NCBI GenBank assembly: GCA_017504785.1 | Contig: JAFVQL010000010.1 | Coordinates: 25,165 to 89,164, forward strand | Length of the DNA: 64,000 bases | Direction of reading: 5' to 3' | Origin: Clostridia bacterium | GTDB taxonomy: Bacteria; Bacillota; Clostridia; Oscillospirales; CAG-272 | Shown: positions 1 through 64,000 of the stretch, piece after piece | How the letters are laid out: each line of letters starts with the position of its first letter | Position numbering within the stretch: position 1 is the first letter of the stretch | The notes under the pieces: model-generated | Database searches by the model: none | What the model was told of the DNA's origin: nothing | The model's input: only the letters and a program-made list of their open reading frames with translations | Translations under genes and position numbers: made by a program

Positions 1-668
1 TAAAGGTTCTGGGGCGTATCTACCTGCTGGATGATACCGTCTCTCATAACTACGATACGGGTTGCCATGGTCATAGCCTCGACCTGGTCATGCGTTACGT
101 AGATGAACGTGGTCTCAACCTTCTTATGAAGCTTGGTAAGCTCGGTTCTCATGCTCGCACGAAGCTTTGCGTCCAGGTTGGAAAGCGGCTCGTCAAGCAG
201 GAACACCTTGGGGTTACGAACGATTGCACGGCCCAGAGCAACACGCTGCTTCTGACCACCGGAAAGAGCCTTGGGACGGCGCTCAAGAAGGTGCGAGATG
301 TCAAGGATTCTTGCAGCCTCTTCCACGCGGCGCTTGATCTCTTCCTTTGCTACCTTACGCAGCTTCAGACCGAATGCCATGTTATCAAACACGGTCATGT
401 GAGGATACAGAGCGTAGTTCTGGAACACCATCGCGATGTCTCTGTCCTTGGGAGCGATATCGTTTACGTACTTGTCACCGATATAAAGCTCGCCCTCGGA
501 AATTTCCTCAAGGCCTGCGATCATACGCAGAGTGGTGGACTTACCGCATCCGGAGGGACCTACGAAGATAAGGAACTCCTTATCCTTGATTTCAAGGTTA
601 AAGTCCGATACAGCGGTAACGCCGCCGGGATACTTCTTGTAAATGTGTCTAAGAGAAAGACCTGCCAT
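1..668 (-). CDS. Sugar ABC transporter ATP-binding protein (MsmX/MalK/UgpC family), 3' end cut by window edge
   Basis: Absent from the ORF track because it runs off the window. My minus-strand translation from ATG 668 gives [105 protein letters not shown]...[36 protein letters not shown]. Walker A, Q-loop, ABC signature and Walker B are present, with RBS AAGGAGA upstream. The + ORF 90..716 is its antisense shadow. Confidence 0.93.
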
Positions 669-832
669 TTTTTAAGTTCTCCTTGTTGTTTTTTATTTTT
701 ACATTGTATAGTATAACAAAAACAAAGCATTTTTCCAATTGGCAACATCACGATTTTTAAGATTATTATTTGTAGGTCTTGCACAAAATATTCTGCATCG
801 TTTTGTACGCTTTCACGTCTCTTTATGCCACT

Positions 833-848
833 TTCTAATTTATTAGAA
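833..848. promoter_or_regulatory. 16-bp perfect palindrome TTCTAATTTATTAGAA (TTCTAATAAATTAGAA on the minus strand), identical to 11434..11449
   Basis: The exact 16-mer recurs at the site just downstream of the 11394..11422 promoter. It has 7-bp arms and lies 165 bp upstream of the ABC ATPase start, inside a ~530-bp gene-free gap. Confidence 0.4.
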
Positions 849-1121
849 TTTTAGAGGCGTTTTTTCAAAAGAAGCGGCGCGCGAAAGAAAAGCGGCAAAA
901 ACTTCCTTTATATTATAGGTCATTTGTATTATAACGCATGATGGAAGCCGTCCAATCGCTCACTTTCGGCACAAGGGAAAGAAGCGTATAGCCACCGCCC
1001 GCCCCGATCGCTATTTTTTAAAGCCCCGCTTTATTACCTGATTTCCTTTGATTTCCCGCGTTCTTCAAAGAAAATGAGATAAAAAACGTTTTTCTCCTTT
1101 TCTTTTTCGGACAAGTCTTGC

Positions 1122-1169
1122 CGAAAAAGAGATCCCGCGCGGCTTTTACACAGTGCTTGCCGCGCGGGA
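1122..1169 (-). terminator. Rho-independent terminator downstream of tpiA
   Basis: An 11-bp GC-rich stem TCCCGCGCGGC (1133-1143) / GCCGCGCGGGA (1159-1169) is followed on the minus strand by TCTCTTTTTCGG. It lies 34 nt after the tpiA stop. Confidence 0.8.
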
Positions 1170-1202
1170 CCTTTTTATTTATAGGGAAAATTTCGGTTTG
1201 AA

Positions 1203-1961
1203 TTAAGCGTTCGCTGCCTTTACGATCGCGGTAAACTTATCGGTCTTGAGCGATGCGCCGCCGATCAGACCGCCGTCTACGTTCTTCTTCGCAAGAAGCT
1301 CCGCAGCGTTGCCGTCGTTCATGGAGCCGCCGTACTGAATGGTGATCTCCTCTGCAGCCTCCGCGCCGTAAAGCTCGGCAATGACCGCGCGGATCGCGCC
1401 GCAGGTCTCGTCTGCCTGCTCGGGCGTTGCCGTAAGGCCGGTACCGATCGCCCAAACGGGCTCGTATGCGATGATCACGTTCTTCAACTGTTCTGCGCTG
1501 ATGCCCGCAAGGTCAAGCTTGGTCTGCATAGCAACGATCTCATTGGTGATGCCTGCAAGACGCTCCTCCTTCACCTCACCGAGGCAAAGGATCACCTTAA
1601 GGCCTGCTTCGAGCGCGGCCTTGGTGCGAAGGTTTACGGTCTCGTCGGTCTCACCGAAATACTGTCTTCTCTCGGAGTGACCGATCACAACGTACTCCGT
1701 GCCGATCTCGCAGAGCATTTCCGCGCTGATCTCGCCGGTGTACGCACCGCTCTTGGCAAAGTGCACGTTCTCCGCACCGATGCGGATATTCGTTCCCTTT
1801 GCGGCCTCTACTGCGGTAGCGATATCTACGAAGGGCACGCAAAGAACGATATCGCACTTATCCATTCCCTTTACCATCGGAGCAAGCTCTGCGATGAAAG
1901 CCTTGGTGGCAGAGGGAGTCATATTCATTTTCCAGTTTCCTGCAATTACGGTTCTTCTCAT
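1203..1961 (-). CDS. tpiA: Triose-phosphate isomerase
   Basis: ORF 1203..1988. I moved the start to ATG 1961 (MRRTVIAGNWKMN) because AGGAGA lies 7 nt upstream. Motifs: AGNWKMN, VIGHSERR, AYEPVWAIGTG. Confidence 0.96.
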   Translation of the reverse strand: MRRTVIAGNWKMNMTPSATKAFIAELAPMVKGMDKCDIVLCVPFVDIATAVEAAKGTNIRIGAENVHFAKSGAYTGEISAEMLCEIGTEYVVIGHSERRQYFGETDETVNLRTKAALEAGLKVILCLGEVKEERLAGITNEIVAMQTKLDLAGISAEQLKNVIIAYEPVWAIGTGLTATPEQADETCGAIRAVIAELYGAEAAEEITIQYGGSMNDGNAAELLAKKNVDGGLIGGASLKTDKFTAIVKAANA

Positions 1962-1987
1962 TTTCAAATCTCCTATGCGCGCGGGCA

Positions 1988-3304
1988 TTACTTATCCTGC
2001 AGGCAGGAAACGCCGGGAAGATCCTTACCCTCAAGGAACTCGAGGGATGCGCCGCCGCCGGTGGAGATGTGCGTGATCTTGGAAGCAAAGCCAAGCTGCT
2101 CGCAAGCCGCCGCAGAGTCACCGCCGCCAACGATGGTGGTCGCGCTGCTGTCTGCCAGAGCCTGTGCTACCGCGATCGTACCCTTTGCAAGGGTGGGGTT
2201 CTCAAATACACCCATGGGACCGTTCCAAACAACCGTCTTTGCGGAAAGAACCGCGTCTGCAAACAGCTTTGCGGTCTTGGGACCGATGTCCATACCTTCC
2301 TTATCGGCAGGGATCTCGCTGGTGTTTACGTACTCAATGTCGATGGGTGCATCGATGGGGTTGGGGAAATCAACGGCAACGGCATTATCAATGGGAAGAA
2401 GGAGCTTCACGCCCTTTTGTGCTGCCTTTGCCATCATCTCGCGGCAGTAGTCGATCTTGGTTTCGTCAAGAAGCGACTTACCAACGCAGTATCCCTTTGC
2501 GGCCGCGAAGGTGAATGCCATACCGCCGCCGATGATCAGGGTATCAACCGTGTTCAAAAGGTTTTCGATTACGTTCAGCTTATCCGCAACCTTCGCACCG
2601 CCGAGGATCGCAACGAAGGGACGCTCGGGATTGGAAAGTGCCTTGCCCATAACGGAGATCTCCTTCTGGATCAGGTAGCCGCAAACGGCGGGAATGTAAT
2701 CCGCAACGCCTGCGGTGGATGCGTGTGCTCTGTGAGCCGCGCCGAACGCATCGTTTACAAACAGGTCTGCAAAATCCGCAAGCGCCTTTGCAAGCTCGGG
2801 CTTATTCTTCTCCTCGCCTGCCTCGAAGCGAGTGTTCTCAAGAAGAACTGCCGTTCCGGGCTTCAGCTCTGCGATCTTCGCCTTTGCATCGGGACCGATC
2901 ACGTCCTCTGCGAAAACAACCAGCTCCTTGCCGAGAAGCGCGTTCAGTCTTTCGCAAACGGGCTTCAGCGTGAGCTTCTTCTTATCGTTTTTCAAAGCCT
3001 TTGCAAGGAGCTCCGCCTTTGCCGCTGCCTGCTCTGCCTCGGGAAGTGCTTCCACAGCCTTCTTCTCCTTCTTGGTCAGACCGAAGCCCTCGGTAAAGAT
3101 ATTGTGGGGCTTGCCCATGTGAGAGCAAAGAATCACCTTTGCACCCTTACCGAGCAGATACTTGATGGTAGGGAGTGCCTCAACGATTCTCTTATCGGAG
3201 GTGATCACGCCATCCTTCATAGGAACGTTGAAATCGCAACGAACCAGCACGGTCTTGCCGGCTACTTCAACGTCTTCAATGGTTTTCTTGTTGTAGGTTG
3301 CCAT
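1988..3304 (-). CDS. pgk: Phosphoglycerate kinase (with a ~44-aa Lys/Ala-rich insertion)
   Basis: ORF 1988..3352. I moved the start to ATG 3304 ([14 protein letters not shown]), which has RBS AAGGAGA. Motifs: [29 protein letters not shown]. It lies directly upstream of tpiA. Confidence 0.96.
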
Positions 3305-3342
3305 AAGAAATCTCCTTATTTTCATTTTTTCATACATTAGAT

Positions 3343-3371
3343 ATATTACCATAAATTAAAAAAATAGTCAA
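3343..3371 (-). promoter_or_regulatory. Putative sigma-A promoter of pgk-tpiA
   Basis: Minus strand reads TTGACT (3371..3366), 17-nt spacer, TAATAT (3348..3343), about 40 nt upstream of the pgk ATG. Confidence 0.6.
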
Positions 3372-3449
3372 GACAATCCGTTAAATTTCTGACAATTTTT
3401 CATTTTTTCGGTCTGATGCGCGCGTTTATCGTTTTTTTCAAAATTTTCG

Positions 3450-3478
3450 TTGACTTCTTCCCTTTTCCGTGATACAAT
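3450..3478 (+). promoter_or_regulatory. Strong consensus-like promoter about 300 nt upstream of rsmG
   Basis: TTGACT (3450-3455), 17-nt spacer, extended -10 TGaTACAAT (3470-3478). There is no ORF with an RBS before rsmG at 3779. Confidence 0.55.
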
Positions 3479-3778
3479 AAAGCCAACGCACTCACCCTCG
3501 CACTCGTTTTAAAAAAGCGCGCAAAAGGCGCTTATACGAAGCTCTCTTCCTTTTCGCATCGGCGGCATACGGCCGCGCCCCTTCTCTTTCGTGGAAGAGG
3601 CGCATTTTCCGCCGTTTCCTTTAAGGCGCCGAAGCGCGAAAAAGCAAGGCATTTCGCTCGGCAAAAAAAGAAAGCATTATCACGCCGACCTTCAAGATCC
3701 GTCCAAAAATCGGATCGCCACATAATATTTGTACTCTTTCGTTTACATTTTAACCAAAAAAGCAAAGGAGATATCATC

Positions 3779-4522
3779 TTGAGCATCGCAATGACTGAAA
3801 AGGATTTTTTCGCAGAGATCACGTCGGTTTTTAAGAAAAATTCGCTTTCCTCGCTTCTTTCCAAGGAGAAGGCGGAAAAGTTTTATATGCTGACCGAGCG
3901 ACTGATCACGGAAAACGAAAAATACAATCTGACGGCCATTACCGAGCCGAAAAGGATCATTCTCCAGCATTATGCGGACTGTGCAACGCTTACCTCTCTT
4001 TTGCCGAAGGGCGCGAAGATCTGCGACGTCGGCTGCGGAGCGGGCTTCCCTTCCTTGGTGCTTGCCATTCTGCGCGACGATCTTAAGATCCTCGCCATGG
4101 ACGCCACGGGCAAGCGCGTTGACTACGTGAGAGAGAGCGCCGCCCTTCTCTCGCTCGACGGCGTTTCCACCCTTTGCGCCCGCGCCGAGGACGTGGGCAA
4201 GGATCCCTCCATGCGCGAAAGCTTCGACTTCGTTACCGCGCGTGCCGTGGCGCAGATGCGCGTTCTTGCAGAGCTTTGCCTGCCGCTTCTCAAGGTTGGC
4301 GGCAAGATGATTGCCATGAAGGGAAAAAACGCGCAATACGAGCTCGCGGATGCAAAGAAGGCACTCTCCATTCTCGGCGCGAAGGAAAACAAGGTGATCG
4401 ACGTCGTTCTGAAAAACGACGAGGAGGAGGTATCTCATCCCTTGATCCTTCTCGATAAGGTGACGAAAACGCCTGCTGCATATCCCCGCCCCTACGCGCA
4501 GATCTCCAAAAAGCCGCTGTAA
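3779..4522 (+). CDS. rsmG: 16S rRNA (guanine527-N7)-methyltransferase RsmG (GidB)
   Basis: TTG start with AAAGGAG 8 nt upstream. Motifs: YNLTAI, and DVGCGAGFPSLVLAI (SAM-binding glycine loop). Length is 247 aa. Confidence 0.92.
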   Translation: MSIAMTEKDFFAEITSVFKKNSLSSLLSKEKAEKFYMLTERLITENEKYNLTAITEPKRIILQHYADCATLTSLLPKGAKICDVGCGAGFPSLVLAILRDDLKILAMDATGKRVDYVRESAALLSLDGVSTLCARAEDVGKDPSMRESFDFVTARAVAQMRVLAELCLPLLKVGGKMIAMKGKNAQYELADAKKALSILGAKENKVIDVVLKNDEEEVSHPLILLDKVTKTPAAYPRPYAQISKKPL

Positions 4523-4665
4523 ATAAGCATCAAAAGCATTTTTCCCCTATTCACGCTTCCATCCATGCAAAGGATAAGGCGCGGGAAATATTTCCGTTTT
4601 TTCACAATATGACAAAAAGCCCCCTTTCCTCTATGCTACAATAGAGAAAAAGGAGGCTTTTTTCT

Positions 4666-5115
4666 ATGAATATGTTTGAAGAAGCGCGCGCCCTCTACGG
4701 CACGATCAAGATGTGCGCGCTCACGCAAGGGCAGATCGCGAAGCGGCTCGGCGTGAGCCAAAGCTACGTAGCCAATAAGCTGCGCCTTTTAAATTTTTCT
4801 CCGAGAATGCAGGAAAAAATCACAGAATGCGGACTTTGCGAGCGGCAAGCGCGCGCGCTGCTTCGCATTCGTGACGAAAGGCTCATGGAGCGTGCCATAT
4901 GCGAAATGGCAAAAAAGGACATGACCGTTGCCGAAAGCGAGGCCCTCGTGGACGCCTTTCTTGAAAAAACGGAGATCCGAGTGCCGAAGCACTCGGATCT
5001 CGATCATGCGCTCGCATCCTGCCTATCCCTCTTGCGACTCTACACAAACGTCAGCGAGCACCGCGTGACGGAGGAGGAAAACGAGATCGTTCTCACCGTC
5101 CGTATGGGACGGTGA
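4666..5115 (+). CDS. ParB/Noc-like HTH-only protein (lacks the N-terminal ParB/Srx CTPase domain)
   Basis: LTQGQIAKRLGVSQSYVANKLRLLNFSPRMQEKI...ERQARALL matches the ParB/Spo0J/Noc HTH core (TQEeLAkrlGkSrs.V.N.LRLL.L...v....l..GHARALL). It is only 149 aa, starts directly at the HTH, and sits right after rsmG, where noc sits in Bacillus. Confidence 0.7.
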   Translation: MNMFEEARALYGTIKMCALTQGQIAKRLGVSQSYVANKLRLLNFSPRMQEKITECGLCERQARALLRIRDERLMERAICEMAKKDMTVAESEALVDAFLEKTEIRVPKHSDLDHALASCLSLLRLYTNVSEHRVTEEENEIVLTVRMGR

Positions 5116-5125
5116 GCGGCGAGCG

Positions 5126-7636
5126 TTAGTGTCCTAACGCGCTCAAAGCGTCGTTTGCTTTGGTCATGAAGGTCTTGAACGTCCAGGAGCGCATCGTATT
5201 GGACAAGCCGCCTTCCACGTGGATCAGATTTGCATCCTCGAGCTGTCCCATCGTTACGCTCTTGCCGTTTGCATCGGTGAACATATCCTTGATGGTTTTA
5301 TCCAAATCGACGACCTTCGTATTCGCGGGAACGATCGAAAGAAGTCCCGAACGCGATTCGATCACGTCTTGAAGCTCAAGCTCGTTAAGAAGGCCGTCCA
5401 GCTCGTTGATATTCTTGGAATAGACCTTCTGCAACAATCCGTCGGCCGCAACGCCGTTCTTCTTCCATACGCCGGCGCCGTCCTTTTCGTAACCAATGAA
5501 TTCACCGATCGCAGTTTCTTCCAGCGTTTCCTGAATGTCGGAGATCTGCTTATCCGCAATGACCGCCATGAAGCCCTCGACGGGATCCGTGCCGTTCAAA
5601 TAGCCGTCCGCGGTCTTGGTGTAGCCCATCGCATCAGCGACGGTAACCTTCTTGATCGCAGCGGAAAGTGCTTCGGGATCGGACATTTTTCCTACGGTGA
5701 GATCCGCAAGAGCGGCGTTGATGCCGGTGGCGTCCTCTGTGCCGTCCTTCCACTTGCCGGAAGCCGAATCAAAGGTGAGGCCCGCAACCGTACCGAACTT
5801 CATCGTTTGAATATCGTCGTTCAGATCCCTTACCTCGGAATCCGCAATAGCCTTTACGAGGCCCGTTAACTCTTTATTATCGGGATCACCGACGCCCTCG
5901 TACTTTTCGTACCAAATGCCTTTCACCTTTTCGTAGCCCATGGCATCACCGACGTGCAGATCCTTCACCGCCTTCGAGACCGTGGCTTCGTCATCAAGGT
6001 CCGCTAAGGTGAGATGTGCAAGACCCGCCATCACGCCGGATGCCTTCACGCCGTTCTGCTCCCATACGAAATACAGCGCATCCTCGGCGTAGTTGCCGAT
6101 ATCCTCGGCATCGACCTTACTGTCATCCGCCTTCAAATAGTATACCTTTTCCATATCGGCAATATCGGCGAGGGTGATCTTATCCACCTCCTCGGTCATG
6201 CTGCCGACCTTACTGCCCGCAAGCGTTGCCATGATACCGCTTATTTTTTTGGAATGCGTATCATCGGTATACCAAATGCCTTCCACCTTCACGTAGCCCA
6301 AGGCATCGCCGACCACCGTGTTCTTTACGGCATCGGTGATGGCGGCAGAATCGTTGATATCCTTCACGGCAAGCTCCGCAAAGCTTGCCATAAGCCCTTC
6401 GGCAAGCACGTTATCCGAAGCGCCCTTCTTATAACCCTTTTCGTACCAAGTGATCTCACCCTCGTAATCCGCAAGGTCCTCGATCACGTTACCGTCCGCA
6501 TCCACGGCTACAAGCTCGGCAATATCACCGAACGAAAGACCGTTGATCGTATCGTTCAGATCTCCGACCTTGGAGGATGCAAGCTGTGCCATAATGGAAT
6601 TGACCTTATTTCCTTCGGAATCCAGCCACTCACCCGTTACCGCGTCCTGCTTGTATCCGAGGATCGAAGAGATCTGCACGTTGTTGACTCTGTCATTGAT
6701 CTTATCACCCGTCAACCCATCGATCGACAGATCCGAAAATTCGGAAACGAGGCTTTCCTCCTCGGTCAGCACGATGTGCTCATCCAGAGAGCGGCGGATC
6801 TCGTAGGTATAGTACTTATCCTTGTACTCCACCGTCCCGAAGATCTTGCCAAGAGAAATATCGTCTAACCCCTCGGTCAGCTCGCTCGCGCTCATATCGG
6901 CGATCGCACCTACGACCGAAGCAACCTCATTTCCGTTTTTATCGTACCAAACGGTGATGGGCTCCATATCCTCCACGGGCGTCAGCGTTCCGTTCTTTTC
7001 TTTGATGAACGTGGGAAGACCGGTCTTTGCCTCCAGCTCCATCAGCTCACCGACCGTCAGATCCTCCATGATATCATCCATAGGAACGCCGTTATCCAAG
7101 AATTCGGCGATCGACATATCTGCGAGAACACCGTTGACACCGCCAACGCGCTCACCGGTTTCGGGATCGACCCAGATCAACCGCGGCTCGGCATCGGGAT
7201 CTACGATGCTGTAATTCGGATTTTCCTTCTGCTCGAAGCCGAACAGCTTGCCGAAATACAGCTCGGAAAGGAAATCGTGGATACCGTCCTTGGAAAAGAG
7301 CTTCGTCAGCTCCTTTTCGCGCATATTCTCGGTCAAAAGATTTTCGATCTGCTCGGGCAATATCAATCCGTATCTTTCAACGAGGAAATCCACGGTGATC
7401 TGCGCGCTTTTCAGCGAAGAAAGCTCCGAGATCAGCCCCTGAATGGGCAAAGCGGAAAGATCCACCTCGGCATCGTCTGCCAAAAAGCGATCGGTACTCA
7501 CGCCGAGCTTGTCCAGCGATACCTTCTTATACGCAAAATATCCACCGCCGACCAAAACGCCGACACAGGAAAGAAAACCTAAAGTAAAAGCAAGGATGAA
7601 AACGAATATTCTTGCCAAAATAGAAGCTGCTCTCAT
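5126..7636 (-). CDS. Membrane-anchored repeat protein, function unknown
   Basis: 836 aa with an N-terminal TM helix (IFVFILAFTLGFLSCVGVLVGGGYFAY). It then carries about 60-70-aa degenerate modules with recurring motifs: VGDA[LM]GY.K..G.WY (3 clear copies plus IGEFIGYEKDGAGVW) and G[VI][ML]A.[LI]A......[DE]L. Confidence 0.75.
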   Translation of the reverse strand: MRAASILARIFVFILAFTLGFLSCVGVLVGGGYFAYKKVSLDKLGVSTDRFLADDAEVDLSALPIQGLISELSSLKSAQITVDFLVERYGLILPEQIENLLTENMREKELTKLFSKDGIHDFLSELYFGKLFGFEQKENPNYSIVDPDAEPRLIWVDPETGERVGGVNGVLADMSIAEFLDNGVPMDDIMEDLTVGELMELEAKTGLPTFIKEKNGTLTPVEDMEPITVWYDKNGNEVASVVGAIADMSASELTEGLDDISLGKIFGTVEYKDKYYTYEIRRSLDEHIVLTEEESLVSEFSDLSIDGLTGDKINDRVNNVQISSILGYKQDAVTGEWLDSEGNKVNSIMAQLASSKVGDLNDTINGLSFGDIAELVAVDADGNVIEDLADYEGEITWYEKGYKKGASDNVLAEGLMASFAELAVKDINDSAAITDAVKNTVVGDALGYVKVEGIWYTDDTHSKKISGIMATLAGSKVGSMTEEVDKITLADIADMEKVYYLKADDSKVDAEDIGNYAEDALYFVWEQNGVKASGVMAGLAHLTLADLDDEATVSKAVKDLHVGDAMGYEKVKGIWYEKYEGVGDPDNKELTGLVKAIADSEVRDLNDDIQTMKFGTVAGLTFDSASGKWKDGTEDATGINAALADLTVGKMSDPEALSAAIKKVTVADAMGYTKTADGYLNGTDPVEGFMAVIADKQISDIQETLEETAIGEFIGYEKDGAGVWKKNGVAADGLLQKVYSKNINELDGLLNELELQDVIESRSGLLSIVPANTKVVDLDKTIKDMFTDANGKSVTMGQLEDANLIHVEGGLSNTMRSWTFKTFMTKANDALSALGH

Positions 7637-7690
7637 ACTACCTCCGAGGTTTTAAAACTTTTTCGTAAACTAAAGTTTGCTTTTTTCAAA

Positions 7691-9298
7691 TCAATCCACC
7701 ACAACGCGGCAAATGCCGAGATCGCTGTTTCCAAGCACCTGGATCATATCCACCAAAAGCTGATGCTCCTCTACGGGGAACTGCGTGAAGGAGAGATCCA
7801 CGGTATCCTCCGAGGGGATCGCGGCCTTGACCTTGATAAACACGTGCTCCTTCTTGAAGTAGCGAATGGTGTCCGCCATGAGCTGCTGAATGCGCGTCAT
7901 TACGTTGGGGTCTACGGGGTGGCGGAAGATGAGATGCACCTTTTTCTGCGTATAGGTGTATATCGGATCTACAGGCGAATTCGCTGCCATAGCAGCGCGG
8001 GCTTCCTCTGCCTTGCGAGCCTCTTCTGCGAGGCGGGCTTCTTCTGCGAGGCGGGCTTCTTCTGCGAGGCGAGCCTCTTCTGCGAGGCGGGCTTCTTCTG
8101 CCTTGCGAGCCTCTTCTGCAAGACGGGCTTCTTCTGCCTTGCGAGCCTCTTCTGCAAGGCGGGCTTCCTCTGCGAGGCGAGCCTCTTCTGCAAGGCGGGC
8201 TTCCTCTGCGAGGCGAGCCTCTTCTGCAAGGCGAGCTTCTTCTGCGAGGCGGGCTTCTTCTGCGAGGCGAGCCTCTTCTGCGAGGCGGGCTTCTTCTGCG
8301 AGGCGGGCTTCTTCTGCGAGGCGAGCCTCTTCTGCAAGGCGGGCTTCTTCTGCGAGGCGAGCCTCTTCTTCCTTGCGAAGCTCGATTGCTTCCAACGCCT
8401 GTGCGGCCAAGCGATCTCTTTCCTTCGCTTCCCACTCCAGCCTTGCCTGATTCTGCGCCTGGCGGCGAAGCTCGATCTCGCGCTCGGCGCGGTTCAGCTC
8501 GTGCGCCTTGATCTCTGCATCCAATGCAAGACGCTTGCGCTCCAGCTCATATTCTCTTCGCATAAGCTCCTGCTCTTTTTCAAGCATTTCCGCGCGAAGC
8601 TTTTTCTCCATTTCCGCGCGAAGCGCATCCATGTCTACGGCAGGCGCCACGGGCTCTTCAAGCGCAAAGCCTTCTTGTAAGAGTTCTTCTTCCGTTTCTT
8701 CGGTATCTGCAAGAGAAGCTTCTTCAAATGCTTCTTCCAAGTGTTCTTGTGCAACCATTTCTTCGGATGCGAAATCGAACGCCTCGTTCTCTTCGGGGGC
8801 TGCTTCAGTCACGTCTTGCGAAAAAGGCGCATCTTCCGTTTCTTCCCCGTCAAATATCTCGGCTTGCGCGCAAACTACATCCTCTTCGATCGGCGCATCT
8901 TCCGCTTCGGAAAGCGCCTCGGCCTCTTCCGATGCCTCGGCTTCCTCAAGGGATTGCTCTTCCACCTCGGTCTGCTCGAAGATCTCTTCGTCCTCGCGCG
9001 CCTCTGCGGGCGCGGCCGTATTCTCCTGCACGAAGCTACGCATATAGGCCATTGCCTTTTCATACGCCTCGTCCTTTTCCTCACAAAGCGCAATCTGCGG
9101 TGCTTCGGGCGCGGGCTGTAATTTGCCAAGGATCTCTTCAAGCTTATCCTTGATCTGCCCTGCGTGCTCCGCGACCTTTTCATCGATCGTGATCTTCGTC
9201 AGCGTTCCGCGCTTCACGGCGCGCTTAATGATCTCGCGCCATTCCGTTACATTCTTGCGCCCCATGGCCGCACGGTATTTATCCGCATCGGCCTGCAC
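7691..9298 (-). CDS. Acidic coiled-coil protein with 21 tandem EEAR[LKA]A hexapeptides, function unknown
   Basis: 535 aa from a GTG start at 9298 with a weak RBS. The order is an N-terminal basic segment, a long Glu/Asp-rich region, heptad-like REYELERKRLALDAEIKAHELNRAEREIELRR, the repeat tract, then a ~95-aa globular C-terminus (DPIYTYTQKKVHLIFRHPVDPNVMTRIQQLMADTIRYF...). Confidence 0.75.
   Translation of the reverse strand: MQADADKYRAAMGRKNVTEWREIIKRAVKRGTLTKITIDEKVAEHAGQIKDKLEEILGKLQPAPEAPQIALCEEKDEAYEKAMAYMRSFVQENTAAPAEAREDEEIFEQTEVEEQSLEEAEASEEAEALSEAEDAPIEEDVVCAQAEIFDGEETEDAPFSQDVTEAAPEENEAFDFASEEMVAQEHLEEAFEEASLADTEETEEELLQEGFALEEPVAPAVDMDALRAEMEKKLRAEMLEKEQELMRREYELERKRLALDAEIKAHELNRAEREIELRRQAQNQARLEWEAKERDRLAAQALEAIELRKEEEARLAEEARLAEEARLAEEARLAEEARLAEEARLAEEARLAEEARLAEEARLAEEARLAEEARLAEEARLAEEARKAEEARLAEEARKAEEARLAEEARLAEEARLAEEARLAEEARKAEEARAAMAANSPVDPIYTYTQKKVHLIFRHPVDPNVMTRIQQLMADTIRYFKKEHVFIKVKAAIPSEDTVDLSFTQFPVEEHQLLVDMIQVLGNSDLGICRVVVD
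7991..8368. repeat. Tandem 18-bp repeat x21 (encodes EEARLA x17, EEARKA x3, EEARAA x1 on the minus strand)
   Basis: 378 nt of units such as GCGAGGCGGGCTTCTTCT, GCGAGGCGAGCCTCTTCT and GCAAGGCGGGCTTCCTCT. The units differ mostly at synonymous positions. All six frames are open here, which produces several spurious track ORFs. Confidence 0.95.
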
Positions 9299-9313
9299 GA
9301 GGAATCGGTATTC

Positions 9314-9754
9314 CTACTCGCGCACCTTCTGCGGCACGTCCTCTCCGAGCGTGAAGCGGATCTCGCCCGCCGCCACGTCATCACAGACCGTGAAGTTTCT
9401 TCCCTCTCCCACACGTTGCCAACGGATCCAAAGATCCTTGATCGCGCGTCCGCTCTCCGAGATCAGAAGGCGGCGATAGGTAAACTCCCCCTGCGGATGC
9501 TCCATATAGGTCCCCGGTGCAAATACGAGCTGCAATGCGATATCGCTCTTGGCAAGCCCCGAGATCATCATGCGGCTCTCGATCTCTGCCGTCAGCTGGA
9601 TCGCCATTTCGCTTACAAAGCTTGACGAATAAGTATTTTCAAGATACGCCGCATCGGTTGCCGCGATTTTGAAGGACATCGCGCCCGCTACGGCAAGCTC
9701 TACCTCTGCCATAGCCGCTCCGTCTGCGGTTTTATGTAAAAAATCGGTACGCAT
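9314..9754 (-). CDS. Hypothetical protein (146 aa), first gene of the 9754->5126 operon
   Basis: ATG 9754 has AGGAGA 7 nt upstream, and the next gene starts 15 nt after its stop. I recognised no motif. Confidence 0.65.
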   Translation of the reverse strand: MRTDFLHKTADGAAMAEVELAVAGAMSFKIAATDAAYLENTYSSSFVSEMAIQLTAEIESRMMISGLAKSDIALQLVFAPGTYMEHPQGEFTYRRLLISESGRAIKDLWIRWQRVGEGRNFTVCDDVAAGEIRFTLGEDVPQKVRE

Positions 9755-9934
9755 GAAACGTCTCCTTATATTATTCTTTTAATTATTTTAACATAAATAA
9801 AACGAAAAAGCAACAGTTTTTTGTCATTTTCCGCGCATGCAAAAAAATATTTTTGAAAATATTTCAAAGATTTTCCGCTCGCGATGAAAGGGTTTTGTTT
9901 TTTGATTTCGCGTTCCCGATCTTTGAGAAAAAAG

Positions 9935-10057
9935 AAAACGCGAGAAATTCGCAGAATTTCAACCTTGATCCAAAAAAGCGCATCAAAAAGAGAACGGAGA
10001 TAAAGACTTTTTTTCGTCCTTATCTCCGTTTTTTATTCGGTTATGCCAAAAGGCGTT
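9935..10057 (+). repeat. Extra copy of the 3' module (hairpin P2 + terminator) of the intergenic element
   Basis: About 98% identical to 10152-10276, with a 217-bp offset. It contains hairpin GAAATTC-gca-GAATTTC (9944-9960) and the terminator stem GGAGATAAAGAC/GTCCTTATCTCC (9996-10027) followed by TTTTTT. Confidence 0.9.
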
Positions 10058-10063
10058 AACATT

Positions 10064-10262
10064 GGGGCAATACGGATTTTCGGCAGAAATTTTCGGCTAA
10101 CGACCGAGAGCGGTATTTTCATACCGCGAGGGAGGAAACGAAAATAGAATAAAAACGGGAGAAATTCGCAGAATTTCAACCTTGATCCAAAAAAAAGCGC
10201 ATCAAGAAGAGAACGGAGATAAAGACTTTTTTTCGTCCTTATCTCCGTTTTTTATTCGGTTA
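10064..10262 (+). ncRNA. Candidate structured RNA / modular intergenic element, copy A (unassigned family)
   Basis: Homologous to 52488-52697. Hairpin P1 is GCGGTAT-tttc-ATACCGC (10110-10127). Hairpin P2 is GAAATTC-gca-GAATTTC (10161-10177). A rho-independent terminator sits at 10215-10246 and is followed by a T-tract. Both flanking genes are on the minus strand, so this would be a separate + strand unit. Confidence 0.5.
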
Positions 10263-10291
10263 TGCCAAAAGGCGTTTGCCCCAAAAAAAGA

Positions 10292-11257
10292 TTATTTTTG
10301 GAGAAGGTGAATAGCAAATCCCGCGATCTCGTCCTTAAAGTAAACGAACTTGGGCTTGCCGGTCTTCTCGTCGTAAGTAATGGAGCTTTCGTCAAATTCG
10401 ATGCCCATTCTCTTGAAATATGCCATTGCACGGTCTACGAAATTGGTGCGGATCGCAATGTGACCGCACTTGCCGGGGCCCTTCTGCTTCATGAATTCGA
10501 ATGCATCGCCTGCGAAGATGGACTTGCTTCCATCCTTCAATGCAAGGCCGAACATCATCTCGAAGAGCTTTGCAGCCTTTGCAGCCTCGTCGGCATTCTC
10601 GTTATTGATACCCATGTGAAGGAACTCAAGACCGAGCATGGTCTTCACCGCATTCTTCGTCAGCGCGGTGATCTCATCCCACTTCTTCTCTCTGATCAGG
10701 TCATCCTTTACCATGAAGGAGCCGCCGCAAGCAACGATCTTGTTAAACTTGAGGTACTCAAGAAGGTTATCGGCGCTGATACCGCCGGTGGGCATGAACT
10801 TCAGCTGACCGTAGGGCGCGGCCATAGCCTTCAGCATCTTCAGGCCGCCTGCCGCCTCTGCGGGGAAAAACTTAACCGTGGTCAGACCAAGCTCAAGCGC
10901 CGCCTCAACGTCCGAGGGGTTGGAGCAACCGGGGAGCATGGGAACACCTTTGGAAAGGCAGTACGAGGTAACCTTGGGATTGAGTCCGGGAGAAACGAGG
11001 AACTTGGAGCCTGCCGCGATCGCCGCATCTACCTGCTCCGTGGTCAGCACCGTGCCGGCGCCAACGAGCATTTCGGGATAAGCCTCGGTGATCTTCTTGA
11101 TCGCCTCTGCCGCACAAGCGGTACGGAAGGTGATCTCCGCTGCGGGCAATCCGCCGTCGATCAGCGCCTTTGCAAGGGGAAGCGCATCGTCTGCATTCTC
11201 GATCTTAATCACCGGGATCAGACCGATGGAATAAAGCTGTTCAATCATCTTGTTCAT
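10292..11257 (-). CDS. eda: KDPG/KHG aldolase (Eda) fused to a C-terminal VOC/glyoxalase-like domain
   Basis: ORF 10292..11284. I moved the start to ATG 11257 (MNKMIEQLYSIGLIPVI), which has RBS AAGGAG. Aldolase motifs: GLPAAEITFRT, GAGTVL, KFFPAE, PTGGI. An extra ~110 aa follows (LGLEFLHMGINNEN...GHIAIRTNFVDRAMAYF...FAIHLLQK). Confidence 0.85.
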   Translation of the reverse strand: MNKMIEQLYSIGLIPVIKIENADDALPLAKALIDGGLPAAEITFRTACAAEAIKKITEAYPEMLVGAGTVLTTEQVDAAIAAGSKFLVSPGLNPKVTSYCLSKGVPMLPGCSNPSDVEAALELGLTTVKFFPAEAAGGLKMLKAMAAPYGQLKFMPTGGISADNLLEYLKFNKIVACGGSFMVKDDLIREKKWDEITALTKNAVKTMLGLEFLHMGINNENADEAAKAAKLFEMMFGLALKDGSKSIFAGDAFEFMKQKGPGKCGHIAIRTNFVDRAMAYFKRMGIEFDESSITYDEKTGKPKFVYFKDEIAGFAIHLLQK

Positions 11258-11393
11258 AACAAGTCTCCTTTGTTTTATTATCACTTATCATTATACTATA
11301 ATCCTCCCCCTCTAACAATTGCAAAAATTGACCAAGGCTTTGCAAATATTGCCCTCAAAAAAGAAAGTTTTGGGACCAAGCGGAGAAAAGGCA

Positions 11394-11422
11394 TTGACAA
11401 GCGTTGCGCTTTGCGGTATAAT
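11394..11422 (+). promoter_or_regulatory. Consensus sigma-A promoter of the wHTH-addB operon
   Basis: TTGACA (11394-11399), 17-nt spacer, TATAAT (11417-11422). Confidence 0.75.
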
Positions 11423-11433
11423 AAATCCGAAGT

Positions 11434-11449
11434 TTCTAATAAATTAGAA
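11434..11449. promoter_or_regulatory. 16-bp palindrome TTCTAATAAATTAGAA at about +5..+20 of the promoter (putative operator)
   Basis: A perfect 7-bp-arm palindrome lying between the -10 element and the start codon. The identical 16-mer occurs at 833..848. Confidence 0.45.
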
Positions 11450-11454
11450 TTGAG

Positions 11455-12039
11455 GTGAAGTCGGTGAACGGAGTTTTGAAGATCGTTACCCGCGATGTTT
11501 TTCTCGGACAAAAGCTATACAGAGAGCTTTCCTCGCGCTTTTCGCACGTAGAGATCGCCGAGAATCCGAGCGGTACTGCCGATCTTTGGCTTTTTGACAC
11601 GCGCACGCATAAGCCCGAGGCAGATGCACCGCAGTTCTTTTATCTTGCCGCAGATACGAAAGCGCTCCCCGAGGAGCGCACGCTTCCCCTCCCGCTCCCC
11701 ATCGGACTTGCCGAAAAGATGCTGGGGCAGAAAAAAGCATCGCCGCTGATCCTTTTGGAAAACGAGCGCGCCTTGCGGCTTTACGGAAGGCAAATCAAGC
11801 TGACCGAGGTGGAATACGCCCTGCTTCGCGCCATCGTGGAGGCGGACGGCGCGTTTATCTCGCGCGAGGCGCTAAAGAGCGCCGTATGGGGCGCGGAAAG
11901 CTCCGAGGGAGTTTTGAACGTTTACATTCATTATCTGCGCGAAAAGCTGGAGCGTGATGGCGAAAAGGTGATCCTTTCCTCCCGCAAATCCGGCTACGCG
12001 CTTGCAGAGAAATTCAAAAGGGGGAGTGGCGCATGCTGA
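11455..12039 (+). CDS. OmpR/PhoB-type winged-helix DNA-binding protein with a short degenerate receiver-like N-terminus
   Basis: The C-terminal half, RLYGRQIKLTEVEYALLRAIVEADGAFISREALKSAVWG...VLNVYIHYLREKLERDGEKVILSSRKSGYAL, is a Trans_reg_C-like wHTH. The N-terminal ~90 aa lacks the acidic DD pocket. The start is GTG 11455 or, with better RBS spacing, GTG 11464. The stop overlaps the addB ATG (ATGCTGA). Confidence 0.75.
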   Translation: MKSVNGVLKIVTRDVFLGQKLYRELSSRFSHVEIAENPSGTADLWLFDTRTHKPEADAPQFFYLAADTKALPEERTLPLPLPIGLAEKMLGQKKASPLILLENERALRLYGRQIKLTEVEYALLRAIVEADGAFISREALKSAVWGAESSEGVLNVYIHYLREKLERDGEKVILSSRKSGYALAEKFKRGSGAC

Positions 12040-15000
12040 CGATCATTCAAGGCGGCTTTTACGCCGACACGGCGCGCGAGCTGCGTGCGCGCATTGAGGC
12101 GCGCATCCGCGCAAGTAAGCCCTCTTTGCTTTTGGTTCCCGAGCAACAGACCGTGACGGCGGAAAGCGAATACGCGCGATGCCTTCCCAAAAATGCACCG
12201 CTTTTCTTCGAGGTCATAAATTTCACAAGACTTCCCAACCGCATCTTCCGCGAGATCGGCGGCCTTTCGGACAACTATTCGAGCGAAACCGTCAAAGCAC
12301 TTTTGATGTGGCGCACGCTTACCGAGCTTGCCCCGCTTCTCAGTCCTTCCTATGGAAGGGTGAGCGATGGTACGGTGGAAAAGGCACTTGCCGCAAGCAA
12401 GGAAATGCGCGCGCTCTGCCTCGATGCGCCCACGCTTTCGGAGGCGGCGGAGGCCGCCGCCGCGGAGCATCCGCGCCTCAGCGAAAAGCTCCTCGATCTT
12501 TCAAAGATCCTCGCCATGTTCCATACCTTGCACGATGAAAAATACCGCGACAGCGGCGCGGACGTGCTCGCTATGGTCAAAAAGCTTCGCGAATGCCCCG
12601 CGCTCCTTGCGGGCACGGAGATCTTCATTGACGGCTTTACCTCCTTCACGGAGGAGCAATACCGCGTTTTAGAGGTGCTTTTAAAAGCGACGGACCTGAC
12701 CCTCACGCTCAAGATCCCGAAGAACGCGGAGGACGGCTTTGAATTTACCGAGCCGCGCACCGTGCGCGAAAAGATAACGGCGCTCGCCGCAAAATCCGAC
12801 TGTGAGGTGCATATAAAAAAGGTGGACGGAAGTACAGAGGCACCCTTGCTTTTACAGAGTGTTCTCCCTCTCCTTTGGCGGTCAAACGGAACAATTGACA
12901 ATGATTATTTACAAAAAGACACAAATTCCTTAAAAATATACAAGGCACCGACACCGTACGACATGGCGACCTTCGTGGCACAGGATATACGGCGGCGCGT
13001 GAAGGAGGAAGGCTGCCGCTACCGCGATTTCGCGATCGTTTATTCCAAAGCATCGGCCTGCGAGGGCCTTTTGGAGGTTGCTCTTCGCAAGGCGCACGTG
13101 CCCTCCACCCTGCACACGAAGCGAGAATGTGCATCCTTCGAGGCCATCAAGCTGATCGATGCCGCTTACAGCACGGTGAGCGCGGGATTTCGGCAAAGCG
13201 ACCTGCTTTCGTATGCGAAATGCGGGATTTCGGGCATCGAGCCGGACGCCGTTTGCGAATTCGAGCTTTACTGCGAGCGCTGGCAGCTTGAGGGGCGCGC
13301 TTTCCTTTCGGAGGCGGCGTGGAACATGCATCCCTTCGGCTACGGCGCGCAGGAAACCGAAGAAAGCATAAGCATGCTTCTTTCGGTGAATGAAACCAAG
13401 GAAAAGCTGCTCGGACCTCTGCGAGCCTTTGCAGAGGATACGAAGGCGGCAAGCACCGTTAAGGATCACGCCCATGCGCTCGTACACCTGCTTTCCGAGC
13501 TTTCTCTGGAAAGCAATCTCGCACTTCGCGCCGAGGCGCTCCGCTGCTTCGGAGAGCACGAGGAGGCGGAGGAAAACGAGAGACTTTTCGGGATCATCTT
13601 AAATTCTCTGGATACGCTGGTGGAGACGTTGGGAGACTTCCCCGCGGACGCGCGTGTGTTCCGCTCTTTGCTCGGCATTATTTTCCGCTCCGTGGATATG
13701 GGGCATATCCCCGCACTTTTCGACGCCGTCAGCGCGGGTACGGCAGATCTTTTGCGCCCCGCCGACATCCGACACGTGTATCTGATCGGCGTGAATGCGG
13801 GCGAATTTCCCATGCATCCCTCGGATAGCGGCGCGCTCACGGTTTCCGACAGAGAATGCCTGAAGGCTCTCGGCTTTTCCACCGAGGCATCAAGAGAGGT
13901 GCAAAGCGCAAGAGAGCTGTATAGCTTTTCGCGTGCCTTTGCGATGGGAAAGGAAAGCGTTACGCTTCTCTATACGGAGCGCGACAGCGCTTACACCTTA
14001 ACGCCGCCCGCCGACGCGATCGCAAGGATCGGCGCCATTACGGACGGTGCCGTAATGCCGATCTTTACGGACGCGCTCGATGCACAGCACCGCTTTTATA
14101 CGGCGGAGGCGGCCATGGAGGGCTACGATCGGATGAACGAAAAGGAGCGCGCCGCCGTTACCGAGGCGCTCGTACGCACGGGATACGGCGATGCACTCAC
14201 CGTTCTTTCGCGCCGACTTAAAAACGACTCCCTGCATATTGGCAAGGACACGGCGGCCGCGCTCTACCGCGGCGCGATGGCACTGACACAAAGCCGACTT
14301 GACAGCTACGTGCAATGCCCCTTCAAGCATTTCTGCACCTACACGCTAAAGCTCACGGAGGAGCGCCGCGCAAGGCTCGACAATCTGAATATCGGAACCT
14401 TTCTCCACGCCATTTTGGAAAGATTCCTTTCCGATATAAAAAAGGAAGGAATCGATCACAGCCTGATCACGCCGGAGGAACGCCGCGCGCGCGTGGAAAA
14501 CATTGCAAGAGAGGAAAGCGAGCGGCTGCTTCGCTGCACGGGCACGCGAAAAAAGCGCGAGGCTCTGCAGATCGGGCGACTGACGAAGGCGGCCGAGATC
14601 ATGGCGGAAAGCCTTTGCCGCGAGTTTTCGCACAAGGACGGCTTCAAGCCCGCCTTCTTCGAGCTTCGGATCGGCACAGAGGGGGGCCCGCGCCCGCCCA
14701 AGCTCCAAACGCCGGACGGAGAAGCGGTTTATATTTACGGAACGATCGACCGCGTGGACGCTTTGCGCGCGGGAGATGACGTGTACCTGCGCGTGGTGGA
14801 CTACAAAACAGGAAAGAAGAGCTTTTCCCCGAGCGATCTTGAGAAGGGAGAGAACATGCAGATGTTCCTCTATCTTCGCTCTTTGACCGAGGATCCGACC
14901 AAGGCGCTTAAGGAGACGCTCGGCGTTCCCGAGGGGGGGCGCATTCTGCCCGCGGGCGCGCTCTATATGAACGCATTGACCGAGGACAAAAATCAGCCAA

Positions 15001-15323
15001 CGCCACCGCCCGAGGATCGAAGGATCGAAATGGCGGACAGCCGCAGCGGTATGCTTCTCGACGATCCGATCTCGCTTCAAGGCATGCATCCCGATTTTCT
15101 TCCCATTAAATATAATAAAGACGGAAGCATCTCTGCCACCTCGAAGAAAAATCTATACACGCTGAAGGAGTGGGATACGCTGATGGAAGGTCTTTCCGGC
15201 GTTGTGGAAGACATCGCGGGGCGCATGAAATGCGGCGACATTTCGGCAAGCCCCAAAAAGCAAAAAACGCTATCCCCCTGCGAGCATTGTGCCTATAAAG
15301 CCGTGTGCCGCAGCTCCGTTTAA
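12033..15323 (+). CDS. addB: AddB-type helicase-nuclease subunit (degenerate Walker A, Fe-S nuclease domain)
   Basis: 1096 aa. The C-terminal PD-(D/E)XK motif is VVDYKTGKK. It is flanked by the AddB four-Cys iron staple (YVQCPFKHF upstream; SPCEHCAYKAVC downstream). The N-terminus reads IIQGGFYADT where AddB normally has GxxGxGKT. No addA is adjacent. Confidence 0.8.
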   Translation: MLTIIQGGFYADTARELRARIEARIRASKPSLLLVPEQQTVTAESEYARCLPKNAPLFFEVINFTRLPNRIFREIGGLSDNYSSETVKALLMWRTLTELAPLLSPSYGRVSDGTVEKALAASKEMRALCLDAPTLSEAAEAAAAEHPRLSEKLLDLSKILAMFHTLHDEKYRDSGADVLAMVKKLRECPALLAGTEIFIDGFTSFTEEQYRVLEVLLKATDLTLTLKIPKNAEDGFEFTEPRTVREKITALAAKSDCEVHIKKVDGSTEAPLLLQSVLPLLWRSNGTIDNDYLQKDTNSLKIYKAPTPYDMATFVAQDIRRRVKEEGCRYRDFAIVYSKASACEGLLEVALRKAHVPSTLHTKRECASFEAIKLIDAAYSTVSAGFRQSDLLSYAKCGISGIEPDAVCEFELYCERWQLEGRAFLSEAAWNMHPFGYGAQETEESISMLLSVNETKEKLLGPLRAFAEDTKAASTVKDHAHALVHLLSELSLESNLALRAEALRCFGEHEEAEENERLFGIILNSLDTLVETLGDFPADARVFRSLLGIIFRSVDMGHIPALFDAVSAGTADLLRPADIRHVYLIGVNAGEFPMHPSDSGALTVSDRECLKALGFSTEASREVQSARELYSFSRAFAMGKESVTLLYTERDSAYTLTPPADAIARIGAITDGAVMPIFTDALDAQHRFYTAEAAMEGYDRMNEKERAAVTEALVRTGYGDALTVLSRRLKNDSLHIGKDTAAALYRGAMALTQSRLDSYVQCPFKHFCTYTLKLTEERRARLDNLNIGTFLHAILERFLSDIKKEGIDHSLITPEERRARVENIAREESERLLRCTGTRKKREALQIGRLTKAAEIMAESLCREFSHKDGFKPAFFELRIGTEGGPRPPKLQTPDGEAVYIYGTIDRVDALRAGDDVYLRVVDYKTGKKSFSPSDLEKGENMQMFLYLRSLTEDPTKALKETLGVPEGGRILPAGALYMNALTEDKNQPTPPPEDRRIEMADSRSGMLLDDPISLQGMHPDFLPIKYNKDGSISATSKKNLYTLKEWDTLMEGLSGVVEDIAGRMKCGDISASPKKQKTLSPCEHCAYKAVCRSSV

Positions 15324-15340
15324 CTAAAAAGCATTAAAAA

Positions 15341-15379
15341 AAGAACGCGGTCGCACCGAGAAAGGGCAACCGCGTTCTT
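15341..15379. terminator. Bidirectional terminator between convergent addB and the feo operon
   Basis: The 11-bp stem AAGAACGCGGT / ACCGCGTTCTT has an A-run upstream and a T-rich stretch downstream, so it reads as hairpin plus U-tract on both strands. Confidence 0.75.
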
Positions 15380-15381
15380 TA

Positions 15382-15573
15382 TCATTTTTGTAAAGAATTG
15401 TTTTCTTTTTCCGGATCGGAAGGGCAAGCACCATTGCATGCGCCGGGACAACTTTTACCGTACGGGCATCCGATACATTTCGTTCCTTTTTTCTTCTGGC
15501 GCACAAGATAGAATACCGCGCCGCCGATGATAAGAACGGTCAGGGCGATCGGCAAGATCTCAAGAAAGGTCAT
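15382..15573 (-). CDS. FeoB-associated Cys-rich membrane protein
   Basis: 63 aa with an N-terminal TM helix followed by CIGCPYGKSCPGACNGAC. It overlaps the feoB stop by 4 nt. Confidence 0.85.
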   Translation of the reverse strand: MTFLEILPIALTVLIIGGAVFYLVRQKKKGTKCIGCPYGKSCPGACNGACPSDPEKENNSLQK

Positions 15574-17576
15574 ACTACCGCCTCCTTTTTCTTCTCCTTA
15601 AGCGCTATATCCGCGTTCTTGCGTTTGAGCACCAAGACGGTAACGAAAGCGATCATAAGAAGAACGATGCTCCATCCGAGCAAGGGCATCCACGCCGCGG
15701 CGAAGCCGTTGCCCGAAAAAAGCGTTCCGAAGAAATAGACGAAAAACGCCAGCGTATATCCAACGCCGATCTGCATACCGACGCCGGCAAACAGCCATTT
15801 TTTGCTTTTCAGCTCTGCATTCATCGCGCCGATCGCGGCAAAGCAGGGCGGCGAGAAAAGATTGAACATCAAAAATGCAAGGGCGGCAACGCGCGTGATC
15901 CCGAAGGTGGCAGCCACCGTATCGGCACTTCCCGCGTTCATCGCAAGCTCGTCAAGACTGAAAAGATTGGAGATGCCGAAGCACACCGCAAGCGTTGCGA
16001 CTACGTTTTCCTTTGCGATAAAGCCCGTCACGCAGGCGGCGGCAAACTGCCATGCCACGACACCGACGATCGGTGCCACGATATACGCGATCGGCGTTGC
16101 GACCGTGGCAAGGATCGAAGCGCCCGCGTTTTCCTCCGTCACGGTCTCAAGCTGCCAAGTGAAGCTTTGCATCAGATGAACGACGAAATTGCAAAGCAGA
16201 ATGATCGTGCCCGCCTTGACGATATACGACCAGCCGCGCTGCAGCATGGAAACACCCGCCTTGGAAACGCTGGGTGCCTTGTATTCGGGAAGCTCCATGA
16301 TAAAATACGACCTTCCCTTATATCCCGTGACCGCGCGAATAAGAAGCGCGCACAGGAAGATGAGGGCAATACCGATAAAGTACATGAGTGCACCAAGCCA
16401 GGGCGAATCCGTAAAGAACGCACCCGCAAACAGCGAGATGACGGGCAACTTTGCGCCGCAGGGCATAAAGGGAGCGAGCAGGGCCGTGGCACGGCGCTCG
16501 CGCTCGTCACGAATGGTGCGGCTCGCCATCACGCCGGGAACGGCACATCCCGTGCCGACGATGAAGGGGATCACGGATTTACCCGAAAGGCCGACCCTTT
16601 TGAAGATCGGATCGAGCACGATGGTCGCTCTCGCCATATATCCGCAGTCCTCGAGCAGGGCGATCAGAAAATACATCACCATGACAAGCGGCAAAAATCC
16701 GACGATGGCAATAAAGCCGCCGACGATGCCCTCCACGAAAAGCGAGGCGAAAATCCCCTCTCCGAGTGCCTCGGCGAGTGCATTCTTTAAAAGCTCCAGC
16801 CAGCCCGTCATCAGATCCGCAAACCAAACGGTGGGCCCCGACTGGGAGAGGAAGAACACCGCGTACATCACCAGCGCGAAGATCGGAAGACCGAACCACT
16901 GATTCGTCAGCACGTCATCCACCTTATCGCCAAGGTTTCTTTCCCTCGTGTACACCTTGCGCGTTTCCACACTCTTTACGATCGCATCCACGAAGGCATA
17001 CCGCTTTTTATCCTCTTCAAGGAGCGCCGCGGCGTCCTTTTCATCAAAGGAAGCGGGCACGTACGGTGCCGCCTGCTCCTTTCCGATCACGGTCTTTACC
17101 GCCGCGATCAGATGGCGCATTCCCCTTTTCGAGACGGAAACCGTTTCCACCACCGGACAACCGAGCTTCTCGGACAGAAGCGCCGAATCGATGACGGTCT
17201 CGCGCCTTTCGTTGATATCCGTTTTATTGAGAGCTACCACAACGGGAATGCCAAGCTCCAAAAGCTGCGTCGTGAAAAAAAGACTGCGCGAAAGATTGGT
17301 GGCATCCACGATGTTAATGATCGCATCGGGCTTTTCGTTTTTCACATATTCACTCGTCACGCTTTCCTCGGAGGTAAATGCAGACATGGAGTACGCGCCG
17401 GGAAGATCTACGGCGATCATCGCGCCGCCGTCTCCCAAAAAGCTTTTGCGTATCGGGTGCTCTTTTTTATCCACGGTGACGCCCGCCCAGTTGCCGACCT
17501 TTTCGCTTCGGCCCGTCAAGACGTTGAACATCGTGGTTTTTCCGCTGTTCGGATTGCCTGCTAAAGCAATTCTCAT
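15570..17576 (-). CDS. feoB: Ferrous iron transporter FeoB
   Basis: 668 aa. The N-terminal G-domain contains GNPNSGKTT, DLPG and NKTD, and a polytopic membrane domain follows. Confidence 0.96.
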   Translation of the reverse strand: MRIALAGNPNSGKTTMFNVLTGRSEKVGNWAGVTVDKKEHPIRKSFLGDGGAMIAVDLPGAYSMSAFTSEESVTSEYVKNEKPDAIINIVDATNLSRSLFFTTQLLELGIPVVVALNKTDINERRETVIDSALLSEKLGCPVVETVSVSKRGMRHLIAAVKTVIGKEQAAPYVPASFDEKDAAALLEEDKKRYAFVDAIVKSVETRKVYTRERNLGDKVDDVLTNQWFGLPIFALVMYAVFFLSQSGPTVWFADLMTGWLELLKNALAEALGEGIFASLFVEGIVGGFIAIVGFLPLVMVMYFLIALLEDCGYMARATIVLDPIFKRVGLSGKSVIPFIVGTGCAVPGVMASRTIRDERERRATALLAPFMPCGAKLPVISLFAGAFFTDSPWLGALMYFIGIALIFLCALLIRAVTGYKGRSYFIMELPEYKAPSVSKAGVSMLQRGWSYIVKAGTIILLCNFVVHLMQSFTWQLETVTEENAGASILATVATPIAYIVAPIVGVVAWQFAAACVTGFIAKENVVATLAVCFGISNLFSLDELAMNAGSADTVAATFGITRVAALAFLMFNLFSPPCFAAIGAMNAELKSKKWLFAGVGMQIGVGYTLAFFVYFFGTLFSGNGFAAAWMPLLGWSIVLLMIAFVTVLVLKRKNADIALKEKKKEAVV

Positions 17577-17600
17577 AAAGCACCTCCCTTACGTTTTTTT

Positions 17601-17617
17601 GGTTAGCATACGCTAAC
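17601..17617. promoter_or_regulatory. Palindromic operator-like site GGTTAGCATACGCTAAC between feoA and feoB
   Basis: One mismatch from the palindrome at 17891-17908. It sits about 15 nt upstream of the feoB RBS AAGGGAGGTG. Confidence 0.5.
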
Positions 17618-17651
17618 TCTTGTGCGAAAGAAATGCGGGGCGACCCCCGTT

Positions 17652-17867
17652 TCATTTTAAAAAGATGGTTTCGGCAAGACGGCGATCCATGCTGTAACGC
17701 CCGTCCTTGATCGAGGCGACCAGCGTTTTCTTGCGCCTTGTGATCACCGTGATCGGCGCGCCGCTGAAGCAACCGAGAGAAAAAAGAAAGCTCTCCATTT
17801 CCCCGTCACGGCATTCGATACGATCCACGGTATATTCCGTTCCCTCTTCGGCTAACCAAAGATTCAT
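17652..17867 (-). CDS. feoA: Ferrous iron transport protein FeoA
   Basis: 71 aa, an SH3-like FeoA (GTEYTVDRI...GCFSGAPITVI), located upstream of feoB. Confidence 0.9.
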   Translation of the reverse strand: MNLWLAEEGTEYTVDRIECRDGEMESFLFSLGCFSGAPITVITRRKKTLVASIKDGRYSMDRRLAETIFLK

Positions 17868-17890
17868 TGTATATCTCCGTTTTTGGTTTC

Positions 17891-17943
17891 GGTTAGCATA
17901 TGCTAACCATAAAAATTATACATTTTTTGGGCTGTTTTGTCAA
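17891..17943 (-). promoter_or_regulatory. feoA promoter with an overlapping perfect 18-bp palindromic operator
   Basis: Minus strand reads TTGACA (17943..17938), 17-nt spacer, TATAAT (17920..17915). Six nt later comes GGTTAGCATATGCTAACC (17908..17891), which covers the expected TSS. The half-site GGTTAGC resembles DtxR/IdeR-type boxes, but the spacing differs. Confidence 0.6.
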
Positions 17944-18112
17944 GGATTTTTTTCAAAAAAATGGGAGTTTATAATTTTTTGGCGAAATAACGGATTTGCT
18001 TTTTTTGCCATTTATTTTCTTGTGCATTTTCACGAGGTGCTTATTCTTTCGCGCACGCCGCGGCGCACTCGACTGCATATAGGTCTAAAAGAAAGTTTTT
18101 TTTGAATTTTCC

Positions 18113-18141
18113 TTGCAAAACGCAAGGGTTTGTGCTAAACT
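18113..18141 (+). promoter_or_regulatory. Putative promoter of the metF-metH operon
   Basis: TTGCAA (18113-18118), 17-nt spacer, TAAACT (18136-18141). A 10-bp all-GC hairpin follows (CGCACGCGCG-ctc-CGCGCGTGCG, 18165-18187), ending 4 nt before the RBS. Confidence 0.45.
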
Positions 18142-18205
18142 ATCTTCATAAAAGTATTTTTGCGCGCACGCGCGCTCCGCGCGTGCGGAAAGGGGCAATA
18201 CGGAT

Positions 18206-19066
18206 ATGAAGATCACGGACATCATAAGCAGCGAAAGGCCGAGCCTTTCCTTCGAGGTTTTCCCTCCCAAGACGGGGGATAAATTTGAGAGCGTTCTTGC
18301 AGCGGCGAGCGAGATCGCCAAGCTCTCCCCCTCTTATATGAGCGTTACCTACGGTGCGGGGGGCGGCACCTCACAGTATACGGCCGAGATCTGCCGCGCG
18401 CTCGGCGCGCAGGGCGTGACACCCGTGGCGCATCTGACCTGCCTTTCCTCTACGAAGGAAAGGATCGGAGAGGAGCTTTTGGCACTCAAGGCACGCGGCG
18501 TTGAGAACATTTTAGCGTTGCGCGGCGATGCGCCCGAGGGCTTTGATCGCAGTACCGCGCACTACAAGCACGCAAGCGAGCTGGCAGAAGAGATCCGGCG
18601 CTTCGGCGGCTTTTGCATCGGCGGCGCATGCTATCCCGAGGGGCACCCCGAAAGCGAAAATCTCGCCAAAGACATCGAAGGATTGCGCGCCAAGGTGGAG
18701 GCGGGATGCGAATTTTTAACCACGCAGATGTTTTTCGACAACAACATTCTCTATAATTTCCTTTATAGACTTTATCGCGCGGGCGTGCAGGTACCCGTGA
18801 CGGCGGGCATCATGCCCGTGACGAACGCCGCGCAGATCAAGCGCATTATTTCGATCTCGGGAAATGCGCTCCCCCAGAGATTTTTGCGTATCGTGGATCG
18901 CTACGGCGATAAACCCGAGGCCATGAAGCAGGCGGGCATCGCGTTTGCGACCGAGCAGATCGTGGATCTTTACGCCAACGGCATCCATGCGGTGCACGTG
19001 TACTCGATGAACCGCCCCGACGTTGCCGCCGCGATCCATAAAAATCTTTCCGAGATCATCAAGTGA
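18206..19066 (+). CDS. metF: 5,10-methylenetetrahydrofolate reductase
   Basis: 286 aa. The sequence SFEVFPPKT...YMSVTYGAGG...HLTC...ALRGD...GACYPEGH fits the MTHFR family. Confidence 0.93.
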   Translation: MKITDIISSERPSLSFEVFPPKTGDKFESVLAAASEIAKLSPSYMSVTYGAGGGTSQYTAEICRALGAQGVTPVAHLTCLSSTKERIGEELLALKARGVENILALRGDAPEGFDRSTAHYKHASELAEEIRRFGGFCIGGACYPEGHPESENLAKDIEGLRAKVEAGCEFLTTQMFFDNNILYNFLYRLYRAGVQVPVTAGIMPVTNAAQIKRIISISGNALPQRFLRIVDRYGDKPEAMKQAGIAFATEQIVDLYANGIHAVHVYSMNRPDVAAAIHKNLSEIIK

Positions 19067-19674
19067 TGGCGGGCGCACTGTATCTGCCTCTTGTGAAAGA
19101 GGATATGCATCCGACCGAGGCGGAGCTTGCCGCAAGACTGCACGTGCCGCTCGGCTACCGCGATGCGGCGATGGAAGAGACCGAGCGCGCGCTTCTTTGC
19201 GAGATCCGCCCCGCGATGACGGCGGTGCGCGTTAAAATTTCGCGCCCCGAGGGGGGCGGGCTTTTGCTCGGCGATCTACCTGTGTGCAGCAAGGGGCTCG
19301 AAAAAAATCTCGAGGGCTGCGGTGAGGCGTTTTTATTCGCGGTCACGCTGGGGCTTTGCTGCGAGCGGTGGCTTAAAAAGGTGTCCCTGTTGTCCCCCGC
19401 GAAGCATTTTCTTGCCGATGGCCTCGCATCTGCCTATGCGGAAGCGGCGGCAGATCTTGCCGATGCGATCCTATCGAAGGATCTTGACACCGCGCCACGC
19501 TTCAGCCCCGGATACGGCGATCTGCCGCTTTCCATTCAAAAAGATCTCATTAGGGTGACGGAAGCAAATAAATATTTACATATCGAGTTAAAAGACAACC
19601 TTCTTATGGTTCCGCAAAAATCCGTTACCGCAATTTTGGGAATCCGCACCTCTGCCGAAGGGAGAGAAAAATGA
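19063..19674 (+). CDS. Stand-alone methionine synthase activation (reactivation) domain protein
   Basis: 203 aa ending ...RFSPGYGDLPLSIQKDL...LTEANKYLHIELKDNLLMVPQKSVTAILG, typical of the B12-dependent Met synthase activation domain. It overlaps both the metF stop and the metH start by 4 nt. Confidence 0.8.
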   Translation: MMAGALYLPLVKEDMHPTEAELAARLHVPLGYRDAAMEETERALLCEIRPAMTAVRVKISRPEGGGLLLGDLPVCSKGLEKNLEGCGEAFLFAVTLGLCCERWLKKVSLLSPAKHFLADGLASAYAEAAADLADAILSKDLDTAPRFSPGYGDLPLSIQKDLIRVTEANKYLHIELKDNLLMVPQKSVTAILGIRTSAEGREK

Positions 19675-22043
19675 AAAAGAGCCTAAAACAAAGAATCCGC
19701 ACCGAACGCCTGTATTTTGACGGCGGCTTCGGTACGATGGTGCAGAGCCGCGGTCTGCCGCCCGGCACGCCGCCCGAGCTTTGGAATATCGAGCGCCCCG
19801 AGGTGATCGAAGAGATCCACCGCGCGTACGCCGCGGCGGGAAGCCATATCATCACCGCCAATACCTTTGGCGTGAACTGCGAAAAATACGAAAATTACGA
19901 GGCACTGATCCACGCGGCGATTGCGAATGCGCGCCGTGCCGCCGCGCCCTTCGGCGCATACGTTGCGCTCGATATCGGCCCGACGGGAAAGCTTCTCAAG
20001 CCCTACGGCACACTTGACTTTGAGGATGCCGTAGAGATCTTTGCAAGATCCGTGCACGCAGGCTACGCGGCAGGCGCAGATCTCGTTATCATCGAAACGA
20101 TGAACGATTCTCTTGAAACCAAGGCCGCCGTGCTCGCCGCAAAGGAATGCTGCGATCTTCCCTTGATCGTCACCAACGTATACGACGAGAGCGGCAAGCT
20201 GATGACGGGTGCGGATCCGCTCGCCATGGTTGCCCTGCTCGAGGGTCTCGGGGTGGATGCGATCGGTATGAACTGTGCCTTTGGCCCTGACAAGATGGCA
20301 CCGATCCTTCGCGAGCTTTTGAAGCACACCTCTCTGCCCGTTGCCGTTCAGCCCAACGCGGGACTCCCTTTCCTAAAGGACGGAAAGACCTGCTTCCCGC
20401 TCGACGCAGAGGAATTTGCGAAGGAGACCGCAAGGCTTTGCGAAATGGGCGCCATGCTTCTCGGCGGATGCTGCGGTACAACCCCCGAGTGCATCCGTGC
20501 CCTTGCCCTTGCCACGAAGGATATGCCCTACCGCGCGCCAAAGAAGAAAAACGAAACGGTCGTTTCCTCGTACACGCACGGCGTGATCATCGATAAAAAG
20601 CCGATTCTCATCGGCGAGCGCATCAACCCCACGGGCAAAAAGCGCGTGAAGGAGGCTCTGCAGAGTCGCAATCTTTCTTATATTTTAGAAGAAGCCACCG
20701 CCCAGGCAGAGGACGGCGCGCATATCCTCGACGTCAACGTCGGCGTTCCCGGACTCCCCGAAAAGGAGCTTCTCCCCCTCGTTGCCGACGCCGTGGCGCA
20801 GGTGACGGACGCGCCGCTTCAGCTTGACAGCTCCGATCCCGAAGCACTTGCCGCCGCGCTCCGCGCATACAACGGCAAGGCGCTCATCAACTCGGTCTCG
20901 GGCAAGCAGGAAAGTATGGATAAGGTTTTCCCGCTCGTGAAAAAATACGGCGGCGTTCTCGTCGCGCTGACGATGGATGAGGGTGGCATCCCCACCACCG
21001 CCGAAGCGCGCGTTGCGATCGCAAAGCGCATTCTTGCCGAGGGCAAAAAATACGGACTTTCCAAAAAGGACTTCCTTTTCGATCCACTTTGTATGACGGT
21101 CTCCGCCGATAAGGAGAGCGCAAATATCACCTTAAAAGCGGTTGAAATGCTAACAAAGCTTGGCTTAAAGACGGTTCTTGGCGTTTCTAACGTTTCCTTC
21201 GGACTTCCCGAGAGAGAAAGGATCAACGCCGCGTTTTACACCGCCGCCTTGGATCGCGGACTCTGTGCCGCCATTCTCAATCCGCATAGCGCACCGATGC
21301 AAAACGCTTATTATACGCACTGCCTCTTGCACGGGCTTGACGAGGGCGCAGAGGGCTATATAGCCTTCGTTTCCGAGCATTCAACCGCCGTGCCGGCGGT
21401 GGCAACGCCCGCGTGCGGCTCTGCATTAACGCTTAAGGCCGCCATCGAAAAGGGCATGAAGGACGAAGCGGAGCAGCTTGCCAAAACGCTCTTAAAGACC
21501 GAAGCCCCCACCGAGGTGATCAACGGGCACATCGTTCCCGCTCTCTCCGCCGTTGGCGAGCGATTTGAGAAAAAAACGCTCTTCCTCCCCGGCCTTCTGA
21601 TGAGTGCCGAGGCCGCCACACGTGCCTTCGCCGCCGTCAAGGAAGCGATGCCGAAAAAGGAAGCGGCAAAAACGCCACCGATCCTTCTCGCCACCGTGAA
21701 GGGAGATATCCATGACATCGGCAAAAACATCGTCAAGGTCCTGCTCGAAAGCTACGGCTTCCCCGTTCTGGATCTCGGGCGCGACGTTGCTCCCGAAGCA
21801 GTGCTTTCCGAGGCACTCGCAAGCGGCGCACCGCTCGTTGGTCTCTCCGCGCTGATGACCACCACCGTGCCCGCAATGGAAGAAACCATCAAGCTCCTAA
21901 AGAAAAACGCCCCCCACGTGAAGATCATGGTGGGCGGCGCGGTGCTGACTGCGGACTTCGCCGCCCGCATCGGCGCAGACTTCTACTGTGCGGACGGCAT
22001 GGCCGCCGTGCACACGGTAAAGAAGTTTTTCGAAGGCAAATAA
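19671..22043 (+). CDS. metH: Cobalamin-dependent methionine synthase (Hcy-binding, pterin-binding and B12-binding modules; no fused activation domain)
   Basis: 790 aa. It has the S-methyltransferase motif GGCCGTTP, a pterin-binding region, and the B12 motif GDIHDIGKNIV (DxHxxG). Confidence 0.95.
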   Translation: MKKSLKQRIRTERLYFDGGFGTMVQSRGLPPGTPPELWNIERPEVIEEIHRAYAAAGSHIITANTFGVNCEKYENYEALIHAAIANARRAAAPFGAYVALDIGPTGKLLKPYGTLDFEDAVEIFARSVHAGYAAGADLVIIETMNDSLETKAAVLAAKECCDLPLIVTNVYDESGKLMTGADPLAMVALLEGLGVDAIGMNCAFGPDKMAPILRELLKHTSLPVAVQPNAGLPFLKDGKTCFPLDAEEFAKETARLCEMGAMLLGGCCGTTPECIRALALATKDMPYRAPKKKNETVVSSYTHGVIIDKKPILIGERINPTGKKRVKEALQSRNLSYILEEATAQAEDGAHILDVNVGVPGLPEKELLPLVADAVAQVTDAPLQLDSSDPEALAAALRAYNGKALINSVSGKQESMDKVFPLVKKYGGVLVALTMDEGGIPTTAEARVAIAKRILAEGKKYGLSKKDFLFDPLCMTVSADKESANITLKAVEMLTKLGLKTVLGVSNVSFGLPERERINAAFYTAALDRGLCAAILNPHSAPMQNAYYTHCLLHGLDEGAEGYIAFVSEHSTAVPAVATPACGSALTLKAAIEKGMKDEAEQLAKTLLKTEAPTEVINGHIVPALSAVGERFEKKTLFLPGLLMSAEAATRAFAAVKEAMPKKEAAKTPPILLATVKGDIHDIGKNIVKVLLESYGFPVLDLGRDVAPEAVLSEALASGAPLVGLSALMTTTVPAMEETIKLLKKNAPHVKIMVGGAVLTADFAARIGADFYCADGMAAVHTVKKFFEGK

Positions 22044-22050
22044 TTCAAAG

Positions 22051-22092
22051 AAAATGCGCCCCTGCAATTTGCAAGGAGCGCATTTTGTATTT
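22051..22092 (+). terminator. Rho-independent terminator after metH
   Basis: Stem AAAATGCGC(c)CCT / AGG(a)GCGCATTTT followed by GTATTT. Confidence 0.75.
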
Positions 22093-22212
22093 CAGACAAA
22101 AAGCGAAGGCGCGACGAGATTTTGAGTAGAAATGGAAGCGCGCGTCCCGACGGTGTAGAAACCTACTCCGAGAGGACGCGCACGATCATTTATACCAAAA
22201 TATCTAAGCGAC

Positions 22213-23859
<1,647 letters not shown>

Positions 23860-23867
23860 CTAAAATC

Positions 23868-24155
23868 TTACTCTTCGATTACGGCAAGAATATCCGACTG
23901 GCTGACAACCATGTACTCCACACCGTCCAGCTTTACCTCGGTGCCGCTATATTTACCGACGATCACGCGATCGCCTACCGAAAGCGTCATAACCACTTCC
24001 TTGCCATCCACAAGTCCGCCGGGGCCTACTGCCACGACCTCGGACATCTGGGGCTTTTCCTGCGCGGAGCCGGGCAGAAGAATGCCCGCCTTCGTGGTTT
24101 CCTGCGCCTCTACACGCTTTACTACAACCTTATCAAATAAAGGCTTAATTTTCAT
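23868..24155 (-). CDS. groS: Co-chaperonin GroES
   Basis: ORF 23868..24188. I moved the start to ATG 24155 (MKIKPLFDKVVVKRVEAQETTKAGILLP), giving 95 aa. Confidence 0.96.
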   Translation of the reverse strand: MKIKPLFDKVVVKRVEAQETTKAGILLPGSAQEKPQMSEVVAVGPGGLVDGKEVVMTLSVGDRVIVGKYSGTEVKLDGVEYMVVSQSDILAVIEE

Positions 24156-24181
24156 TATCATACCCTCCTGCATTTTTGCTT

Positions 24182-24251
24182 TTAGCACTCAAAACCCAAG
24201 AGTGCTAAACCGTACATTCTATATTTTATACTAATATAGAAGAAAAATCAA
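24182..24251 (-). promoter_or_regulatory. groESL promoter plus a perfect CIRCE (HrcA operator)
   Basis: CIRCE is TTAGCACTC-N9-GAGTGCTAA at 24182-24208, an exact match to the consensus. Upstream on the minus strand are TTGATT (24251..24246), a 17-nt spacer and TAAAAT (24228..24223). Confidence 0.9.
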
Positions 24252-24308
24252 TAGTTTTCCGATAGTTTCACATATTGTTAACATTTCCCACGAAGGAAAA
24301 TCTTTCCC

Positions 24309-25046
24309 TTACACCAAAGCGGCGCGAAGCCTCTCGAGGATCTTTTTTTCCTCGCGCGACACCTTCACCTGCGTGATCCCGAGGATCTCTGCCGTGCGCT
24401 GCTGCGAATAATCCCTGAAGTAGCGAAGAAGGATCAGCCGCCTTTGCTCCTCCGCCAGCTGCTCCATTGCCATTCGCAGAGAGAGCTTATCGAAAAAGCG
24501 CGCTTCCGCCTCCTCATCATAGACGGTGCTTTCAAGCGAAAGCTCCTCCTCGCCGCCGATCGGCTCGGAAAGCGAGCGCACTGCGCCGCACGAGGAAAGT
24601 GCCGCGGCGGCATCGGACGCCGAGATCCCCACGGAGGCGGCAAGCTCCTCGACCGTGGGACGAAGGCCCATGGCAAGCATTTTTTCCCGCTTTGCGGTGA
24701 GAAGCGCACAAAGGCGTTTCTCCTCTCTTGAGACCTTGATCGGACCGTCATCGCGCAGAAAACGGCGGATCTCACCCATGATCAAGGGCACGGCATAGGT
24801 GGAAAACGCGCATTCCCTTGAAAAATCAAAGGTGTTGATCGCTTTGACAAGCCCGATACTGCCGACCTCGACCAGCTCCTCCGCATCGTTATACCGCCCG
24901 CAAAAGCGAGCGACGATACGATAGATCAAGGGGCGGTTCAGCTCCACCAAGCGTTCCCCTGCCGCTCTGTCCCCCTCACGGTAGGCCTTTAGGAGCGCGA
25001 TATTTTTGTCGTACACGCGCTCTTTTTTCTGTACTGTTTCGCTCAT
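24309..25046 (-). CDS. sigF: Sporulation sigma factor SigF
   Basis: ORF 24309..25235. I moved the start to ATG 25046 (MSETVQKKERVYDKNIALL). Sigma-70 region 2 is VEVGSIGLVKAINTFD and region 4 is RTAEILGITQVKVSREEKKILERL. It is the third gene of a spoIIAA-spoIIAB operon. Confidence 0.9.
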   Translation of the reverse strand: MSETVQKKERVYDKNIALLKAYREGDRAAGERLVELNRPLIYRIVARFCGRYNDAEELVEVGSIGLVKAINTFDFSRECAFSTYAVPLIMGEIRRFLRDDGPIKVSREEKRLCALLTAKREKMLAMGLRPTVEELAASVGISASDAAAALSSCGAVRSLSEPIGGEEELSLESTVYDEEAEARFFDKLSLRMAMEQLAEEQRRLILLRYFRDYSQQRTAEILGITQVKVSREEKKILERLRAALV

Positions 25047-25060
25047 GGCTATACCCACGG

Positions 25061-25495
25061 TTACGGGGTTAATTTTTTCCTCATTCGCACAGCAGTGCCG
25101 CGACCGACCTTCGATCGCACGGACAAGGAGTCCATGAAGCTCTGCATCACGAGGAAGCCCATACCGCATCGTTCTTCGCCGTTTCCCGTTGTGTAAAAGG
25201 GCTCCTTTGCTTTCTCGACGTCTTCGATCCCGCATCCCTTATCCGTGATCTCTACCGAGATCTCGCGTCCCGAAAATAGGCGAACCGATATGTATACAAG
25301 CCCCTCACCGCTGCCCCCATAGGCATGAACGATCGCATTCGTGACCGCCTCGCTCACCGCAAGACGGATATCTCCAAGCTCCTCCACCGTTGGATTCAAG
25401 ACCGCAACGAATGCGCTGACGGCACTTCTTGCAACGCTTTCATTCTCGCTTTTCGCGGGAAGCCACAGCTTCATTTCATTTTCTGCTCTTTTCAT
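25061..25495 (-). CDS. spoIIAB: Anti-sigma F factor / serine kinase SpoIIAB
   Basis: 144 aa with HATPase motifs EAVTNAIVHAY, DKGCGI and GMGF. Its start forms an ATGA overlap with the spoIIAA stop. Confidence 0.93.
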   Translation of the reverse strand: MKRAENEMKLWLPAKSENESVARSAVSAFVAVLNPTVEELGDIRLAVSEAVTNAIVHAYGGSGEGLVYISVRLFSGREISVEITDKGCGIEDVEKAKEPFYTTGNGEERCGMGFLVMQSFMDSLSVRSKVGRGTAVRMRKKLTP

Positions 25496-25848
25496 TTTCT
25501 CTTCCTCTCTTCATTGCTTGCGGATGCGCCCGTGCAAACGGTGATATTCTTTCGCCCATCGATCCCGGAGAGGCGCAAAAGCTTCTCTGCCATGGGTGCA
25601 AGCCCCGAAAGCACAACGCAGAAGCCCAGATCCTCCCCCAGCGCCGATCGGCCGAGGATCAACGCAACGCCCGAGCTATCCATGAATCGGACGGACGAAA
25701 AATCCAGCCGCAAGACCCGCGGCCGATACGTAAACACCGCGCGGTCGATCGCCTCGCGCAAGGGCTTGGCCTTGTGGTGATCCACCTCGCAAAGCAGAGA
25801 TGCGTACAGCACGTCCCCTTCATAGGTCAAAGAGAGATTTTCATTCAT
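25492..25848 (-). CDS. spoIIAA: Anti-anti-sigma factor SpoIIAA (STAS domain)
   Basis: ORF 25492..26004. I moved the start to ATG 25848 (MNENLSLTYEG), which has GAAGGA upstream. The phosphorylatable motif is FMDSSGVALILG. Confidence 0.88.
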   Translation of the reverse strand: MNENLSLTYEGDVLYASLLCEVDHHKAKPLREAIDRAVFTYRPRVLRLDFSSVRFMDSSGVALILGRSALGEDLGFCVVLSGLAPMAEKLLRLSGIDGRKNITVCTGASASNEERKRK

Positions 25849-25990
25849 AGCACTATCCTTCATTTTGCGCCGCAACGAAGGCGGCTTCCTTCCTAACAAA
25901 AAATACAAAGCGAAAGCGCGTTTTGCGTTTCTTTCTCCTGTATTATAGCAAAGGTAAAATGAAAAAATTGTCATATGACGGAAAAGAAAA

Positions 25991-26380
25991 TTATTTTTCA
26001 ACATCCTCCTTATTTTTCTTTATCGAAGCCCCGCGTTGGGCTTCCAGAAGATAAAGCCTGCGAAGAATGTTCAGCATCACCTCGCGCTTTTTCACCTTAT
26101 ACGTTTTTTCGCTCACGGTGAAGCGGCTTTTGGCATACCCGCGCTTTGCGCCGATCTCCTCGATGTATCCGAGCGCATCCTCTTCCCCATCGCAAAGCTC
26201 GCGCGCCGCCGTGAAGATCCTGCGATTGAGATACTCATACTCCATACGCACGCGCAAGGGCGCATCCCCCTCTTTGATCGCGCTTTCGCGGCGAAAATAA
26301 TCCGCGCAAAGCGCCGTTGCCAGCCGATCGGCACTTTCGGGTATGCAAGCGCCGTCAAGACTTTCTTCCTTATTATACAT
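25991..26380 (-). CDS. Small protein resembling phage late-gene activators (RinA/ArpU-like, tentative)
   Basis: 129 aa with a strong RBS GGAGGAGG and an 8-nt overlap with the upstream ORF. The N-terminal LCADYFRR and the C-terminal SRFTVSEKTYKVKKREVMLNILRRLYLL resemble, by eye, the ELCDYPNY ... ISDRTAHRIKRKIISRLAEEL pattern of RinA-type regulators. No search was run. Confidence 0.4.
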   Translation of the reverse strand: MYNKEESLDGACIPESADRLATALCADYFRRESAIKEGDAPLRVRMEYEYLNRRIFTAARELCDGEEDALGYIEEIGAKRGYAKSRFTVSEKTYKVKKREVMLNILRRLYLLEAQRGASIKKNKEDVEK

Positions 26381-26678
26381 TTAAAACACCTCCTCCGACG
26401 GTACAGGACAGCTCCGTCGCAAGCAGTATCAGCTTCTCCTCAAGCAGGGCAAGATCCCTTCGTGCGGCCGCCACCTGTCGCGTCATGCGCGAAAGCGAGC
26501 GCTCCGTGATCGGCGCCTCCCCCAAAAACAGCATGGGAGCAACGAGCTCCCGAACGTTGAGCCGCACGTTCGCACTGCGGCTGTGATGCACCACGGTATG
26601 AATCTCCTTCTCAAGAGGAAAAAGCGAACCGAAAAATTCGCCGTCTTCATACGCAACCCATTCCGTAGGCAATGACAA
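26373..26678 (-). CDS. Hypothetical protein (101 aa), first gene of the repressor-divergent operon
   Basis: TTG start next to AAAGGAGAGA. It is transcribed from the operator-bearing minus-strand promoter. I recognised no motif. Confidence 0.55.
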   Translation of the reverse strand: MSLPTEWVAYEDGEFFGSLFPLEKEIHTVVHHSRSANVRLNVRELVAPMLFLGEAPITERSLSRMTRQVAAARRDLALLEEKLILLATELSCTVGGGVLNV

Positions 26679-26730
26679 TCTCTCCTTTCGTCACGTTTTT
26701 ATGTAACATTTGGCAAAGCAGTAACCTGTT

Positions 26731-26838
26731 ACGTGACTATAATAACATAGAATAAAGTCACTTGTCAAGCGAATTTTGTCGTTTTTCTCATTTTTTTCAA
26801 AAAAATCTATTGCATATTAAGTGACTTTATGGTAATAT
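26731..26838. promoter_or_regulatory. Divergent promoter pair with repeated operator AAGTGACTTTAT (CI/Cro-type switch region)
   Basis: Plus strand: TTGCAT (26810-26815), 17-nt spacer, TAATAT (26833-26838), with AAGTGACTTTAT at 26819-26830 inside the spacer. Minus strand: TTGACA (26768..26763) is followed immediately by AGTGACTTTAT (operator 26763..26752), then TATTAT (26744..26739). A third, 9/12 copy ACGTGACTATAA sits at 26731-26742 over the minus -10. The core AAGT-N-ACTT is itself palindromic. Confidence 0.65.
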
Positions 26839-26900
26839 AATGATATAGAAAAAAAGGCATCACAATATGCGATGCCCGAAAAAGAAAAGAGCGTGACAAA

Positions 26901-27512
26901 ATGATTTCGACAGAACTAAAGGCAAGGCGCAAGGCACTCGGGCTTACGCTGGAGGAGCTTGCGGAGCGCATCGGCACGAGCAAGCAAACCATTCACAGAT
27001 ACGAAAACGGACAGATCTCCAACATCCCCCCGGAGAAGGTGGAGGCGCTTGCGACTGCGCTTGAAACCACCCCCGCCGCACTCATGGGATGGGAGGGCGA
27101 AGCGGAGAATTTTAGGGAGATCCCTTCAAAGCGGCTTCCCCTCCTTGGGCGCATCGCGTGCGGACAGCCGATCTATGCCGCCAGCGAATACGGGAGCTTT
27201 TGCACGCCGGGGGGAGATATCGATGCGGATTTCTGCCTCGCCGCCAGCGGAGATTCCATGATCGGTGCGCGCATTTTTGACGGCGACATCGTTTTTATCC
27301 GCGCGCAGGACATGGTGGAAAACGGAGAGATCGCCGCCGTCGTGATCGAGGATGAGGCGACCTTAAAGCGCGTGTATTTCTACCCTGAAAAAAGCAAGCT
27401 GATCCTCTCGCCCGAGAATCCCAAATACGAGCCTTTGGTGTTCATCGGAGAAGAGCTGAATGCAGTTAAAATTCTTGGAAAAGCGGTGGCATATCAAAGT
27501 CGCCTGCTTTAA
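26901..27512 (+). CDS. XRE-family HTH repressor with a C-terminal S24 (LexA/CI/UmuD-type) autopeptidase domain
   Basis: 203 aa. The HTH is LTLEELAERIGTSKQTIHRYENG. The cleavage-site region is LLGRIACGQP, Cys-Gly as in UmuD. The catalytic Ser lies in ASGDSM and the catalytic Lys in EATLKRV. Confidence 0.88.
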   Translation: MISTELKARRKALGLTLEELAERIGTSKQTIHRYENGQISNIPPEKVEALATALETTPAALMGWEGEAENFREIPSKRLPLLGRIACGQPIYAASEYGSFCTPGGDIDADFCLAASGDSMIGARIFDGDIVFIRAQDMVENGEIAAVVIEDEATLKRVYFYPEKSKLILSPENPKYEPLVFIGEELNAVKILGKAVAYQSRLL

Positions 27513-28572
27513 ATGCCAATAATACGTTGCAAATCATTTCGCTGGGAGAGCCGTGACGGCTCTCCTTTGCTTTTTTCTTCGGATGCAAAAGAAGCTCCGA
27601 TGCGAGCGCAAGAATGCGCGAAGGCTCCGTGCCCCCAAGCAGAATATCGCCCGCGAGAAGCTCGCTTTCCCGCTCCGTATTATCACGCAGAACCAGCGTA
27701 GGGATCCCGAGGATCGCCGCCTCCTCCTGCACACCGCCCGAATCCGTCAGCACCAAGGGTGCGGCGGCAAGCGCGCCGTAAAATTCCTTTACTCCCATAG
27801 GCGGCACGAGAGAGATGCTCTGCGCGCCCGCAAGCGCAAACGCCGCGATCCGCTGCACGCGCGGGCTTGGATGCACGGGATACAAGATCGAATACGTTGG
27901 AAAACGCTCCGAAAGCATCCGCACCGCCGAATAGATTTCACGCATCTTCACCTCGCTATGCTCGCGGCGATGGAGCGTAAAAAGAATTGTCTTCCCCGCT
28001 TTTGGCTTTTTTTCAAGTAGCATGTGCACCGCATCCTCCACCGTGTTTCCCAAAAGGAAGATCCTTTTTCGAGGGACACCCTCGGAGAGAAGATGCTCCA
28101 TGGCAGCGGGTGTTGGCGCGATATGGAAAAGCGCCATAGATGCGATGCTCCTTCGAAAGCTTTCCTCGGGAAACGGAGAAAACGCATCTTTCGAGCGGAG
28201 CCCCGCCTCAACGTGCAAGATCGGGATACGAAGCAAAAAAGCGGAAAGCGCGGCGGCATAGGCCGTTGCCGTATCGCCTTGCACGATCACTGTCTCGGGG
28301 CGGACTTCTCTAAACACGCCGCCGAATATAGAAAGCAAATGCGAAAGCATTGCGGGCAGATCCTCTCCGAAATGCATGGGAGGAAGCGCAATATCCGCCC
28401 GTTCCCCGAATGCATCCAACACACCGGAAAGCAGATCTGCATGCTGCCCCGAAAGAATGACAAATGGGGAAAGAGCGCGCCCTCGCATCGCCTTGACAAG
28501 CGGCAAAAGCTTGATCCCCTCCGGTCTCGTGCCGATCACCACGGCGATCTTTTCGCATTGCTTTTTTTGCAT
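27466..28572 (-). CDS. wecB: UDP-N-acetylglucosamine 2-epimerase (non-hydrolysing)
   Basis: 368 aa. Motifs: VVIGTRPEGIKLLPL, VQGDTATA, LTDSGGVQEEA. Its 3' end overlaps the convergent repressor gene by 47 bp. Confidence 0.92.
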   Translation of the reverse strand: MQKKQCEKIAVVIGTRPEGIKLLPLVKAMRGRALSPFVILSGQHADLLSGVLDAFGERADIALPPMHFGEDLPAMLSHLLSIFGGVFREVRPETVIVQGDTATAYAAALSAFLLRIPILHVEAGLRSKDAFSPFPEESFRRSIASMALFHIAPTPAAMEHLLSEGVPRKRIFLLGNTVEDAVHMLLEKKPKAGKTILFTLHRREHSEVKMREIYSAVRMLSERFPTYSILYPVHPSPRVQRIAAFALAGAQSISLVPPMGVKEFYGALAAAPLVLTDSGGVQEEAAILGIPTLVLRDNTERESELLAGDILLGGTEPSRILALASELLLHPKKKAKESRHGSPSEMICNVLLAFKAGDFDMPPLFQEF

Positions 28573-28633
28573 CCGATTCTCCCCCGCTTTTTACTTTATA
28601 GAGTATATAATTTATACAGTATATAATATGAAG

Positions 28634-28677
28634 AGAATATATAAAAATCACCTGTTGCCCGAAAGCAACAGGTGATT
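28634..28677 (-). terminator. Terminator after the 1007-aa secreted-protein gene
   Basis: The 13-bp stem AATCACCTGTTGC / GCAACAGGTGATT (28646-28677) is followed on the minus strand by TTTTTATATATT. Confidence 0.8.
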
Positions 28678-28695
28678 TGTTTTTTAATGAAGGAA

Positions 28696-31600
28696 TTATT
28701 CAGCCACAGCATCGTAACGAGCGATGATGTCACACTCAATACCGTAGACCTTTGCCGTCTCTTCGACTGCAGTCCAAGCATAGCCCGCTGCTGCTGCGAA
28801 GAGCTCTGCATTTGCCGCAATGCCGCTGATCTCAACGGTTGCACCTGCCTCTGCCTTGTAGAAGTCACCCTCTACAACGAACACACCGCCGGCAATCTTG
28901 AATGCGGAAGCGGAATCCAAAGTTGCAAGCATCTTGCCGTAGTAACCGAGGTTTTCACCGTCGATCTCAAGCGTTGCGCCGTTCTTCAGCGTGAATGCCT
29001 GTGCAAGATCAGAGCCGAAGGCCGCGCCTTCTCTCGAGGAATAGATCTTCAGCGATCCGCCGTTAATCTCATTGATGCCGAGGATAGGAATCGCATAACC
29101 GTTCAGATCCAATACATAGTCTGCCTTAAGAACAAGGTTTTCAATGCTGAATACATTCTTCTTACCGATTGCGAACGTAGTTCCGTCCTCATACTCGCCG
29201 GACAGCATCAAAGCCGTCAGATCCGCAGGATCGGTGTAAGGATCGCAAGAGCCATCGGGCTTCACAGCCACAAGATAGAAGCTCATAGAATCGTAGAAGG
29301 GAGTCACTTCAATGGTCAAGCCTACCCACGCCGCATCGACCACGTTGCCCTTCTTATCCACGCCCTCTGCCGCAAACGCATAGGTTCTGTTGGTGGAGTG
29401 ACGATAGAAGAGCTTTGCATCGTAATAATCGGCGTAATCATAGTATACAGTCTCGCCCGCAGCAACGTACTCCTTTACGTCCTCTGCCCATACGAGCAGT
29501 ACAACGTCAAGTGCATCGGCTACAAGGTAATTCGCATCAGCGGAAGCATCGCCTACCGCTACCGTCTGCTTTTTAGCAGCAATCACGAGAGCCGCATCTG
29601 CCAAGGAAACACCCTCGGGAAGAGTCGCGCCCGCGAAGGAATTCGAATAGGTCAATGCAAGACCCTTGGAAAGAACCACGGTGGATTTTTCGGAAGCGGG
29701 AATCTTCACGCCGAGGATCGCACCGCCAAGAGTTACTTCATAAGTACGAGCCGCATCCGCAAGGAGCGCATCCTTTGCGATCACGGTTGCATCGATATCG
29801 GCATTGATGCTTGCGCCTGCGCCGAGATCAAGAACGTAATTACCGGAAAGAACGAACGAACCGCCGTTGATCACAACGTCACTGATACTTGCGTTAACCT
29901 TGACAAGGGAAGCTGCCTTTGCAAGAACGTTTGCGCCGTCAAGGGTGAAGCCGCAAGCAGCCTCGAATACGGAGGTGCTGCCCGTGATAACGGCACCCTC
30001 CTTGGAAGAGGTGATCACCGCGCCCTGTGCATCTGCGGAGAGCAGGAACGCGCTTGCGCCCTTAACCGTCAGATCAAAGCCTGCAAGATCCAGCGTGATC
30101 GGTGCGTTGATCGCAAGAGGAGCACTAAGGGATACATCGCCAAGGAGCGTCACTACGGAGCCCGACGTTGCCCCTGCGATAAGAGACGCAACGTCTTCCT
30201 TTTTCGTAACGAACTCAACCACTCCCTCAGCATCCTCGATCATCGCATATACGGGTGATTCGGTCTTGAATTCGGGGAACAGCACGTAGTAAGAGTTGAT
30301 CGCAGAAGTGGGAACCGAGGTAAGCACGGCGCCTTCCACGCTGTACAGATGCCAATTGCCGGTAAAGGTATAAAGAATACCGTCAAGGTAATACTGCCGT
30401 TTGAACTCTTCGCCATCATATACAATGGGAGAATCTACCAAAAGAGGCGTATATCCTCTGGAATCAAACACCTCACCGGTATGATCCACAGCCCATTTAT
30501 AGAAAGCATACTTTGTCTTTTTAATGAAGTTGAGCTCCGTCGAAGCCACACCCGTCAAGGGGTTCACACGAACGACCTCTTCCGTTCGGAGACTGGGACT
30601 CAACGTATAATCAAAGGCATAACCGCCAACCTCAACACGCAGAGGCTCCTGGATGGATGCATCCTCGATGGGTGCAAGAAGAACAACCTTTGATCCGGAA
30701 CGGGTAGCCGCATATTTCACAGCCTTATCGAAACGGTCGTAAGCCACTTCGTTACCGCTCATTTCAACTACCTTGCACTTGGGTTCTCCGGGAGGATAGG
30801 GATAATCTGCATTATATTTAATGAAGGGATATTCTACCGCGTGCAGATCGGGGAATGCACCGCCGTTCTGGGTTCTGTATCTAAAGAATTCGCGAAGCTC
30901 GCGGCTCTCCTCGTACTGCGCGATATAAATATTATCCACGTTCAGATGCTGAGGGCCCGAAAAACTGGAGCCGGAAACACGGAACGCTCTGAAGTAAGTC
31001 GAGTTCGCGCTCCAGAAAACGCTCAGGTTGCTACCGGTGATAACCGTGTCACCGATCAAGAACTTTGCAAACAGCTGACCGTCAATGTAAGCGTATCCCT
31101 CGGTTCCGTCCGCTAACTGGTTGGTCGACAAAGCATCGGAGACCATGTTTTTTGTTGGGCCGCCAACCTTCACGACGATAGTCATGTGATACCATCTATT
31201 GTTCTCGGGGATAAACTCGTAGCTACCCTTTATACCAAGGATAGAGTCATTGGCAACAAAGCGCGCTTCGGAATCCACCAATTCTTTGCCGTTCATCTCC
31301 TTACGAAGCGTGAACCACATATCTCTGTTGGCCAAGTTTTGGTGGTTTCCGACGTCCCAACCCATACCGATGGATGAAATCGAGGCCCAGTCGTCTGCCA
31401 TGAAGTCGTAGTCGGTGACAAGGTAATCACCCTTACCGAGGAAGCCATACTTACTTGCACCGAAGTCGATGTAAGTGGTTTCTTTGTTGAGATCTCCGGT
31501 ATTTCCGGGGAAATCCATCGAGTAGTACTTATTACCGTACTTCTCTTCCACGTTGGCGCTGGCGCCGCCCGCTTCCTTATCCGCCTTCTTGCTACCGTCA

Positions 31601-31719
31601 TAATCAGCGAGAACCTTCACAGGCTCTGCCGCAGCCGCAGCGGAGGAAACGATTGCTCCTATGCCCACGAGCATAGAGACCAGCACGCTCATGATTAAAA
31701 ATTTTTGCAGTTTTTTCAT
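28696..31719 (-). CDS. Large secreted protein: signal peptide, LamG/concanavalin-like N-terminal region, beta-helix-like repeats; function unknown
   Basis: 1007 aa with RBS TAGGAGA. The signal peptide is MKKLQKFLIMSVLVSMLVGIGAIVSSAAAAA. NRWYHMTIVVKVGG...AYIDGQLF is lectin/LamG-like. Gly/Ala/Val-rich ITLDLAGFDLTVKGA-type repeats follow. There is no LPXTG, SLH or choline-binding anchor. Confidence 0.8.
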   Translation of the reverse strand: MKKLQKFLIMSVLVSMLVGIGAIVSSAAAAAEPVKVLADYDGSKKADKEAGGASANVEEKYGNKYYSMDFPGNTGDLNKETTYIDFGASKYGFLGKGDYLVTDYDFMADDWASISSIGMGWDVGNHQNLANRDMWFTLRKEMNGKELVDSEARFVANDSILGIKGSYEFIPENNRWYHMTIVVKVGGPTKNMVSDALSTNQLADGTEGYAYIDGQLFAKFLIGDTVITGSNLSVFWSANSTYFRAFRVSGSSFSGPQHLNVDNIYIAQYEESRELREFFRYRTQNGGAFPDLHAVEYPFIKYNADYPYPPGEPKCKVVEMSGNEVAYDRFDKAVKYAATRSGSKVVLLAPIEDASIQEPLRVEVGGYAFDYTLSPSLRTEEVVRVNPLTGVASTELNFIKKTKYAFYKWAVDHTGEVFDSRGYTPLLVDSPIVYDGEEFKRQYYLDGILYTFTGNWHLYSVEGAVLTSVPTSAINSYYVLFPEFKTESPVYAMIEDAEGVVEFVTKKEDVASLIAGATSGSVVTLLGDVSLSAPLAINAPITLDLAGFDLTVKGASAFLLSADAQGAVITSSKEGAVITGSTSVFEAACGFTLDGANVLAKAASLVKVNASISDVVINGGSFVLSGNYVLDLGAGASINADIDATVIAKDALLADAARTYEVTLGGAILGVKIPASEKSTVVLSKGLALTYSNSFAGATLPEGVSLADAALVIAAKKQTVAVGDASADANYLVADALDVVLLVWAEDVKEYVAAGETVYYDYADYYDAKLFYRHSTNRTYAFAAEGVDKKGNVVDAAWVGLTIEVTPFYDSMSFYLVAVKPDGSCDPYTDPADLTALMLSGEYEDGTTFAIGKKNVFSIENLVLKADYVLDLNGYAIPILGINEINGGSLKIYSSREGAAFGSDLAQAFTLKNGATLEIDGENLGYYGKMLATLDSASAFKIAGGVFVVEGDFYKAEAGATVEISGIAANAELFAAAAGYAWTAVEETAKVYGIECDIIARYDAVAE

Positions 31720-31883
31720 ACAATTCTCCTATGTATATAAAACTTTTATGAAAAACGAGGGAAATAAAAAATGGGTATACTGACTGCATGATATATTTTA
31801 CATATATATTATAGCACACGCATCTTTATTTTTCCATAGGCAAAAAAGACGATTTTATAAAAAGAATTATATGCAACATACAC

Positions 31884-31922
31884 AAAATGACCCGCCGCCG
31901 AAAAACGGCAGCAGGTCATTTT
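31884..31922 (-). terminator. Probable terminator after the capD-like gene
   Basis: A 17-bp stem. Its two imperfect positions are G-U wobbles on the minus-strand RNA but C-A mismatches on the plus strand, which argues for function on the minus strand. The downstream U-tract is weak. Confidence 0.5.
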
Positions 31923-31940
31923 CTTTGGGCAGTCGCAAAA

Positions 31941-33872
31941 TCAATTCTCCGAATGCACCATCTGCATTTCGGCGGCCTTGGCGGCAACCTTATTCACGGT
32001 TTCCGGCGCATGGAAGGTGGGAACCACCTGCTTCATCGCCTCGGTTACCGCGATGGCACCGATCTCGCCCTGATGCGCGTCCACAGCGGCACGAAGAATA
32101 TCGAGCTTTTCGTCCACCTCTTTTCGGGTATAGGGCGTATCCTTTTCGATGAAGATCATGTTGTTTTCCGTTTTATCCAGCGTTTCGGTCTTGATCAGAA
32201 GCTCCTCATACAGCTTCTCACCCGGACGGAGTCCGGTCTCAACGATATCAATATCGCGGTACGGCACGAGGCCCGAGAGACGGACCATGTTTTCCGCAAG
32301 ATCCAGAATGCGAACGGGCTTGCCCATATCCAAAACGAAGAGCTCACCGCGCTTCGCCATCGCGCCCGCCTGCATAACGAGACCCGATGCCTCGGGAATG
32401 GTCATAAAGTAACGGATGACGCGCTTGTCCGTGATCGTGATCGGGCCGCCCGACTCGATCTGGCGGCGGAAGAGCGGAATGACCGATCCGTTCGAGCCGA
32501 GAACGTTACCAAAGCGAACCGCGGCAAACGCAGTTTCGCTATCCTGCCTGCACTGCACGATCATCTCACACACGCGCTTGGACGCGCCCATGACATTGGT
32601 GGGATTCACCGCCTTGTCCGTGGACACGAGAATAAACTTCTTAACACCGTATTTTTCCGCCATATCGGCCGTATTGTAGGTGCCGAGGCAGTTGTTTTTG
32701 ATCGCTTCCTGATTGCTATGCTCCATCAGCGGCACGTGCTTATGCGCCGCGGCGTGGAACACGATGTCGGGACGGTAGTGTGCAAACACCGCCTCAAGGC
32801 GCGCACGCTCACGCACAGAGCCGATCTCTACCGAAAGATTCAGCTTATCGCCGTGGCGGCGGATAAGCTCCTGCTGAATGTCGTAAGCGTTGTTTTCGTA
32901 GATATCAAATATGATAAGGCGTGCAGGCAAAAGCCTTGCGATCTGACGGCAAAGCTCGCTTCCGATCGAGCCGCCGCCGCCCGTAACGAGTACGGTCTTG
33001 CCCGCATAAAAGGCCTTGGTCGCTTCGTCGTTTACCTTCAAAGAATCACGGAACAAAAGATCCTCGATACGCATCTGGCGCAGAACGCGGCGATCGCTCT
33101 CGGTATCCAGTCCGTGCGCGGACGCTTCCTTGATCGGGAAATCGTAGAGCTTGACCTTACAGCCCGTGCGACTGTAAAACTCGTGTATCTCACGTGCCAT
33201 CTCACTCGTCAAAGAAGGGACGGCAATAAAGATCTCTGCCACGGGCAGCGTTCGGATCAGCTCGATCGTTTGCTCGCTCTCGGGATATACCTTGATGCCG
33301 GCAACGCGATTGCCGATCTTATCCGCGCTGCGATCGATAAAGCAAATGGGATAATAGTGCGAGCGCGCGTTGCAAACGAGCTCCTCCGCAAGGAGCGCAC
33401 CTACGGTGCCCGCACCGACGATGGCAACGCAGATCTTATTGCGAAGCGGACCGCCTCGGTGAAAATAACGGTAACCCTGCTGATATACAAGGCGCGAAAG
33501 GATCGTCACGATCGCCGTACCGGTAATGATGCCGGTGCTCGCCTGCATACCGAGATCCGTAGCCGCAAAGGGCGCCGTGATCGTCACAGCCAAAAGGCCG
33601 CCGAAAAAGTCCGCCAAGATCACCATAAGGAACGAATGCGTATTCGCATAGCGCCACACGTTGAAATACACCATGAAAAGCAGGCGCGAGGCGAACATAC
33701 ATGCATAGAAAAGCAGACCGCAGAGCACGTAGCCGATCGGCTCCAAGGCAGTCTCCGTCCCCGCGATCGAATGAAAGAGCGCGGAAAGCACGTAAACTCC
33801 CGCAAAGATAATGCTGTCGATGATATAGAGGATGACCTTTCTGCGTTTTTTGAAGAAATCAAAAAAATCCAT
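31941..33872 (-). CDS. Membrane-bound polysaccharide biosynthesis NDP-sugar 4,6-dehydratase/epimerase (CapD/WbpM/PglF family)
   Basis: ORF 31941..33896. The likely start is ATG 33872 (MDFFDFFKKRRK), which has GAGAGG upstream. Four N-terminal TM helices precede LVTGGGGSIGSEL, VFHAAAHKHVP and STDKAVNPTNVMGASKR. Confidence 0.92.
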   Translation of the reverse strand: MDFFDFFKKRRKVILYIIDSIIFAGVYVLSALFHSIAGTETALEPIGYVLCGLLFYACMFASRLLFMVYFNVWRYANTHSFLMVILADFFGGLLAVTITAPFAATDLGMQASTGIITGTAIVTILSRLVYQQGYRYFHRGGPLRNKICVAIVGAGTVGALLAEELVCNARSHYYPICFIDRSADKIGNRVAGIKVYPESEQTIELIRTLPVAEIFIAVPSLTSEMAREIHEFYSRTGCKVKLYDFPIKEASAHGLDTESDRRVLRQMRIEDLLFRDSLKVNDEATKAFYAGKTVLVTGGGGSIGSELCRQIARLLPARLIIFDIYENNAYDIQQELIRRHGDKLNLSVEIGSVRERARLEAVFAHYRPDIVFHAAAHKHVPLMEHSNQEAIKNNCLGTYNTADMAEKYGVKKFILVSTDKAVNPTNVMGASKRVCEMIVQCRQDSETAFAAVRFGNVLGSNGSVIPLFRRQIESGGPITITDKRVIRYFMTIPEASGLVMQAGAMAKRGELFVLDMGKPVRILDLAENMVRLSGLVPYRDIDIVETGLRPGEKLYEELLIKTETLDKTENNMIFIEKDTPYTRKEVDEKLDILRAAVDAHQGEIGAIAVTEAMKQVVPTFHAPETVNKVAAKAAEMQMVHSEN

Positions 33873-34048
33873 ATAGCCTCTCAAAAATTCGCGCAAAGGA
33901 ACTTGCGCGTGATAAAATGCTCAAAAATGTACGAGCACAATTGTCATTATACCATACATCCTTTAAGATGTCAAGTTTTTTCGTTTCCAATCGCCGAGAA
34001 GCAAAAAAAAGGCCCGCATCTTTCGCTTCTGCGATAGAATACGGACCG

Positions 34049-35347
34049 TTAATTCTGTTTTTTGCCATCGGACGGCGCAAAGCCGTCGCGAAGATAAGAG
34101 GAGAGCACGGCGGCATCCAGCTTCTTTTTGTTTCCCTTCACGGTCAGCGAAAGATTTTCTATGGAAAACACCTCTTTCGCCACCTCGCGAATGCGCTCTC
34201 CCGTGACGGCACGGTACGCCTCCACACGATCCGAAAGGCATCGGTACGGAAGCCCCAAAATGTGGGCATCGTAGGAAAATGTAAAGTTCAGTTCCCGCGC
34301 ATCATCGTAGAGAAGGAATGCGTTATCCACGTACGGTGCTTTGATCAAATCCTCTTCTTTGCAAACATTTGTTTTCAAATCATTCAAAATTTCAAGAACG
34401 ACCGCAATAGATTCCTTCACATCTTTTTCTTTTATCTCGAAGGAAAAATAAAAAAGTCCCGCGTTTTTATAACGGTCGATACCGCCGCTGATATCGTAAA
34501 ACAGACCGCGCTTTTCGCTCATTTCGACAAAGAAGCGAGCACCGTAGCCCGACAAGAGAAGATCATAAAGCAGATCAAGCTCCGCTGATTTTACGCGCGA
34601 CATATCCACGTCGAAATTAAAGCGAAGCATCGTAAAATCCGCGCCTTTCAAAAAGACCGCGCCGCCGCGCCGCCCGAAGCTTTGCGGAAGAAGGGGCAGA
34701 GATTCTCTTTTTTCTCCGCGCGGCAATGCATATTTTTCGACCGTTTGCAAAAGAGAGGAGATCTCTCCTTCTCCCACGGCACCCGTCGCGTAGAAAAAGA
34801 GATTTTCCGTCTCGAAGATGCTTTTCCTGTACGCCTCCAGCTTGCGTCCCGTGATGGAAGACACCGAACGAAGCGTTCCCACGATCGGATTTTTCAAAGG
34901 ACTGTCGGGATACAAGGAGCAAAGCGTGAATGTCGCAAGAGAGTTTTTTTCATCTCCCTCGCGGATCTCAGCCTTGATGCGGAGTCTCTCGAGATCGATC
35001 TCGGATCTCGGAAGAGATATCTCCGAAAAAACGCGGCAAAGGATCTCGGCGCCCTTGGCAAAATGCTCCCTTGCGCCGCTGACGTAAAAATGCACCATCT
35101 CGTTAAACGTAGCGGCATTGAATTCCAGACCGAAGCGATCCAGCTCGGCATAAAGCCTCTCGCCCATCCGATGATGGATATTGCGGATCGCGATATGCTC
35201 AAGAAAATGCGTGATGCCGCTCTCGCTCTCCTTTTCGTAGATGCTGCCCGCGCGCACGAACAGTGAGAGATAGAAGCCGTGCTGTGCGAGATTTTCAAAT
35301 GCATAGATCCTTACTCCGTTTTTGGCGACATATTCCTTTTCCCGCAT
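34049..35347 (-). CDS. M16 (pitrilysin/insulinase) family zinc peptidase
   Basis: 432 aa with the inverted zinc motif HFLEH (GITHFLEHIAI) and RBS AGGAG. Confidence 0.88.
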   Translation of the reverse strand: MREKEYVAKNGVRIYAFENLAQHGFYLSLFVRAGSIYEKESESGITHFLEHIAIRNIHHRMGERLYAELDRFGLEFNAATFNEMVHFYVSGAREHFAKGAEILCRVFSEISLPRSEIDLERLRIKAEIREGDEKNSLATFTLCSLYPDSPLKNPIVGTLRSVSSITGRKLEAYRKSIFETENLFFYATGAVGEGEISSLLQTVEKYALPRGEKRESLPLLPQSFGRRGGAVFLKGADFTMLRFNFDVDMSRVKSAELDLLYDLLLSGYGARFFVEMSEKRGLFYDISGGIDRYKNAGLFYFSFEIKEKDVKESIAVVLEILNDLKTNVCKEEDLIKAPYVDNAFLLYDDARELNFTFSYDAHILGLPYRCLSDRVEAYRAVTGERIREVAKEVFSIENLSLTVKGNKKKLDAAVLSSYLRDGFAPSDGKKQN

Positions 35348-35428
35348 CGCATGCTCCTTTCTTTGCTGTTCCGGAGGGCGGCAAAAGCCAAAAGTCCTGC
35401 CACCCTCGATTCTTATATTACAATAAAT

Positions 35429-37177
35429 TTAGTCGATGGACTTGTCGATCGCAAAGCGCGTGATCTTGCGCGAGGTATTCTTCGGGAACTCCTCGGCACG
35501 CAGCTTCACCTTGCCGACGTGCTTATAAGATACGTTCTTCTTATTGATCTCCTTAACGGCATCCTCGAAATAGGTCTGCGCGTCGATGATATTATGCATA
35601 GCAAGTGCCTCGCTGTCGGGATAGATCTCCGCAACGATGATCTCTTTCGAGGGATCGGACTTGCTTTCGCCCGCGTAAACAACGACCTCACCGACACCGT
35701 ATACACCCTGGATATCGGTTTCGATCTCCTCGGGATATACGTTCTTACCGTTGGAGAAGATGATAAGGTTCTTCAGACGGCCGGTGATATAGATCCACTG
35801 ATCCTCGTGACCGCTGATGGGATTCTTCTCGACAACGACCTTTCCGTAGTCACCCGTTCTGAAATAGCCCTCCTCGTCGAATGCGGCCGCAGTTGCCTCC
35901 TCGTTCTTGAAATATCCGATCATGCGGTTGGGGCCCTGATAGCAGATCTCGCCCTCGCCGTTTTCATCAGGATCGGCAATCTTTACGTGACCGCCGATGA
36001 TGGGCATACCGACCGAGCCCTTCTTGCGATACTCGTTACGGTTGCAGGAGATGAGGGGCGCGCACTCGGTGATGCCGTAGCCGTTCAGGATAACGACGCC
36101 GATGCTCTCGAAGAAATCGATAATATCCTGATTCAGCGCCGCACCGCCGCAGATGATCATTTCCAGCTCGCCGCCGAAATTCTTTAAGATCGTGCCGAAC
36201 AGCTTTTTGCGAAGGTCGATGCCGACGCGGCGAAGCGCGTTCGAGATCTTGATCATGGTCTTGACGAGCTTCAGCTTGCCCTGCTTCTCAATTCCGGTCA
36301 TGATGCGCTTGTAGAAGGTCTCCACGAACAAAGGCACGAGCACAAGATGCGTGGGTCTAAAGGTTGCAAGCTCGTTCATGATGTAACGGATGCCTGCGGA
36401 AATATAGATCTCACAGCCCTGCGCGTAGTGGCCGACGAAATTGACCGTGGAGCCGAAGGTGTGGTGCGGAGGCAGCACGCACATGGTGCGCTCCGTGATC
36501 TGGAAGTTATACATACCCTGCTCCATATCCGAGCAGATGTTCTTCGAGGTGAGCATAACGCCCTTGCCCTTGCCCGTGGTGCCCGAGGTGAACACGATGG
36601 ATGCGAGCACATCGTTATCGATCTCATATTCGTAATAAGAGCGGTCACCCGCAAGGTACTTCTCATTACCTGCCGCACGAACGCTTTCCAGAGAGATCGC
36701 ACCCTCGCTGATCTTATCACCGATCTCGACCATGGTTGCAAGAAGCGGAAGCGAAGCCTTCGCCTCCCACACCTTCTTTGCGGCAACCGTGGAATATACG
36801 GCCGCGGCGCACTCTGCCGTTGCGAGAATGGATGCCATATCGGGAGCGGGCAGCTCCTTATCGATCGGCACGGTGATCGCGCCCATGCTCATCAGAGCAA
36901 AGTAAGAAAACGCCCATTCGGGAGATGCCTCACCGATGATCGCAACGGTCTTACCCGTCAGTCCCATGGAGAGGAACTCGGTTGCAAGCGCACGCACGTA
37001 AGCACGGCCTTCCTCGTAAGTATAATGAAGGATCTCCTTATCGGTGGGATTCTTCTTATAAGAAAACGCAATTTTATCGGGATAGCGATCCGCTACGTTC
37101 TCGGTCATTTCTCGAAGGTTCGAAAATTTCGTGGTTTCATATAAGGGGTAGTTCTTTTTCCTGTTTTTGAATGCCAT
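35429..37177 (-). CDS. AMP-dependent acyl-CoA synthetase/ligase (long-chain fatty acid-CoA ligase-like)
   Basis: 582 aa. The AMP-binding motif is IVFTSGTTGKGKGV; also GYGITE and YRTGD-like FRTGDYG. Confidence 0.9.
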   Translation of the reverse strand: MAFKNRKKNYPLYETTKFSNLREMTENVADRYPDKIAFSYKKNPTDKEILHYTYEEGRAYVRALATEFLSMGLTGKTVAIIGEASPEWAFSYFALMSMGAITVPIDKELPAPDMASILATAECAAAVYSTVAAKKVWEAKASLPLLATMVEIGDKISEGAISLESVRAAGNEKYLAGDRSYYEYEIDNDVLASIVFTSGTTGKGKGVMLTSKNICSDMEQGMYNFQITERTMCVLPPHHTFGSTVNFVGHYAQGCEIYISAGIRYIMNELATFRPTHLVLVPLFVETFYKRIMTGIEKQGKLKLVKTMIKISNALRRVGIDLRKKLFGTILKNFGGELEMIICGGAALNQDIIDFFESIGVVILNGYGITECAPLISCNRNEYRKKGSVGMPIIGGHVKIADPDENGEGEICYQGPNRMIGYFKNEEATAAAFDEEGYFRTGDYGKVVVEKNPISGHEDQWIYITGRLKNLIIFSNGKNVYPEEIETDIQGVYGVGEVVVYAGESKSDPSKEIIVAEIYPDSEALAMHNIIDAQTYFEDAVKEINKKNVSYKHVGKVKLRAEEFPKNTSRKITRFAIDKSID

Positions 37178-37378
37178 ATTCTTTTTCCTTTCCTTATGCC
37201 GCGACGCGGCTCTGAACGTTATTTTAGCATTTTTCTCTTATTTTGTCAAGTAAAACAGGCGCGCGAGGGCTTCTACGAAGCAGAGAACGCCCCTCTCTCG
37301 AAAAGAGAGAGCACTCTCCGCCAAGGAGAAATGGGCTTTTTTTGCCGAGGCTTAAAGAAAAAAACGAGGCTTGCACCC

Positions 37379-37408
37379 TTGACAAAGCACGCCCGCCAAT
37401 GCTATACT
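37379..37408 (+). promoter_or_regulatory. Promoter about 290 nt upstream of the rRNA methyltransferase gene
   Basis: TTGACA (37379-37384), 18-nt spacer, TATACT (37403-37408). Confidence 0.6.
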
Positions 37409-37418
37409 TACTTGATGA

Positions 37419-37465
37419 CTTACTGAATGGAAAAACCGTGATGCGCTTACTGAATGGAAAAACCG
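37419..37465 (+). repeat. Exact 20-bp direct repeat CTTACTGAATGGAAAAACCG x2 (27-bp period) at the start of the leader
   Basis: Copies at 37419-37438 and 37446-37465, immediately downstream of the promoter. Confidence 0.9.
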
Positions 37466-37671
37466 AGGTGAGCGCGGCTTTTGCACAGCCTTCGGTCGAG
37501 CTGCTTTCAAAAAAGCGCACAAAGGGATCCCGCAAGCAAGATCCGAAAAGAGCGCCGAGCACACGCGGCGAGGCGCCCTATGCGGGCCGGCGGCAAGAGG
37601 CAGCTTCGTCGGCAAAACGCGAGGCTGCCCCTCAAAAAAAGACAAAAGACACAACGAAAGGAGAGAGGCGT

Positions 37672-39024
37672 ATGCTTCCCGAGGCCTTTATACAGCGAAT
37701 GCAGACTCTGCTGGGAGACGAAGCGGAGTGCTTTTTCCGTGCCATGGAAAAAGAGCCCGTGCGCGCTTTACGCATCAACCGCATCAAGGCGGAAGGCCAA
37801 AAGGCGAGTGAGCTTTGCCCCTTTCCGATCTCGCCGCTCCCCTACGACGCGGACGGATATATTTTTGACGAGGAGCGCATCGGTCATTCACCCCTGCACC
37901 ACGGCGGCGGCATTTACGTGCAGGACCCCGGCGCCATGAGCGCGATCGCCGCTCTTCCTCTGAAAAAGGGGATGCGCGTTGCCGACCTCTGTGCCGCCCC
38001 GGGCGGAAAAAGCGCACAGCTTGCCGCCGCCATCGGCGAGGAGGGGATGCTCTATTCCAACGAATTCGTTTCCTCACGCGCCAAGATCCTCGTCGGAAAC
38101 CTTGAGCGCCTCGGCGTTACAGGTGCGATCGTCACCTCGACGGATACGAGGGATTATAAAAAATGGTTTTCCGCTTATTTCGATGCCGTCGTCGTTGACG
38201 CGCCCTGCTCCGGCGAGGGAATGTTCCGAAAAAACGATGCCGCCGCGGATGAATGGAGCGAGGAAGCCGTAAAAAAATGCGCCGAGCGGCAGAGCATGAT
38301 CCTCGAAAACGCCTCTACCATTGTTAAAAACGGCGGTTATCTTCTCTATTCCACCTGCACCTTCTCGGTCGAGGAAAACGAAAGAACCGTATTGGAGTTT
38401 CTTCGCTCGCACCCCGACTACGAGCTGATCGAGGTGAACGCCGCCGTTCGCGATCACACGGCAGACGGCATCGCCTTGCCGGATGCAGGGGGTGTTCCTT
38501 TGCATTTTTGCAGAAGATTTTATCCGCACATTGCTCCGGGAGAAGGCCAATTTATTGCTCTTATGCAAAGAAAAACAGACGATTTGCCAACTTTACTTTA
38601 CAAAGATGCTTCTGTTTCGCCGCAAAAGGAAGAAAAGCGCATTGCAGAGGAATTTATAAAGGCCACATTAGAGCTGCCGAAGGATATGCGCCTTTGCCGC
38701 GTCGGCGATACGCTTTCGCTGATCAAGGAGAGCCAAGCCGTGCCGCCGCACGCCGTGTTTTTAAGCGGCGTCTGCCTCGGTCGTGTGGAAAAAGGAAGGC
38801 TCGTGCCGCACCATCAGCTTTTTTCCGCGCTTGGGAAGTATTTTAGAGAAAGGGTTTTCCTTTCCGAAGCGAACGCCCTGCGCTATCTGCGCGGCGAGGA
38901 GCTGGAAGGCGGGAGGGGCAGCGGTTACGTCGCCGTTTGCTACGGGGCGCTGACGCTTGGCGGCGCAAAGCTTGCGGCAGGACGGCTGAAAAACCATTAC
39001 CCCAAAGGGCTTCGAAACCCCTAA
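37672..39024 (+). CDS. NOL1/NOP2/Sun-family rRNA cytosine-C5 methyltransferase (RsmF/RsmB-like)
   Basis: ORF 37243..39024. My preferred start is ATG 37672 (MLPEAFIQRMQTLLG), which has GAAAGGAGAGAGG upstream. The SAM motif is DLCAAPGGKS, and the catalytic Cys motifs are DAPCSG and YSTCT. Confidence 0.88.
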   Translation: MLPEAFIQRMQTLLGDEAECFFRAMEKEPVRALRINRIKAEGQKASELCPFPISPLPYDADGYIFDEERIGHSPLHHGGGIYVQDPGAMSAIAALPLKKGMRVADLCAAPGGKSAQLAAAIGEEGMLYSNEFVSSRAKILVGNLERLGVTGAIVTSTDTRDYKKWFSAYFDAVVVDAPCSGEGMFRKNDAAADEWSEEAVKKCAERQSMILENASTIVKNGGYLLYSTCTFSVEENERTVLEFLRSHPDYELIEVNAAVRDHTADGIALPDAGGVPLHFCRRFYPHIAPGEGQFIALMQRKTDDLPTLLYKDASVSPQKEEKRIAEEFIKATLELPKDMRLCRVGDTLSLIKESQAVPPHAVFLSGVCLGRVEKGRLVPHHQLFSALGKYFRERVFLSEANALRYLRGEELEGGRGSGYVAVCYGALTLGGAKLAAGRLKNHYPKGLRNP

Positions 39025-39069
39025 TCAACCAAAAAAATAAAACAATTATTTACATATAGGAGTAAAACC

Positions 39070-39819
39070 ATGGAAAACAAAATTTTAGCAACCGTAGGCG
39101 GCTTTGCCATCACCGATGCCGACGTTACCGAGTTTCTTCGCGGCATGGGCAAGAACGGACAGGCTTACGACAATCCCGAGGGCAGAAAGGCAGTCCTTTC
39201 CGAGCTTGTATCGCAGAAGCTTTTGCTCCTCGATGCACAGAAGAACCTTCTCGAGGCAGAGCCTGCCTTCAAGGCGCAGCTAAAGAAAGCAAAGGAAGGT
39301 CTGCTTGCAAGCTATGCGCTCGAAAAGGCACTCTCTGCCGTTCGCGTGACCGACAAGGAAGTGGAGGACTACTATAACGAAAATAAGGAAAAATTCGTTT
39401 CTCCCGCAACCGTGAACGCAAGCCACATTCTCGTGGATACCGCAGAGACCGCAAAGGAGATCCTCGCAAAGATCGAGAGCGGCGCGCTCTCCTTCGAGGA
39501 TGCCGCAAAGGAATACTCCTCCTGCCCCTCCAAGGAAAACGGCGGCTCGCTCGGCGATTTCAGCCGCGGCCAGATGGTGCCCGAATTTGACAGCGCCGTA
39601 TTCGCAATGGAGATTGGCGAGATCACGAAGGAGCCCGTGCAGACGCAGTTTGGCTTCCATCTGATCCGTCTCAATTCCAAAAACGAGGGCGAGACCGTGC
39701 AGCTTGAGAAGATCAAGGATAAGCTTTCCCAGCAGCTCCTGATGCAGAAGCAGCAGAGGGCATACGAGAGCAAGATCAATCAGCTGAAGATCCTCTTCCC
39801 CGTGGATATGGCTCTGTAA
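39070..39819 (+). CDS. Parvulin-type peptidyl-prolyl isomerase (PpiC/SurA-like, no signal peptide seen)
   Basis: 249 aa. ASHILV...SSCPSKENGGSLGDFSRGQMVPEFD...TQFGFHLI fits a rotamase domain. Confidence 0.88.
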   Translation: MENKILATVGGFAITDADVTEFLRGMGKNGQAYDNPEGRKAVLSELVSQKLLLLDAQKNLLEAEPAFKAQLKKAKEGLLASYALEKALSAVRVTDKEVEDYYNENKEKFVSPATVNASHILVDTAETAKEILAKIESGALSFEDAAKEYSSCPSKENGGSLGDFSRGQMVPEFDSAVFAMEIGEITKEPVQTQFGFHLIRLNSKNEGETVQLEKIKDKLSQQLLMQKQQRAYESKINQLKILFPVDMAL

Positions 39820-40574
39820 TGAACGAAGAATCACTCCTTGAGGGCAGACTTACCGAGCTTTGCAGAAAGAGCTATGAAAGAGATATCTTCACCTTTTCCG
39901 ACTTTTTGGGACTTGCGGAGCAAACGGTTCTGAAAAAAGCGATCAAGGGCTATGGCGCATCTCACGTCACGCTCTTCGGCGGCGCGCAAGGGTGCGAGCG
40001 CGTGATGGCGCGCTTCGGCGATCCCGCGTGCATCGGTTGGGAAGAGCCCTTCCCCATCGCTTGCCTCAAGATCGCGCCCAAGTCTCAAAAATTCGCCGAC
40101 ACGCTCACACACAGAGATTTTCTCGGCGCACTCATGCATCTCGGCTTCAAGCGCGAGATGATCGGTGATATTCCCATCTTCGAAAACGAGGGCTACCTTT
40201 TCTGCGAGGAAAAAATGGCAGAGCATATCCTCTCCTCTCTGACCGAGGTGAGGCGCACCGCCGTGACCGTATCGCGCGTGGAGGAAATCCCCGAAGGGGA
40301 ACTCTTCCGAACGCAAACGCTTACCGTGCAAGTGCAGAGCGAGCGGCTCGATGCCATCATCGCAAAGGTCTTCTCACTTTCCAGAGAGGATGCACAGGGG
40401 TATTTCGCAAAGTCCTTGGTGTTCGTCAACGGTACAGCCGTCGAAAGCACGTCCTTTTCACCCAAGGCGGGGGACAAGATCAGCGTTCGCACGAAGGGCC
40501 GCTTTATTTACGGTGGCCCCGCCTCCCTTTCCAAAAAGGGGAAGCTGAACGTGAAAATCGAAAAATACGTATGA
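39819..40574 (+). CDS. ylmH: YlmH-like S4-domain RNA-binding protein
   Basis: 251 aa. It shows the TFSDFLGLAEQ...HRDFLGALMHLG...LDAIIAKVFSLSREDAQGYFAKSLVFVNG pattern and a TAATG overlap with the upstream gene. Confidence 0.82.
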   Translation: MNEESLLEGRLTELCRKSYERDIFTFSDFLGLAEQTVLKKAIKGYGASHVTLFGGAQGCERVMARFGDPACIGWEEPFPIACLKIAPKSQKFADTLTHRDFLGALMHLGFKREMIGDIPIFENEGYLFCEEKMAEHILSSLTEVRRTAVTVSRVEEIPEGELFRTQTLTVQVQSERLDAIIAKVFSLSREDAQGYFAKSLVFVNGTAVESTSFSPKAGDKISVRTKGRFIYGGPASLSKKGKLNVKIEKYV

Positions 40575-40603
40575 TCCCAAAAATATTTTCTAAAATCTAA
40601 AAA

Positions 40604-40647
40604 AAGAAGCGATCCGCTCATTATCGACGGACCGCTTCTTTTTTTAG
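40604..40647. terminator. Bidirectional terminator between ylmH and the HAD hydrolase gene
   Basis: Stem AAGAAGCG(a)TCCG / CGGA(c)CGCTTCTT, with an A-run upstream and TTTTTTT downstream. Confidence 0.8.
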
Positions 40648-40705
40648 TTTTCGCTTCCTTTAAGGAACAAAATCTTTGTTTTGTTATATTTTCCGAGAAT
40701 AAAAA

Positions 40706-41362
40706 TCAAAAATTCAGCGCTTTCAATATATCCGCAGGTTTTTCTGCAAGCAGGTCTGCGCCGCAAGAAAGAAGCTCCTCGCGGTCACGGAAGCCCCAAA
40801 GAACACCGATCGCAAGCCCCGCACCGTAATTTTTTGCGGTTTTCATATCCACGCCGCTATCGCCGATAAACGCGGTTTCCGAGGGAGAAAGCCCGAGCGC
40901 AAGAAGGACGGGCGCGACCGCCGCAGGATCCGGCTTCAAGGCGATTCCCGTTTTTCCGCCTGCAACGATCTCGATCGCATCACCGAAAAATCGCTCCACC
41001 AATGGGCGCACCGCACCCTCGGGCTTATTGGAAAGCACGGCAAGGCGCATACCGCTCTTACGCAATGCTTCGATCAGCGCGATGACCCCCTCGTACGGCT
41101 CGGTTAGATATTCGGGGGCGGCGTTATACTCTGCATCGTATGCGGCAAAAAACGCTTCAAAATCCGCCACCTCTCGCCCAACCAATGCGAGCGAGCGCTC
41201 TAAAAGATTTCTAGCACCCTTGCCGACCATCACGCGGCACTCCTCTTCACTGATGGCCCTTGCCCCCTCGCGGGAAAGCGCTTCGTTTACGTAATACGTG
41301 ATCGTGGTCAGCGTATTGAGAAGCGTGCCGTCCAGATCGAATATGCAAGCCTTGATTCCCAT
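40706..41362 (-). CDS. HAD-superfamily hydrolase (phosphoglycolate phosphatase-like)
   Basis: 218 aa. Motif I is FDLDGTL; also SNKP and GDSGVD. Confidence 0.88.
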   Translation of the reverse strand: MGIKACIFDLDGTLLNTLTTITYYVNEALSREGARAISEEECRVMVGKGARNLLERSLALVGREVADFEAFFAAYDAEYNAAPEYLTEPYEGVIALIEALRKSGMRLAVLSNKPEGAVRPLVERFFGDAIEIVAGGKTGIALKPDPAAVAPVLLALGLSPSETAFIGDSGVDMKTAKNYGAGLAIGVLWGFRDREELLSCGADLLAEKPADILKALNF

Positions 41363-41385
41363 ACTATTCCCTTTTCTTTATTTTC

Positions 41386-43821
41386 TTATATTTTTTGAAG
41401 CTTTGCGAAGGTCGCCATCAGCTTTTTCTCAAGGCCGTTATCAAACCTTACCTGATACAGAACGTCACCGCCCATATCCTTGGCGAACACGATCGTTCCC
41501 TCTCCGAAGGCCGTATGGCGCACGCGCGTTCCCACGGCAAGCTTCTCCACACCGAAGCTTTTCGGTCCGGCTTTTGCCTGCGATGCTCCGCCGAAGGCTT
41601 TGCGATTCATTTCCGAGAAGGCACTCTTGCCGAAAAACGGCGAGGGGGCTTTATTCTTCGGCGCGTAGCCGGCCGAGGGAATGCCGCGCGGCGGTATCAC
41701 ACGGGGCTTTTGCCGCACCGTGAGATCTTCGGGCACTTCGTCGCGGATAAAGCAGGAAAGGTTTCCGTAAGCGGTCCTTCCGTACATCATGCGGTTTTTC
41801 GCGTAGGTAATAAAAAGCTCGTCCTTCGCTCTCGTGATCGCCACGTAGCAAAGTCTGCGCTCCTCACTCATCTCGGCGGGATCGCTCATATTCGACTGCG
41901 ACGGAAAAAGCCCGTCCTCCATGCCTGCAAGGAATACCACGGGGAACTCCAGTCCCTTGGCAGAATGCACCGTCATCATCACGACGGCATCGGCATCCTC
42001 GTCGTACTTATCCACGTCACTGACGAGCGCGATCTCCTCGAGGAAGCCCGCAAGCGAGATCTCCTCTCCGTTTTCGTTCTGCCGCTTCTCATATTCCTTT
42101 GCGGCGGCAACAAATTCCTCTACGTTCTGGATCCTTCCCTCGCCCTCAAAGCCCTCGGCCGCGAGCATCTGCTTATATCCCGTCTCCTCAAAGAGCGCCG
42201 TGAGAAGCTCGGAGGGGAGCGTTTTCCCTTCCTTGATGCGATCGATCGTTTTCACAAAATCCGTAAGCTTTGCCGCGGAGCGCAAAAGCGCCGTGAAGCT
42301 CTCGGCGCGCGCCATGACCTCGTACATCGAAAGGCCGTTTTCTTTTCCGATCTGCTCCACCGCCTCGACCGTGGCGGCACCGATGCCGCGCTTCGGCTCG
42401 TTGATGATACGCTTTAAGCGCATATCGTCCCTGGGTGTGCAGGCAACCGTCAGATACGCGAGCATATCGCGGATCTCCTTGCGATCGTAGAAGCGCTGGC
42501 CGCCGAGAATGCGGTACGGAATACCGCTCTTGGTAAAGGTTGTCTCCAAGGAGCGCGCCAGCTCGTTCACGCGGTAAAGGATCGCGTAATCGCCGTACTT
42601 TCTTCCGTGTTCCACGCGATGCTTATTGATGGTTTCAATGATGTAACGCCCCTCGTCGATCTGATCGGAGGCCTCCTTGATCACGATGCGCTCGCCCGCG
42701 CCCTTTTCGGACCAAAGCTTTTTATCGTGGCGATCCTCGTTATGGCTGATGATCGCATTTGCCGCATTCAGAATGTTCTCGGTGGAACGGTAATTCTGCT
42801 CGAGCTTTACGACGTGCGCCTCGGGATAGGTCTTATCAAAATTCAAAATATTTTCGATCGTTGCACCGCGGAATTTATAGATGCTCTGATCGTCGTCACC
42901 CACGACCATGATATTGCGCTCTCTGTCCGAGAGAAGCTTCGTCAAAACGAACTGTGCATAGTTCGTGTCCTGATATTCATCCACCAAAACGTAGCGGAAT
43001 TTTCTTTGATAATACGATCTCGGCTCTTCAAAGCTTTCAAGCAGATGCACCGTTTGCATAATGATATCGTCAAAGTCCATCGCGTTGTATTCGCGCAGCT
43101 TTTTCTGATACAGCTTATAGATCTCGCGGATCTCCTTGGTGCGCGGATCACGCTCGATCTCAAACTTATCGGGCGTTTCAAGCCTGTCCTTTGCGCGGCT
43201 GATCGCACCTGCCACCGCCTTGGGAGCAAGTCTTTTTTCATCGATCGAAAGCTCCTTCATGCAGACCGAGATCAAACGCTTGCTATCATCGGTATCGTAG
43301 ATCGAGAAGCCGGGCGCATATCCGAGAAGCTCGCCGTACTTACGCAGAATGCGAAGGCAGATGGAGTGGAAGGTTCCCGTCCATACCGAGGCGGACACCT
43401 CGGGATCGGGAAACACGCGCTCAAGCCTTTCCTTGATCTCCTTGGCAGCCTTATTCGTAAAGGTAAACGCCAAAAGTGCCCACGGCGGGCAGGGATCCGA
43501 AATAAATTCGGGAAGGATCTCGGCGATCTCCTCGGGCGTGCTCTCCAGCGCCGCATCCAAGGCATCCGTCATATCCAGACTTACCGATTCGGGGATCTCT
43601 TCCGAATGATATGCGTTTCCGTATTTAATAAGGTAAGAAATGCGGTTAACAAGCACCGTGGTTTTTCCGCTTCCCGCGCCCGCAAGAACCAACAGCGGCC
43701 CCTTGGCACAAAAAACGGCTTCTCTTTGGCGCGCATTGAGCCGCGCGCCGTACACCTTGTCGAAAAGGCGGCGCTTGGCGGCTAAAAACCGCGCTTTTTT
43801 GTCTTCTGTCCTCATTTGCAT
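41386..43821 (-). CDS. pcrA: ATP-dependent DNA helicase PcrA (UvrD family)
   Basis: 811 aa. Motifs: AGAGSGKTTVL, VDEYQDTN, TVHSAKGLEFPVVFL. The C-terminal Tudor-like tail is GTRVRHTAFGEGTIV. Confidence 0.93.
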   Translation of the reverse strand: MQMRTEDKKARFLAAKRRLFDKVYGARLNARQREAVFCAKGPLLVLAGAGSGKTTVLVNRISYLIKYGNAYHSEEIPESVSLDMTDALDAALESTPEEIAEILPEFISDPCPPWALLAFTFTNKAAKEIKERLERVFPDPEVSASVWTGTFHSICLRILRKYGELLGYAPGFSIYDTDDSKRLISVCMKELSIDEKRLAPKAVAGAISRAKDRLETPDKFEIERDPRTKEIREIYKLYQKKLREYNAMDFDDIIMQTVHLLESFEEPRSYYQRKFRYVLVDEYQDTNYAQFVLTKLLSDRERNIMVVGDDDQSIYKFRGATIENILNFDKTYPEAHVVKLEQNYRSTENILNAANAIISHNEDRHDKKLWSEKGAGERIVIKEASDQIDEGRYIIETINKHRVEHGRKYGDYAILYRVNELARSLETTFTKSGIPYRILGGQRFYDRKEIRDMLAYLTVACTPRDDMRLKRIINEPKRGIGAATVEAVEQIGKENGLSMYEVMARAESFTALLRSAAKLTDFVKTIDRIKEGKTLPSELLTALFEETGYKQMLAAEGFEGEGRIQNVEEFVAAAKEYEKRQNENGEEISLAGFLEEIALVSDVDKYDEDADAVVMMTVHSAKGLEFPVVFLAGMEDGLFPSQSNMSDPAEMSEERRLCYVAITRAKDELFITYAKNRMMYGRTAYGNLSCFIRDEVPEDLTVRQKPRVIPPRGIPSAGYAPKNKAPSPFFGKSAFSEMNRKAFGGASQAKAGPKSFGVEKLAVGTRVRHTAFGEGTIVFAKDMGGDVLYQVRFDNGLEKKLMATFAKLQKI

Positions 43822-43918
43822 TCTATATTCTTCCGTTCTTTTTTGTTAATCGTATTTTCTGCGAAGTGTTTTTGCAGAATATGCGCGGCGGCACGTTTCA
43901 GCCACGCATAAAAAGCGG

Positions 43919-44110
43919 TTTTCCACAAAGCGAAAACTGCATTTTTCCCGAATGTCAATAGGGTTTTTAAAAAAAATCAAAATTTCGAGTTTTCCACAGC
44001 GTTTTCTGTGGAAAATGTGGAAAATACCGCGGACAAACCTATGAAACTCGGGGTTTTTGGAAAAAAATTCCTGTGTTTTCCACATTCGCGATTGTGGACA
44101 ATGTGGAAAA
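43919..44110. promoter_or_regulatory. DnaA-box cluster (7 boxes, each one mismatch from TTATCCACA)
   Basis: TTTTCCACA at 43919, 43990 and 44076. TGTGGAAAA at 44007, 44016 and 44102. TGTGGACAA at 44093. Two identical 35-bp modules are present (forward box, 8-nt gap, two abutting reverse boxes). Confidence 0.8.
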
Positions 44111-44276
44111 CTCGGTCTATCTTTTTCCGCACTTTTTATGCGAAAACGGCGTTTTTCACAAAAAATTCCTTTTTTCGCCTTTCCGCATACTGCCTTGATT
44201 TTTCGGGCTTTCGGACGGAGTATTTTCTACGAACATCTTTCTGTTTTCGCTTTTCGGCGGTTTGCAAAAAGCTTTT

Positions 44277-46379
44277 TCAGCGGCCGCCTTGTTTTTTGTG
44301 CACCGTGTGCATGGAGGCACCCGCGCGCCCCTTATTTTTGTTGCCTTTTGCAACACTGCCACGTCCCATTCGGTCTGCCTCGCGCAAGATCCGCGCGGCA
44401 TCCTCGCCGAATACGCGCGAAAGCTTCGTTTGCTTGCGCTTCACCTCCGCGGCGGTAACGGGCTTCGATCTTGCGCCCTGTCTTGCGTTCTGCGCTGCAG
44501 ACTTTGACCTTGCGTTCTGCGGCGAGGCGCGATGCGATTGCGATTTCTGATAGGGCATATTCTTGCCGCCCTTTCCGAAGGCGGGGCGCACCAGACAATC
44601 CGGCCCCGTGCCGATCAGATCCTCTCTGCCCGCAAGGCGTAGCGCTTCTCTTACGAGATTTGCGTTCTCGGGGCGGCTGAACTGCAGAAGCGCTCTCTGC
44701 AGCTGCTTTTCATGATAATCCGTGGTGACGGGCACGGGCTTCCCCGTCATGGGATGAATGCCCGTATAATACATTACGGTAGAGATCGTTCCCGGCGTGG
44801 GATAAAAATCCTGCACCTGCTCGGGCGAATAGCCCCATTTTTTGAGCCAGACCGCCATTTCCACCGCATCCTTCATTGTGGCACCCGGGTGCGACGACAT
44901 GAGATACGACACGAGATATTGCTCAAGGCCCGCCGCCTTGCATAGCGAAAAATACGTGCCCTTGAACTTTTCAAATACGGAAACGGGCGGCTTGCCCATC
45001 ATGGAAAGCGCACCGTCCGAGCAATGCTCGGGCGCTACCTTCAGCTGTCCCGAAACGTGCCGCTCGACGAGCTGCTTAAAGAAAGAGGTGTCCTTATCGT
45101 AGACAAGGTAATCAAACCTTATGCCCGAGCGCACGAATACCTTTTTCACTCCGGGAACGGCCTCGACCTCACGGAGAAGGCGCGCATATTCGGTGTGATC
45201 CACGACGAGGTTTTTACACGGCGTGGGCGCAAGGCACTTGCGGCGCTCGCACATACCGTTCTTTTGCTGCTGCTCGCAGGAGGGGTAACGAAAATTCGCC
45301 GTCGGACCGCCGACGTCGTTGATATATCCCTTAAAATCATGCATCGCCGCAATGCGATGCGCCTCGGCAACCACGCTCTCCACACTGCGGGAGCGCACCT
45401 CGCGCCCCTGATGAAAGGCGATGGCACAGAAATTGCACGCGCCGAAGCAACCGCGGTTATGCGTGATGGAATGCTTCACCTCGGTGATGGCGGGAACGCC
45501 GCCGAGGGCTTCGTAATCGGGGTGGTACTCGCGCGTAAAGGGCAAGGCGTACACGCGATCCAGCTCCTCGCGCGAAAGCGGGGGCATCGGGGGATTTTGC
45601 ACGAGCATTTTATCTGCGTAATACTCGATCACGGCCTTGCCGCGCACGGAATCCGTGTTGCGGTACTGCGTGGCGAAGGCAGCGGCATACGCCGCTTTAT
45701 CGGTTTTCAGCTCGTCGTAATCCCCGATCGAAACGCTCTCAAAGAAAACGGGATCGCCCTTTTTGGCAAGATACACGCATCCGCGCACGTCACGGATCTT
45801 TCGGATCGGAACACCCTTATCAAGCAGCGCGGCAATGCGAAGGAGAATGTTTTCCCCCATACCGTAGGTCAGAAGATCCGCCCTCGAATCCACGAGGATA
45901 CTGCGGCGCACCCTGTCATCCCAATAATCGTAATGGGCAAAGCGGCGAAGCGATGCCTCGAGGCCGCCGAGAATGATCGGCACGTCGCCGTACGCCTCTC
46001 GGATGCGGTTGGAATAGACGATAACGGCGCGGTCCGGGCGCGCGCCCATCTTACCGCCCGCGCTGTAATAATCGTACGAGCGCCTTTTCTTGGAAACGGT
46101 GTAATGCGCCACCATGGAGTCGATATTGCCCGCCGTTACCAAAAAGCCGAGGCGCGGACGGCCGAAGCGGCGAAAATCCTCACAGCTCTTATAGTCCGGC
46201 TGGGAAAGGATCGCAACCGAAAAGCCCGCCGCCTCTAAAACGCGGCTAATGATCGCAACGCCAAAGGACGGATGATCCACGTACGCATCACCCGTAACAT
46301 ATACAAAATCCACCGTGCCGAGACCTCTTTCTCGCACGTCCGCCATGCTGACGGGGAGAAAATCCTTGCGATCTGCCAT
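44277..46379 (-). CDS. ygiQ: YgiQ-family (UPF0313) radical SAM protein
   Basis: ORF 44277..46388. The likely start is ATG 46379 (MADRKDFLPVSMADV), with AGGAG 8 nt upstream. The radical SAM motif is CFGACNFC. A basic, low-complexity C-terminal tail is present. Confidence 0.9.
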   Translation of the reverse strand: MADRKDFLPVSMADVRERGLGTVDFVYVTGDAYVDHPSFGVAIISRVLEAAGFSVAILSQPDYKSCEDFRRFGRPRLGFLVTAGNIDSMVAHYTVSKKRRSYDYYSAGGKMGARPDRAVIVYSNRIREAYGDVPIILGGLEASLRRFAHYDYWDDRVRRSILVDSRADLLTYGMGENILLRIAALLDKGVPIRKIRDVRGCVYLAKKGDPVFFESVSIGDYDELKTDKAAYAAAFATQYRNTDSVRGKAVIEYYADKMLVQNPPMPPLSREELDRVYALPFTREYHPDYEALGGVPAITEVKHSITHNRGCFGACNFCAIAFHQGREVRSRSVESVVAEAHRIAAMHDFKGYINDVGGPTANFRYPSCEQQQKNGMCERRKCLAPTPCKNLVVDHTEYARLLREVEAVPGVKKVFVRSGIRFDYLVYDKDTSFFKQLVERHVSGQLKVAPEHCSDGALSMMGKPPVSVFEKFKGTYFSLCKAAGLEQYLVSYLMSSHPGATMKDAVEMAVWLKKWGYSPEQVQDFYPTPGTISTVMYYTGIHPMTGKPVPVTTDYHEKQLQRALLQFSRPENANLVREALRLAGREDLIGTGPDCLVRPAFGKGGKNMPYQKSQSHRASPQNARSKSAAQNARQGARSKPVTAAEVKRKQTKLSRVFGEDAARILREADRMGRGSVAKGNKNKGRAGASMHTVHKKQGGR

Positions 46380-46491
46380 AGCCGCCACTCCTTTTTAACA
46401 AAAAAATGGAATATGTTTTTAAGGACAGAAACCGTCCGAGAGGTATCTCACGGGCGGCTTCTATTCAATATTTGCAAACAATTGTTTTCAT

Positions 46492-47736
46492 TTAGATGGA
46501 AAACGAAGCAAGCTCGACCTCGCTCTGCGTACCATCTTTCATATTGCGGAGCTGTGCCTTCCCGCACTCGATCTCGCTATCGCCGAGAATCAGAGTGTAC
46601 GCCGCGCCGATCTTATTGGCATATTTCATCTGTGCCTTCAGGCTTCTGCCAACGACGTCGCACTCACAGAAAACACCGCTTCTGCGAAGTCTTTCCGTGA
46701 TGGCCTGCGCCTCGATGGAGGCCGCATCGCCGAGCGCCGCAATGTAAAGACGGGGTGCATTTTCCTTAATTTCCTTATCGAGCCCCTGCTCCTTCATCGC
46801 AAGCAGAACGCGGGTGATACCCATGCCGAAGCCGATGCCGGGAAGCGCAGGACCGCCGATGGACTCCACGAGTCCGTTATAACGGCCGCCGCCGCAAACC
46901 GTGGACTGCGCGCCGATGCCCTCGGCAATAAACTCAAACACCGTGCCGGTGTAATAATCGAGACCTCTCACGATGCCGGAATCGATCTCGTACGGCACGT
47001 CCATTTTGTCGAGCGCGGCCGTCAGCGTCTTAAACTTTTTCTCGCAATCCTCGCAAAGGTGGTCCACCGTTTTGGGCGCGTTTTTCGCAAGCGCGGCGCA
47101 GGGAGGATTCTTGCAGTCGAGAAGTCTTAAGGGATTCTTATCAAGGCGCTCCTTGCAGGTATCGCAGATCTCTCCCTTATGCGCGGTATAATAATCCACG
47201 AGTGCCGCACGGTAGCCGGGGCGGCAGGTGGGGCAACCGATCGAATTGATATGCAGCTTCACGTTCTTAAGCCCGAGGCGGCGAAGCACCGAGGAGGCAA
47301 GCGCAATGACCGTAGCGTCTGCGGCAGGACTGTCCGAGCCGAACATCTCGGTTCCGAACTGGAAGAACTCGCGGCTTCTGCCTGCCTGCGGCTTTTCGTG
47401 GCGGAAGCAGGAAATGATATAGTAATACTTTAAGGGCATGGTCTCGCTGTAACGGCCGTTTTCGATCAGCGCACGCGCGACCGAAGCCGTTCCCTCGGGG
47501 CGAAGGGAGATCGAGCGGTTCTCATCTCTGTCCGCAAAGGTATACATTTCCTTCTGCACCACGTCCGTCGTATCACCGACGCCGCGGACGAAAAGCTCGG
47601 TATTTTCAAAGGTGGGCGTTCGGATCTCTCCGAAGCCGTAGCGCGCGGCCTCCTCGCGCATGATACCCTCCATATAGCGAAAAAGCACGGTATCCTCGGG
47701 GAAGAGGTCCATCGTTCCTTTAATTTTCTGAATCAT
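46492..47736 (-). CDS. hisS: Histidine--tRNA ligase
   Basis: 414 aa. Motifs: IKGTMD, FRHEKPQAGRSREF, CGGGRYNGL. Confidence 0.96.
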   Translation of the reverse strand: MIQKIKGTMDLFPEDTVLFRYMEGIMREEAARYGFGEIRTPTFENTELFVRGVGDTTDVVQKEMYTFADRDENRSISLRPEGTASVARALIENGRYSETMPLKYYYIISCFRHEKPQAGRSREFFQFGTEMFGSDSPAADATVIALASSVLRRLGLKNVKLHINSIGCPTCRPGYRAALVDYYTAHKGEICDTCKERLDKNPLRLLDCKNPPCAALAKNAPKTVDHLCEDCEKKFKTLTAALDKMDVPYEIDSGIVRGLDYYTGTVFEFIAEGIGAQSTVCGGGRYNGLVESIGGPALPGIGFGMGITRVLLAMKEQGLDKEIKENAPRLYIAALGDAASIEAQAITERLRRSGVFCECDVVGRSLKAQMKYANKIGAAYTLILGDSEIECGKAQLRNMKDGTQSEVELASFSI

Positions 47737-48130
47737 TTATGTTTTCCTCCTTGTGCGCTTCCTTCATCAAGCAAAGAAGCCTTTCTTCATCCTTCAGATA
47801 ATAGAGCATACCGATCAGCGCCTCAAACCCCGTGGCGTACCGATAATCCGTCGCCGTTGCTCCTTTGGGGCGGTGGGGATGCGAAGCATTGGCCGCACGG
47901 CGAAAAACGCCTGCCTCATCCTCCGTGAGATACGGGAGCAGGCGGCGCATACGCTCGGCCTGCTTCTTTGCCGTGACGAAGGAAAGAGCCGCTTCGTTCA
48001 GCTGACCGGGCTTTTCGATGCCCGCATCGATCAAAAGGCGGCGCACGTAAAGAGAATACCACGCATCCCCGAGATAGGCAAGCACTGCCCCCGAGGGTAG
48101 ATTCGCCCCCACGATCCTCTGCTCTTGCAT
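47720..48130 (-). CDS. mrnC: Mini-ribonuclease 3 (Mini-III)
   Basis: 136 aa. Motifs: LAYLGDAWYSLYVR and ATGFEALIG. It overlaps the hisS start by 17 nt. Confidence 0.88.
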   Translation of the reverse strand: MQEQRIVGANLPSGAVLAYLGDAWYSLYVRRLLIDAGIEKPGQLNEAALSFVTAKKQAERMRRLLPYLTEDEAGVFRRAANASHPHRPKGATATDYRYATGFEALIGMLYYLKDEERLLCLMKEAHKEENINDSEN

Positions 48131-48171
48131 CCGAAAATCTCCCTTTTTTCCAAAGTTTTTTTACTCTTCGT

Positions 48172-48200
48172 ATTATAGCATATTTTTCATACAAAATCAA
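48172..48200 (-). promoter_or_regulatory. Promoter of mrnC-hisS
   Basis: Minus strand reads TTGATT (48200..48195), 17-nt spacer, TGcTATAAT (-10 at 48177..48172). It shares the 13-mer AATATGCTATAAT with the divergent yggS promoter. Confidence 0.6.
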
Positions 48201-48258
48201 GGTCTTACGGGGAGATTTATTTTTTTATTCCCTATTAAAAAATATTTTAGAATAGGTA

Positions 48259-48288
48259 TTGCTTTTGTCGGCGAGAATATGCTATAAT
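48259..48288 (+). promoter_or_regulatory. Promoter of yggS-sepF-yggT
   Basis: TTGCTT (48259-48264), 18-nt spacer, TGcTATAAT (-10 at 48283-48288). Confidence 0.6.
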
Positions 48289-48322
48289 TATATGTAAACA
48301 TATCAGAGTGCAAGAGGACGCT

Positions 48323-49027
48323 ATGCAAAGCTTTGAAAATTTCTCATACATCAAGAAAAACTACGAAGAGCTGAAGGGCGAGATCGATGCGCTGGCAAAA
48401 AAACTCGGCCGCCCGCCCGTGACGCTGGTCTGCGTGACCAAAAGCGGAACGGATGAAGAGCTTTTGGCGCTCGCGCATTTCGGCGCGACGGATATGGGAG
48501 AAAACCGCCCTCAGGAAGCATCCAGAAGAAAAGAGCTTCTTTCGGAAAACGGCTTTTCTACCGTGATGCACGAGATCGGAAACCTGCAGACCAACAAGGT
48601 AAAGCTGATCGCAGACAAGTGCGCTCTGATCCATTCGCTCGACTCGCTTTCGCTCGCCAAGGAGATCGATAAGCAGGCAAAAAAGCTGGGGAGAAAGATC
48701 CCCGTTCTGATCGAGATCAACAGCGGCCGCGAGGAAAACAAGGGCGGCATTCTCCCCGAGGATGCGCTCGCCTTCTGCGAGAGCATCAGAGAATTCGAGG
48801 GACTCGCGCTTTACGGCGTGATGACCATGGGGCCAAACCTCGAAGCAAGCGAGGAATACCGCCCCTACTTTAAGGAAACCAAAAAAATTTTTGACACGAT
48901 CGGCACGCGCTACGGTTACGCTACCGAGTCCCCCGTTCTCTCTATGGGAATGAGCGACAGCTACGTGACTGCCATCGAAGAGGGCGCAACGCTCGTGCGC
49001 GTCGGTCGGCGACTTTTTAAAAAGTAA
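48323..49027 (+). CDS. yggS: YggS/YlmE-family pyridoxal-phosphate homeostasis protein
   Basis: ORF 48308..49027. I prefer ATG 48323, which has AGAGGA upstream. Motifs: VCVTKSG (PLP lysine), HEIGNLQTNKV, SMGMSDSY. Confidence 0.9.
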   Translation: MQSFENFSYIKKNYEELKGEIDALAKKLGRPPVTLVCVTKSGTDEELLALAHFGATDMGENRPQEASRRKELLSENGFSTVMHEIGNLQTNKVKLIADKCALIHSLDSLSLAKEIDKQAKKLGRKIPVLIEINSGREENKGGILPEDALAFCESIREFEGLALYGVMTMGPNLEASEEYRPYFKETKKIFDTIGTRYGYATESPVLSMGMSDSYVTAIEEGATLVRVGRRLFKK

Positions 49028-49039
49028 AGGAGAAGAGAA

Positions 49040-49432
49040 ATGTTTGAAAAATGGGCTGACAAATTAAAGGAAAAGACCAGAGAGCAGGAGGAGATCTCCT
49101 TCAAGAGCTTTGACGAGACCACGGCCGCACCCAAGGCGATCCCCGAAGAACCGAAGGCGATCAAGACCACCTCGACCGGCAAGGACAGCAACATTGAGCT
49201 GAAGGTCGTGCACCCCGAATCCTTCGCGGAGGTGAGCGACATTGCGGACTATCTTCTGGACGGCTGCACCGTCATTTTGAATCTTGAGCTTTTCGATCCC
49301 GCAAGCACCCTTCGCATGCTCGACTTCCTCAACGGCGTTACCTATTCCACCGGAGGCGACATCAAGCAGGTGGCACAGGGAACGTACATCATCACCCCCC
49401 ACAACGTGGACGTCACGGGTGAGGATGCCTAA
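49040..49432 (+). CDS. sepF: Cell division protein SepF
   Basis: 130 aa. The core ELKVVHPESFAEVSDIADYLLDGCTVILNLE...DFLNGVTYSTGGDIKQV is SepF-like, and the gene lies in yggS-sepF-yggT synteny. Confidence 0.9.
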   Translation: MFEKWADKLKEKTREQEEISFKSFDETTAAPKAIPEEPKAIKTTSTGKDSNIELKVVHPESFAEVSDIADYLLDGCTVILNLELFDPASTLRMLDFLNGVTYSTGGDIKQVAQGTYIITPHNVDVTGEDA

Positions 49433-49468
49433 ATCCCGAATTCCTACAACCCATAAAAGAGGTGCACC

Positions 49469-49744
49469 TTGTTAAGCATACTGATCGTTTTTTCAAAATG
49501 CATTTCCCTGCTTTTATCGGCCGTTTCTCTTTGCATGCTGGTGCGAATGATCCTTTCGTTCTTCCCCTCCATGCAGGACAGCCGCGTGGGTGTTTTTACA
49601 ACAGTGGTGACCGAGCCGTTCGTTATCCCCGTGCGCGCCCTGCTGTATAAATTCAACGTGGGGCAAGACTCGCCGATCGATTGGGCATTTTCGCTGACTT
49701 ATATCCTTATCTACATCGTGCAACTGTTTTTACCCGTGGTGTAA
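49469..49744 (+). CDS. yggT: YggT-family membrane protein
   Basis: 91 aa from a TTG start with AGAGGTG upstream. It has two TM helices and the typical ...EPFVIPVR... motif. Confidence 0.82.
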   Translation: MLSILIVFSKCISLLLSAVSLCMLVRMILSFFPSMQDSRVGVFTTVVTEPFVIPVRALLYKFNVGQDSPIDWAFSLTYILIYIVQLFLPVV

Positions 49745-49845
49745 CGGCGCGAAATAAAAACAAAAACGGTCAGGAGCTTATGCGTCCCGACCGTTCTTTA
49801 ACGATTGTATATTATCTCGAAAAGAGTGTCTTACAGAGGAAGATC

Positions 49846-50340
49846 ATGAAAATCAAAAAGCTTTCTACCTTTGAATACCTGCTTTATATCGGCATTGTCG
49901 CCGTCGGCATCCTGCTTGACCAGCTAACCAAACGGCTCGCGGTGAAATTCCTTCTCCCGATCGACACCGTGCCGATCATCCGCGATGCTTTGCATCTGAC
50001 GTACGCGGAGAACCGCGGCGCGGCCTTCGGCATACTGGCGAACAGCCGCTGGGTATTCCTCATCATCTCCACCGCGGCGATCCTTGCCATGGCCTTCTAT
50101 CTTTTCTCCGGGCTTTCCGAGGGAAGGCTTGCGGGCATCGCGCTCTCCATGCTGATCGCGGGCGGCATCGGCAATATGATCGACCGCATCGCACTCGGCT
50201 ACGTAGTGGATTTCATTGACTTTCGCCTGATCAACTTCGCGATCTTCAACGGCGCGGATTCCTTCGTTTGCATAGGTGCAGGGCTTTTGATCCTTGCGCT
50301 CTTGCGCGACGTTATCCGAGAAGGAAAGGAAAAGGGCTGA
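49846..50340 (+). CDS. lspA: Lipoprotein signal peptidase (signal peptidase II)
   Basis: ORF 49681..50340. I moved the start to ATG 49846 (MKIKKLSTFEYLLYIGIV). Motifs: YAENRGAAFG, GGIGNMIDR, VVDFIDF. Confidence 0.92.
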   Translation: MKIKKLSTFEYLLYIGIVAVGILLDQLTKRLAVKFLLPIDTVPIIRDALHLTYAENRGAAFGILANSRWVFLIISTAAILAMAFYLFSGLSEGRLAGIALSMLIAGGIGNMIDRIALGYVVDFIDFRLINFAIFNGADSFVCIGAGLLILALLRDVIREGKEKG

Positions 50341-50341
50341 T

Positions 50342-51277
50342 ATGGAACTGACCGTGAAGGACAGCGGCGCGCGCCTCGATTCTTTCATCGCGGCAAGCAC
50401 CGAGCTTTCCCGCAGTGCGGCCGCAAGGCTTTGCGAGGAGGGTGCCGTCACCGTCAACGGCAAGGTACAGAACAAAAAATACGCCGTTCGCGAGGGTGAC
50501 GCAATCGAAATTCAGATCCCCGAGGCCGTGCCGACCGAGGCAAAGCCCGAAAACATACCGCTCGACGTCGTTTACGAGGATGAGGACATTATCGTTATCA
50601 ACAAGCCCTCGGGTATGGTGGTGCATCCCGCGCCCGGAAACTATGAGGGAACGCTCGTGAACGCACTTCTCTACCACTGTGAGGGCGCGCTTTCCGGCAT
50701 CGGCGGCGAGATCCGCCCCGGCATCGTGCATAGAATCGATAAGGATACGAGCGGCCTTTTGGTGGTTGCGAAGAACGACCGCGCACACCGCGCGCTCGCA
50801 GAGCAGCTGGAGGGGCATCGCATCGTCAGAGAATATCACGCGCTCGTCACGGGCGGCTTTCGCGAGGACAGCGGCACAGTCAGCAAATGGATCGGTCGGC
50901 ATCCCGTGGATCGCAAGAAAATGGCCGTTCTGCCGGAGGGGGCAAGCGGCGCAAAGGATGCCGTGACGCATTACGAGGTACTCGCGCGCTTCGGCGAGGT
51001 GTCGTATATAAAGCTGCATCTCGAAACCGGCCGCACGCACCAGATCCGCGTGCACATGGCGTCTCTCGGGCATCCTCTGCTGGGTGACGAGGTATACGGC
51101 GGCGGGAAAACGCGCTTCGAAAAGGCACATAAAAATCTCTTTGACGGCCAGGCACTGCACGCAAAAAGACTCTCCTTTTTGCATCCGACAAGAGGTGTGC
51201 GCGTTTCTTACGAATGCCCCTTGCCCGAAAATTTTGAAAAAGCGCTCTCGCTTTTAAAAAAAGAAGCGGAAAAATGA
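50342..51277 (+). CDS. rluD: 23S rRNA pseudouridine synthase, RluD subfamily
   Basis: ORF 50294..51277. I moved the start to ATG 50342 (MELTVKDSGARLD). It has an S4 domain and the catalytic motif HRIDKDTSGLLVVAK. Confidence 0.92.
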   Translation: MELTVKDSGARLDSFIAASTELSRSAAARLCEEGAVTVNGKVQNKKYAVREGDAIEIQIPEAVPTEAKPENIPLDVVYEDEDIIVINKPSGMVVHPAPGNYEGTLVNALLYHCEGALSGIGGEIRPGIVHRIDKDTSGLLVVAKNDRAHRALAEQLEGHRIVREYHALVTGGFREDSGTVSKWIGRHPVDRKKMAVLPEGASGAKDAVTHYEVLARFGEVSYIKLHLETGRTHQIRVHMASLGHPLLGDEVYGGGKTRFEKAHKNLFDGQALHAKRLSFLHPTRGVRVSYECPLPENFEKALSLLKKEAEK

Positions 51278-51303
51278 GCGTTTTTGAATATAATTGTTTA
51301 CAA

Positions 51304-51340
51304 AAACAGCCGTCCAAAAAGCGAACGGCTGTTTTTCTTT
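51304..51340 (+). terminator. Terminator after rluD
   Basis: Stem AAACAGCCGT / ACGGCTGTTT followed by TTCTTTC. Confidence 0.8.
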
Positions 51341-51458
51341 CTACCTTGTCGAAAAAAGCACGCGAGGGATCTTCGCGCATACCGCGCCCCAAAAAAGCAG
51401 GATCTATATTCTTAAGGTCTATTTTGAGCGCAATTTTCTCTTATCTTTACGCATCGTA

Positions 51459-51487
51459 TTGACAAGCAAAGAAGCTTGTAGTACAAT
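51459..51487 (+). promoter_or_regulatory. Promoter of the second RluA-family gene
   Basis: TTGACA (51459-51464), 17-nt spacer, TACAAT (51482-51487). Confidence 0.7.
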
Positions 51488-51573
51488 GAGAATAAACACG
51501 CTTCGTTTATTTTAAGAGCTTCAAGAACGTTTCGCACCGATCGGCGGCTGCGAAGGAAAGGGGACACAGAGCG

Positions 51574-52455
51574 ATGCAAAAGAGCACGGAGCTTTTCACT
51601 TTTTCCGAGGATGGATCGCGCATGCTTCACACGGTGCAGGGGCTTTCTCTTCCGATACGGATCTCGGAATATCTGGGAGCGCACCTTTCACTTTCGGTCA
51701 CGCTCATCAAGCGCATCAAATACGGCGGCGTTTTTCTTAATGGCGAGAACGTGCACATGCGCGCCGAGGTGAAAAACGGCGACGAAATTGAGATCCTCTT
51801 CCCCGAAGAAAAAAGCGAGGGCATCCCGCCGATCGATCTGCCGCTTGCGGTGCTATACGAGGACGCGCATCTTTTGGCAGTCTGCAAGCCGAAGAATATG
51901 CCAACGCACCCCTCGAAGGGCAATTCCCTGCCGACGCTTGCAAACGCCGTGATGCACTACTACGGAAAGAATTTCGTTTTTCGCGCGGTCACAAGGCTTG
52001 ACAGAGATACCTCGGGCATCGTGCTGATCGCGAAAACGCAGTATGCCGCGGCAAAGCTTTCCGAGGATATGAAGGCGGGGCGCTTCGGCAAGATCTATAC
52101 CGCTGTGGTGAAGGGCGTACCCGATCCAAAGGGCGGGCACATCGATGCCCCCATACGGCGCGAGGCAGAGGGCTCGATGAAGCGCATCGTGGCACCCGAC
52201 GGAAAAAGCGCTTTGACGGAATATCGCACGCTCTGCGTGCGCGAGGACGGCAATGCCGTTCTCTCCGTTCGCCTTTATACGGGGCGCACGCATCAGATCC
52301 GCGTGCATCTTTCGCATATCGGGCATCCGCTTCTCGGAGATTTTCTATACGGAGAAAAGAATGAGGAAGGGTATCTTCTGCACTGCACAAAAATGGAGCT
52401 TCCGCATCCGATCACGGGAGAAATGCTAATTATAGTTAGCGATCCGCCGTTTTGA
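51574..52455 (+). CDS. RluA-family pseudouridine synthase (second paralogue)
   Basis: 293 aa with an S4-like N-terminus, the catalytic motif TRLDRDTSGIVLIAK, and GRTHQIRVHL. Confidence 0.9.
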   Translation: MQKSTELFTFSEDGSRMLHTVQGLSLPIRISEYLGAHLSLSVTLIKRIKYGGVFLNGENVHMRAEVKNGDEIEILFPEEKSEGIPPIDLPLAVLYEDAHLLAVCKPKNMPTHPSKGNSLPTLANAVMHYYGKNFVFRAVTRLDRDTSGIVLIAKTQYAAAKLSEDMKAGRFGKIYTAVVKGVPDPKGGHIDAPIRREAEGSMKRIVAPDGKSALTEYRTLCVREDGNAVLSVRLYTGRTHQIRVHLSHIGHPLLGDFLYGEKNEEGYLLHCTKMELPHPITGEMLIIVSDPPF

Positions 52456-52487
52456 GCGAGGCTCAAAAAGCAAAACAACAAAACCAA

Positions 52488-52697
52488 GGGGCGAACGGAT
52501 TTAGAGCAGAAATTTTCGGCTGACGAGCGATAATTGTACAAGAGTACAATGAGCGAGGAAACGGAAATAGAATAAAAAACTTTTGATTAAATGGAGAAAA
52601 CCGCAGGTTTTCAACCTTAATACTTTTAAATTTGCATAAAGCAACGGCAGAAACACTGTTTTTCAACAATGCTTCTGCCGTTTTTTATTCGGTTATA
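52488..52697 (+). ncRNA. Candidate structured RNA / modular intergenic element, copy B
   Basis: Homologous to 10064-10262. P1 is ATTGTAC-aaga-GTACAAT (52533-52550). P2 is GAAAACC-gca-GGTTTTC (52596-52612). The terminator stem is GGCAGAA.../...TTCTGCC (52646-52679), followed by the same GTTTTTTATTCGGTTAT tail. It starts 33 nt after the RluA-family stop codon. Confidence 0.5.
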
Positions 52698-52843
52698 ATC
52701 AAGCGAAGCATATCTGCAAGCTTGCTTGCAAGTATGCGAGCGCAGATTGCTCGCGAGAGTATTCGCTTCCAGCGAATGTAGCACGCAGTGCCCGCCTTGG
52801 CGGTTCTCTCGCGATATGAGTATGCCTAAATACGACAGCCCCA

Positions 52844-53704
52844 TTAGAGCACCTTGGAAAGGAAATCCTTGAGCCTTGCATCCTTGGGGTTTCCAAAGAG
52901 CTCTGCGGGAGATCCTTCTTCCTTGATCTTGCCCTCGTCCATAAACAGAACGCGGTCTGCCACCTCGCGGGCAAAGCCCATCTCGTGGGTGACGATCACC
53001 ATCGTCATACCCTCCTTTGCGAGCTGCTTCATAAGATCCAATACCTCGCCGACCATCTCGGGGTCCAAAGCGGAGGTAGGCTCGTCAAAGAGGATCACCT
53101 CGGGATTCATTGCAAGAGCGCGCACAATCGCAATTCTCTGCTTCTGACCGCCCGAAAGCGTGGAGGGATATACGTTTGCTTTTTCTTCAAGGCCGATGCG
53201 GCGAAGAAGCGACATTGCATTCTCCTCGGCCTTGGCCTTGATCTCGGCCTCGGTCGTTTCGAGCGGAAGGAGCGCCTTTTTCTCTTTCTTAAAAAGGTTT
53301 GCAAGCCTGATAAAGAAATTCTTTCTCTTCTTTGCTCTCAAGTCTCTTACGCCGACGTAAACCGGTGCGAGCATAATGTTTTCTTTTACGGTTTTGTTAT
53401 TAAACAGATTGAACTGCTGGAACACCATGCCGATGTGCTCGCGATGCTTGTTGATATTGACGCTCATGTCGGCAATATCCACACCGTCGAAGATGATCGA
53501 GCCGCCCGAGGGGTCCTCCATGCAGTTGATGCAACGAAGGAAGGTGGATTTACCGCATCCCGAAGGGCCGATGATGGCAATCTGCTCACCGTCGCGGATA
53601 TCAAGGTCAACGCCGCGAAGAACCTCGAGATTGCCGAATTTTTTTGTTAAGCCTCTGACAGACAAAACCGTTTTATTTAAAGCCATTTCTTTTTCCATGA
53701 TCAT
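52844..53704 (-). CDS. Amino-acid ABC transporter ATP-binding protein (GlnQ-like) with a ~34-aa basic insertion
   Basis: 286 aa. It has [24 protein letters not shown] and [11 protein letters not shown], and forms an ATGA overlap with the permease stop. The insertion [34 protein letters not shown] lies between the Q-loop region and the signature motif. Confidence 0.92.
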
Positions 53705-54408
53705 CTCTCACTCTTCTTCAGTTTCTTCTCCAGCGCTCTGACACCCGCAGAGATCAGAAGCACCATGATGAGATACGTCAATGCAAGCATCAGATAAGGC
53801 ACGGTGTAATCGTACGTGGGGTCACCGAGCTGCTTGAAGGACTTATAAAGGTCGGTAACGGCAATGAAGCTGACGATCGAGGTTTCCTTGATCAAAACGA
53901 TAAACTCATTACCCAGCGTGGGAAGAATGTTCTTCACCGCCTGCGGAACGACGATCTTCAGCATAGAGGTTGAATAAGGAAGACCGACGGCTCTGCCCGC
54001 CTCCATCTGACCGGGATCGACGGAATTGATACCGCCGCGCATGATCTCGCTGACGTACGCACCGCTATTGAGACCGAACATGATAATGGCTACGGGCACA
54101 CCCGAATTTACCTGAATATCCAGCGCGGGAAGCAATACCCAATAACCGATCAAAAGCTGAACCACCATGGGCGTACCGCGGAAAAGCTCTACGTATCCGC
54201 CGCAGATCTTATCGAGCACACGAGGCAGCGTTTTATATTTGGGCATGACGCGAACGACCGCGATGAGCGTACCGATCAAAATACCGATCAAAAGGCCGAG
54301 CACCGCGATCTCCACGGTAATGCCAAGGCCCTTTAAAACGTTTTCATAACCCTTTCTGGTTATGAATTGCTTGACAAATTCTTGCCACATTTCGGAAAAA
54401 CTGTTCAT
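53701..54408 (-). CDS. Amino-acid ABC transporter permease (HisM/GlnP family)
   Basis: 235 aa and polytopic. The EAA-loop is [24 protein letters not shown]. Confidence 0.92.
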
Positions 54409-54477
54409 TTCTATAAACCAAACGAAAGGCTTAGCTCAAAGAACTAAGCCTTTAGTACCTTTTTTAAGTATTTTAAA

Positions 54478-55314
54478 TTATTCCTCTTCGGATGCTACGC
54501 AAAGAACGGTGAGAAGGTCTACAACGGTTCCGCAGGAAGCAAGAGAAGTATCAGCCGCCTTGTGAACGATCACGATAGACTCGGTGTAGTAAGGAGTGGA
54601 GAAGTTCACAACGTCAGCACGCTCTGCGGTGATGGTGATACCGGACATTGCGATATCAATACCCTGCTTACCAACGGAGCCAACAACGTTATCAAAATCC
54701 ATATCCTCGATTACGAGCTCCATACCAAGCTCCTCAGCAAGAAGAGCGGCGATCTCCATATCGATACCAAAGTACTGGTTGCCCTCCTTATATTCCCAAG
54801 GAGCGAACTCGGCGTTGGTTGCAACAACGAGCTGCTGATCCGCCTTTGCCGTATCCTTTGCCACGGGGGTAACGCCAACGAAGGAAGCCTCTTCGTTGTT
54901 CATATACTTATCCTTGATCGCCTGGATCTCAGCATCCTTTTCTGCAAGGATCGCATCAATCTGGGTCTTCAGGTTTGCCTGCGCCTTGTCAATTGCAATA
55001 CCGTAGTTCTCGCTGGAAAGTGCGATGGGGTTGATCTTGAGATCGGAGATCTCTCTGCAAAGTGCCTCACCGGTGGTCTTATCCACGATCACGTAATCCA
55101 CGTTACCGTTCTTCATATCCTTTGCCGCAAGAGCGAAGGTATCGTAGGAAACGACCTCGATGCCCTTCAGGATATCCGCATACATCTTACTGGTGGTACC
55201 CTTCTGAGCACCGATCTTGGATACAACGGTATCCTTGCCGCCGCAGGATGCGAGGGTGAATGCACAGCCGCAAAGAAGTGCCAATGCCAAAACTAAAGAA
55301 ATAATCTTTTTCAT
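54478..55314 (-). CDS. Amino-acid-binding lipoprotein (SBP_bac_3-like) with circularly permuted segment order
   Basis: ORF 54478..55365. I moved the start to ATG 55314 (MKKIISLVLALALLCGCAFTLASCGG; lipobox LASC). Residues ~161-253 match the N-terminal third of GlnH-type binding proteins. Residues ~31-138 match the central and C-terminal parts. Confidence 0.85.
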   Translation of the reverse strand: MKKIISLVLALALLCGCAFTLASCGGKDTVVSKIGAQKGTTSKMYADILKGIEVVSYDTFALAAKDMKNGNVDYVIVDKTTGEALCREISDLKINPIALSSENYGIAIDKAQANLKTQIDAILAEKDAEIQAIKDKYMNNEEASFVGVTPVAKDTAKADQQLVVATNAEFAPWEYKEGNQYFGIDMEIAALLAEELGMELVIEDMDFDNVVGSVGKQGIDIAMSGITITAERADVVNFSTPYYTESIVIVHKAADTSLASCGTVVDLLTVLCVASEEE

Positions 55315-55688
55315 TTTTTTCCTCTTTCTTCCGAAATTTTCCGGAGCTTTTTTTGTGATGTACACATTATACGCTTATTTATTCAAAAAGTCAAGTGGTT
55401 TTTGCAAAAAAATTCATCTTTGGCAAAAGTGCCACATATCCACAAAACATTTCTCGATTTTTGTGCAAAATGTTGTATTTTCAAGGTATTTCAAGCATGC
55501 CGAAGCGTTTTGAAGAAAAAAAGCGCGATTTTTCGCCGCTTTGATATGCATAAATGTTTTGCATATGCAGCATAATTAAATGAATATTTATGCATTTTTG
55601 TGTTTTTGCGTATTTTTCCTGCGCGGGAATTGATTTTCGCGCGAATATATGATAAAATAGGAAGAGAATTTTTTAGCGAGGAGAAACT

Positions 55689-57605
55689 ATGATCGCTATT
55701 TCCGCATCCTCCCTCTCCCTCTCCTTTGGAGATACGGTGATACTGAAGGACATTACCTTCGCCGCGCAGGACGGCGAGCATATCGGCATCGTTGGCACGA
55801 ACGGCGCGGGCAAGACCTCGCTCTTTCGCTTGCTTTCGGGCGAATACACGCCGGATAGCGGCACCGTTAGCCTCCAAAAGGGGCACACGCTCGGCGTTCT
55901 GGAGCAAAACGCGGATCTGACCGCGCTTCCCGGCAATATGACGATGGAGCAATATATGATCACCGCCTTTCCCGCGCTTCTCGCATTAGAGGAGCAGATC
56001 GACGCGGTGACGCACGCACTGACCGTGGCAAGCACCGAGGAGATCGAAGCACTTTCCGCAAGGCTTTCCTCGCTGAACCAGCGCTTTGCCGACGAGGGCG
56101 GCCTTGAATTCCGCTCCCGCGCACGCGGTATGCTTTTGCGCCTCGGCTTTACCGAGGCACAGCTCTCGCAAACGATCTCCACCCTCTCGGGCGGACAGTA
56201 CACACGCCTCTCCCTTGCGCGCCTGCTTGCGACCGAGCCGGACGTGCTGATGCTCGACGAGCCGACCAACCATTTGGATCTGGACGCGCTCGCATGGCTG
56301 GAAGGCTTCCTTTCCAATTATAAAAAGACCGTGCTGATCATCTCGCACGACCGATATTTTCTTGACCGCACCACCGAAAAGACCCTGCAGATCCAAGACG
56401 GCGCGGCAAAGCTCTTTCACGGCAATTATTCCAAGGCAAAGCTGCAAATGGAAGCCGAGCGCGCCGCGCTCGAAAAGCGCTACAAGGAGCAGCAAAAGGA
56501 GATCGAGCGCATCCGAAAAAATATAGAATTCCAGCGCAGATGCAACCGCGAGCACAATTTCGTGACCATCCGCTCCAAGGAAAAGCAGCTGGCGCGTATG
56601 GAGAAGATCGAAAAGCCGAAGGGACCCGAAAAGGAGATCCGCGTACGCTTCCTTTCCGAGAGCGAAAGCGCGGGGCACGTGATCGAAGCAAGATCGCTTT
56701 CCTTCTCCTACGGCGCAAAGCCCCTGATAAAGAATCTTTCCTTTTTAATAGAAAGAGGCGAGCGCGTTCTCTTCCTCGGTCCGAACGGCTCGGGAAAATC
56801 CACCTTGATGAAGCTGATCAACGGCCTCATCACGCCGCAGGGCGGCGCGGTGGAATGCGGCTACAATATCAAGATCGGCTACTACGATCAGGAAAACCGC
56901 GGGCTTTCCGAGCATAACACCGTTTTTTCCGAAATGCGGGAAAGCTACCCCTTAATGACCGATCTTGAGCTTCGCTCCGCCTTGGCACTCTTTCTTTTCG
57001 GCGCGGAGGATATGGAGAAAAGCGTCAAGGTCCTCTCGGGCGGCGAGCGCGCAAGGCTCACGCTTGCAAAGCTGATCTTAAAGAAGGTGAACCTTCTCAT
57101 TATGGACGAGCCGACCAACCATCTTGACATCGGCTCTGCCGAGGCGCTGGAAAATGCGCTTCTCGCCTTTGACGGCACGATCGTCGCCGTTTCGCACGAC
57201 CGCTATTTCATCAATCGGATCGCCACGCGCATCGTGGAGCTGGATCCAAGCACCGAGCGCGGTATGCTTGACTACCGTCTGGAGGAATACGACGATGCGT
57301 ATACGGAATACTTAAAGCTAAAGGAAAAGCGCGAGAGCCGCGAGGCCGAGCTTCGCCCCGCCGAGATCAGCTCCGGCAAGGAAGAATACGAGCAAAAGAA
57401 AAAGGAAGCCGCCAAAAAGCGCGGCGAGCAAAAGAAGCTCGAGCGCGCCAAGGAGCGCGTGGAAGCACTCGAAAAGGAGCTTGAGGCTCTGGACGAGGAG
57501 CTTTTCGGCGAGGCCGCAAGCAACTACGTGCGCGCCGCAGAGATCGACCGCCGCAAGGGAGAGATCGAGGAGGAGCTGCTTTCACTTTACGAGCTTCTCA
57601 TGTAA
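55689..57605 (+). CDS. ABC-F family ATPase (tandem ABC domains, C-terminal coiled coil)
   Basis: 638 aa. It has GTNGAGKTS / LSGGQYTRLSLARLL and GPNGSGKST / LSGGERARLTLAKL, no TM domain, and a Lys/Glu-rich tail. Confidence 0.93.
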   Translation: MIAISASSLSLSFGDTVILKDITFAAQDGEHIGIVGTNGAGKTSLFRLLSGEYTPDSGTVSLQKGHTLGVLEQNADLTALPGNMTMEQYMITAFPALLALEEQIDAVTHALTVASTEEIEALSARLSSLNQRFADEGGLEFRSRARGMLLRLGFTEAQLSQTISTLSGGQYTRLSLARLLATEPDVLMLDEPTNHLDLDALAWLEGFLSNYKKTVLIISHDRYFLDRTTEKTLQIQDGAAKLFHGNYSKAKLQMEAERAALEKRYKEQQKEIERIRKNIEFQRRCNREHNFVTIRSKEKQLARMEKIEKPKGPEKEIRVRFLSESESAGHVIEARSLSFSYGAKPLIKNLSFLIERGERVLFLGPNGSGKSTLMKLINGLITPQGGAVECGYNIKIGYYDQENRGLSEHNTVFSEMRESYPLMTDLELRSALALFLFGAEDMEKSVKVLSGGERARLTLAKLILKKVNLLIMDEPTNHLDIGSAEALENALLAFDGTIVAVSHDRYFINRIATRIVELDPSTERGMLDYRLEEYDDAYTEYLKLKEKRESREAELRPAEISSGKEEYEQKKKEAAKKRGEQKKLERAKERVEALEKELEALDEELFGEAASNYVRAAEIDRRKGEIEEELLSLYELLM

Positions 57606-57633
57606 AAAAAATTATACGGATTACCCCTGTTTT

Positions 57634-57666
57634 GCCCACCGAGCACTCCTCGGTGGGCTTTTTTTG
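57634..57666 (+). terminator. Terminator after the ABC-F gene (left boundary of the phage-like region)
   Basis: Stem GCCCACCGAG / CTCGGTGGGC followed by TTTTTTT. Confidence 0.88.
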
Positions 57667-57800
57667 TTCGCCTTGCACAAGGAAAAAGTCACCTCGCGGG
57701 TGATCTTTGGAGGGCAGGTATACTTACGGGCGAAAAAAACTTTGCTATACTAATGGCACGAGAGCGAAGGACTCTCGAATACGAAAGAAAGGAGAACTCC

Positions 57801-58136
57801 GTGAAAGCAAGAAAAAAGAGCTACGCGAAGGATCTGCCGCGCAGACTCTACACCTTCTTTATTGGCTATGACGACGAAAGGAGCGCCCCCAGCCTTCAAA
57901 AATTCGCCAGAGCCAACGGCTTTACGACCGAGGAGCTGCTCACCTTCCGAAGGCACGGCGACTTTGAGCGCGCACTCCGCGAATGCAATGAAATTCGCAG
58001 GGATTACCTGATAGACAGAGGATTGACCAAGCGGTTTGACGCATCCTTCGTCAAATACCTTCTGGACGGCGAGGCTTCCGAGCAGCAGAGCGAGGAGGAC
58101 TCCTCTCTTTCGGTGACGCTCGAGGTGCTCCCATGA
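57801..58136 (+). CDS. Terminase small subunit (putative)
   Basis: ORF 57753..58136. I prefer GTG 57801 (VKARKKSYAKDL), which has AAAGGAGAA 6 nt upstream. The HTH-like stretch is SLQKFARANGFTTEELLTF. It overlaps the terL start by 4 nt. Confidence 0.65.
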   Translation: MKARKKSYAKDLPRRLYTFFIGYDDERSAPSLQKFARANGFTTEELLTFRRHGDFERALRECNEIRRDYLIDRGLTKRFDASFVKYLLDGEASEQQSEEDSSLSVTLEVLP

Positions 58137-59497
58137 AGCTGCATCTCACGGTCACGAAAAAGCAAAAGGCCTTCATGGATGCCGATGCCACCGAGGTTCT
58201 CTTCGGCGGCGCGGCGGGCGGCGGAAAATCCTACGGCCAGCTGGTGGACGCGCTGATCGTCGCACTTCGCTATCCCGGCTCCAAGCAGCTGATCCTACGG
58301 CGCAGCTTTGCGGAGCTTGAAAAATCTCTGATCCGAACGTCACTTGCACTCTTTCCGAGAAAGATCTACCGCTTCAATCAGTCCACCCACGTCGGGCGAT
58401 TTCACAACGGCTCCTGCCTTGACTTCGGGTACTGTGCGGCGGAAAACGACGTATACCAGTATCAGAGCGCGGAATATGACGTCGTTCGCTTCGACGAGCT
58501 GACCCATTTCACCGAGGCACAGTATCTGTATCTCATCTCCCGCGTGCGCGGCGCAAACGCCTTTCCCAAGCAGATCAAATCCTCCACCAACCCGGGCGGC
58601 GTTGGGCACGGATGGGTCAAGGCGCGGTTCGTCGATCCCGCACCGCCGAGCACTCCCTTCACGGGCAGGGACGGAATGAAACGCATCTTTCTTCCCTCTC
58701 TGCTCTCGGACAACCGCTTTTTAAGCGAGGGCGATCCAAGCTACAAAGAGCGCCTGCTCGCTCTCCCCGAGCGGGAGAGAAAAGCGCTTCTGCACGGTGA
58801 CTGGAATATCTTTGACGGGCAGTATTTTTCGGAATTTTCCACGGCAAAGCACACCTGTTCCCCCTTCGAGATTCCAAATTCATGGAGAAAATGGCGCACG
58901 GTGGACTACGGACTTGACCGCCTCGCCTGCCTCTGGATCGCCGTTGACCCCGAGGGGCGCGCCTACGTTTACCGCGAATTCTGTGCTTCGGATCTGCCGA
59001 TCAAGGAGGCGGCAGACGCCATTCTTTCCCACACGCCGAAAAACGAAGAGATCTACGCTACCTTGGCGCCGCCCGATCTTTTCAGCCGCAGTCAGGAAAG
59101 CGGAAAAAGCAAGGCAAGCCTTTTCGCCTCCTACGGCGTGCCGTTCACGAAATGCTCCAACAACCGAGAGGCGGGCTGGCTCTCGGTGAAGGACCTTCTG
59201 CGCGAAAGGAACGGCAAGCCCTCTCTTTCCTTTTTCTCGCATTGCACGGAGCTGATCCGATGCCTGCCCGCCTTGCAGGTCGATAAGCGCCGCCCCAGCG
59301 ACTGCGCGACCGAGCCGCACGATATCACCCACGCCCCCGATGCCCTGCGCGGCTTCGCCGTTTCCTTTGCAAGGCCCGCGCCCATAAAGAGCACCGCGAG
59401 CGGCCGCGTGTGGAGCGCGGATATGTGGGAGGATTATTTTGCCGCGGACGAGGAAGGAAAGCAATACCTAAAACGCAAATACGGAGAACCCCTATGA
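58133..59497 (+). CDS. Terminase large subunit
   Basis: 454 aa. Walker A-like FGGAAGGGKSYG, Walker B VVRFDELTHF, and a C-terminal RNaseH-like nuclease region (VDYGL...DAL). Confidence 0.88.
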   Translation: MKLHLTVTKKQKAFMDADATEVLFGGAAGGGKSYGQLVDALIVALRYPGSKQLILRRSFAELEKSLIRTSLALFPRKIYRFNQSTHVGRFHNGSCLDFGYCAAENDVYQYQSAEYDVVRFDELTHFTEAQYLYLISRVRGANAFPKQIKSSTNPGGVGHGWVKARFVDPAPPSTPFTGRDGMKRIFLPSLLSDNRFLSEGDPSYKERLLALPERERKALLHGDWNIFDGQYFSEFSTAKHTCSPFEIPNSWRKWRTVDYGLDRLACLWIAVDPEGRAYVYREFCASDLPIKEAADAILSHTPKNEEIYATLAPPDLFSRSQESGKSKASLFASYGVPFTKCSNNREAGWLSVKDLLRERNGKPSLSFFSHCTELIRCLPALQVDKRRPSDCATEPHDITHAPDALRGFAVSFARPAPIKSTASGRVWSADMWEDYFAADEEGKQYLKRKYGEPL

Positions 59498-61263
59498 CAC
59501 AAAACGAAAACGCATCTCAGCGGCTTTCCTACTTTACATCTCTTTATGAAAAAAGCAAGAACGCCGCGCAAAGCGCGCTTGCGCTTTACGATCGGCACAT
59601 GCGCCAGTACCGCGGCAGTGCCGAGATCGACGGATCGACCGAGAAGGCCGTCACCGTCCGCAACATCACCTACGAAATGATCGAAGGCCAGGTATCCTCG
59701 CACATTCCGCCGCCCAAGGTGGACCCCACGGCTTACAGTGAAGAAAAGGTCCGCCTCGCGCAATCGGTGGAAAGACTGCTCGTCGCCGTGCGCGAAAAGC
59801 TCCCCTACGAGCAGATGAACGATCTCGACGAGCGCTTTTGCTATATCTACGGCGGAAGCGTTTGGTTCGCGGAATGGGACAGCCGCGCGGGCGTCGGCAA
59901 CAAGATCGGCGGCGTGACGCTGCATTGCCTATCCCCCAAGGACTTCATTCCCCAGCCCGGCGCACGCTCCGTGGAGGATATGGATTACTGCTTTCTTCGC
60001 TTCGACACCACGAAGGCAGAGCTGATACGCAAGTACGGCGTTAGCGAAGAATCCCTTTCTCTTGCCGAGCGAGAATACGACAGCGACGCCTACGAGGGGG
60101 ATGCCGACGAGGGCGCGACGGTGATCCTCTGCTTCTATCGCGACGAGAATGGAAGGATCGGCGAATACGCCTTTTCAGGCGAGCTTACGCTGACCGACAT
60201 TCCCGATTACTACGCGCGAAAAAGACGGATCTGCACCGCTTGCGGAGGCGAGGAGCAAAATTGCCTTTGCGAGCATCCGCGCTTCACGCTTGAAAATCAG
60301 AACGAGGAGGGCCTGCATCTGCACACTCTCCCCGACGGCAAGCAGGTATTCGCGCCCGCACGCGATGCAAAGAGCCATCTTTATATCCCCTATTACACGC
60401 CTAAGCGTTTCCCCATCGTCATCCGAAAAAACACCTCTCTTGAGGGAAGCCTTTTCGGTGCATCCGACTGCGAGGTGATCCGACCGCAGCAGCAGGCGAT
60501 CAACAAGATCGAATCCCGCATTCTGCAAAAGCTTCTGCGCGCCGGCGTTACCCCCGTCGTGCCCGAGGATGCGACCATTACGCTCAACAACTCGGTCTTC
60601 GGCCAGCTGATCAAGATGAAGCCCGGAGAAAGCGCGGCACAGTACGGCAAGGTGGATACCACGCCCGACATATCCCAGGATATTGCCGAGGCATCCCGTC
60701 TTTACGACCATGCCAAGCGCATTCTCGGTATTTCCGACGCGCTCGTCGGCATCGACAACGCAAAAAACGAATCGGGCTATGCAAGAAAGCTGCAGATCTC
60801 GCAGGCAACGGGACGGCTCGAATCCAAGCGAAAGATGAAGTATACCGCCTATGCGGAGCTGGATCGCCTGATCTTTGAGTATCACCTCGCCTTCGCGGAC
60901 GAGCCGCGAAGGATCTCTTACAGAGACGCCTACGGCCGCCTTCACAACGCGACCTTCAACCGCTACGATTTTATCGCCCCGGACGAAACGGACGGCTCGT
61001 TTTATTATGACGACGATTACCTTTTCTCCGTGGATCTGAACGGCGGCGCGGAGGCACAGCGCGAGCTTCTTTGGGAAAAGAACCTTGAAAACCTCAAAAG
61101 CGGCGCACTGGGCGATCCGACACTCGCCGTTACGCTGCTGCGCTATTGGCAATGCCAGGAGCGCGCGCATTACCCGTATGCACGAGAAAACGTGGAATAC
61201 TTCCAGAGCGCAATCAACGAGCAAACGGAGGCGAAGGCTAAAGCAGAGGAGGTGATCGTGTGA
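59494..61263 (+). CDS. Portal protein (putative)
   Basis: ORF 59410..61263. I moved the start to ATG 59494 (MTQNENASQRLSYF), which forms an ATGA overlap with the terL stop. Its size (589 aa) and position fit a portal. It contains a CxxC...CxC insertion. Confidence 0.7.
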   Translation: MTQNENASQRLSYFTSLYEKSKNAAQSALALYDRHMRQYRGSAEIDGSTEKAVTVRNITYEMIEGQVSSHIPPPKVDPTAYSEEKVRLAQSVERLLVAVREKLPYEQMNDLDERFCYIYGGSVWFAEWDSRAGVGNKIGGVTLHCLSPKDFIPQPGARSVEDMDYCFLRFDTTKAELIRKYGVSEESLSLAEREYDSDAYEGDADEGATVILCFYRDENGRIGEYAFSGELTLTDIPDYYARKRRICTACGGEEQNCLCEHPRFTLENQNEEGLHLHTLPDGKQVFAPARDAKSHLYIPYYTPKRFPIVIRKNTSLEGSLFGASDCEVIRPQQQAINKIESRILQKLLRAGVTPVVPEDATITLNNSVFGQLIKMKPGESAAQYGKVDTTPDISQDIAEASRLYDHAKRILGISDALVGIDNAKNESGYARKLQISQATGRLESKRKMKYTAYAELDRLIFEYHLAFADEPRRISYRDAYGRLHNATFNRYDFIAPDETDGSFYYDDDYLFSVDLNGGAEAQRELLWEKNLENLKSGALGDPTLAVTLLRYWQCQERAHYPYARENVEYFQSAINEQTEAKAKAEEVIV

Positions 61264-61913
61264 CAGAGGATCTCACACGCCTGAAAAAGCAGAACGCCCC
61301 CGACAGCTTCAGCGTTTGGCTTCGCAAGCAAGGCGCGGCGGCAAGTACCGCCGGCGCGGACAGCGCGGCAAGGGCTTTCGCAGCAAACACGCTCACGCAC
61401 GGCACGGGCGCGGAACGCCTTTTTGACAAGGGTTTGGAGGAAAGCGGCTACGCGCGCTACCTTTCCGATCAGGCAAAAAAGAGCTTTGAAGAGCAAAAAA
61501 AGGCTCTTGCCACCGAAAACGCCGCAAGAAAGGAAAAGGATCTTTCGGGCTACGCGAGGTATCTTACCTCGCACGAGGAAAGCCAAAAGAGCCTTACCCG
61601 CAGAGTGACCGAAAGCATCGGCAAGGGCAAGAGCTTTGATCTTGAAAACGCCTACCGCGTGGCACTCGCCGCGGGACTGACCGAGGAAAACGCGAGAGCC
61701 GCCGCCGAGATCGGCATCGGTGCGGCGAAAAAGCAGGCGACCGCACAGCTGCTTGAAATGATCCTTGAGAAAAGATTGCAGGCAAACCGCGTGAAGAAAT
61801 ATGCGCTCGAGATAGGATTTTCCGAGCAAGAGGCAGAAACCTTCGGTGCTTACGCCAAGGACATCAACGCCGTCAGCATCCCCTCTAAAATCCCCGAAAA
61901 ACTCTTCGAATAA
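61260..61913 (+). CDS. Phage head-module protein, unknown function
   Basis: 217 aa from a GTG start that overlaps the portal stop. It has an internal duplication (SGYARYLSDQ / SGYARYLTSH). Confidence 0.6.
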   Translation: MTEDLTRLKKQNAPDSFSVWLRKQGAAASTAGADSAARAFAANTLTHGTGAERLFDKGLEESGYARYLSDQAKKSFEEQKKALATENAARKEKDLSGYARYLTSHEESQKSLTRRVTESIGKGKSFDLENAYRVALAAGLTEENARAAAEIGIGAAKKQATAQLLEMILEKRLQANRVKKYALEIGFSEQEAETFGAYAKDINAVSIPSKIPEKLFE

Positions 61914-61937
61914 ATTTAAAACACGAAAGGAAATTTT

Positions 61938-62075
61938 ATGAAAAAGGAAAATTTTTCTCCCTACGCTACCAATAAGGGCGGCAAGATCGCAGCCCCCAAA
62001 AGCACCGCCAAGGACGAGCCTCGCGCCACCAAAACCACGGGTGACGACCTGCGCGTAAAAAGAAAGAAGGGCTGA
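61938..62075 (+). CDS. Small basic ORF (45 aa) in the head module
   Basis: Below the ORF-track length cut-off. ATG 61938 has GAAAGGA 7 nt upstream. The translation is MKKENFSPYATNKGGKIAAPKSTAKDEPRATKTTGDDLRVKRKKG. It ends 2 nt before the next gene. Confidence 0.4.
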   Translation: MKKENFSPYATNKGGKIAAPKSTAKDEPRATKTTGDDLRVKRKKG

Positions 62076-62077
62076 TC

Positions 62078-62536
62078 ATGGAAGATACGGTTCTTGAAGG
62101 CGCGGCGATGGAAGCGCCGCCCGCCGCCGCAGAAGCCGCGCTCGAAGAGAGCGATGCACCCGCGCTTATCCCCGAAAAGGACGCCGAGGAGAGTGAAAAG
62201 GCAGATTACGAAGCCATCGCGCGAGCGGATCTTGCGGATCTCAAGGAGCAGTTTCCCGCGCTCGGCGCGCTTGCTTCTCTGACGGAGCTTCCCGACCCCC
62301 TACGCTATGCCGAGCTGCGCGAGCTTGGACTTTCGCCCCGCGAGGCCTATCTTGCCACGGGCGGCATCCCGAGAAAAAGGAGCGACAACCGCGCCCATCT
62401 TTTCAGCTCCGTTCCGCGCACGAGCGCACGCGGCAGAGATCTTCCATCCACCGAGCAGATGGCCGAGGCGCGCCGCTTATTCTCGGATCTTAACGATACG
62501 GAAATCTACCGTTTATATAAAAAAGTCAGCAATTAA
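62078..62536 (+). CDS. Scaffolding protein (putative)
   Basis: 152 aa with an acidic, Ala/Glu-rich, helix-prone N-terminal half. It lies immediately upstream of the capsid gene. Confidence 0.55.
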   Translation: MEDTVLEGAAMEAPPAAAEAALEESDAPALIPEKDAEESEKADYEAIARADLADLKEQFPALGALASLTELPDPLRYAELRELGLSPREAYLATGGIPRKRSDNRAHLFSSVPRTSARGRDLPSTEQMAEARRLFSDLNDTEIYRLYKKVSN

Positions 62537-62555
62537 GAAAGGAAAACAAAGTTAA

Positions 62556-63611
62556 ATGTCAACTATTATTTACTCCAAGTCGGCAGGAACCAACAATGCC
62601 GCAATCGGAAAGCTGGAAACGCCCATCAAGATGGTGATCGAGCATGAAAGCGATATTTTGACCAAGAAGGGCGGCATCCGCGACTGGCTTTTCAACGTGG
62701 AAAGCAGCATGCGCTTCGGCGAGACCATCGTCGGCCAAAATGAATTCAACGTCTTTGCCGCAACGCCCGAGGGCGACGCCGCACCGCGCGATACGCTGAC
62801 CGAGACCTACCGCAAGTTCATCGAGCACATCCAGTTCATGAAGGAGTTTGTGATCACGGCAGAGATGATGGAGGATGCAAGCTACGGCGTTGCCGCCGAT
62901 GCGAAAAGACGCGCGGAGAACTTCACCCGCGCTTATTACAAGACCATGCACAAGATCTGCGAATACGCCCTTTCGATGGGCACGGCGGCAAGCGGCACCT
63001 TCGCCGGCGCGACGCTGGATCTGACCGCGCCCGACAATCTCCCCCTCTTCTCCTCGGCGCATAAGTACGGAACGGACACCGCCACCCAGTCCAACTTCTT
63101 CTACGGCGATATTTTCGCATCCGGAAGCACCACGCGCACGCCCTCGACGGCGGCCTTTGAGGCGGCACTCTCCGAGCTTTCGGTGAAGCTTCGCAACATG
63201 AAGGACGAAAACGGCGAGGCACTCGGCTATACCGCCGACACCCTCATTCTGCCCGGCAACCGTCCCGCGGCGGAAATGATCGCAAAGAAGGTATGCGGCT
63301 CGGAGGGCGCACTTGGCAACGGCTACAACGATATCAACCTTCAGTTCGGCAACTGGAACATCGTGATCCTGCCCGGCTGGCAGACCGCGGACGACCGCGT
63401 GATGATCATGTCCTCGGAGGCGAATAAGAACCTCTCGGGCAATATGTTCTTTAACCGCGTGCCCCTCTCGGTTTCCAACTGGGTGGACCACCACACCGGC
63501 AACTATCTTTGGGCAGGCCGCTGCCGCTTCGGCGTAGGCTTTGGCAGCTACAAGCACATTCTGATGGCCGTAGACTCTGCAAGCGCCGTGGAGAACGCGA
63601 CCGCGCTCTGA
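62556..63611 (+). CDS. Major capsid protein (putative)
   Basis: 351 aa. The call rests on position after the scaffold gene, on size, and on RBS GAAAGGAAAA. It is based on synteny rather than a recognised motif. Confidence 0.65.
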   Translation: MSTIIYSKSAGTNNAAIGKLETPIKMVIEHESDILTKKGGIRDWLFNVESSMRFGETIVGQNEFNVFAATPEGDAAPRDTLTETYRKFIEHIQFMKEFVITAEMMEDASYGVAADAKRRAENFTRAYYKTMHKICEYALSMGTAASGTFAGATLDLTAPDNLPLFSSAHKYGTDTATQSNFFYGDIFASGSTTRTPSTAAFEAALSELSVKLRNMKDENGEALGYTADTLILPGNRPAAEMIAKKVCGSEGALGNGYNDINLQFGNWNIVILPGWQTADDRVMIMSSEANKNLSGNMFFNRVPLSVSNWVDHHTGNYLWAGRCRFGVGFGSYKHILMAVDSASAVENATAL

Positions 63612-63617
63612 TAAAGA

Positions 63618-64000
63618 ATGACCTATAAGCAGCTATACGCCGAGGTGGCGGCACTTGGCTTTGAGGGCGAGATCGAGAATCAGCCTGCCCTGCTCTTCTC
63701 TGCCAACAGAGCCTTGAAAAGCCTTGCCGCCCTCATGCCCGCCTACGGGACCGTCACGCTGATACAGCGCGCGTTTACCCCGCTTTCGCACATTCCCGAG
63801 CTGAATTATGTCCCCGGAAAGGAGATCACGGTGCCGCTTCGCGGCGCCGTATTCAGCTTCAAGTTCTCGGGCGCGGGAACGGTGACGCTAAAGGAGCGGC
63901 ACAGAGTCTCTCCGTTCTTCATGGACAGCCCCTATACGGAATTTCGCAAATACCTGCTCGACGGCGAGGGCGAGCTGGTCCTTTCGGGCAACATTGCCTT
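63618..64000 (+). CDS. Phage structural-module ORF, 3' end cut by window edge
   Basis: ATG 63618 lies 7 nt after the capsid stop and the frame stays open to the window end (MTYKQLYAEVAALGFEGEIENQPALLF...). Confidence 0.5.
   Translation, partial: MTYKQLYAEVAALGFEGEIENQPALLFSANRALKSLAALMPAYGTVTLIQRAFTPLSHIPELNYVPGKEITVPLRGAVFSFKFSGAGTVTLKERHRVSPFFMDSPYTEFRKYLLDGEGELVLSGNIA

Follow-up and report, generated by a model that had tools for sequence, protein, structure and literature searches.

A previously undescribed family of structured, modular intergenic repeats in uncultured Clostridia that may supply bidirectional terminators to convergent genes

Within the 64,000-nt stretch of DNA analyzed here, referred to below as the window, locus A adjoins the 3' end of a - strand aldolase gene and consists of a partial and a full copy of a repeated unit, both on the + strand. 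Reading the sequence, we found each feature that the initial annotation had described at this locus to be present where it had been placed: the hairpin GCGGTAT-tttc-ATACCGC at 10110–10127, the hairpin GAAATTC-gca-GAATTTC at 10161–10177, the terminator hairpin followed by T6, in which 15 pairs join 10212–10226 to 10235–10249, and the upstream recurrence of the 3' module (9935–9977 against 10152–10194 with 98% identity, 9972–10057 against 10191–10276 with 99%), at a spacing of 217–219 nt because of a 2-nt indel. The extent of the unit needs correction, however. It had been delimited at 10064–10262 and taken to end at the terminator, but a conserved tail, GGTTATGCC..GCCCC, lies beyond the T-tract, and conserved sequence that pairs with the 5' end runs approximately 25 nt past the terminator. 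The true full unit A, from GGGGCAAT to TTTGCCCC, is 219 nt long (10064–10282, + strand), matches positions 1–232 of the covariance model described below with 182 bits, and ends 10 nt before the aldolase stop codon (10292–10294, - strand). The fold of the unit as first delimited has a z-score of -3.4 and that of the corrected full unit -5.3; what is observed at locus A exceeds chance by far.

All the features of unit A are given on the + strand except hairpin P4, for which no single strand is assigned. In the minimum-free-energy fold the 5' terminal arm (10064–10084) contains T1 (GGGGCAA, 10064–10070) and T2 (TTTT(C)GGC, 10077–10084), which pair with 10276–10282 and 10264–10270, respectively, and both covary across copies. 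Next comes the core, module 1 (10089–10145), closed by helix P1a (ATTTTCG at 10089–10095 with CGAAAAT at 10139–10145), inside which a GA-rich internal loop, a 2-bp helix (10104–10105 with 10130–10131) and a second GA loop lead to hairpin P1 (10110–10127, a name retained from the initial annotation); P1a, the 2-bp helix and P1 covary, P1 with double changes in five of its seven pairs across copies. The segment GAATAAAAAC (10147–10156) is the 5' arm of a long-range helix, P2, with double changes in 10 of 11 pairs, and its partner is the T-tract GTTTTTTATTC (10247–10257), which thus doubles as the 3' arm of a covarying helix. Between the two arms lie hairpin P3 (10158–10181 with its flanking GG/CC; P2 of the initial annotation), seen in both sequence and fold, and the terminator stem P4 (10212–10249), which the terminator scan lists on the - strand and which is followed by the T-tract on the + strand and by TCTCTTCTTGATGCGCTTTTTTTT on the - strand. 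The inner five pairs of P3 are 98.8% paired, with double changes in all of them and no strand bias. The T-tract and the conserved tail GGTTATGCCAAAAGGCGTTTGCCCC, which provides the 3' arms of T2 and T1, complete the unit (10247–10282).

The partial copy (9935–10057, + strand, 98–99% identical to 10152–10276) is module 2 alone, that is, P3, P4, T-tract and tail, without module 1 and without the final 6 nt of the tail (TGCCCC), and it matches the covariance model only weakly (9909–10063, 42 bits). Its P4 hairpin (9993–10030, no single strand assigned) has terminator anatomy in both directions: the scan lists it on the - strand, where counting G-T gives 15 pairs, and on the + strand a single A-C mismatch interrupts the stem and T6 comes after it. 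A 6-nt junction read from the sequence, AACATT (10058–10063, + strand), separates the two copies, placing the full copy directly behind the terminator of the partial one. The 90 nt upstream of the partial copy have no significant similarity to module 1. A decayed module 1 at 9845–9934 was considered and rejected (alignment z = 0.7; at the offset of the duplication 32 of 90 positions are identical, and the background reaches up to 34), and a 15/20 match upstream of the partial copy is probably due to chance.

The window holds exactly three matches to the covariance model, the two at locus A and a third, with 205 bits, at locus B. The diverged copy reported earlier is indeed found there, 42.4 kb away (52495–52629, 65–76% identity), and it extends to 52842, with its tail at 52824–52842. 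Full unit B (52488–52842, + strand, fold z = -6.3) measures 355 nt including a nested 127-nt insert, and takes up the space between two stop codons, that of a pseudouridine synthase gene (+ strand, ending at 52455) and that of an ABC ATPase gene (- strand, ending at 52844), both genes being assigned by Pfam; its 3' end is 1 nt from the stop codon. Its module 1 core lies at 52512–52568 (+ strand) with P1 at 52533–52550, and its P4 hairpin (52646–52679) together with the T-tract occupies 52646–52689, again with no single strand assigned. Compared with A, two-sided changes preserve pairing at five of seven P1 pairs and two of seven pairs of the second hairpin, as the initial annotation had proposed, and the terminator stem has a wholly different sequence with its pairing kept. 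The nested insert (52696–52822, + strand, boundaries ambiguous by 1 nt) is a hairpin-rich mini-element that forms a folding domain of its own; of strains that are otherwise identical, some carry it and others lack it. The same 127-nt insert is found at the same site in two further copies (L005 and L014), and a homologous insert of 129 nt in the core loop of another (L044).

Copies elsewhere were collected by two pattern scans with patterns drawn from the core. In reference genomes the scans returned 17 stretches, one of which (L016) is a coding-sequence false positive and the remainder of which come from seven Clostridia MAG species; approximately 26 further metagenome contigs, nearly all from one metagenome, also carry the element. 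The near-invariance of the GA-rich loops of the core is partly a matter of ascertainment, because both scans used core-derived patterns. No copy was found on plasmid, phage or viral contigs, and a literature search by sequence strings returned nothing relevant. Copies spread or duplicate within genomes. As befits an interspersed repeat, six loci lie in one MAG (three in another) and locus B shows presence and absence between strains. Head-to-tail arrays, with junctions of 0–6 nt as in locus A and of the type GCCYC-N0-2-GRGGC, are frequent and occur both in reference genomes (L009, L012 and L004/L011) and in the metagenome (L024, L026, L028 and L029). Besides partial or disrupted copies (9935–10057, L003, L033, and L044 with its core insertion), there are two, L043 and L030, in which a different module replaces module 2 and a terminator-like hairpin still follows the core. 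Rfam 15 gave no match at gathering score over the whole window; at E up to 10 both loci returned only hairpin look-alikes far below threshold, and 13 further loci gave no recurring match. With no Rfam family and a strand-specific structure, the original description of an unannotated, modular, structured element is supported.

The unit, of roughly 220–240 nt, combines inverted-complement ends (T1/T2), a conserved core and a three-way junction, the last closed by the A-tract/T-tract helix P2 and enclosing P3 and the terminator-like P4. RNAalifold, applied to an unfitted MAFFT alignment, predicted 41 pairs, 20 of them compensated. Across the 57 copies aligned to the covariance model, 95.0% of cells are paired, compared with 40–49% when the 3' partners are slid, although cell counts overstate independent events because the copies come from few genomes, mostly from one metagenome. 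Double changes occur in 39 of 48 pairs, and none of 500 shuffles reached the observed values. The claim that compensatory changes maintain the hairpins, made originally from two copies, can now be based on 57.

This structure is divided between the strands. G-U outnumber A-C combinations in the core helices by 51 to 1, and the sense strand is the more stable in 44 of 44 copies for the core, in 32 of 38 for the T1/T2 duplex, and in 16 against 3 for P2. P4 goes the other way, being more stable on the antisense strand in 39 of 44 copies, with mean energies of -15.6 (antisense) versus -11.7 kcal/mol (sense) and 57 versus 17 G-U pairs. In unit B, two A-C mismatches interrupt the sense stem of P4, and on the - strand these positions are G-U; the insert-free allele L045, whose P4 is identical to that of the window's B, folds with -12.9 kcal/mol and 13 pairs in the sense and -22.5 kcal/mol and 15 pairs in the antisense direction. 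The terminator had been read on the unit's own strand, whereas its hairpin is on average tuned to the opposite one, and P4 probably serves mainly the convergent neighbour gene. The fold apart from P4 is selected on the sense strand. For module 0, an optional upstream hairpin module, a count by eye gave 7 G-U versus 1 A-C, and the energy comparison gave 11 against 11.

In 35 of 42 copies P4 reaches -8 kcal/mol or lower and the 10 nt directly after it contain 6 or more U; 28 of these copies have an A-rich 5' flank besides. At locus A the scan reports both P4 hairpins as terminator-like, on the - strand. Judging from this anatomy, P4 with its flanks may well constitute a bidirectional intrinsic terminator. 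The gene context was taken from a crude ORF caller, which made an error at locus A itself, the actual neighbour there being the aldolase gene in convergent orientation. Of 27 copies, 21 have a convergent gene downstream. In 18 of these 21 the stop codon of that gene is no more than 26 nt away, and it usually lies 2–26 nt from the 3' end of the element; divergent flanks on both sides are essentially absent. The element occupies the place of ordinary terminators. Strains differ at locus B: in some, an 85-nt spacer contains an ordinary bidirectional terminator and no element, and others have the element without the insert, with one or with two inserts. The flanking genes are 99–100% identical between these alleles up to both stop codons, while the alleles differ over the whole spacer, both stop codons included, and no clean insertion junction was obtained; the few strains on record gave no new filled or empty sites around the window. 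Between the ordinary terminator of the empty allele and the ends of the element there are short similarities that allow alternative alignments, and the window contains no hairpin of this kind.

Let us consider whether the element might be a cis-regulatory leader, a riboswitch or attenuator controlling the downstream gene via the terminator. A structured domain followed by a hairpin and T-tract does resemble an aptamer with its expression platform. However, only 6 of 27 copies are followed by a gene in the same orientation, the two copies in the window point toward the 3' end of a convergent gene, the promoter of the downstream gene in L014 comes after the element, and no Rfam family matches. 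We regard a leader as exceedingly improbable, and for practical purposes it is refuted by the gene context.

The initial annotation named a small RNA as one option, to be looked for as a discrete transcript of about 200 nt that ends at 10253. Such an RNA, driven by its own promoter, finds no support. Promoter-like sites of the sigma-70 type (sigma-70 consensus only) within 160 nt upstream occur in 4 of 43 copies, compared with 7.2 ± 2.4 in shuffles. Upstream of loci A and B no convincing promoter was seen, and a promoter within the module 0 loop was also rejected, the loop having only a loosely conserved A-rich stretch and promoter-like sites not being enriched. These numbers bear equally on a wider version of the idea, that the copies are paralogous RNA genes in which the unit, or an array precursor that is cut up, gives a stable RNA of about 220 nt whose paired 5' and 3' ends and GA-rich core would bind a protein partner, their spread being secondary. 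Tandem sheared G-A motifs are typical of protein-binding RNA and count in its favor, as does the sense bias of all helices other than P4, including T1/T2 beyond the T-tract. A terminator-like hairpin always follows the core, even where module 2 has been replaced, and the head-to-tail arrays with their 0–6 nt junctions resemble polycistronic precursors. Nevertheless, apart from the missing promoter enrichment, each unit in the arrays and at locus A sits behind the terminator of the previous unit, copies are present in some strains and absent from others, the partial and disrupted copies named above exist, and orientation and stop-codon adjacency suit a repeat or terminator better. Paralogous RNA genes are, we believe, an unlikely explanation, if one that retains some weight.

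Two specific identities were rejected along the way. A tracrRNA/Cas9 context does not apply, the 1096-aa neighbour being AddB (PD-(D/E)XK and ADDB_N domains). A hammerhead ribozyme, for which CUGACGAG..GAAAC is a look-alike, fails on topology, core variants and Rfam scores: the arms flanking the hammerhead-like core GGCUGACGAG..CGAGGAAAC pair mutually to give a two-way junction, GAG is inserted before GAAA, the essential hammerhead G is A in locus A, L014, L017, L027, L031 and L038, and none of the hammerhead models scores at the two loci and 13 further loci.

Selection on the sense fold might also act on single-stranded DNA, if the element were a non-autonomous mobile element whose sense hairpins and inverted ends are the recognition sites of a transposase or recombinase from another locus, such as an HUH or IS200/IS605-like enzyme or a site-specific recombinase working on the end-to-end palindrome. 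Terminal inverted repeats with covarying arms are present, 16 of 20 positions at the left end of module 0 agree, by eye, with the right end in reverse complement, and the polymorphism between strains, the GCCYC-N0-2-GRGGC junctions of the head-to-tail arrays and the apparent action of structure selection without local transcription are all consistent with such an element. The nested mini-element hints at active single-strand transposition in these genomes: at its two sites it follows GGTTA and GGCTGA, both after TTCGGYT(G)A, without duplication and in the orientation of its host. No TnpA gene was seen. Set against this reading of the element, in approximately 350 kb of fetched loci no transposase, reverse transcriptase, recombinase, TnpB or IscB recurs, no such enzyme gene was found near any copy, and no longer autonomous element with the same ends was found. 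By eye, about 25 copies have no direct repeat in their flanks that would mark a target-site duplication; these flanks tend to be rich in A on the left side and in T on the right, and no conserved target motif was found in them, the left flanks included. An antisense-tuned P4 contradicts a single folded strand, the 51:1 ratio of G-U to A-C and the GA-rich loops are more typical of RNA, and in 25 cases the C-rich strand was the sense strand 18 times against 7, which is the wrong orientation for an IS608-type element. That measure, also considered as a sign of replication-strand bias and set aside, is confounded by gene orientation. Nor was any known IS or MITE identified of which the sequence could be the end, a possibility raised in the initial annotation. 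We consider mobility through a single-stranded DNA fold decidedly unlikely. An AraC-like family is the sole recurrent neighbour protein family in the fetched loci.

We propose, with a confidence slightly better than even, that loci A and B belong to a hitherto undescribed family of repeats of uncultured Clostridia, interspersed, modular and structured, that supply a bidirectional terminator. Among the options considered at the outset, the BOX/RUP-like modular, terminator-carrying repeat fits best (multi-copy, modular, in tandem arrays and strain-variable), and a promoter-driven small RNA finds no support. Copies spread or duplicate within genomes and take the positions of ordinary terminators, their 3' end usually lying within a few nucleotides of a convergent gene's stop codon. 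In our model, P4 with its A-rich and T-rich flanks would act as a bidirectional intrinsic terminator, its hairpin tuned to the transcript of the convergent neighbour, and the sense fold might be selected either as RNA in read-through or 3'-UTR transcripts or as a single-stranded intermediate of copying. One point against this view is that it is not obvious why a merely selfish repeat should require a core that several MAG species conserve. A bolder scenario, which we entertain tentatively and think doubtful, is that the sense fold, with its paired ends, GA-rich core and three-way junction, represents a new functional RNA class, perhaps a protein-binding or processing module made from read-through or array transcripts, riding on or fused to a cassette in which one antisense-tuned hairpin ends transcription of the convergent gene; if true, one element of about 220 nt would combine two RNA-level functions, one per strand, and propagate as a unit.

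If the repeat-family reading holds, part of the terminator repertoire of uncultured gut and rumen Clostridia would be a repeated cassette instead of locally evolved hairpins, and with the cassette would come a structured domain that several species-level genomes have conserved. The division between strands could point to a new protein-binding RNA motif or to a folded intermediate of an unknown mobility mechanism. In practical terms, the covariance model would allow annotators to mask or label copies, and would stop predictors of terminators and small RNAs from reporting each of them as a separate discovery.

Among known systems, BOX elements of Streptococcus pneumoniae are built as boxA-boxB(n)-boxC (PMC3049150). 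Like BOX, the present element is a small interspersed intergenic repeat with modules that can be absent or repeated, its terminal inverted repeats pair mutually in the predicted transcript fold, and its copies cluster, nest with other repeats and are over-represented between convergent genes. This is a likeness by description, in a different host clade, and no sequence relationship is claimed. What distinguishes the element from BOX is a heavily covarying fold of many helices together with a GA-rich core that stays nearly invariant across several MAG species; its terminator lies inside a three-way junction, and no IS with matching ends is known. SPRITE is likewise an interspersed repeat that resembles an intrinsic terminator and has no cognate IS identified, but it consists of a single 18-bp duplex with a U-rich tract, whereas the present element has its terminator hairpin as one arm of a larger, conserved fold, with a tuning opposite to the rest of that fold, and has a conserved core domain of approximately 80 nt besides.

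Classical MITEs, ERIC and Correia elements form a further comparison set (background in part in PMC3049150). They share with the present element a non-coding, AT-rich sequence of less than 400 bp with inverted ends and a highly paired predicted structure, strain-variable presence, and the ability to affect the transcripts they enter. The differences are that here neither a target-site duplication nor a matching transposase was found, that the internal helices covary in addition to the ends, and that the strand bias shows selection on a single-stranded form. With intrinsic bidirectional terminators P4 has in common a GC-containing hairpin of 10–15 bp, an A-rich 5' flank, a U-rich 3' flank and a position between convergent genes, and at locus B it stands where other strains have an ordinary one. 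What sets P4 apart is that its U-tract also pairs, in a covarying helix, with an A-rich segment some distance away, and that the hairpin is embedded in a conserved, repeated element of about 220 nt.

The element noticed by the initial annotation at two places in the window is genuine and amounts to more than a curiosity in two copies: it is repeated, built of modules, and has a fold that covaries strongly. Its description as a small RNA ending in a terminator needs revision. All the features reported at locus A are present in the window sequence, namely the + strand hairpins P1 (GCGGTAT-tttc-ATACCGC, 10110-10127) and P3 (GAAATTC-gca-GAATTTC, 10161-10177), and a 15-pair hairpin, P4 (10212-10249), followed by T6. 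A repeat finder reproduced the module duplication (9935-9977 versus 10152-10194, 98%; 9972-10057 versus 10191-10276, 99%) and also picked up, with 65-76% identity, the diverged copy near 52.5 kb. The unit had been said to end at 10262, whereas in the aligned copies conservation carries on beyond the T-tract to include GGTTATGCCTAAATRCGACAGCCCC, a tail inversely complementary to GGGGCGAACGGATTTAGAGC at the 5' end; unit A therefore spans 10064-10282 (+ strand), and unit B, once its tail was located, 52488-52842 (+ strand). Locus A is flanked by genes for a 687-aa repeat protein and a KDPG-aldolase-family protein, both on the - strand, and locus B by genes for a pseudouridine synthase (+) and an ABC ATPase (-). 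Upstream of the partial copy at locus A (9935-10057), the adjoining 90 nt contain no decayed module 1 (the core of P1a, a 2-bp helix and P1). Locus A is uniform across the strains on record except for one fetched contig, L064, which is 219 nt shorter with a single module 2 (P3, P4, T-tract and tail), perhaps through recombination or as an effect of the assembly. Rfam returned no family at gathering score over the whole window, nor at E up to 10 over both loci. Tests of membership placed the element among neither hammerheads, riboswitches, tracrRNAs nor classical MITEs.

Next to locus A, the 687-aa gene contains an 18-nt unit in ~21 tandem copies (7920-8473); the protein, whose sole Pfam signal is a sub-threshold match to a histidine-rich repeat family, differs in length among strains (585, 687, other values). 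At 9314-9316 (- strand) an in-frame TAG breaks this gene into two ORFs, of 146 and 535 aa. In metagenome contig ERZ27256852 k141_2128391, which is otherwise identical, the codon is AAG; the discrepancy is a nonsense polymorphism or else a difference in sequencing. The aldolase-family gene (10292-11257, - strand) encodes 321 aa, with a KDPG/KHG aldolase domain at residues 16-208 of the scanned 330-aa ORF (~7-199 of the product) and a C-terminal ~110-120 aa that has no Pfam match. Farther away, a 455-nt gap (43822-44276) between UvrD-like helicase and radical-SAM genes has the same length in all fetched strains, and a covariance-model search found no copy of the element in it.

Outside the window, scanning one genome per species for an exact pattern (scan 1) gave 17 stretches, of which L016 was discarded as a coding-sequence false positive; the others come from seven MAG species labelled Eubacteriales bacterium, uncultured Ruminococcus sp. 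or uncultured Clostridia bacterium, with six loci in one MAG and three in another. A second scan, with a pattern taken from the internal loop only, found 26 metagenome contigs, nearly all of one metagenome. No copies were found in the viral contigs, plasmids and phages searched. Many copies outside the window, and none within it, are preceded 5' by a ~105-nt hairpin, module 0, whose left end GGGGCTGTCTCATTAAGAATTC pairs inversely with the element right end even better than the unit 5' end does. Among the fetched loci it is carried by L002, L005, L007, L013-L015, L020-L023, L025, L027, L031, L036-L038 and L040; its covarying stem of 17-20 bp (GCTGTCTCATTAAGAATTC with GAATTCTTAATGAGAACAGC) encloses an A-rich loop of ~50 nt, and its outer end gives the closest inverted match to the element 3' end. 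Head-to-tail arrays are common, several starting with a module-2-only copy as at locus A. Tandem ~105-nt short units at two loci (L009, 3750-3860; L010, 2204-2414, - strand) have a diverged core ACGACUCGAAG-hairpin-CGAGUGGGAG and their own closing helix, without module 2; they resemble a smaller family of modules related to the element.

From 16 full copies aligned by MAFFT, without fitting, RNAalifold predicted 41 pairs, 20 of them with compensatory changes. The fold comprises two terminal helices, T1 and T2, joining the 5' end with the 3' end; P1a, around the core; a 2-bp helix with tandem GA on both sides, set in near-invariant loops GCUGACGA-GC-GAGA and GA-GC-GAGGAAA; P1, the first hairpin already recognized; and a long-range helix, P2, pairing AGAAUAAAAAAC with GUUUUUUAUUC. 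Through P2, the terminator T-tract doubles as the 3' arm of a helix closing a three-way junction with P3 and P4; this helix covaries, as AUAGAAAACAAAAU with AUUUUGUUUUCGAU in L001 and AUAACAAACGAAAA with UUUUCGUUUGUGGU in L006. A covariance model searched against the window and 45 loci gave 57 matches, those within the window being only 10064-10282, 52488 onward and the partial copy. The claim that the hairpins are kept by compensatory changes is borne out on these 57 copies: double changes occur at 39 of 48 pairs, paired cells amount to 95.0% against 40-49% with slid partners, and none of 500 shuffles matched the observed values, in an alignment that is model-fitted and hence biased towards structure, of related copies, many from one metagenome, found by patterns that partly build in loop invariance. 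P1a, fixed in sequence by the scan-1 pattern and left free in the scan-2 set, covaries freely in the latter (AAAUCGUC/GGCGAU, AAAUUGUC/GGCAAU, AAAUCCUC/GAGGAU).

The exact ABC ATPase protein of locus B occurs on 24 contigs, and the adjoining spacer takes four forms: a length of 85 nt that lacks the element and holds an ordinary bidirectional terminator, AAAAATTAGGCGAGGATACCCTGCGGCATCCTCGCCTATTGTTTTTT (L047, L053); the element without insert (L045, L046, L049); the element with a 127-nt insert after GGTTA (window, L048, L050-L052); and this last form with a homologous 129-nt insert in the core loop after GGCTGA (L044). Between strains, the genes on either side are 99-100% identical as far as both stop codons, so the difference is confined to the spacer. 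In some strains the element takes the place of an ordinary terminator; the alleles differ by exchange of the spacer and not by a clean insertion, and they reveal no rule for the junctions. The insert is a hairpin-rich mini-element of 127-129 nt (window 52696-52822; L044 4182-4310; L005 5349-5475; L014 5450-5576), present or absent among otherwise identical strains, without target duplication. It starts with TAAT[CT]AAGCGAAG, ends with GAGTA, and is confined to host elements in the fetched DNA; at each of its two insertion sites it comes after TTCGGYT(G)A and has the same orientation as the host element. Its behaviour at these two sites resembles that of an IS200/IS605-type palindrome-associated element.

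The anatomy of the element is that of a terminator placed at gene 3' ends. P4 reaches -8 kcal/mol or lower and is directly followed by at least 6 U in 10 nt in 35 of 42 copies, 28 of which also have an A-rich 5' flank, a bidirectional design. By eye, in ~25 copies of L001-L043, the outer flanks tend to be A-rich 5' (for instance AAAAAG|GGGC) and T-rich 3' (GCCCC|TTTTT), so that the inverted symmetry extends past the conserved ends, as if the element were framed by an A-tract and a T-tract. A simple ORF caller, which mis-assigned locus A (its true downstream neighbour is the convergent aldolase gene, 10 nt away), gave a convergent downstream neighbour in 21 of 27 copies, with its stop codon at most 26 nt from the element 3' end in 18 of the 21; the upstream neighbour was co-oriented in 14 and divergent in 12, and essentially no copy with ORF-called context had divergent flanks on both sides. 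Between convergent genes the element occupies the entire spacer; at locus B, 32 nt remain to one side of it and 1 nt to the other, so there is no separate terminator. Promoter-like sites upstream on the sense strand are not enriched (4 of 43 copies versus 7.2 +/- 2.4 in shuffles), and in arrays and at locus A each unit lies directly behind the terminator of the preceding one. A genuine RNA-gene family seems unlikely to us. We are equally doubtful that a new class of functional RNA is present in the core.

Selection acts on the sense strand for all parts except P4, and on the antisense strand for P4. The core helices show 51 G-U against one A-C on the + (sense) strand, and the core minimum free energy is lower in sense in 44 of 44 copies, by a mean of 7 kcal/mol; the T1/T2 duplex is more stable in sense in 32 of 38, and P2 in 16, against 3 in antisense. 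The P4 region is more stable in antisense in 39 of 44 copies (hairpin alone, -15.6 versus -11.7 kcal/mol in sense; G-U pairs 57 versus 17), two sense A-C mismatches in the P4 of unit B become G-U in antisense, and a terminator scan lists the 15-pair P4 hairpins of locus A as terminator-like sites for the - strand only. P3, module 0 and the nested insert have no strand bias. These stabilities and G-U/A-C counts indicate that the element is read on both strands, nearly the whole fold in sense and the terminator hairpin in antisense. GC skew is negative along the whole + strand of the window, placing both copies on the C-rich strand, and the majority of genes lie on the - strand; family-wide, sense is the C-rich strand in 18 of 25 cases. 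We consider it quite improbable that the element is mobile purely at the DNA level. We somewhat favour an interspersed structured repeat that supplies a bidirectional terminator. P4 with its flanks would terminate the convergent neighbour and, less efficiently, also end sense transcripts, perhaps shielding that neighbour from antisense read-through. The sense fold might be maintained in RNA, within a 3' UTR or a read-through transcript; at locus B the pseudouridine synthase mRNA could be one. Alternatively, it might be maintained in a single-stranded intermediate for copying the element, which would explain an intact, uniquely compensated fold in copies with no visible means of being transcribed in sense, among them the full copy at locus A.

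The nearest described counterparts of the element are the small interspersed repeats of pneumococcus (PMC3049150): BOX, which is modular, has inverted ends that pair in its predicted fold and is over-represented between convergent genes, and SPRITE, a terminator-like repeat without cognate IS that shows strong enrichment where convergent genes have their 3' ends (PMC3049150). The element works like a fusion of the two and is a member of neither. Set against them, its host clade differs, no target duplication is visible at the flanks inspected and no cognate IS turned up in the fetched loci, the core of its multi-helix fold is conserved in several MAG species, its terminator lies within a three-way junction, and its selection is divided between two strands.

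Follow-up and report, generated by a model that had tools for sequence, protein, structure and literature searches.

What would a putatively autocleavable repressor control when it lies divergent from two small genes and beside the spoIIA operon? The question is raised by a locus in a 64,000-nucleotide stretch of a Clostridia bacterium contig (JAFVQL010000010.1), referred to here as the window, in whose coordinates all positions are given. A first-pass annotation, made from sequence alone, had proposed an SOS-type repressor, an activator encoded by the second gene of the repressed operon and a distant head module, and all three parts have gained independent support in silico. Our reading is that the locus is an SOS-type two-tier switch that controls a distant gene transfer agent (GTA)-like cluster; resting on in silico evidence, it is given a probability of roughly 0.6.

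The repressor, Rep (26901–27512, plus strand), has 203 amino acids and combines an HTH_3 domain at residues 6–59 (Pfam, E = 3.8e-16) with a full-length Peptidase_S24 domain at residues 80–196 (profile positions 1–116 of 116, E = 2.2e-23). Among PHROGs it matched phrog_4, "transcriptional repressor" (1.6e-37). The motifs RIACGQP, ASGDSM and ATLKRV were all found in the sequence, and the Cys-Gly pair [(A/S)CG], GDSM and TLKR show no variation among 17 orthologues. The first-pass assignment to an XRE plus S24 repressor with these motifs therefore held by Pfam, PHROG and orthologue comparison, and Rep meets the criteria for S24 proteins of the LexA/CI/UmuD type, namely an N-terminal DNA-binding domain, a complete S24 domain, the Ser/Lys pair and Cys-Gly. 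Cys85-Gly86 is the putative cleavage site, with the catalytic Ser in GDSM and the catalytic Lys in TLKR as inferred from sequence. Self-cleavage itself, and its triggering by DNA damage as proposed earlier, remain inferences from domains and motifs. The dN/dS of rep is 0.076 in one genome pair. Two other identities were considered and rejected. Rep is not a canonical LexA, scoring 81.5 bits against the TIGR00498 cut-off of 110.95 and aligning to that model over residues 74–197 only, with an N-terminal domain that is XRE-type rather than winged-helix LexA (NCBIfam). A toxin-antitoxin or anti-phage defence island was excluded, the PADLOC matches being to generic HTH alone.

Rep and p101 diverge from a 222-bp intergenic region (26679–26900), for which two good promoters had been claimed, each with the same 12-bp operator in its -35/-10 spacer. 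The promoter of the p101-p129 operon, TTGACA (26768–26763)-18-TATTAT (26744–26739) on the minus strand and TG-extended, scored 11/12 in the promoter scan and is kept across orthologous loci. The rep promoter, TTGCAT (26810–26815)-17-TAATAT (26833–26838) with a TG on the plus strand, was read from the sequence; it is weaker, with 7/12 matches, and falls under the promoter-scan threshold, yet its position and an AAGTGAC half-site are conserved in 17 loci. Both copies of the 12-mer AAGTGACTTTAT were confirmed, exact at 26819–26830 and inverted at 26752–26763, but the operator had been mis-delimited. Comparative data redefine it as a 15-bp palindrome, TCAC-N7-GTGA, whose binding by Rep is inferred.

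Operator O1 (TCACTTGTCAAGCGA, 26758–26772), with one mismatch to the palindrome, covers the -35 of the p101-p129 promoter rather than lying inside its spacer. It occurs in all the orthologous loci shown, as the exact TCACTTGACAAGTGA or with one or two mismatches, and L093, whose p129 is about 34% identical, has a near-exact copy (TCACTTGACAAGTTA). What had been described as a third copy over the minus-strand -10 is O2 (TCACGTAACAGGTTA on the minus strand, 26722–26736), located directly 3' of the -10 and over +1. As GTCACGyAACAGGTTAC, it is kept in L095 and in the majority of the 17 orthologous loci; in L003, L009, L010 and L012 it has diverged. Both O1 and O2 are retained in most orthologous loci, even with p129 identity down to 34–50%. 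A weak operator, O3 (TTGC-N7-GTGA, 26810–26824), lies within the rep promoter. With these corrections, a multi-operator divergent switch with an autocleavable repressor is supported in silico.

The first gene of the controlled operon, p101 (26373–26678, minus strand), probably encodes 99 amino acids from the second TTG (26672), judging by homologues. Its ORF overlaps that of p129 (25991–26380, minus strand) by 8 nt (ATGTATAA), and it is inferred from this arrangement that the two are translationally coupled and made together. Homologues and the AF2 model describe p101 as a fast-evolving helical partner (dN/dS 0.27 in one genome pair), although the model, which shows a long C-terminal helix, is of low quality (pLDDT 59). 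Eleven homologues were found, none in any family library, and 19 loci, as well as the distant L090, have a p101-type partner ORF. p129 (dN/dS 0.17, one genome pair; AF2 pLDDT 84) represents an uncharacterised family, with 241 clusters at E ≤ 1e-3, whose members are four-helix proteins some 105–130 amino acids long.

The ends of p129 had been said to resemble RinA/ArpU-type late activators, and membership of these families failed. At E ≤ 1 in NCBIfam, p129 matched neither RinA (TIGR01636) nor ArpU (TIGR01637), the sole match being the unrelated UrcA (0.12). When a profile of 119 p129 family sequences was aligned to the RinA of 80alpha with hhalign, the probability was 2.9% over 23 C-terminal columns, within which the C-terminal helices of the two proteins align. 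A check for sigma-70 region 4, also called for earlier, gave no match to Sigma70_r2 or Sigma70_r4 (Pfam) in p129, p101 or the 119 family members, and no HTH Pfam domain was matched among the 119 either, for which Pfam returned only scattered single matches. Neither p101 nor p129 returned anything usable from Pfam, NCBIfam, PHROGs or PADLOC; across the family, phrog_11237 was matched by 20/119 members, and phrog_248, "transcriptional activator", was touched by just 2/119, at about 0.01. No match to p129 was found with Foldseek against the PDB, solved Q proteins included, and the family profile found no regulator and no sigma factor among PDB sequences. Since p101 and p129 match no regulator family, DNA binding by p129 is unproven. 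Two side observations arose from these searches. A weak and odd match of the family profile to coat proteins of tobamoviruses is unexplained and probably spurious, and tblastn for RinA returned three identity tiers only, all staphylococcal.

The case for p129 as a positive regulator comes instead from gene context and structural neighbours. Relatives of p129 on IMG/VR contigs (L020–L024; 33% identity, E = 1e-9) lie immediately 5' of terS/terL/portal, and a second phage contig (L097) has the same order, with the relative directly upstream of terS. Tblastn with p129 and one distant relative against GenBank phages gave no match, and nothing was found in IMG/VR scans with other distant family members. 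The best BFVD structural neighbours of p129 come from phages and include a protein with the name "transcriptional activator" (TM 0.62, probability 0.99, weak E of 0.4). In behaviour, p129 thus resembles a positive regulator of phage late genes, and the earlier proposal that the second gene of the operon is a late activator is to this extent supported in silico. We propose that p129 is a positive regulator of a phage-derived late operon.

A candidate for such an operon begins 31 kb from the switch, as a head-tail cluster of about 14.2 kb and 17 genes that runs on past the end of the window. On the plus strand it opens with a TerS-like protein of 111 amino acids from a GTG (57801–58136; phrog_3064, "terminase"). 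The remaining part of the head module that falls within the window (58133–64000) contains, by PHROG matches, terL (58133–59497), portal (59494–61263) and, after proteins of 217, 45 and 152 amino acids, the major capsid (head) protein (62556–63611); an adaptor follows, of which only the start lies within the window, up to 64000. The full cluster with its housekeeping flanks was seen in L025–L030, between ABC-F and PALP/SecG. It is syntenic in other species with the same left flank (ABC-F), and its divergence tracks that of the flanking ABC-F gene. Among the 17 genes there is no integrase, replication or lysogeny gene, and no recognisable endolysin. A complete prophage with its own lysogeny module to the right of 64 kb, which would have refuted the first-pass proposal, was looked for and rejected, as the cluster ends after 14.2 kb in housekeeping genes without such a module.

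The window portal and terL are 45% (E = 1e-180) and 40% (E = 1e-57) identical to those beside the phage p129 relatives, and switch and cluster share a contig in 3/3 genomes in which both could be located, the window included. In one genome pair, terL, portal and capsid have dN/dS values of 0.075–0.10, with dS around 0.9–1.2. Major capsid proteins of more than 120 clusters, on contigs of up to 358 kb, share 78–99% identity. The cluster meets two criteria for a GTA, the first being head, packaging and tail genes alone at a fixed chromosomal site and the second vertical inheritance under purifying selection. It is best described as a domesticated, GTA-like phage cluster, for which particle production and the packaging or transfer of host DNA are inferred. 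The evidence on packaging is indirect only: the TerS-like protein aligns with phrog_3064 at positions 80–166 of 175 alone and leaves the N-terminal portion of that profile uncovered, as reported for FpGTA (PMC12946183), while the phage TerS homologue in L022 (187 amino acids) covers positions 33–154.

The cluster has a single promoter, TATACTTAC-N18-TATACT (57719–57751, plus strand), with a TG-extended -10 and a non-canonical element in place of the -35. The motif TACTTAC-N18-TAnAnT, with its 18-nt spacing, is kept in seven species-level loci (window, L031, L032, L049, L052, L081 and L094), and occurs only once in the window and in each of the loci scanned for it (L025, L031, L032). Recognition by the sporulation factors sigma F, G, E or K was considered and rejected, the -10 being sigma-A-like and TACTTAC fitting none of them; this comparison with their consensus sequences was made by eye. 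Seventeen nucleotides upstream of the -35-like element lies operator O4 (TCACCTCGCGGGTGA, 57689–57703), the sole exact TCAC-N7-GTGA in the 64-kb window, where 0.43 would be expected. In L031 and L094 it is likewise the sole copy, in 21 kb and 13 kb respectively, at the same 17-nt distance from TATACTTAC, with invariant arms and divergent spacers. Four more distant cluster loci (L032, L049, L052, L081) lack it. The centre of O4 is about 60 nt 5' of the inferred transcription start, where activator sites are more usual than repressor sites, and it is possible that Rep could even act positively there. By homology, the lack of a lysogeny module and the operator at its promoter, the integrase-less, terS-first head module is supported in silico as the likely activator target, and with it the earlier suggestion of a regulator/structural-gene split as in PBSX or gene transfer agents.

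These features may be assembled into a circuit in which the assignment of proteins to sites is inferred. In the off state, Rep dimers on O1 and O2 would silence the p101-p129 operon, Rep would autoregulate its own gene through the weaker O3, and it would also occupy O4, just upstream of the only promoter of the cluster 31 kb away. On induction, a signal, most likely the RecA nucleoprotein filament formed after DNA damage, would lead Rep to cleave itself at Cys-Gly by means of its own Ser/Lys dyad; RecA dependence is inferred. Cleavage would free O1, O2 and O4, and p101 and p129 would then be co-produced from their overlapping genes. p129, probably in complex with p101, would act at the TACTTAC element standing in for a -35 hexamer, whereupon RNA polymerase would transcribe the 14.2-kb operon from terS to a membrane-protein gene. 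That this action is activation rather than antitermination is also inferred.

A simpler circuit would have Rep control the cluster directly, through O4 here and through O1/O2-type sites in other lineages, with p101 and p129 not being activators at all. The pair would then form a Cro-like or antirepressor-like lock-on module, or serve as timing, lysis or packaging factors. In favour of this view, an operator is found at the terS promoter in five lineages, and no DNA-binding domain is detectable in p101 or p129. Furthermore, L043 and L047 each have one or two O1/O2-type operators directly before terS and nowhere else in about 16 kb, and there terS is preceded by an operator and promoter of the Rep type, with no TACTTAC element. 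Against it, the terS promoter of the window clade has no usable -35, and a strictly spaced, conserved element needs a dedicated factor; the phage relatives of p129 also hold the position of a late activator by terS and not one adjacent to a repressor. We consider direct control unlikely.

A further reading, likewise improbable, makes p129, alone or together with p101, an antiterminator of the Q or GafZ kind that loads at the late promoter, and not a classical recruiter of RNA polymerase. Support for antitermination comes from the phage relatives, in which a conserved 15-bp hairpin, with AUUUUGUUUUU after it, lies in the leader that separates terS from the late promoter, and from the order of regulator, promoter, short terminated leader and late genes, which mirrors lambda Q-PR'-tR'. 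Moreover, CcGTA combines activation with antitermination over a 14-kb cluster (PMC11150451). However, the hairpin in the chromosomal leader (57759–57777) has no U-run and is therefore not an intrinsic terminator, the Foldseek search noted above gave no fold match to solved Q proteins, and the non-canonical -35 would still be in need of explanation.

A more dismissive view is that switch and head module are unrelated, decaying prophage remnants whose motif matches arose by chance. Short motifs of the AAGTCAC type are indeed not rare in the window (4 found, 4 expected). The full palindrome, on the other hand, is confined to two regulatory regions, in five lineages; synteny is kept across many species; and all ORFs are intact at dS of about 0.8–1.9, with dN/dS as low as that of housekeeping genes (one genome pair). 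We regard this view as very unlikely.

The surroundings of the switch are equally stable. The spoIIA operon on one side and wecB on the other, as first annotated, were confirmed in the form of spoIIAA (STAS), spoIIAB and sigF, and of a UDP-GlcNAc 2-epimerase. The order repressor/p101/p129/spoIIAA-spoIIAB-sigF-groES holds in 21/21 chromosomal loci examined, with sigF down to 53% identity, and in all of them p101-p129 is directly upstream of spoIIAA-spoIIAB-sigF in the same direction. The label "stand-alone" understates this locus, which is not a prophage scar but a vertically inherited chromosomal fixture under purifying selection (dN/dS from one genome pair). The two-tier model leaves the invariant spoIIA adjacency unexplained.

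That adjacency admits two further readings, both of which we consider unlikely. In the first, the switch would serve sporulation or cell-cycle control without a working link to the head module, and p101 and p129 would form a damage checkpoint in the manner of Sda/YneA, acting on the adjacent spoIIA operon or on sporulation entry. This would be consistent with the co-directional adjacency and with the lack, in most species, of an evident intrinsic terminator 3' of p129. It leaves unaccounted for both the operator at the terS promoter and the phage homologues beside a homologous terS-terL-portal; in addition, the more distant p129 relatives do not adjoin spoIIA (L090), and spoIIA carries its own conserved promoter. 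The second reading is bolder and also doubtful: the switch would be wired into sporulation, making GTA-like particle production a developmental branch at sporulation entry. Either transcription would run on into the sigma-F operon once Rep is cleaved, or mother-cell lysis would release particles. The same invariant, mostly terminator-free arrangement supports this reading, as does a cluster without a recognisable endolysin, and if it were true, gene exchange in spore-forming gut Clostridia would be linked to sporulation.

Under the preferred two-tier reading, the locus offers a control circuit that is defined in silico and testable, with a defined repressor and operator and a defined late promoter. 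Among gut Ruminococcaceae, Oscillospiraceae and Christensenellaceae, GTA-like packaging of host DNA has been reported as the commonest way in which capsids mobilise DNA (PMC12946183), and the circuit, if confirmed, would be the first regulatory handle on GTA-like particles in Gram-positive gut anaerobes. It would permit particles to be induced on demand and would allow DNA damage and sporulation to be compared as triggers of gut gene exchange, while the operator and promoter motifs would let GTA-like clusters and their regulons be found bioinformatically. p129, in its proposed role, would represent a new family of small positive regulators that also has members in gut phages.

The switch may be compared with several known systems. 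Like lambda CI/Cro-type switches, it has an N-terminal HTH with a C-terminal S24 domain, a Ser/Lys dyad and an (Ala/Cys)-Gly site, together with divergent promoters, graded palindromic operators over -35 and +1 and probable autoregulation. Unlike lambda, it lacks, next to Rep, a Cro-like HTH gene, an integrase, an excisionase and replication genes; its cleavage site is Cys-Gly as in UmuD; and it is vertically inherited, with an extra operator 31 kb away at a structural-gene promoter. With RinA/ArpU/Ltr-type activators of Firmicute siphophages, the p129 family shares small size (about 105–140 amino acids for those proteins) and a place directly 5' of terS. In 80alpha, rinA is immediately upstream of terS, as are the p129 relatives in L022 and L097, and the basic C-terminal helix of p129 is similar (S-[DE]-[KR]-T-x-x-[KR]-x-K-R...). 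In contrast, the RinA and ArpU family HMMs are unmatched, and p129 itself is 31 kb from terS and paired with a second small protein.

PBSX of B. subtilis is an SOS-inducible source of non-infectious, phage-derived particles that package host DNA, governed by an Xre-type repressor and the sigma-like positive factor Xpf. It has been cited as another Gram-positive GTA-like element (PMC12946183). Both are phage-derived Gram-positive systems with an XRE-type repressor and a dedicated positive factor, a role that is only proposed for p129. The PBSX regulators are contiguous with the structural genes, whereas here they are 31 kb apart; Xpf belongs to the sigma-70 family, but sigma domains are absent from p129; PBSX is myovirus-like and spans 28 kb, the present element being of 14 kb with a podovirus-type portal and adaptor; and Rep, unlike the PBSX repressor, carries an S24 domain.

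By analogy, and without established homology, the cluster resembles FpGTA of Faecalibacterium prausnitzii, a podovirus-like element whose TerS has no obvious DNA-binding domain and which has no known regulator (PMC12946183). Both are chromosomal terS-terL-portal-scaffold-capsid operons of the short-tailed-phage type in gut Oscillospirales-like Firmicutes, and both are free of replication and lysogeny genes. FpGTA consists of two operons, of 10.5 kb and 5.5 kb; the present cluster is single, at 14.2 kb, and its hosts, in contrast to that of FpGTA, are spore-formers from herbivore guts. In regulatory layout, the likeness is to CcGTA of Caulobacter crescentus, whose GafY/GafZ pair acts on its cluster and whose control is reportedly repressed by RogA (PMC9632790). 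Both have a repressed pair of co-encoded small proteins, a 14-kb cluster elsewhere on the chromosome and two-tier regulation. No sequence relationship was detected between the two systems, and here the repressor is inferred to be autocleavable and the host is a spore-forming Firmicute. If the proposed role is correct, p101/p129 would be a third, unrelated host solution for controlling a domesticated phage, after GafA/GafYZ and Xre/Xpf.

Rep (26901-27512, plus strand), the 203-aa repressor of the switch, combines an XRE-type HTH domain (HTH_3, residues 6-59, E = 3.8e-16) with a complete S24 peptidase domain (residues 80-196, profile positions 1-116 of 116, E = 2.2e-23), and its best PHROG match is phrog_4, "transcriptional repressor" (1.6e-37). 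The first-pass annotation had named a cleavage-site region, a catalytic Ser and a catalytic Lys; all are present. Across 17 aligned orthologues, neither the Cys-Gly pair nor the GDSM serine nor the TLKR lysine varies. Rep was ruled out as LexA itself: its TIGR00498 score of 81.5 bits is below the cut-off of 110.95, and only the C-terminal half aligned. The ORFs of p101 and p129, the two small proteins of the divergent minus-strand operon, overlap by 8 nt. The locus adjoins spoIIAA (STAS domain), spoIIAB and sigF at one end, and a UDP-GlcNAc 2-epimerase gene at the other. Its earlier description was confirmed overall.

Close homologues of p129 number 54, none named and all from uncultured Clostridia, and those of p101 number 11. 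Chromosomal switch loci were collected by exact-protein look-up (3), from species-representative genomes (16) and from a more distant lineage (2), all of them MAGs labelled Clostridia or Eubacteriales and several from herbivore guts. The order Rep (divergent), ~100-aa ORF, p129 homologue, spoIIAA, spoIIAB, sigF, groES was observed in 21/21 loci, with members missing only from short contigs truncated on one side, and it holds at p129 identities down to 40 % and SigF identities down to 53 %. Selection was estimated from one pair, the window and genome GCA_054289005.1, giving dN/dS values of 0.076 for Rep, 0.17 for p129 and 0.27 for p101, compared with 0.078 for SpoIIAB and 0.097 for the ABC-F gene. 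These ratios are low despite near-saturated synonymous sites (dS 0.8-1.9), which indicates that selection maintains the switch. It had been called stand-alone; the locus is a conserved chromosomal fixture and not a prophage scar.

The 222-bp rep/p101 divergent region contains a strong minus-strand promoter on the p101-p129 side (TTGACA-18-TATTAT with TG, 11/12 matches) and a plus-strand rep promoter (TTGCAT-17-TAATAT with TG). Both had been proposed, but the latter is the weaker, although conserved in position. When the divergent regions of orthologous loci were lined up, a clear footprint delimited the predicted Rep operators, whose general form is TCAC-N7-GTGA. O1, the palindrome TCACTTGACAAGTGA, lies at 26758-26772 with one mismatch in the window and overlaps the -35; O2, GTCACGyAACAGGTTAC, directly follows the -10 (26722-26736); and O3, a copy with a single good half-site, is inside the rep promoter (26810-26824). 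The 12-mer AAGTGACTTTAT first taken for the operator does form an exact inverted pair, but as an operator definition it failed: it corresponds to the right arm of O1 and O3 with some adjoining bases, and what had been taken for its third copy is O2. In L093, a locus whose p129 is only ~34 % identical, the same O1 stands beside a divergent XRE-S24 gene. Separately, a hairpin with a T-run (26855-26877, minus strand) is oriented like the p101-p129 operon, upstream of its promoter and inside the rep 5' UTR. Several orthologous loci show similar elements, which could insulate the operon from wecB-side read-through.

Neither p129 nor p101 has a match at a useful threshold in Pfam, NCBIfam (RinA and ArpU models included), PHROGs or PADLOC. 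When 1.8 billion representatives were searched by profile, p129 proved to belong to a wider family of 241 clusters (E<=1e-3), mostly 105-112 aa, with the signature LCxDYxRR ... YLN ... DIGxxRGYxxS ... SExTYKxxK ... IAxxLxL. Its AlphaFold model predicts a confident four-helix protein (pLDDT 84, core >95) without a Foldseek match in the PDB. Against BFVD, the top matches are phage proteins, one annotated "transcriptional activator", with high probability and TM-scores of 0.52-0.62 but weak E-values (0.4-0.7). Among family members, 20/119 match phrog_11237 (unknown function) and 2/119 touch phrog_248, "transcriptional activator", at ~0.01. The resemblance to RinA/ArpU activators noticed by eye is real, yet gives no evidence of family membership: hhalign of the family against 80alpha RinA aligned the last helix only (TVSEKTYKVKKREVMLNILRRLY versus HISDRTAHRIKRKIISRLAEELG; probability 2.9 %). 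An unexpected weak match of the family profile to tobamovirus coat proteins in the PDB (E = 7.6e-7 on a tandem-duplicated chain, 0.002-0.02 on single chains) spans helices 1-3 (ALLGAFDTRNRIIE versus ALCxDYxRRxxxI) and is probably a spurious four-helix-bundle similarity. The fast-evolving p101 is poorly modelled (pLDDT 59, a predicted long C-terminal helix). Since p101 is always present, and a distant p129 relative (L090) is overlapped by a similar partner ORF, the two proteins probably work as a pair.

Phage relatives connect this family with the head genes. A distant member, P0209, is found on five IMG/VR contigs; this type of relative is 33 % identical to p129 (E = 1e-9) and is encoded directly upstream of a 187-aa TerS (phrog_3064, E = 1.5e-19), a 514-aa TerL and a 657-aa portal. 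The portal and TerL are 45 % (E = 1e-180) and 40 % (E = 1e-57) identical to their window counterparts at 59.4 and 58.1 kb. The order p129 relative-terS-terL-portal recurs, after an early-gene block, on a second phage-like contig (L097). Late-gene regulators classically occupy this position, as in rinA-terS of 80alpha, and the phage context links the p129 family specifically with head modules of the window's kind.

The whole head-and-tail cluster was read from contigs carrying the window's capsid gene. It comprises 17 genes in 14.2 kb on one strand: TerS, TerL, portal (SU10-type), 217-, 45- and 152-aa proteins, capsid (Phage_capsid_4), adaptor (SU10_adaptor), a 904-aa LRR protein and 8 more. 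A complete prophage extending right of 64 kb would have undermined the proposed link. None was found: the 17 genes include no integrase, repressor or replication gene, and the cluster ends beside PALP, SecG and deaminase genes. On the left is the ABC-F gene, which also flanks the clusters of other species, and cluster protein identities track those of ABC-F across species. Cluster dN/dS is 0.075-0.10. Homologues of the capsid number 1750; at least the 120 top-ranked clusters are 78-99 % identical and lie on contigs up to 358 kb. Unlike phage TerS, the cluster TerS lacks the N-terminal portion of the family profile. A podovirus-like gene transfer agent (GTA) whose TerS has no DNA-binding domain was recently demonstrated in Faecalibacterium (FpGTA), with no regulator described (PMC12946183). 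The module is a domesticated phage cluster bearing the comparative hallmarks of a GTA, its particle phenotype being inferred. The 904-aa protein (LRR_5 domain; 901-904 aa across species), encoded after the adaptor gene and beyond the window (L025 11920-14634), might be a tail or receptor-binding protein. The last three genes (L025 17686-19445, also past the right end) encode membrane proteins of 195 aa (N-terminal TM and coiled coil), 122 aa (4 TM) and 276 aa (4 TM). An endolysin-type domain was not seen in any gene of the cluster; lysis might therefore depend on genes at another site, as with operon II of FpGTA.

Upstream of terS, a late promoter of the form TAyACTTAC-N18-TAnAnT is present in the window (57719-57751) and in the cluster loci L031, L032, L049, L052, L081 and L094; the motif occurs only once in the window and once in each of the three cluster loci scanned. 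Its -10 is sigma-A-like and often TG-extended, and its -35 element is non-canonical and strictly spaced. Judged from sequence alone, such a promoter needs a dedicated factor. The earlier model lacked an operator at the target, and one is now added: O4, TCACCTCGCGGGTGA, at 57689-57703, 17 nt upstream of the -35 element, is the sole exact TCAC-N7-GTGA in the 64-kb window (0.43 expected). It is also the sole copy per locus, at the same distance, in two other species of the clade (L031, L094), where the arms are invariant and the spacers differ (TCACTTATTGCGTGA, TCACTTGATAGGTGA). O4 is absent from four other cluster lineages (L032, L049, L052, L081). Two more divergent, high-GC cluster variants carry O1/O2-type operators and a promoter directly before terS and nowhere else in ~16 kb, with no rep or p129 gene within ~1.9 kb upstream of terS in L043 or the ~0.7 kb available in L047. 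In these variants (L043 1588-1728, L047 416-430), the operators and a TATAAT-AGTCACGCAACAGG promoter core replace the TACTTAC promoter. Switch and cluster share one contig in 3/3 genomes where both were located, 31-49 kb apart. After the ABC-F gene and directly before O4 is a strong intrinsic terminator (57634-57658; 10-bp stem, 8 GC pairs, T7 run), which would isolate the cluster promoter from upstream transcription.

A comparable layout, built on another late-promoter element (TTGCGACyAA), is found in the phage relatives; between this promoter and terS their leaders contain a conserved 15-bp hairpin followed by AUUUUGUUUUU, a U-run (~6470-6560 in L020-L024, ~2760-2840 in L097). A terminator in the phage late leader hints at antitermination control, and it is plausible that p101/p129 act in this way at the late promoter. 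Against this, the hairpin of the chromosomal leader (57759-57777, CGAGAG...CTCTCG with a variable loop), which directly follows the inferred terS transcript start and is conserved in L031 and L094, has no U-run; it may perhaps serve stability or as a loading site.

Our preferred reading is that the S24-repressor switch controls the distant GTA-like cluster. Rep would repress p101-p129 through O1 and O2 and its own gene through O3, and would guard the cluster promoter at O4. Self-cleavage of Rep, most likely RecA-stimulated, would release all three controls, and p129, together with p101, would then turn on the 14-kb operon by acting at TACTTAC. The sequence features behind this scheme are shown, as are their conservation and their associations; the assignment of proteins to sites and the inducing signal are inferred. 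With this in silico support, we put the probability of such control at roughly 0.6. The original interpretation is thus supported in silico with four corrections, concerning operator definition, RinA/ArpU membership, the extra operator and chromosomal fixation.

This mechanism does not explain why the locus invariably adjoins spoIIA. The p129-spoIIAA spacer (25942-25990, minus strand) contains a conserved TGnTATAAT at 25947-25942 and, 21 nt upstream of it, a TTGACA/CGACAA box, an architecture resembling that of Spo0A-dependent promoters such as spoIIG. No intrinsic terminator is evident in this spacer in most species (the window and the L001-L019 equivalents), so transcription of the Rep-controlled operon might continue into spoIIA. 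The adjacency could reflect either frozen synteny or a real coupling to sporulation.

In the GTA of Caulobacter crescentus (CcGTA), activation by GafY and antitermination by GafZ are combined over a 14-kb cluster (PMC11150451). The circuit proposed here would be a new variation on the ways in which GTAs and defective phages are known to be controlled, with an S24 repressor joined to a previously uncharacterised two-protein positive regulator.

Follow-up and report, generated by a model that had tools for sequence, protein, structure and literature searches.

The window analysed here is a 64,000-nucleotide stretch of the genome of a Clostridia bacterium, uncultured and from the gut (assembly GCA_017504785.1). 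Its feature of interest is a cluster of DnaA-type boxes in the 455-bp gap between ygiQ and pcrA, both of which lie on the minus strand (Table 1). Five assemblies have an identical gap, and ENA contigs reaching 97 kb represent the same species. Since the host carries spoIIAA-spoIIAB-sigF, it is probably a spore-former.

Table 1. Features of the ygiQ-pcrA region and neighboring genes (window coordinates)
Feature	Position	Strand	Remarks
rsmG	3779-4522	+	next gene encodes a 149-aa protein whose sole domain is HTH_ParB
pcrA	41386-43821	-	UvrD/PcrA-family helicase, 811 aa; NCBIfam TIGR01073, E 1e-240; identical call on 5 public contigs
P2	43849-43865		operator-like 17-bp palindrome, degenerate (TTCGTAA-N3-TTACGAA as consensus of the clade); 28 nt from pcrA ATG
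Single DnaA box	43919-43927	+	TTTTCCACA; -98 to -106 from pcrA ATG
Motif E	43930-43952	-	tCGGGaAAatGcAGTTT, resembling motif B; preceded by TTGACA (reverse complement at 43953-43958); conserved in the 16-genome alignment
AT-rich stretch	43961-43989		present in the window; equivalent position GC-rich in L007, L015 and L019
Module 1	43990-44024		TTTTCCACA, N8, TGTGGAAAA, TGTGGAAAA; -169 to -203 from pcrA ATG
Module 2	44076-44110		TTTTCCACA, N8, TGTGGACAA, TGTGGAAAA; -255 to -289 from pcrA ATG
Motif B	44111-44132	-	clade consensus AACGGAAAAGTGGAGTTTTT; adjoins module 2 on its upstream side (pcrA orientation)
P1	44217-44233		second 17-bp palindrome copy; ~45 nt after ygiQ stop; GGCAG at a fixed ~24 nt
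ygiQ	44277-46388	-	radical SAM protein, upstream of and co-oriented with pcrA; NCBIfam TIGR03904, E 7e-248
hisS	46492-47736	-	beyond ygiQ
mrnC	47720-48130	-	beyond hisS

No dnaA or dnaN had been seen in the window, and gene calls from -4.9 to +73.6 kb (window coordinates, ~79 kb) confirmed that neither is present. The preliminary description also placed rsmG and a ParB-like gene 40 kb away. Both exist, but rsmG is not in the minus-strand open reading frame and the likeness to ParB is confined to the HTH_ParB domain; the pair adjoins pgk and tpiA and is detached from the usual origin gene cluster. A switch in coding strand had been placed at the boxes themselves. It actually falls at about 48.2 kb, between mrnC and yggS, with ygiQ, hisS and mrnC still on the minus strand. 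Of the gene counts offered for it, that to the right of 48.2 kb (15 of 18 on the plus strand) was reproduced, while that to the left of 44 kb was recounted as 23 of 34 on the minus strand rather than 24 of 35. Eight of those 15 plus-strand genes are members of a single phage-like operon, some 17 genes long, on which the orientation switch largely rests. The open reading frame at 90–716 (+) is spurious.

The cluster consists of seven 9-mers, each at most one mismatch from TTATCCACA, within 192 bp (43919–44110) of the intergenic gap, an arrangement that qualifies as a DnaA-box cluster. TTTTCCACA occurs on the plus strand at 43919, 43990 and 44076, its reverse form TGTGGAAAA at 44007, 44016 and 44102, and TGTGGACAA at 44093; all of the coordinates first reported for these boxes are correct. 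Six of them make up the two 35-bp modules, 86 bp apart, each with a forward box, an 8-nt spacer and two abutting reverse boxes; this duplication, too, is borne out by the sequence. Read in the orientation of pcrA, each module is box-box-N8-inverted box. The open reading frames overlapping the boxes had been described as lacking ribosome-binding sites and as built from the boxes themselves. Pfam gave no match for them, and gene calls on five public contigs of this species leave them out.

The density is far above chance. Twenty-eight such 9-mers are present in the window, 21 of them in the 63.8 kb outside the cluster, and from this background about 0.06 would be expected in the 192 bp. The pattern TTWTCCACA occurs eight times in the window against 0.72 expected, a number reached in 0 of 100 shuffles, and only one further TTTTCCACA was found in the window, at 38784. 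The A-value of Ishikawa et al., calculated with the formula in PMC2533591, is 4/28.7 = 0.14 (threshold 0.3, four successive boxes) with B. subtilis weights, in which TTTTCCACA counts 1 and which may not fit this host; it becomes 0.56 if TTTTCCACA is the host's top-affinity box.

Relatives were collected by scanning GTDB genomes with PcrA, which gave 80 loci, the closest PcrA being 67% identical. Fifteen genomes of uncultured Clostridia with PcrA 60–67% identical (L006–L019 and L040) make up, with the window, a set of 16. The gene order mrnC-hisS-ygiQ-pcrA, with 450–680 bp between the last two, is kept in 15 of 15 relatives. Boxes at most one mismatch from consensus lie upstream of pcrA in 13 of the 15, in most of them some 180–330 bp from the gene, and L016 and L019 have the variant TTTTCAACA in their place. 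TTWTCMACA reaches a density of 6.5/kb in the 16 ygiQ-pcrA gaps, about 109-fold above the 0.06/kb of the remaining 366 kb of these loci; 58 boxes were counted in the gaps against a total of 0.53 in shuffled gaps. The 9+9+8+9 geometry of the module recurs about 200 bp before pcrA in 14 of the 16 genomes, as well as on the metagenome contigs L176 and L208; in these two contigs, as in the window, the module is duplicated. Variation is found mainly at box positions 3 and 6, with T4, A7, C8 and A9 retained; the orthologous boxes include the perfect consensus TTATCCACA (L007), and the middle box of the module is the most degenerate across the clade. No conserved counterpart of the single box at 43919–43927 was seen in the alignment of the 16 gaps.

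That the cluster is a real, selected set of DnaA-type boxes whose position and geometry are kept in no fewer than 16 species-level genomes is strongly supported. Selection has kept both the format of the module (two head-to-tail boxes that face an inverted one across 8 bp) and its place some 200 bp ahead of pcrA in a clade of family rank, made up of uncultured gut Clostridia that are probably spore-forming. Relatives with PcrA at most 59% identical show neither the ygiQ-pcrA synteny nor the boxes; in a pcrA lineage at 59% identity the ygiQ-pcrA arrangement gives way to a short, ordinary promoter gap from which boxes are absent. Throughout the box-bearing clade the synteny is unbroken, and because of this sequence alone does not tell linkage of the boxes to pcrA from their linkage to ygiQ or to chromosomal position, nor a titration site from a pcrA promoter site.

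The MAFFT alignment of the 16 gaps, in which a consensus column required at least 8 of the 16 genomes, revealed a fixed order of elements: P1-GGCAG, motif B, module 2, a GCTTTTTCGACAAAAAG block, module 1, motif E, P2, the ribosome-binding site and pcrA. In the clade, module 1 reads TTTTCCACA TTTTCAACA N8 TGTGGAAAAC and module 2 appears as the block GTTTTCnACA...AAAATGTKGAAAAC. The P1 block reads cGTAAta.TTACGAA...GGCAGAa, and the block cGTAaaaTTTACGAA, in the P2 region, is conserved 25–110 nt upstream of pcrA. The half-palindrome TTACGAA is present at 3.05/kb in the ygiQ-pcrA gaps and at 0.21/kb in other intergenic DNA. The GCTTTTTCGACAAAAAG block of the clade, which is absent from the window, holds an exact reverse Spo0A-box heptamer; TGTCGAA occurs at 1.24/kb in the ygiQ-pcrA gaps and at 0.03/kb in the intergenic DNA elsewhere in these loci. 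Spo0A boxes occur in B. subtilis oriC, and Spo0A is a candidate factor for this TTCGACA block. The conservation of P1, P2 and the TTCGACA block indicates that factors in addition to DnaA probably act at the gap.

No positionally conserved strong sigma-70 promoter was found in the gaps of the clade. The only good sigma-70-like match in the window, TTAACA-18-TAGAAT (43849 to 43820), abuts P2 and overlaps the annotated start codon of pcrA; it would imply a near-leaderless mRNA starting from the second ATG, and it is not conserved. The preliminary description held that the pcrA promoter had to be within 43822–43920, a placement that is unproven. Motifs B and E carry -10-like hexamers in some relatives, the second half of motif B resembling such a hexamer (e.g. 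TATACT) in several, and motif B may be regarded as a candidate promoter by inference only. Several other assignments were considered and rejected. A LexA/SOS operator does not fit P1 and P2, since the palindrome is not enriched in the window and is not visible upstream of the XRE-S24 repressor gene. Reading frames of a small ORF after P1 are not conserved across the relatives on inspection of the alignment, and sigma-54, sigma-H and sigma-F readings of motifs B and E with GGCAG misfit in their spacings (by inspection only).

A scan of metagenomes with the pattern TTTTCMACA-N8-TGTKGAAAA returned 120 matches, mostly isolated palindromes, with about ten multi-box clusters. Those of the clade itself are on L176 and L208, and clusters in other contexts away from dnaA are on L146, L153, L154, L166 and L174, the flanking genes having been inspected for L146, L154 and L166. 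In three unrelated metagenomic contigs (L112, L136 and L186) the pair TTTTCCACA-N8-TGTGGAAAA(CT) lies 60–170 bp upstream of dnaA. On L136 it directly follows a TATACT hexamer and directly precedes dnaA, an arrangement analogous to that of motif B, and its counterpart on L112 has TTCGACA and TTCGTAA motifs beside it that resemble those of the clade's gap. Its occurrence upstream of dnaA in unrelated contigs marks the inverted 9-N8-9 pair as a recurrent and genuine DnaA-associated element, found both upstream of dnaA (in regions that include the dnaA promoter and origin-proximal DNA) and at loci away from it.

The preliminary description offered three readings of the locus, namely an origin, a titration site and a DnaA-controlled pcrA promoter. 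Their common premise, a DnaA-box cluster, holds in view of its enrichment and conservation; the origin reading, to which the description gave most weight, is not supported. A chromosomal origin separated from dnaA, or half of a bipartite one, was suggested by the dense boxes adjoining an AT-rich stretch, by the absence of dnaA nearby, and by genes mostly on the minus strand to the left and mostly on the plus strand from 48.2 kb rightwards; moreover, neither dnaA nor the true origin of the clade was located. Adjacency to dnaA is not obligatory for an origin, E. coli oriC being separated from it. However, both flanks of the cluster have a negative GC skew, and the cumulative GC skew, proposed earlier as a check and run here on the window, falls monotonically across it with no minimum at the cluster or elsewhere.

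In an effort to separate skew from gene orientation, third-position coding-strand skews of plus- and minus-strand genes were compared on each side (window and flanks, 79 kb). Minus-strand genes are alike everywhere in the 79 kb, and so are plus-strand genes. To the left of 44 kb the strand component R_GC3 is -0.038 and R_AT3 +0.098; to the right of 48.2 kb R_GC3 is -0.017 to -0.053 and R_AT3 +0.14 to +0.16, so that each has the same sign on both sides. For the 16 genomes, genes were called de novo, a procedure that reproduced the public gene set of the window; the pooled R_AT3 was -0.075 [-0.10, -0.05] on the upstream side of the gap and -0.080 [-0.11, -0.05] on the downstream side. Genome-specific skews on the two sides are positively correlated (GC3, r = 0.73, p = 0.003; AT3, r = 0.53, p = 0.05), which argues against an origin, since this predicts opposite signs. 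This result speaks likewise against an origin at the mrnC/yggS divergence, 4.3 kb away, which would give R near 0 on the upstream side. Third positions of the window have C > G and A > T on the plus strand, so that the minus strand would be the leading strand and forks would pass from right to left. The forks are therefore co-directional with hisS, ygiQ and pcrA, a last step that rests on the usual enrichment of leading strands in G and T; the skew signal is modest in size.

The layout of the locus points the same way. The flanking genes are co-oriented, and in 16 of 16 genomes ygiQ, hisS and mrnC would be head-on to a leftward fork. By analogy with E. coli R1 and with box 6/7 and the trios in B. 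subtilis, origin boxes would point toward the unwinding element; within each module the boxes converge and do not point at the AT-rich element. The AT-rich stretch beside the boxes exists, as had been described, but it is not conserved, and its GC-rich equivalents (Table 1) argue against a conserved unwinding element. A search for the basal-unwinding signature (a box with at most 2 mismatches, a spacer of at most 16 bp and at least 3 NAN trios; PMC8287927) found no box with at least 3 DnaA-trios in the window. Matches in relatives were the inverted box itself or T-runs and were not positionally conserved, whereas the positive control, the dnaA-dnaN spacer of L186, yielded a box followed by TTG CTA ATA ATA ATA ATT (six trios).

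On balance, we consider it probable that the cluster is an extra-origin DnaA-binding region that makes expression of pcrA responsive to DnaA and that may also buffer DnaA; both the occupancy by DnaA and the effect on pcrA transcription are inferred. In the mechanism proposed, DnaA, at least three molecules per module, would assemble into short, mutually facing complexes, which could not extend toward an unwinding element and would instead modulate transcription that enters pcrA or initiates in front of it. The level of PcrA helicase would thereby be coupled to the status of DnaA, in the manner of B. subtilis DnaA at sda, ywlC and yydA, and the six or seven bound molecules would buffer free DnaA as a side effect. 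PcrA helicase clears RecA filaments and resolves transcription-replication conflicts. To our knowledge pcrA is not a DnaA target in B. subtilis, and no DnaA-pcrA link surfaced in the literature by title or abstract.

A second possibility, which we regard as open to doubt, is a site that modulates only how available or active DnaA is, with no role in transcription of pcrA: a titration cluster, a datA-like site, or DARS-like nucleotide exchange. The module shares with the E. coli DARS1 core the order and orientation of three boxes and the 35-bp span, it is duplicated in the window, L176 and L208, and the modules stand at least 170 bp from the start codon, which is far for a simple operator. The DARS1 core (NC_000913.3) is TTATCCACT-N5-TGTGGATAA-N3-TGTGTATTA, and the arrangement in DARS is head-to-head for boxes I and II and head-to-tail for II and III (PMC6868365). 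Against this reading, the start-to-start spacings are 17+9 bp here and 14+12 bp in DARS, and DARS1 has its strongest box in the middle, where the module has its weakest; the likeness appears to be a resemblance only. DARS is known only from gamma-proteobacteria, and no DARS or datA equivalent is known in Firmicutes or other Gram-positive bacteria.

The timing of initiation is affected by the B. subtilis clusters, according to PMC3245932, in which deletion of all six leads to early initiation. The precedents in E. coli and B. subtilis often also regulate the neighboring gene, so that a site of this kind does not exclude a DnaA-responsive pcrA. There is a slim chance that the module is a Firmicute counterpart of the DARS/datA class, one that would not simply bind DnaA but remodel it through head-to-head DnaA contacts, with a change in its nucleotide state or availability, in front of a repair/replication helicase gene; if true, this would be an element of that class outside the gamma-proteobacteria, where none is known.

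It is improbable that the repeats have nothing to do with DnaA and serve instead as an operator at which some other regulator, a dimer, recognizes the extended inverted repeat AGTTTTCCACATTTT / AAAATGTGGAAAACT, or as a hairpin in RNA or DNA, for example an attenuator or terminator. Together with their flanks, the outer boxes do form 15-nt inverted arms, a CTTTTT run lies just past the distal arm in several relatives, and the conserved P1/P2 and B/E motifs show further factors to be at work. Yet the 9-mers match the DnaA-box family exactly, with perfect consensus in L007, a third box that abuts its neighbor head-to-tail is characteristic of DnaA arrays and not of a dimer operator, and the same pair stands directly upstream of dnaA in unrelated genomes. 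In addition, the C/A variant at position 6 is discordant between the arms in L014, L015, L017 and L018 and concordant in L009, L019, the window, L176 and L208. Since it toggles independently in the two arms, pairing is not maintained, which argues for protein sites and not for a hairpin. No terminator was called on the pcrA strand, and an RNA element was rejected, with no Rfam family matching at the gathering score, chance-level matches only at E <= 1, and hairpin arms without covariation.

The replication origin is highly unlikely: with no switch in skew, co-oriented flanks, no signature of box and trios, an unconserved AT-rich flank and no dnaA or dnaN within ~79 kb, it is not supported.

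Should DnaA control pcrA, as in the preferred reading, the activity state of the initiator would be linked to helicase supply, and a new branch of the DnaA regulon would be added in a large group of gut Clostridia that is wholly uncultured. For studying how facing DnaA protomers behave in Gram-positive bacteria, the conserved 35-bp module also offers a precise DNA substrate. For annotation, the locus is a warning that dense DnaA boxes and an AT-rich patch are insufficient grounds for assigning an origin when a metagenome-assembled genome is fragmented.

Among known systems, an oriC with a basal unwinding system likewise has multiple DnaA boxes and, as in the genome of the window, an AT-rich patch; the ygiQ-pcrA gap differs from it in having no trios, convergent boxes, no skew switch, no dnaA or dnaN, and co-oriented flanks. 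With DARS the module has in common three boxes, one forward facing two reverse, in 35 bp, with I/II head-to-head and II/III head-to-tail, and DARS1 is also upstream of a DNA-repair gene (uvrB), as the cluster is before pcrA. It departs from DARS1 in its N8/N0 spacings (N5/N3 in DARS1), in core sequence, and in not having its strongest box in the middle. Among regions upstream of dnaA in Firmicutes, those on L112, L136 and L186 contain an identical box-N8-box pair; here the downstream gene is pcrA, and neither a dnaA-dnaN unit nor an unwinding element of box and trios is nearby. A DnaA-regulated promoter would have boxes in it or close by, conserved together with its gene; those of the cluster, at -98 to -289 from the pcrA ATG, hold a position conserved in the clade, and the promoter itself was not located.

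In B. subtilis, DnaA-box clusters exist outside oriC and some regulate neighboring genes, as stated in PMC2533591 and PMC3245932. Examples are those at sda, ywlC, yydA, ywcI-vpr, gcp-ydiF and thdF-jag, which are conserved among Bacillus species (Ishikawa et al., PMC2533591). The present cluster is like them in being an intergenic group of boxes with at most one mismatch, outside oriC, in a Firmicute, beside a potentially regulated gene and conserved among relatives. It is unlike them in that the neighboring gene is pcrA, the preferred box is TTTTCCACA or TTTTCAACA, and the loose array of B. subtilis is replaced by a rigid, duplicated three-box module.

The 455-bp gap between ygiQ and pcrA carries, besides its DnaA boxes, several conserved motifs. 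A 17-bp palindrome, with the clade consensus TTCGTAA-N3-TTACGAA, is present in two copies (P1 and P2), one on each side of the DnaA-box region, in the window and in the related gaps of uncultured Clostridia. The half-site TTACGAA is approximately 15-fold enriched in the ygiQ-pcrA gaps versus other intergenic DNA, and the palindrome showed no enrichment in the rest of the window. The two three-box DnaA modules are themselves flanked by motif B and by its diverged copy, motif E; in some relatives the second half of motif B looks like a -10 hexamer (TATACT).

In most relatives an exact reverse Spo0A-box heptamer, TTCGACA, lying inside GCTTTTTCGACAAAAAG, abuts DnaA module 1 on its upstream side (L008-L010, L014, L015, L017-L019 and L040); the block is missing from the window at the equivalent position, ~44025-44040. 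TTCGACA also sits between the DnaA boxes upstream of dnaA in metagenomic contig L112. These placements suggest a joint input of DnaA and Spo0A.

Positions and surroundings of the motifs, phage-like genes and DnaA-box clusters
Feature	Position	Setting	Remarks
Palindrome P2	43849-43865	25-110 nt before the pcrA start in aligned blocks	L006-L019, L040
Motif E	43930-43952	flanks modules	diverged second copy of motif B
Motif B, CGGAAAAGTGGAGTTT	44111-44132	flanks modules	conserved
Palindrome P1	44217-44233	shortly after ygiQ; GGCAG at a fixed ~24 nt beyond	aligned in L006-L019, L040
Terminase large subunit	58133-59497	phage-like block
SU10-like portal	59494-61263	phage-like block
L146 cluster	~1500-1580	yitT / acyl-ACP thioesterase
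L154 cluster	~1350-1810	MFS / amino-acid kinase
L166 cluster	~2300-2570	upstream of an Amidase_3 gene
L153 cluster		upstream of an ORF without annotation	family scan covered the L146, L154 and L166 flanks
L174 cluster		after a gene with a guaA-like C-terminal end	by eye

Elsewhere in the window, the gene that comes after rsmG encodes a 149-aa protein whose sole domain is HTH_ParB (3779-5115, +, for the two genes); the pair adjoins pgk and tpiA and lies apart from mnmG, mnmE, jag, yidC and rnpA. The ORFs at 3743-4438 (-) and 90-716 (+) were rejected as spurious. A His-rich 687-aa gene (7691-9754, -) is intact on the ENA contig, where its product matched no Pfam family, and is interrupted in the window (ORF 7691-9298 only); the difference reflects either variation between strains or a frameshift within a repeat protein. 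No family match was obtained for the neighbouring proteins of 836 aa (5126-7636) and 1007 aa (28696-31719) either. A spoIIAA-spoIIAB-sigF operon lies at 24309-25875 (-), and immediately left of the window come the genes for SpoVG, for a SCIFF peptide and for the radical-SAM maturase of that peptide. A 203-aa XRE-HTH and S24 peptidase repressor (26901-27512, +) has a LexA-like cleavage domain without the canonical LexA DNA-binding domain.

At the right end, some 17 co-oriented phage-like structural genes occupy 57801-64000 and run on to ~72 kb on contig L086. They also code for an adaptor and for an LRR_5 protein of 904 aa, and are flanked by an ABC-F gene on one side and a PALP-domain gene, then secG, on the other. 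No integrase, replication or lysis genes were seen in the block (57801 to ~72 kb), a candidate GTA-like element or defective prophage. To the right of 48 kb, much of the bias towards the plus strand comes from this block.

Dense DnaA-box clusters with the same TTTTCCACA-N8-TGTGGAAAA inverted pair were found, not adjoining dnaA, in metagenomic contigs L146, L153, L154, L166 and L174; clusters with this layout may occur widely outside origins. The pair also lies directly upstream of dnaA in L186 (9575-9720), L112 (188-690) and L136 (~255-290), which are canonical dnaA loci of unrelated metagenomic Firmicutes, and the dnaA-dnaN spacer of L186 holds a textbook box and six-trio array.
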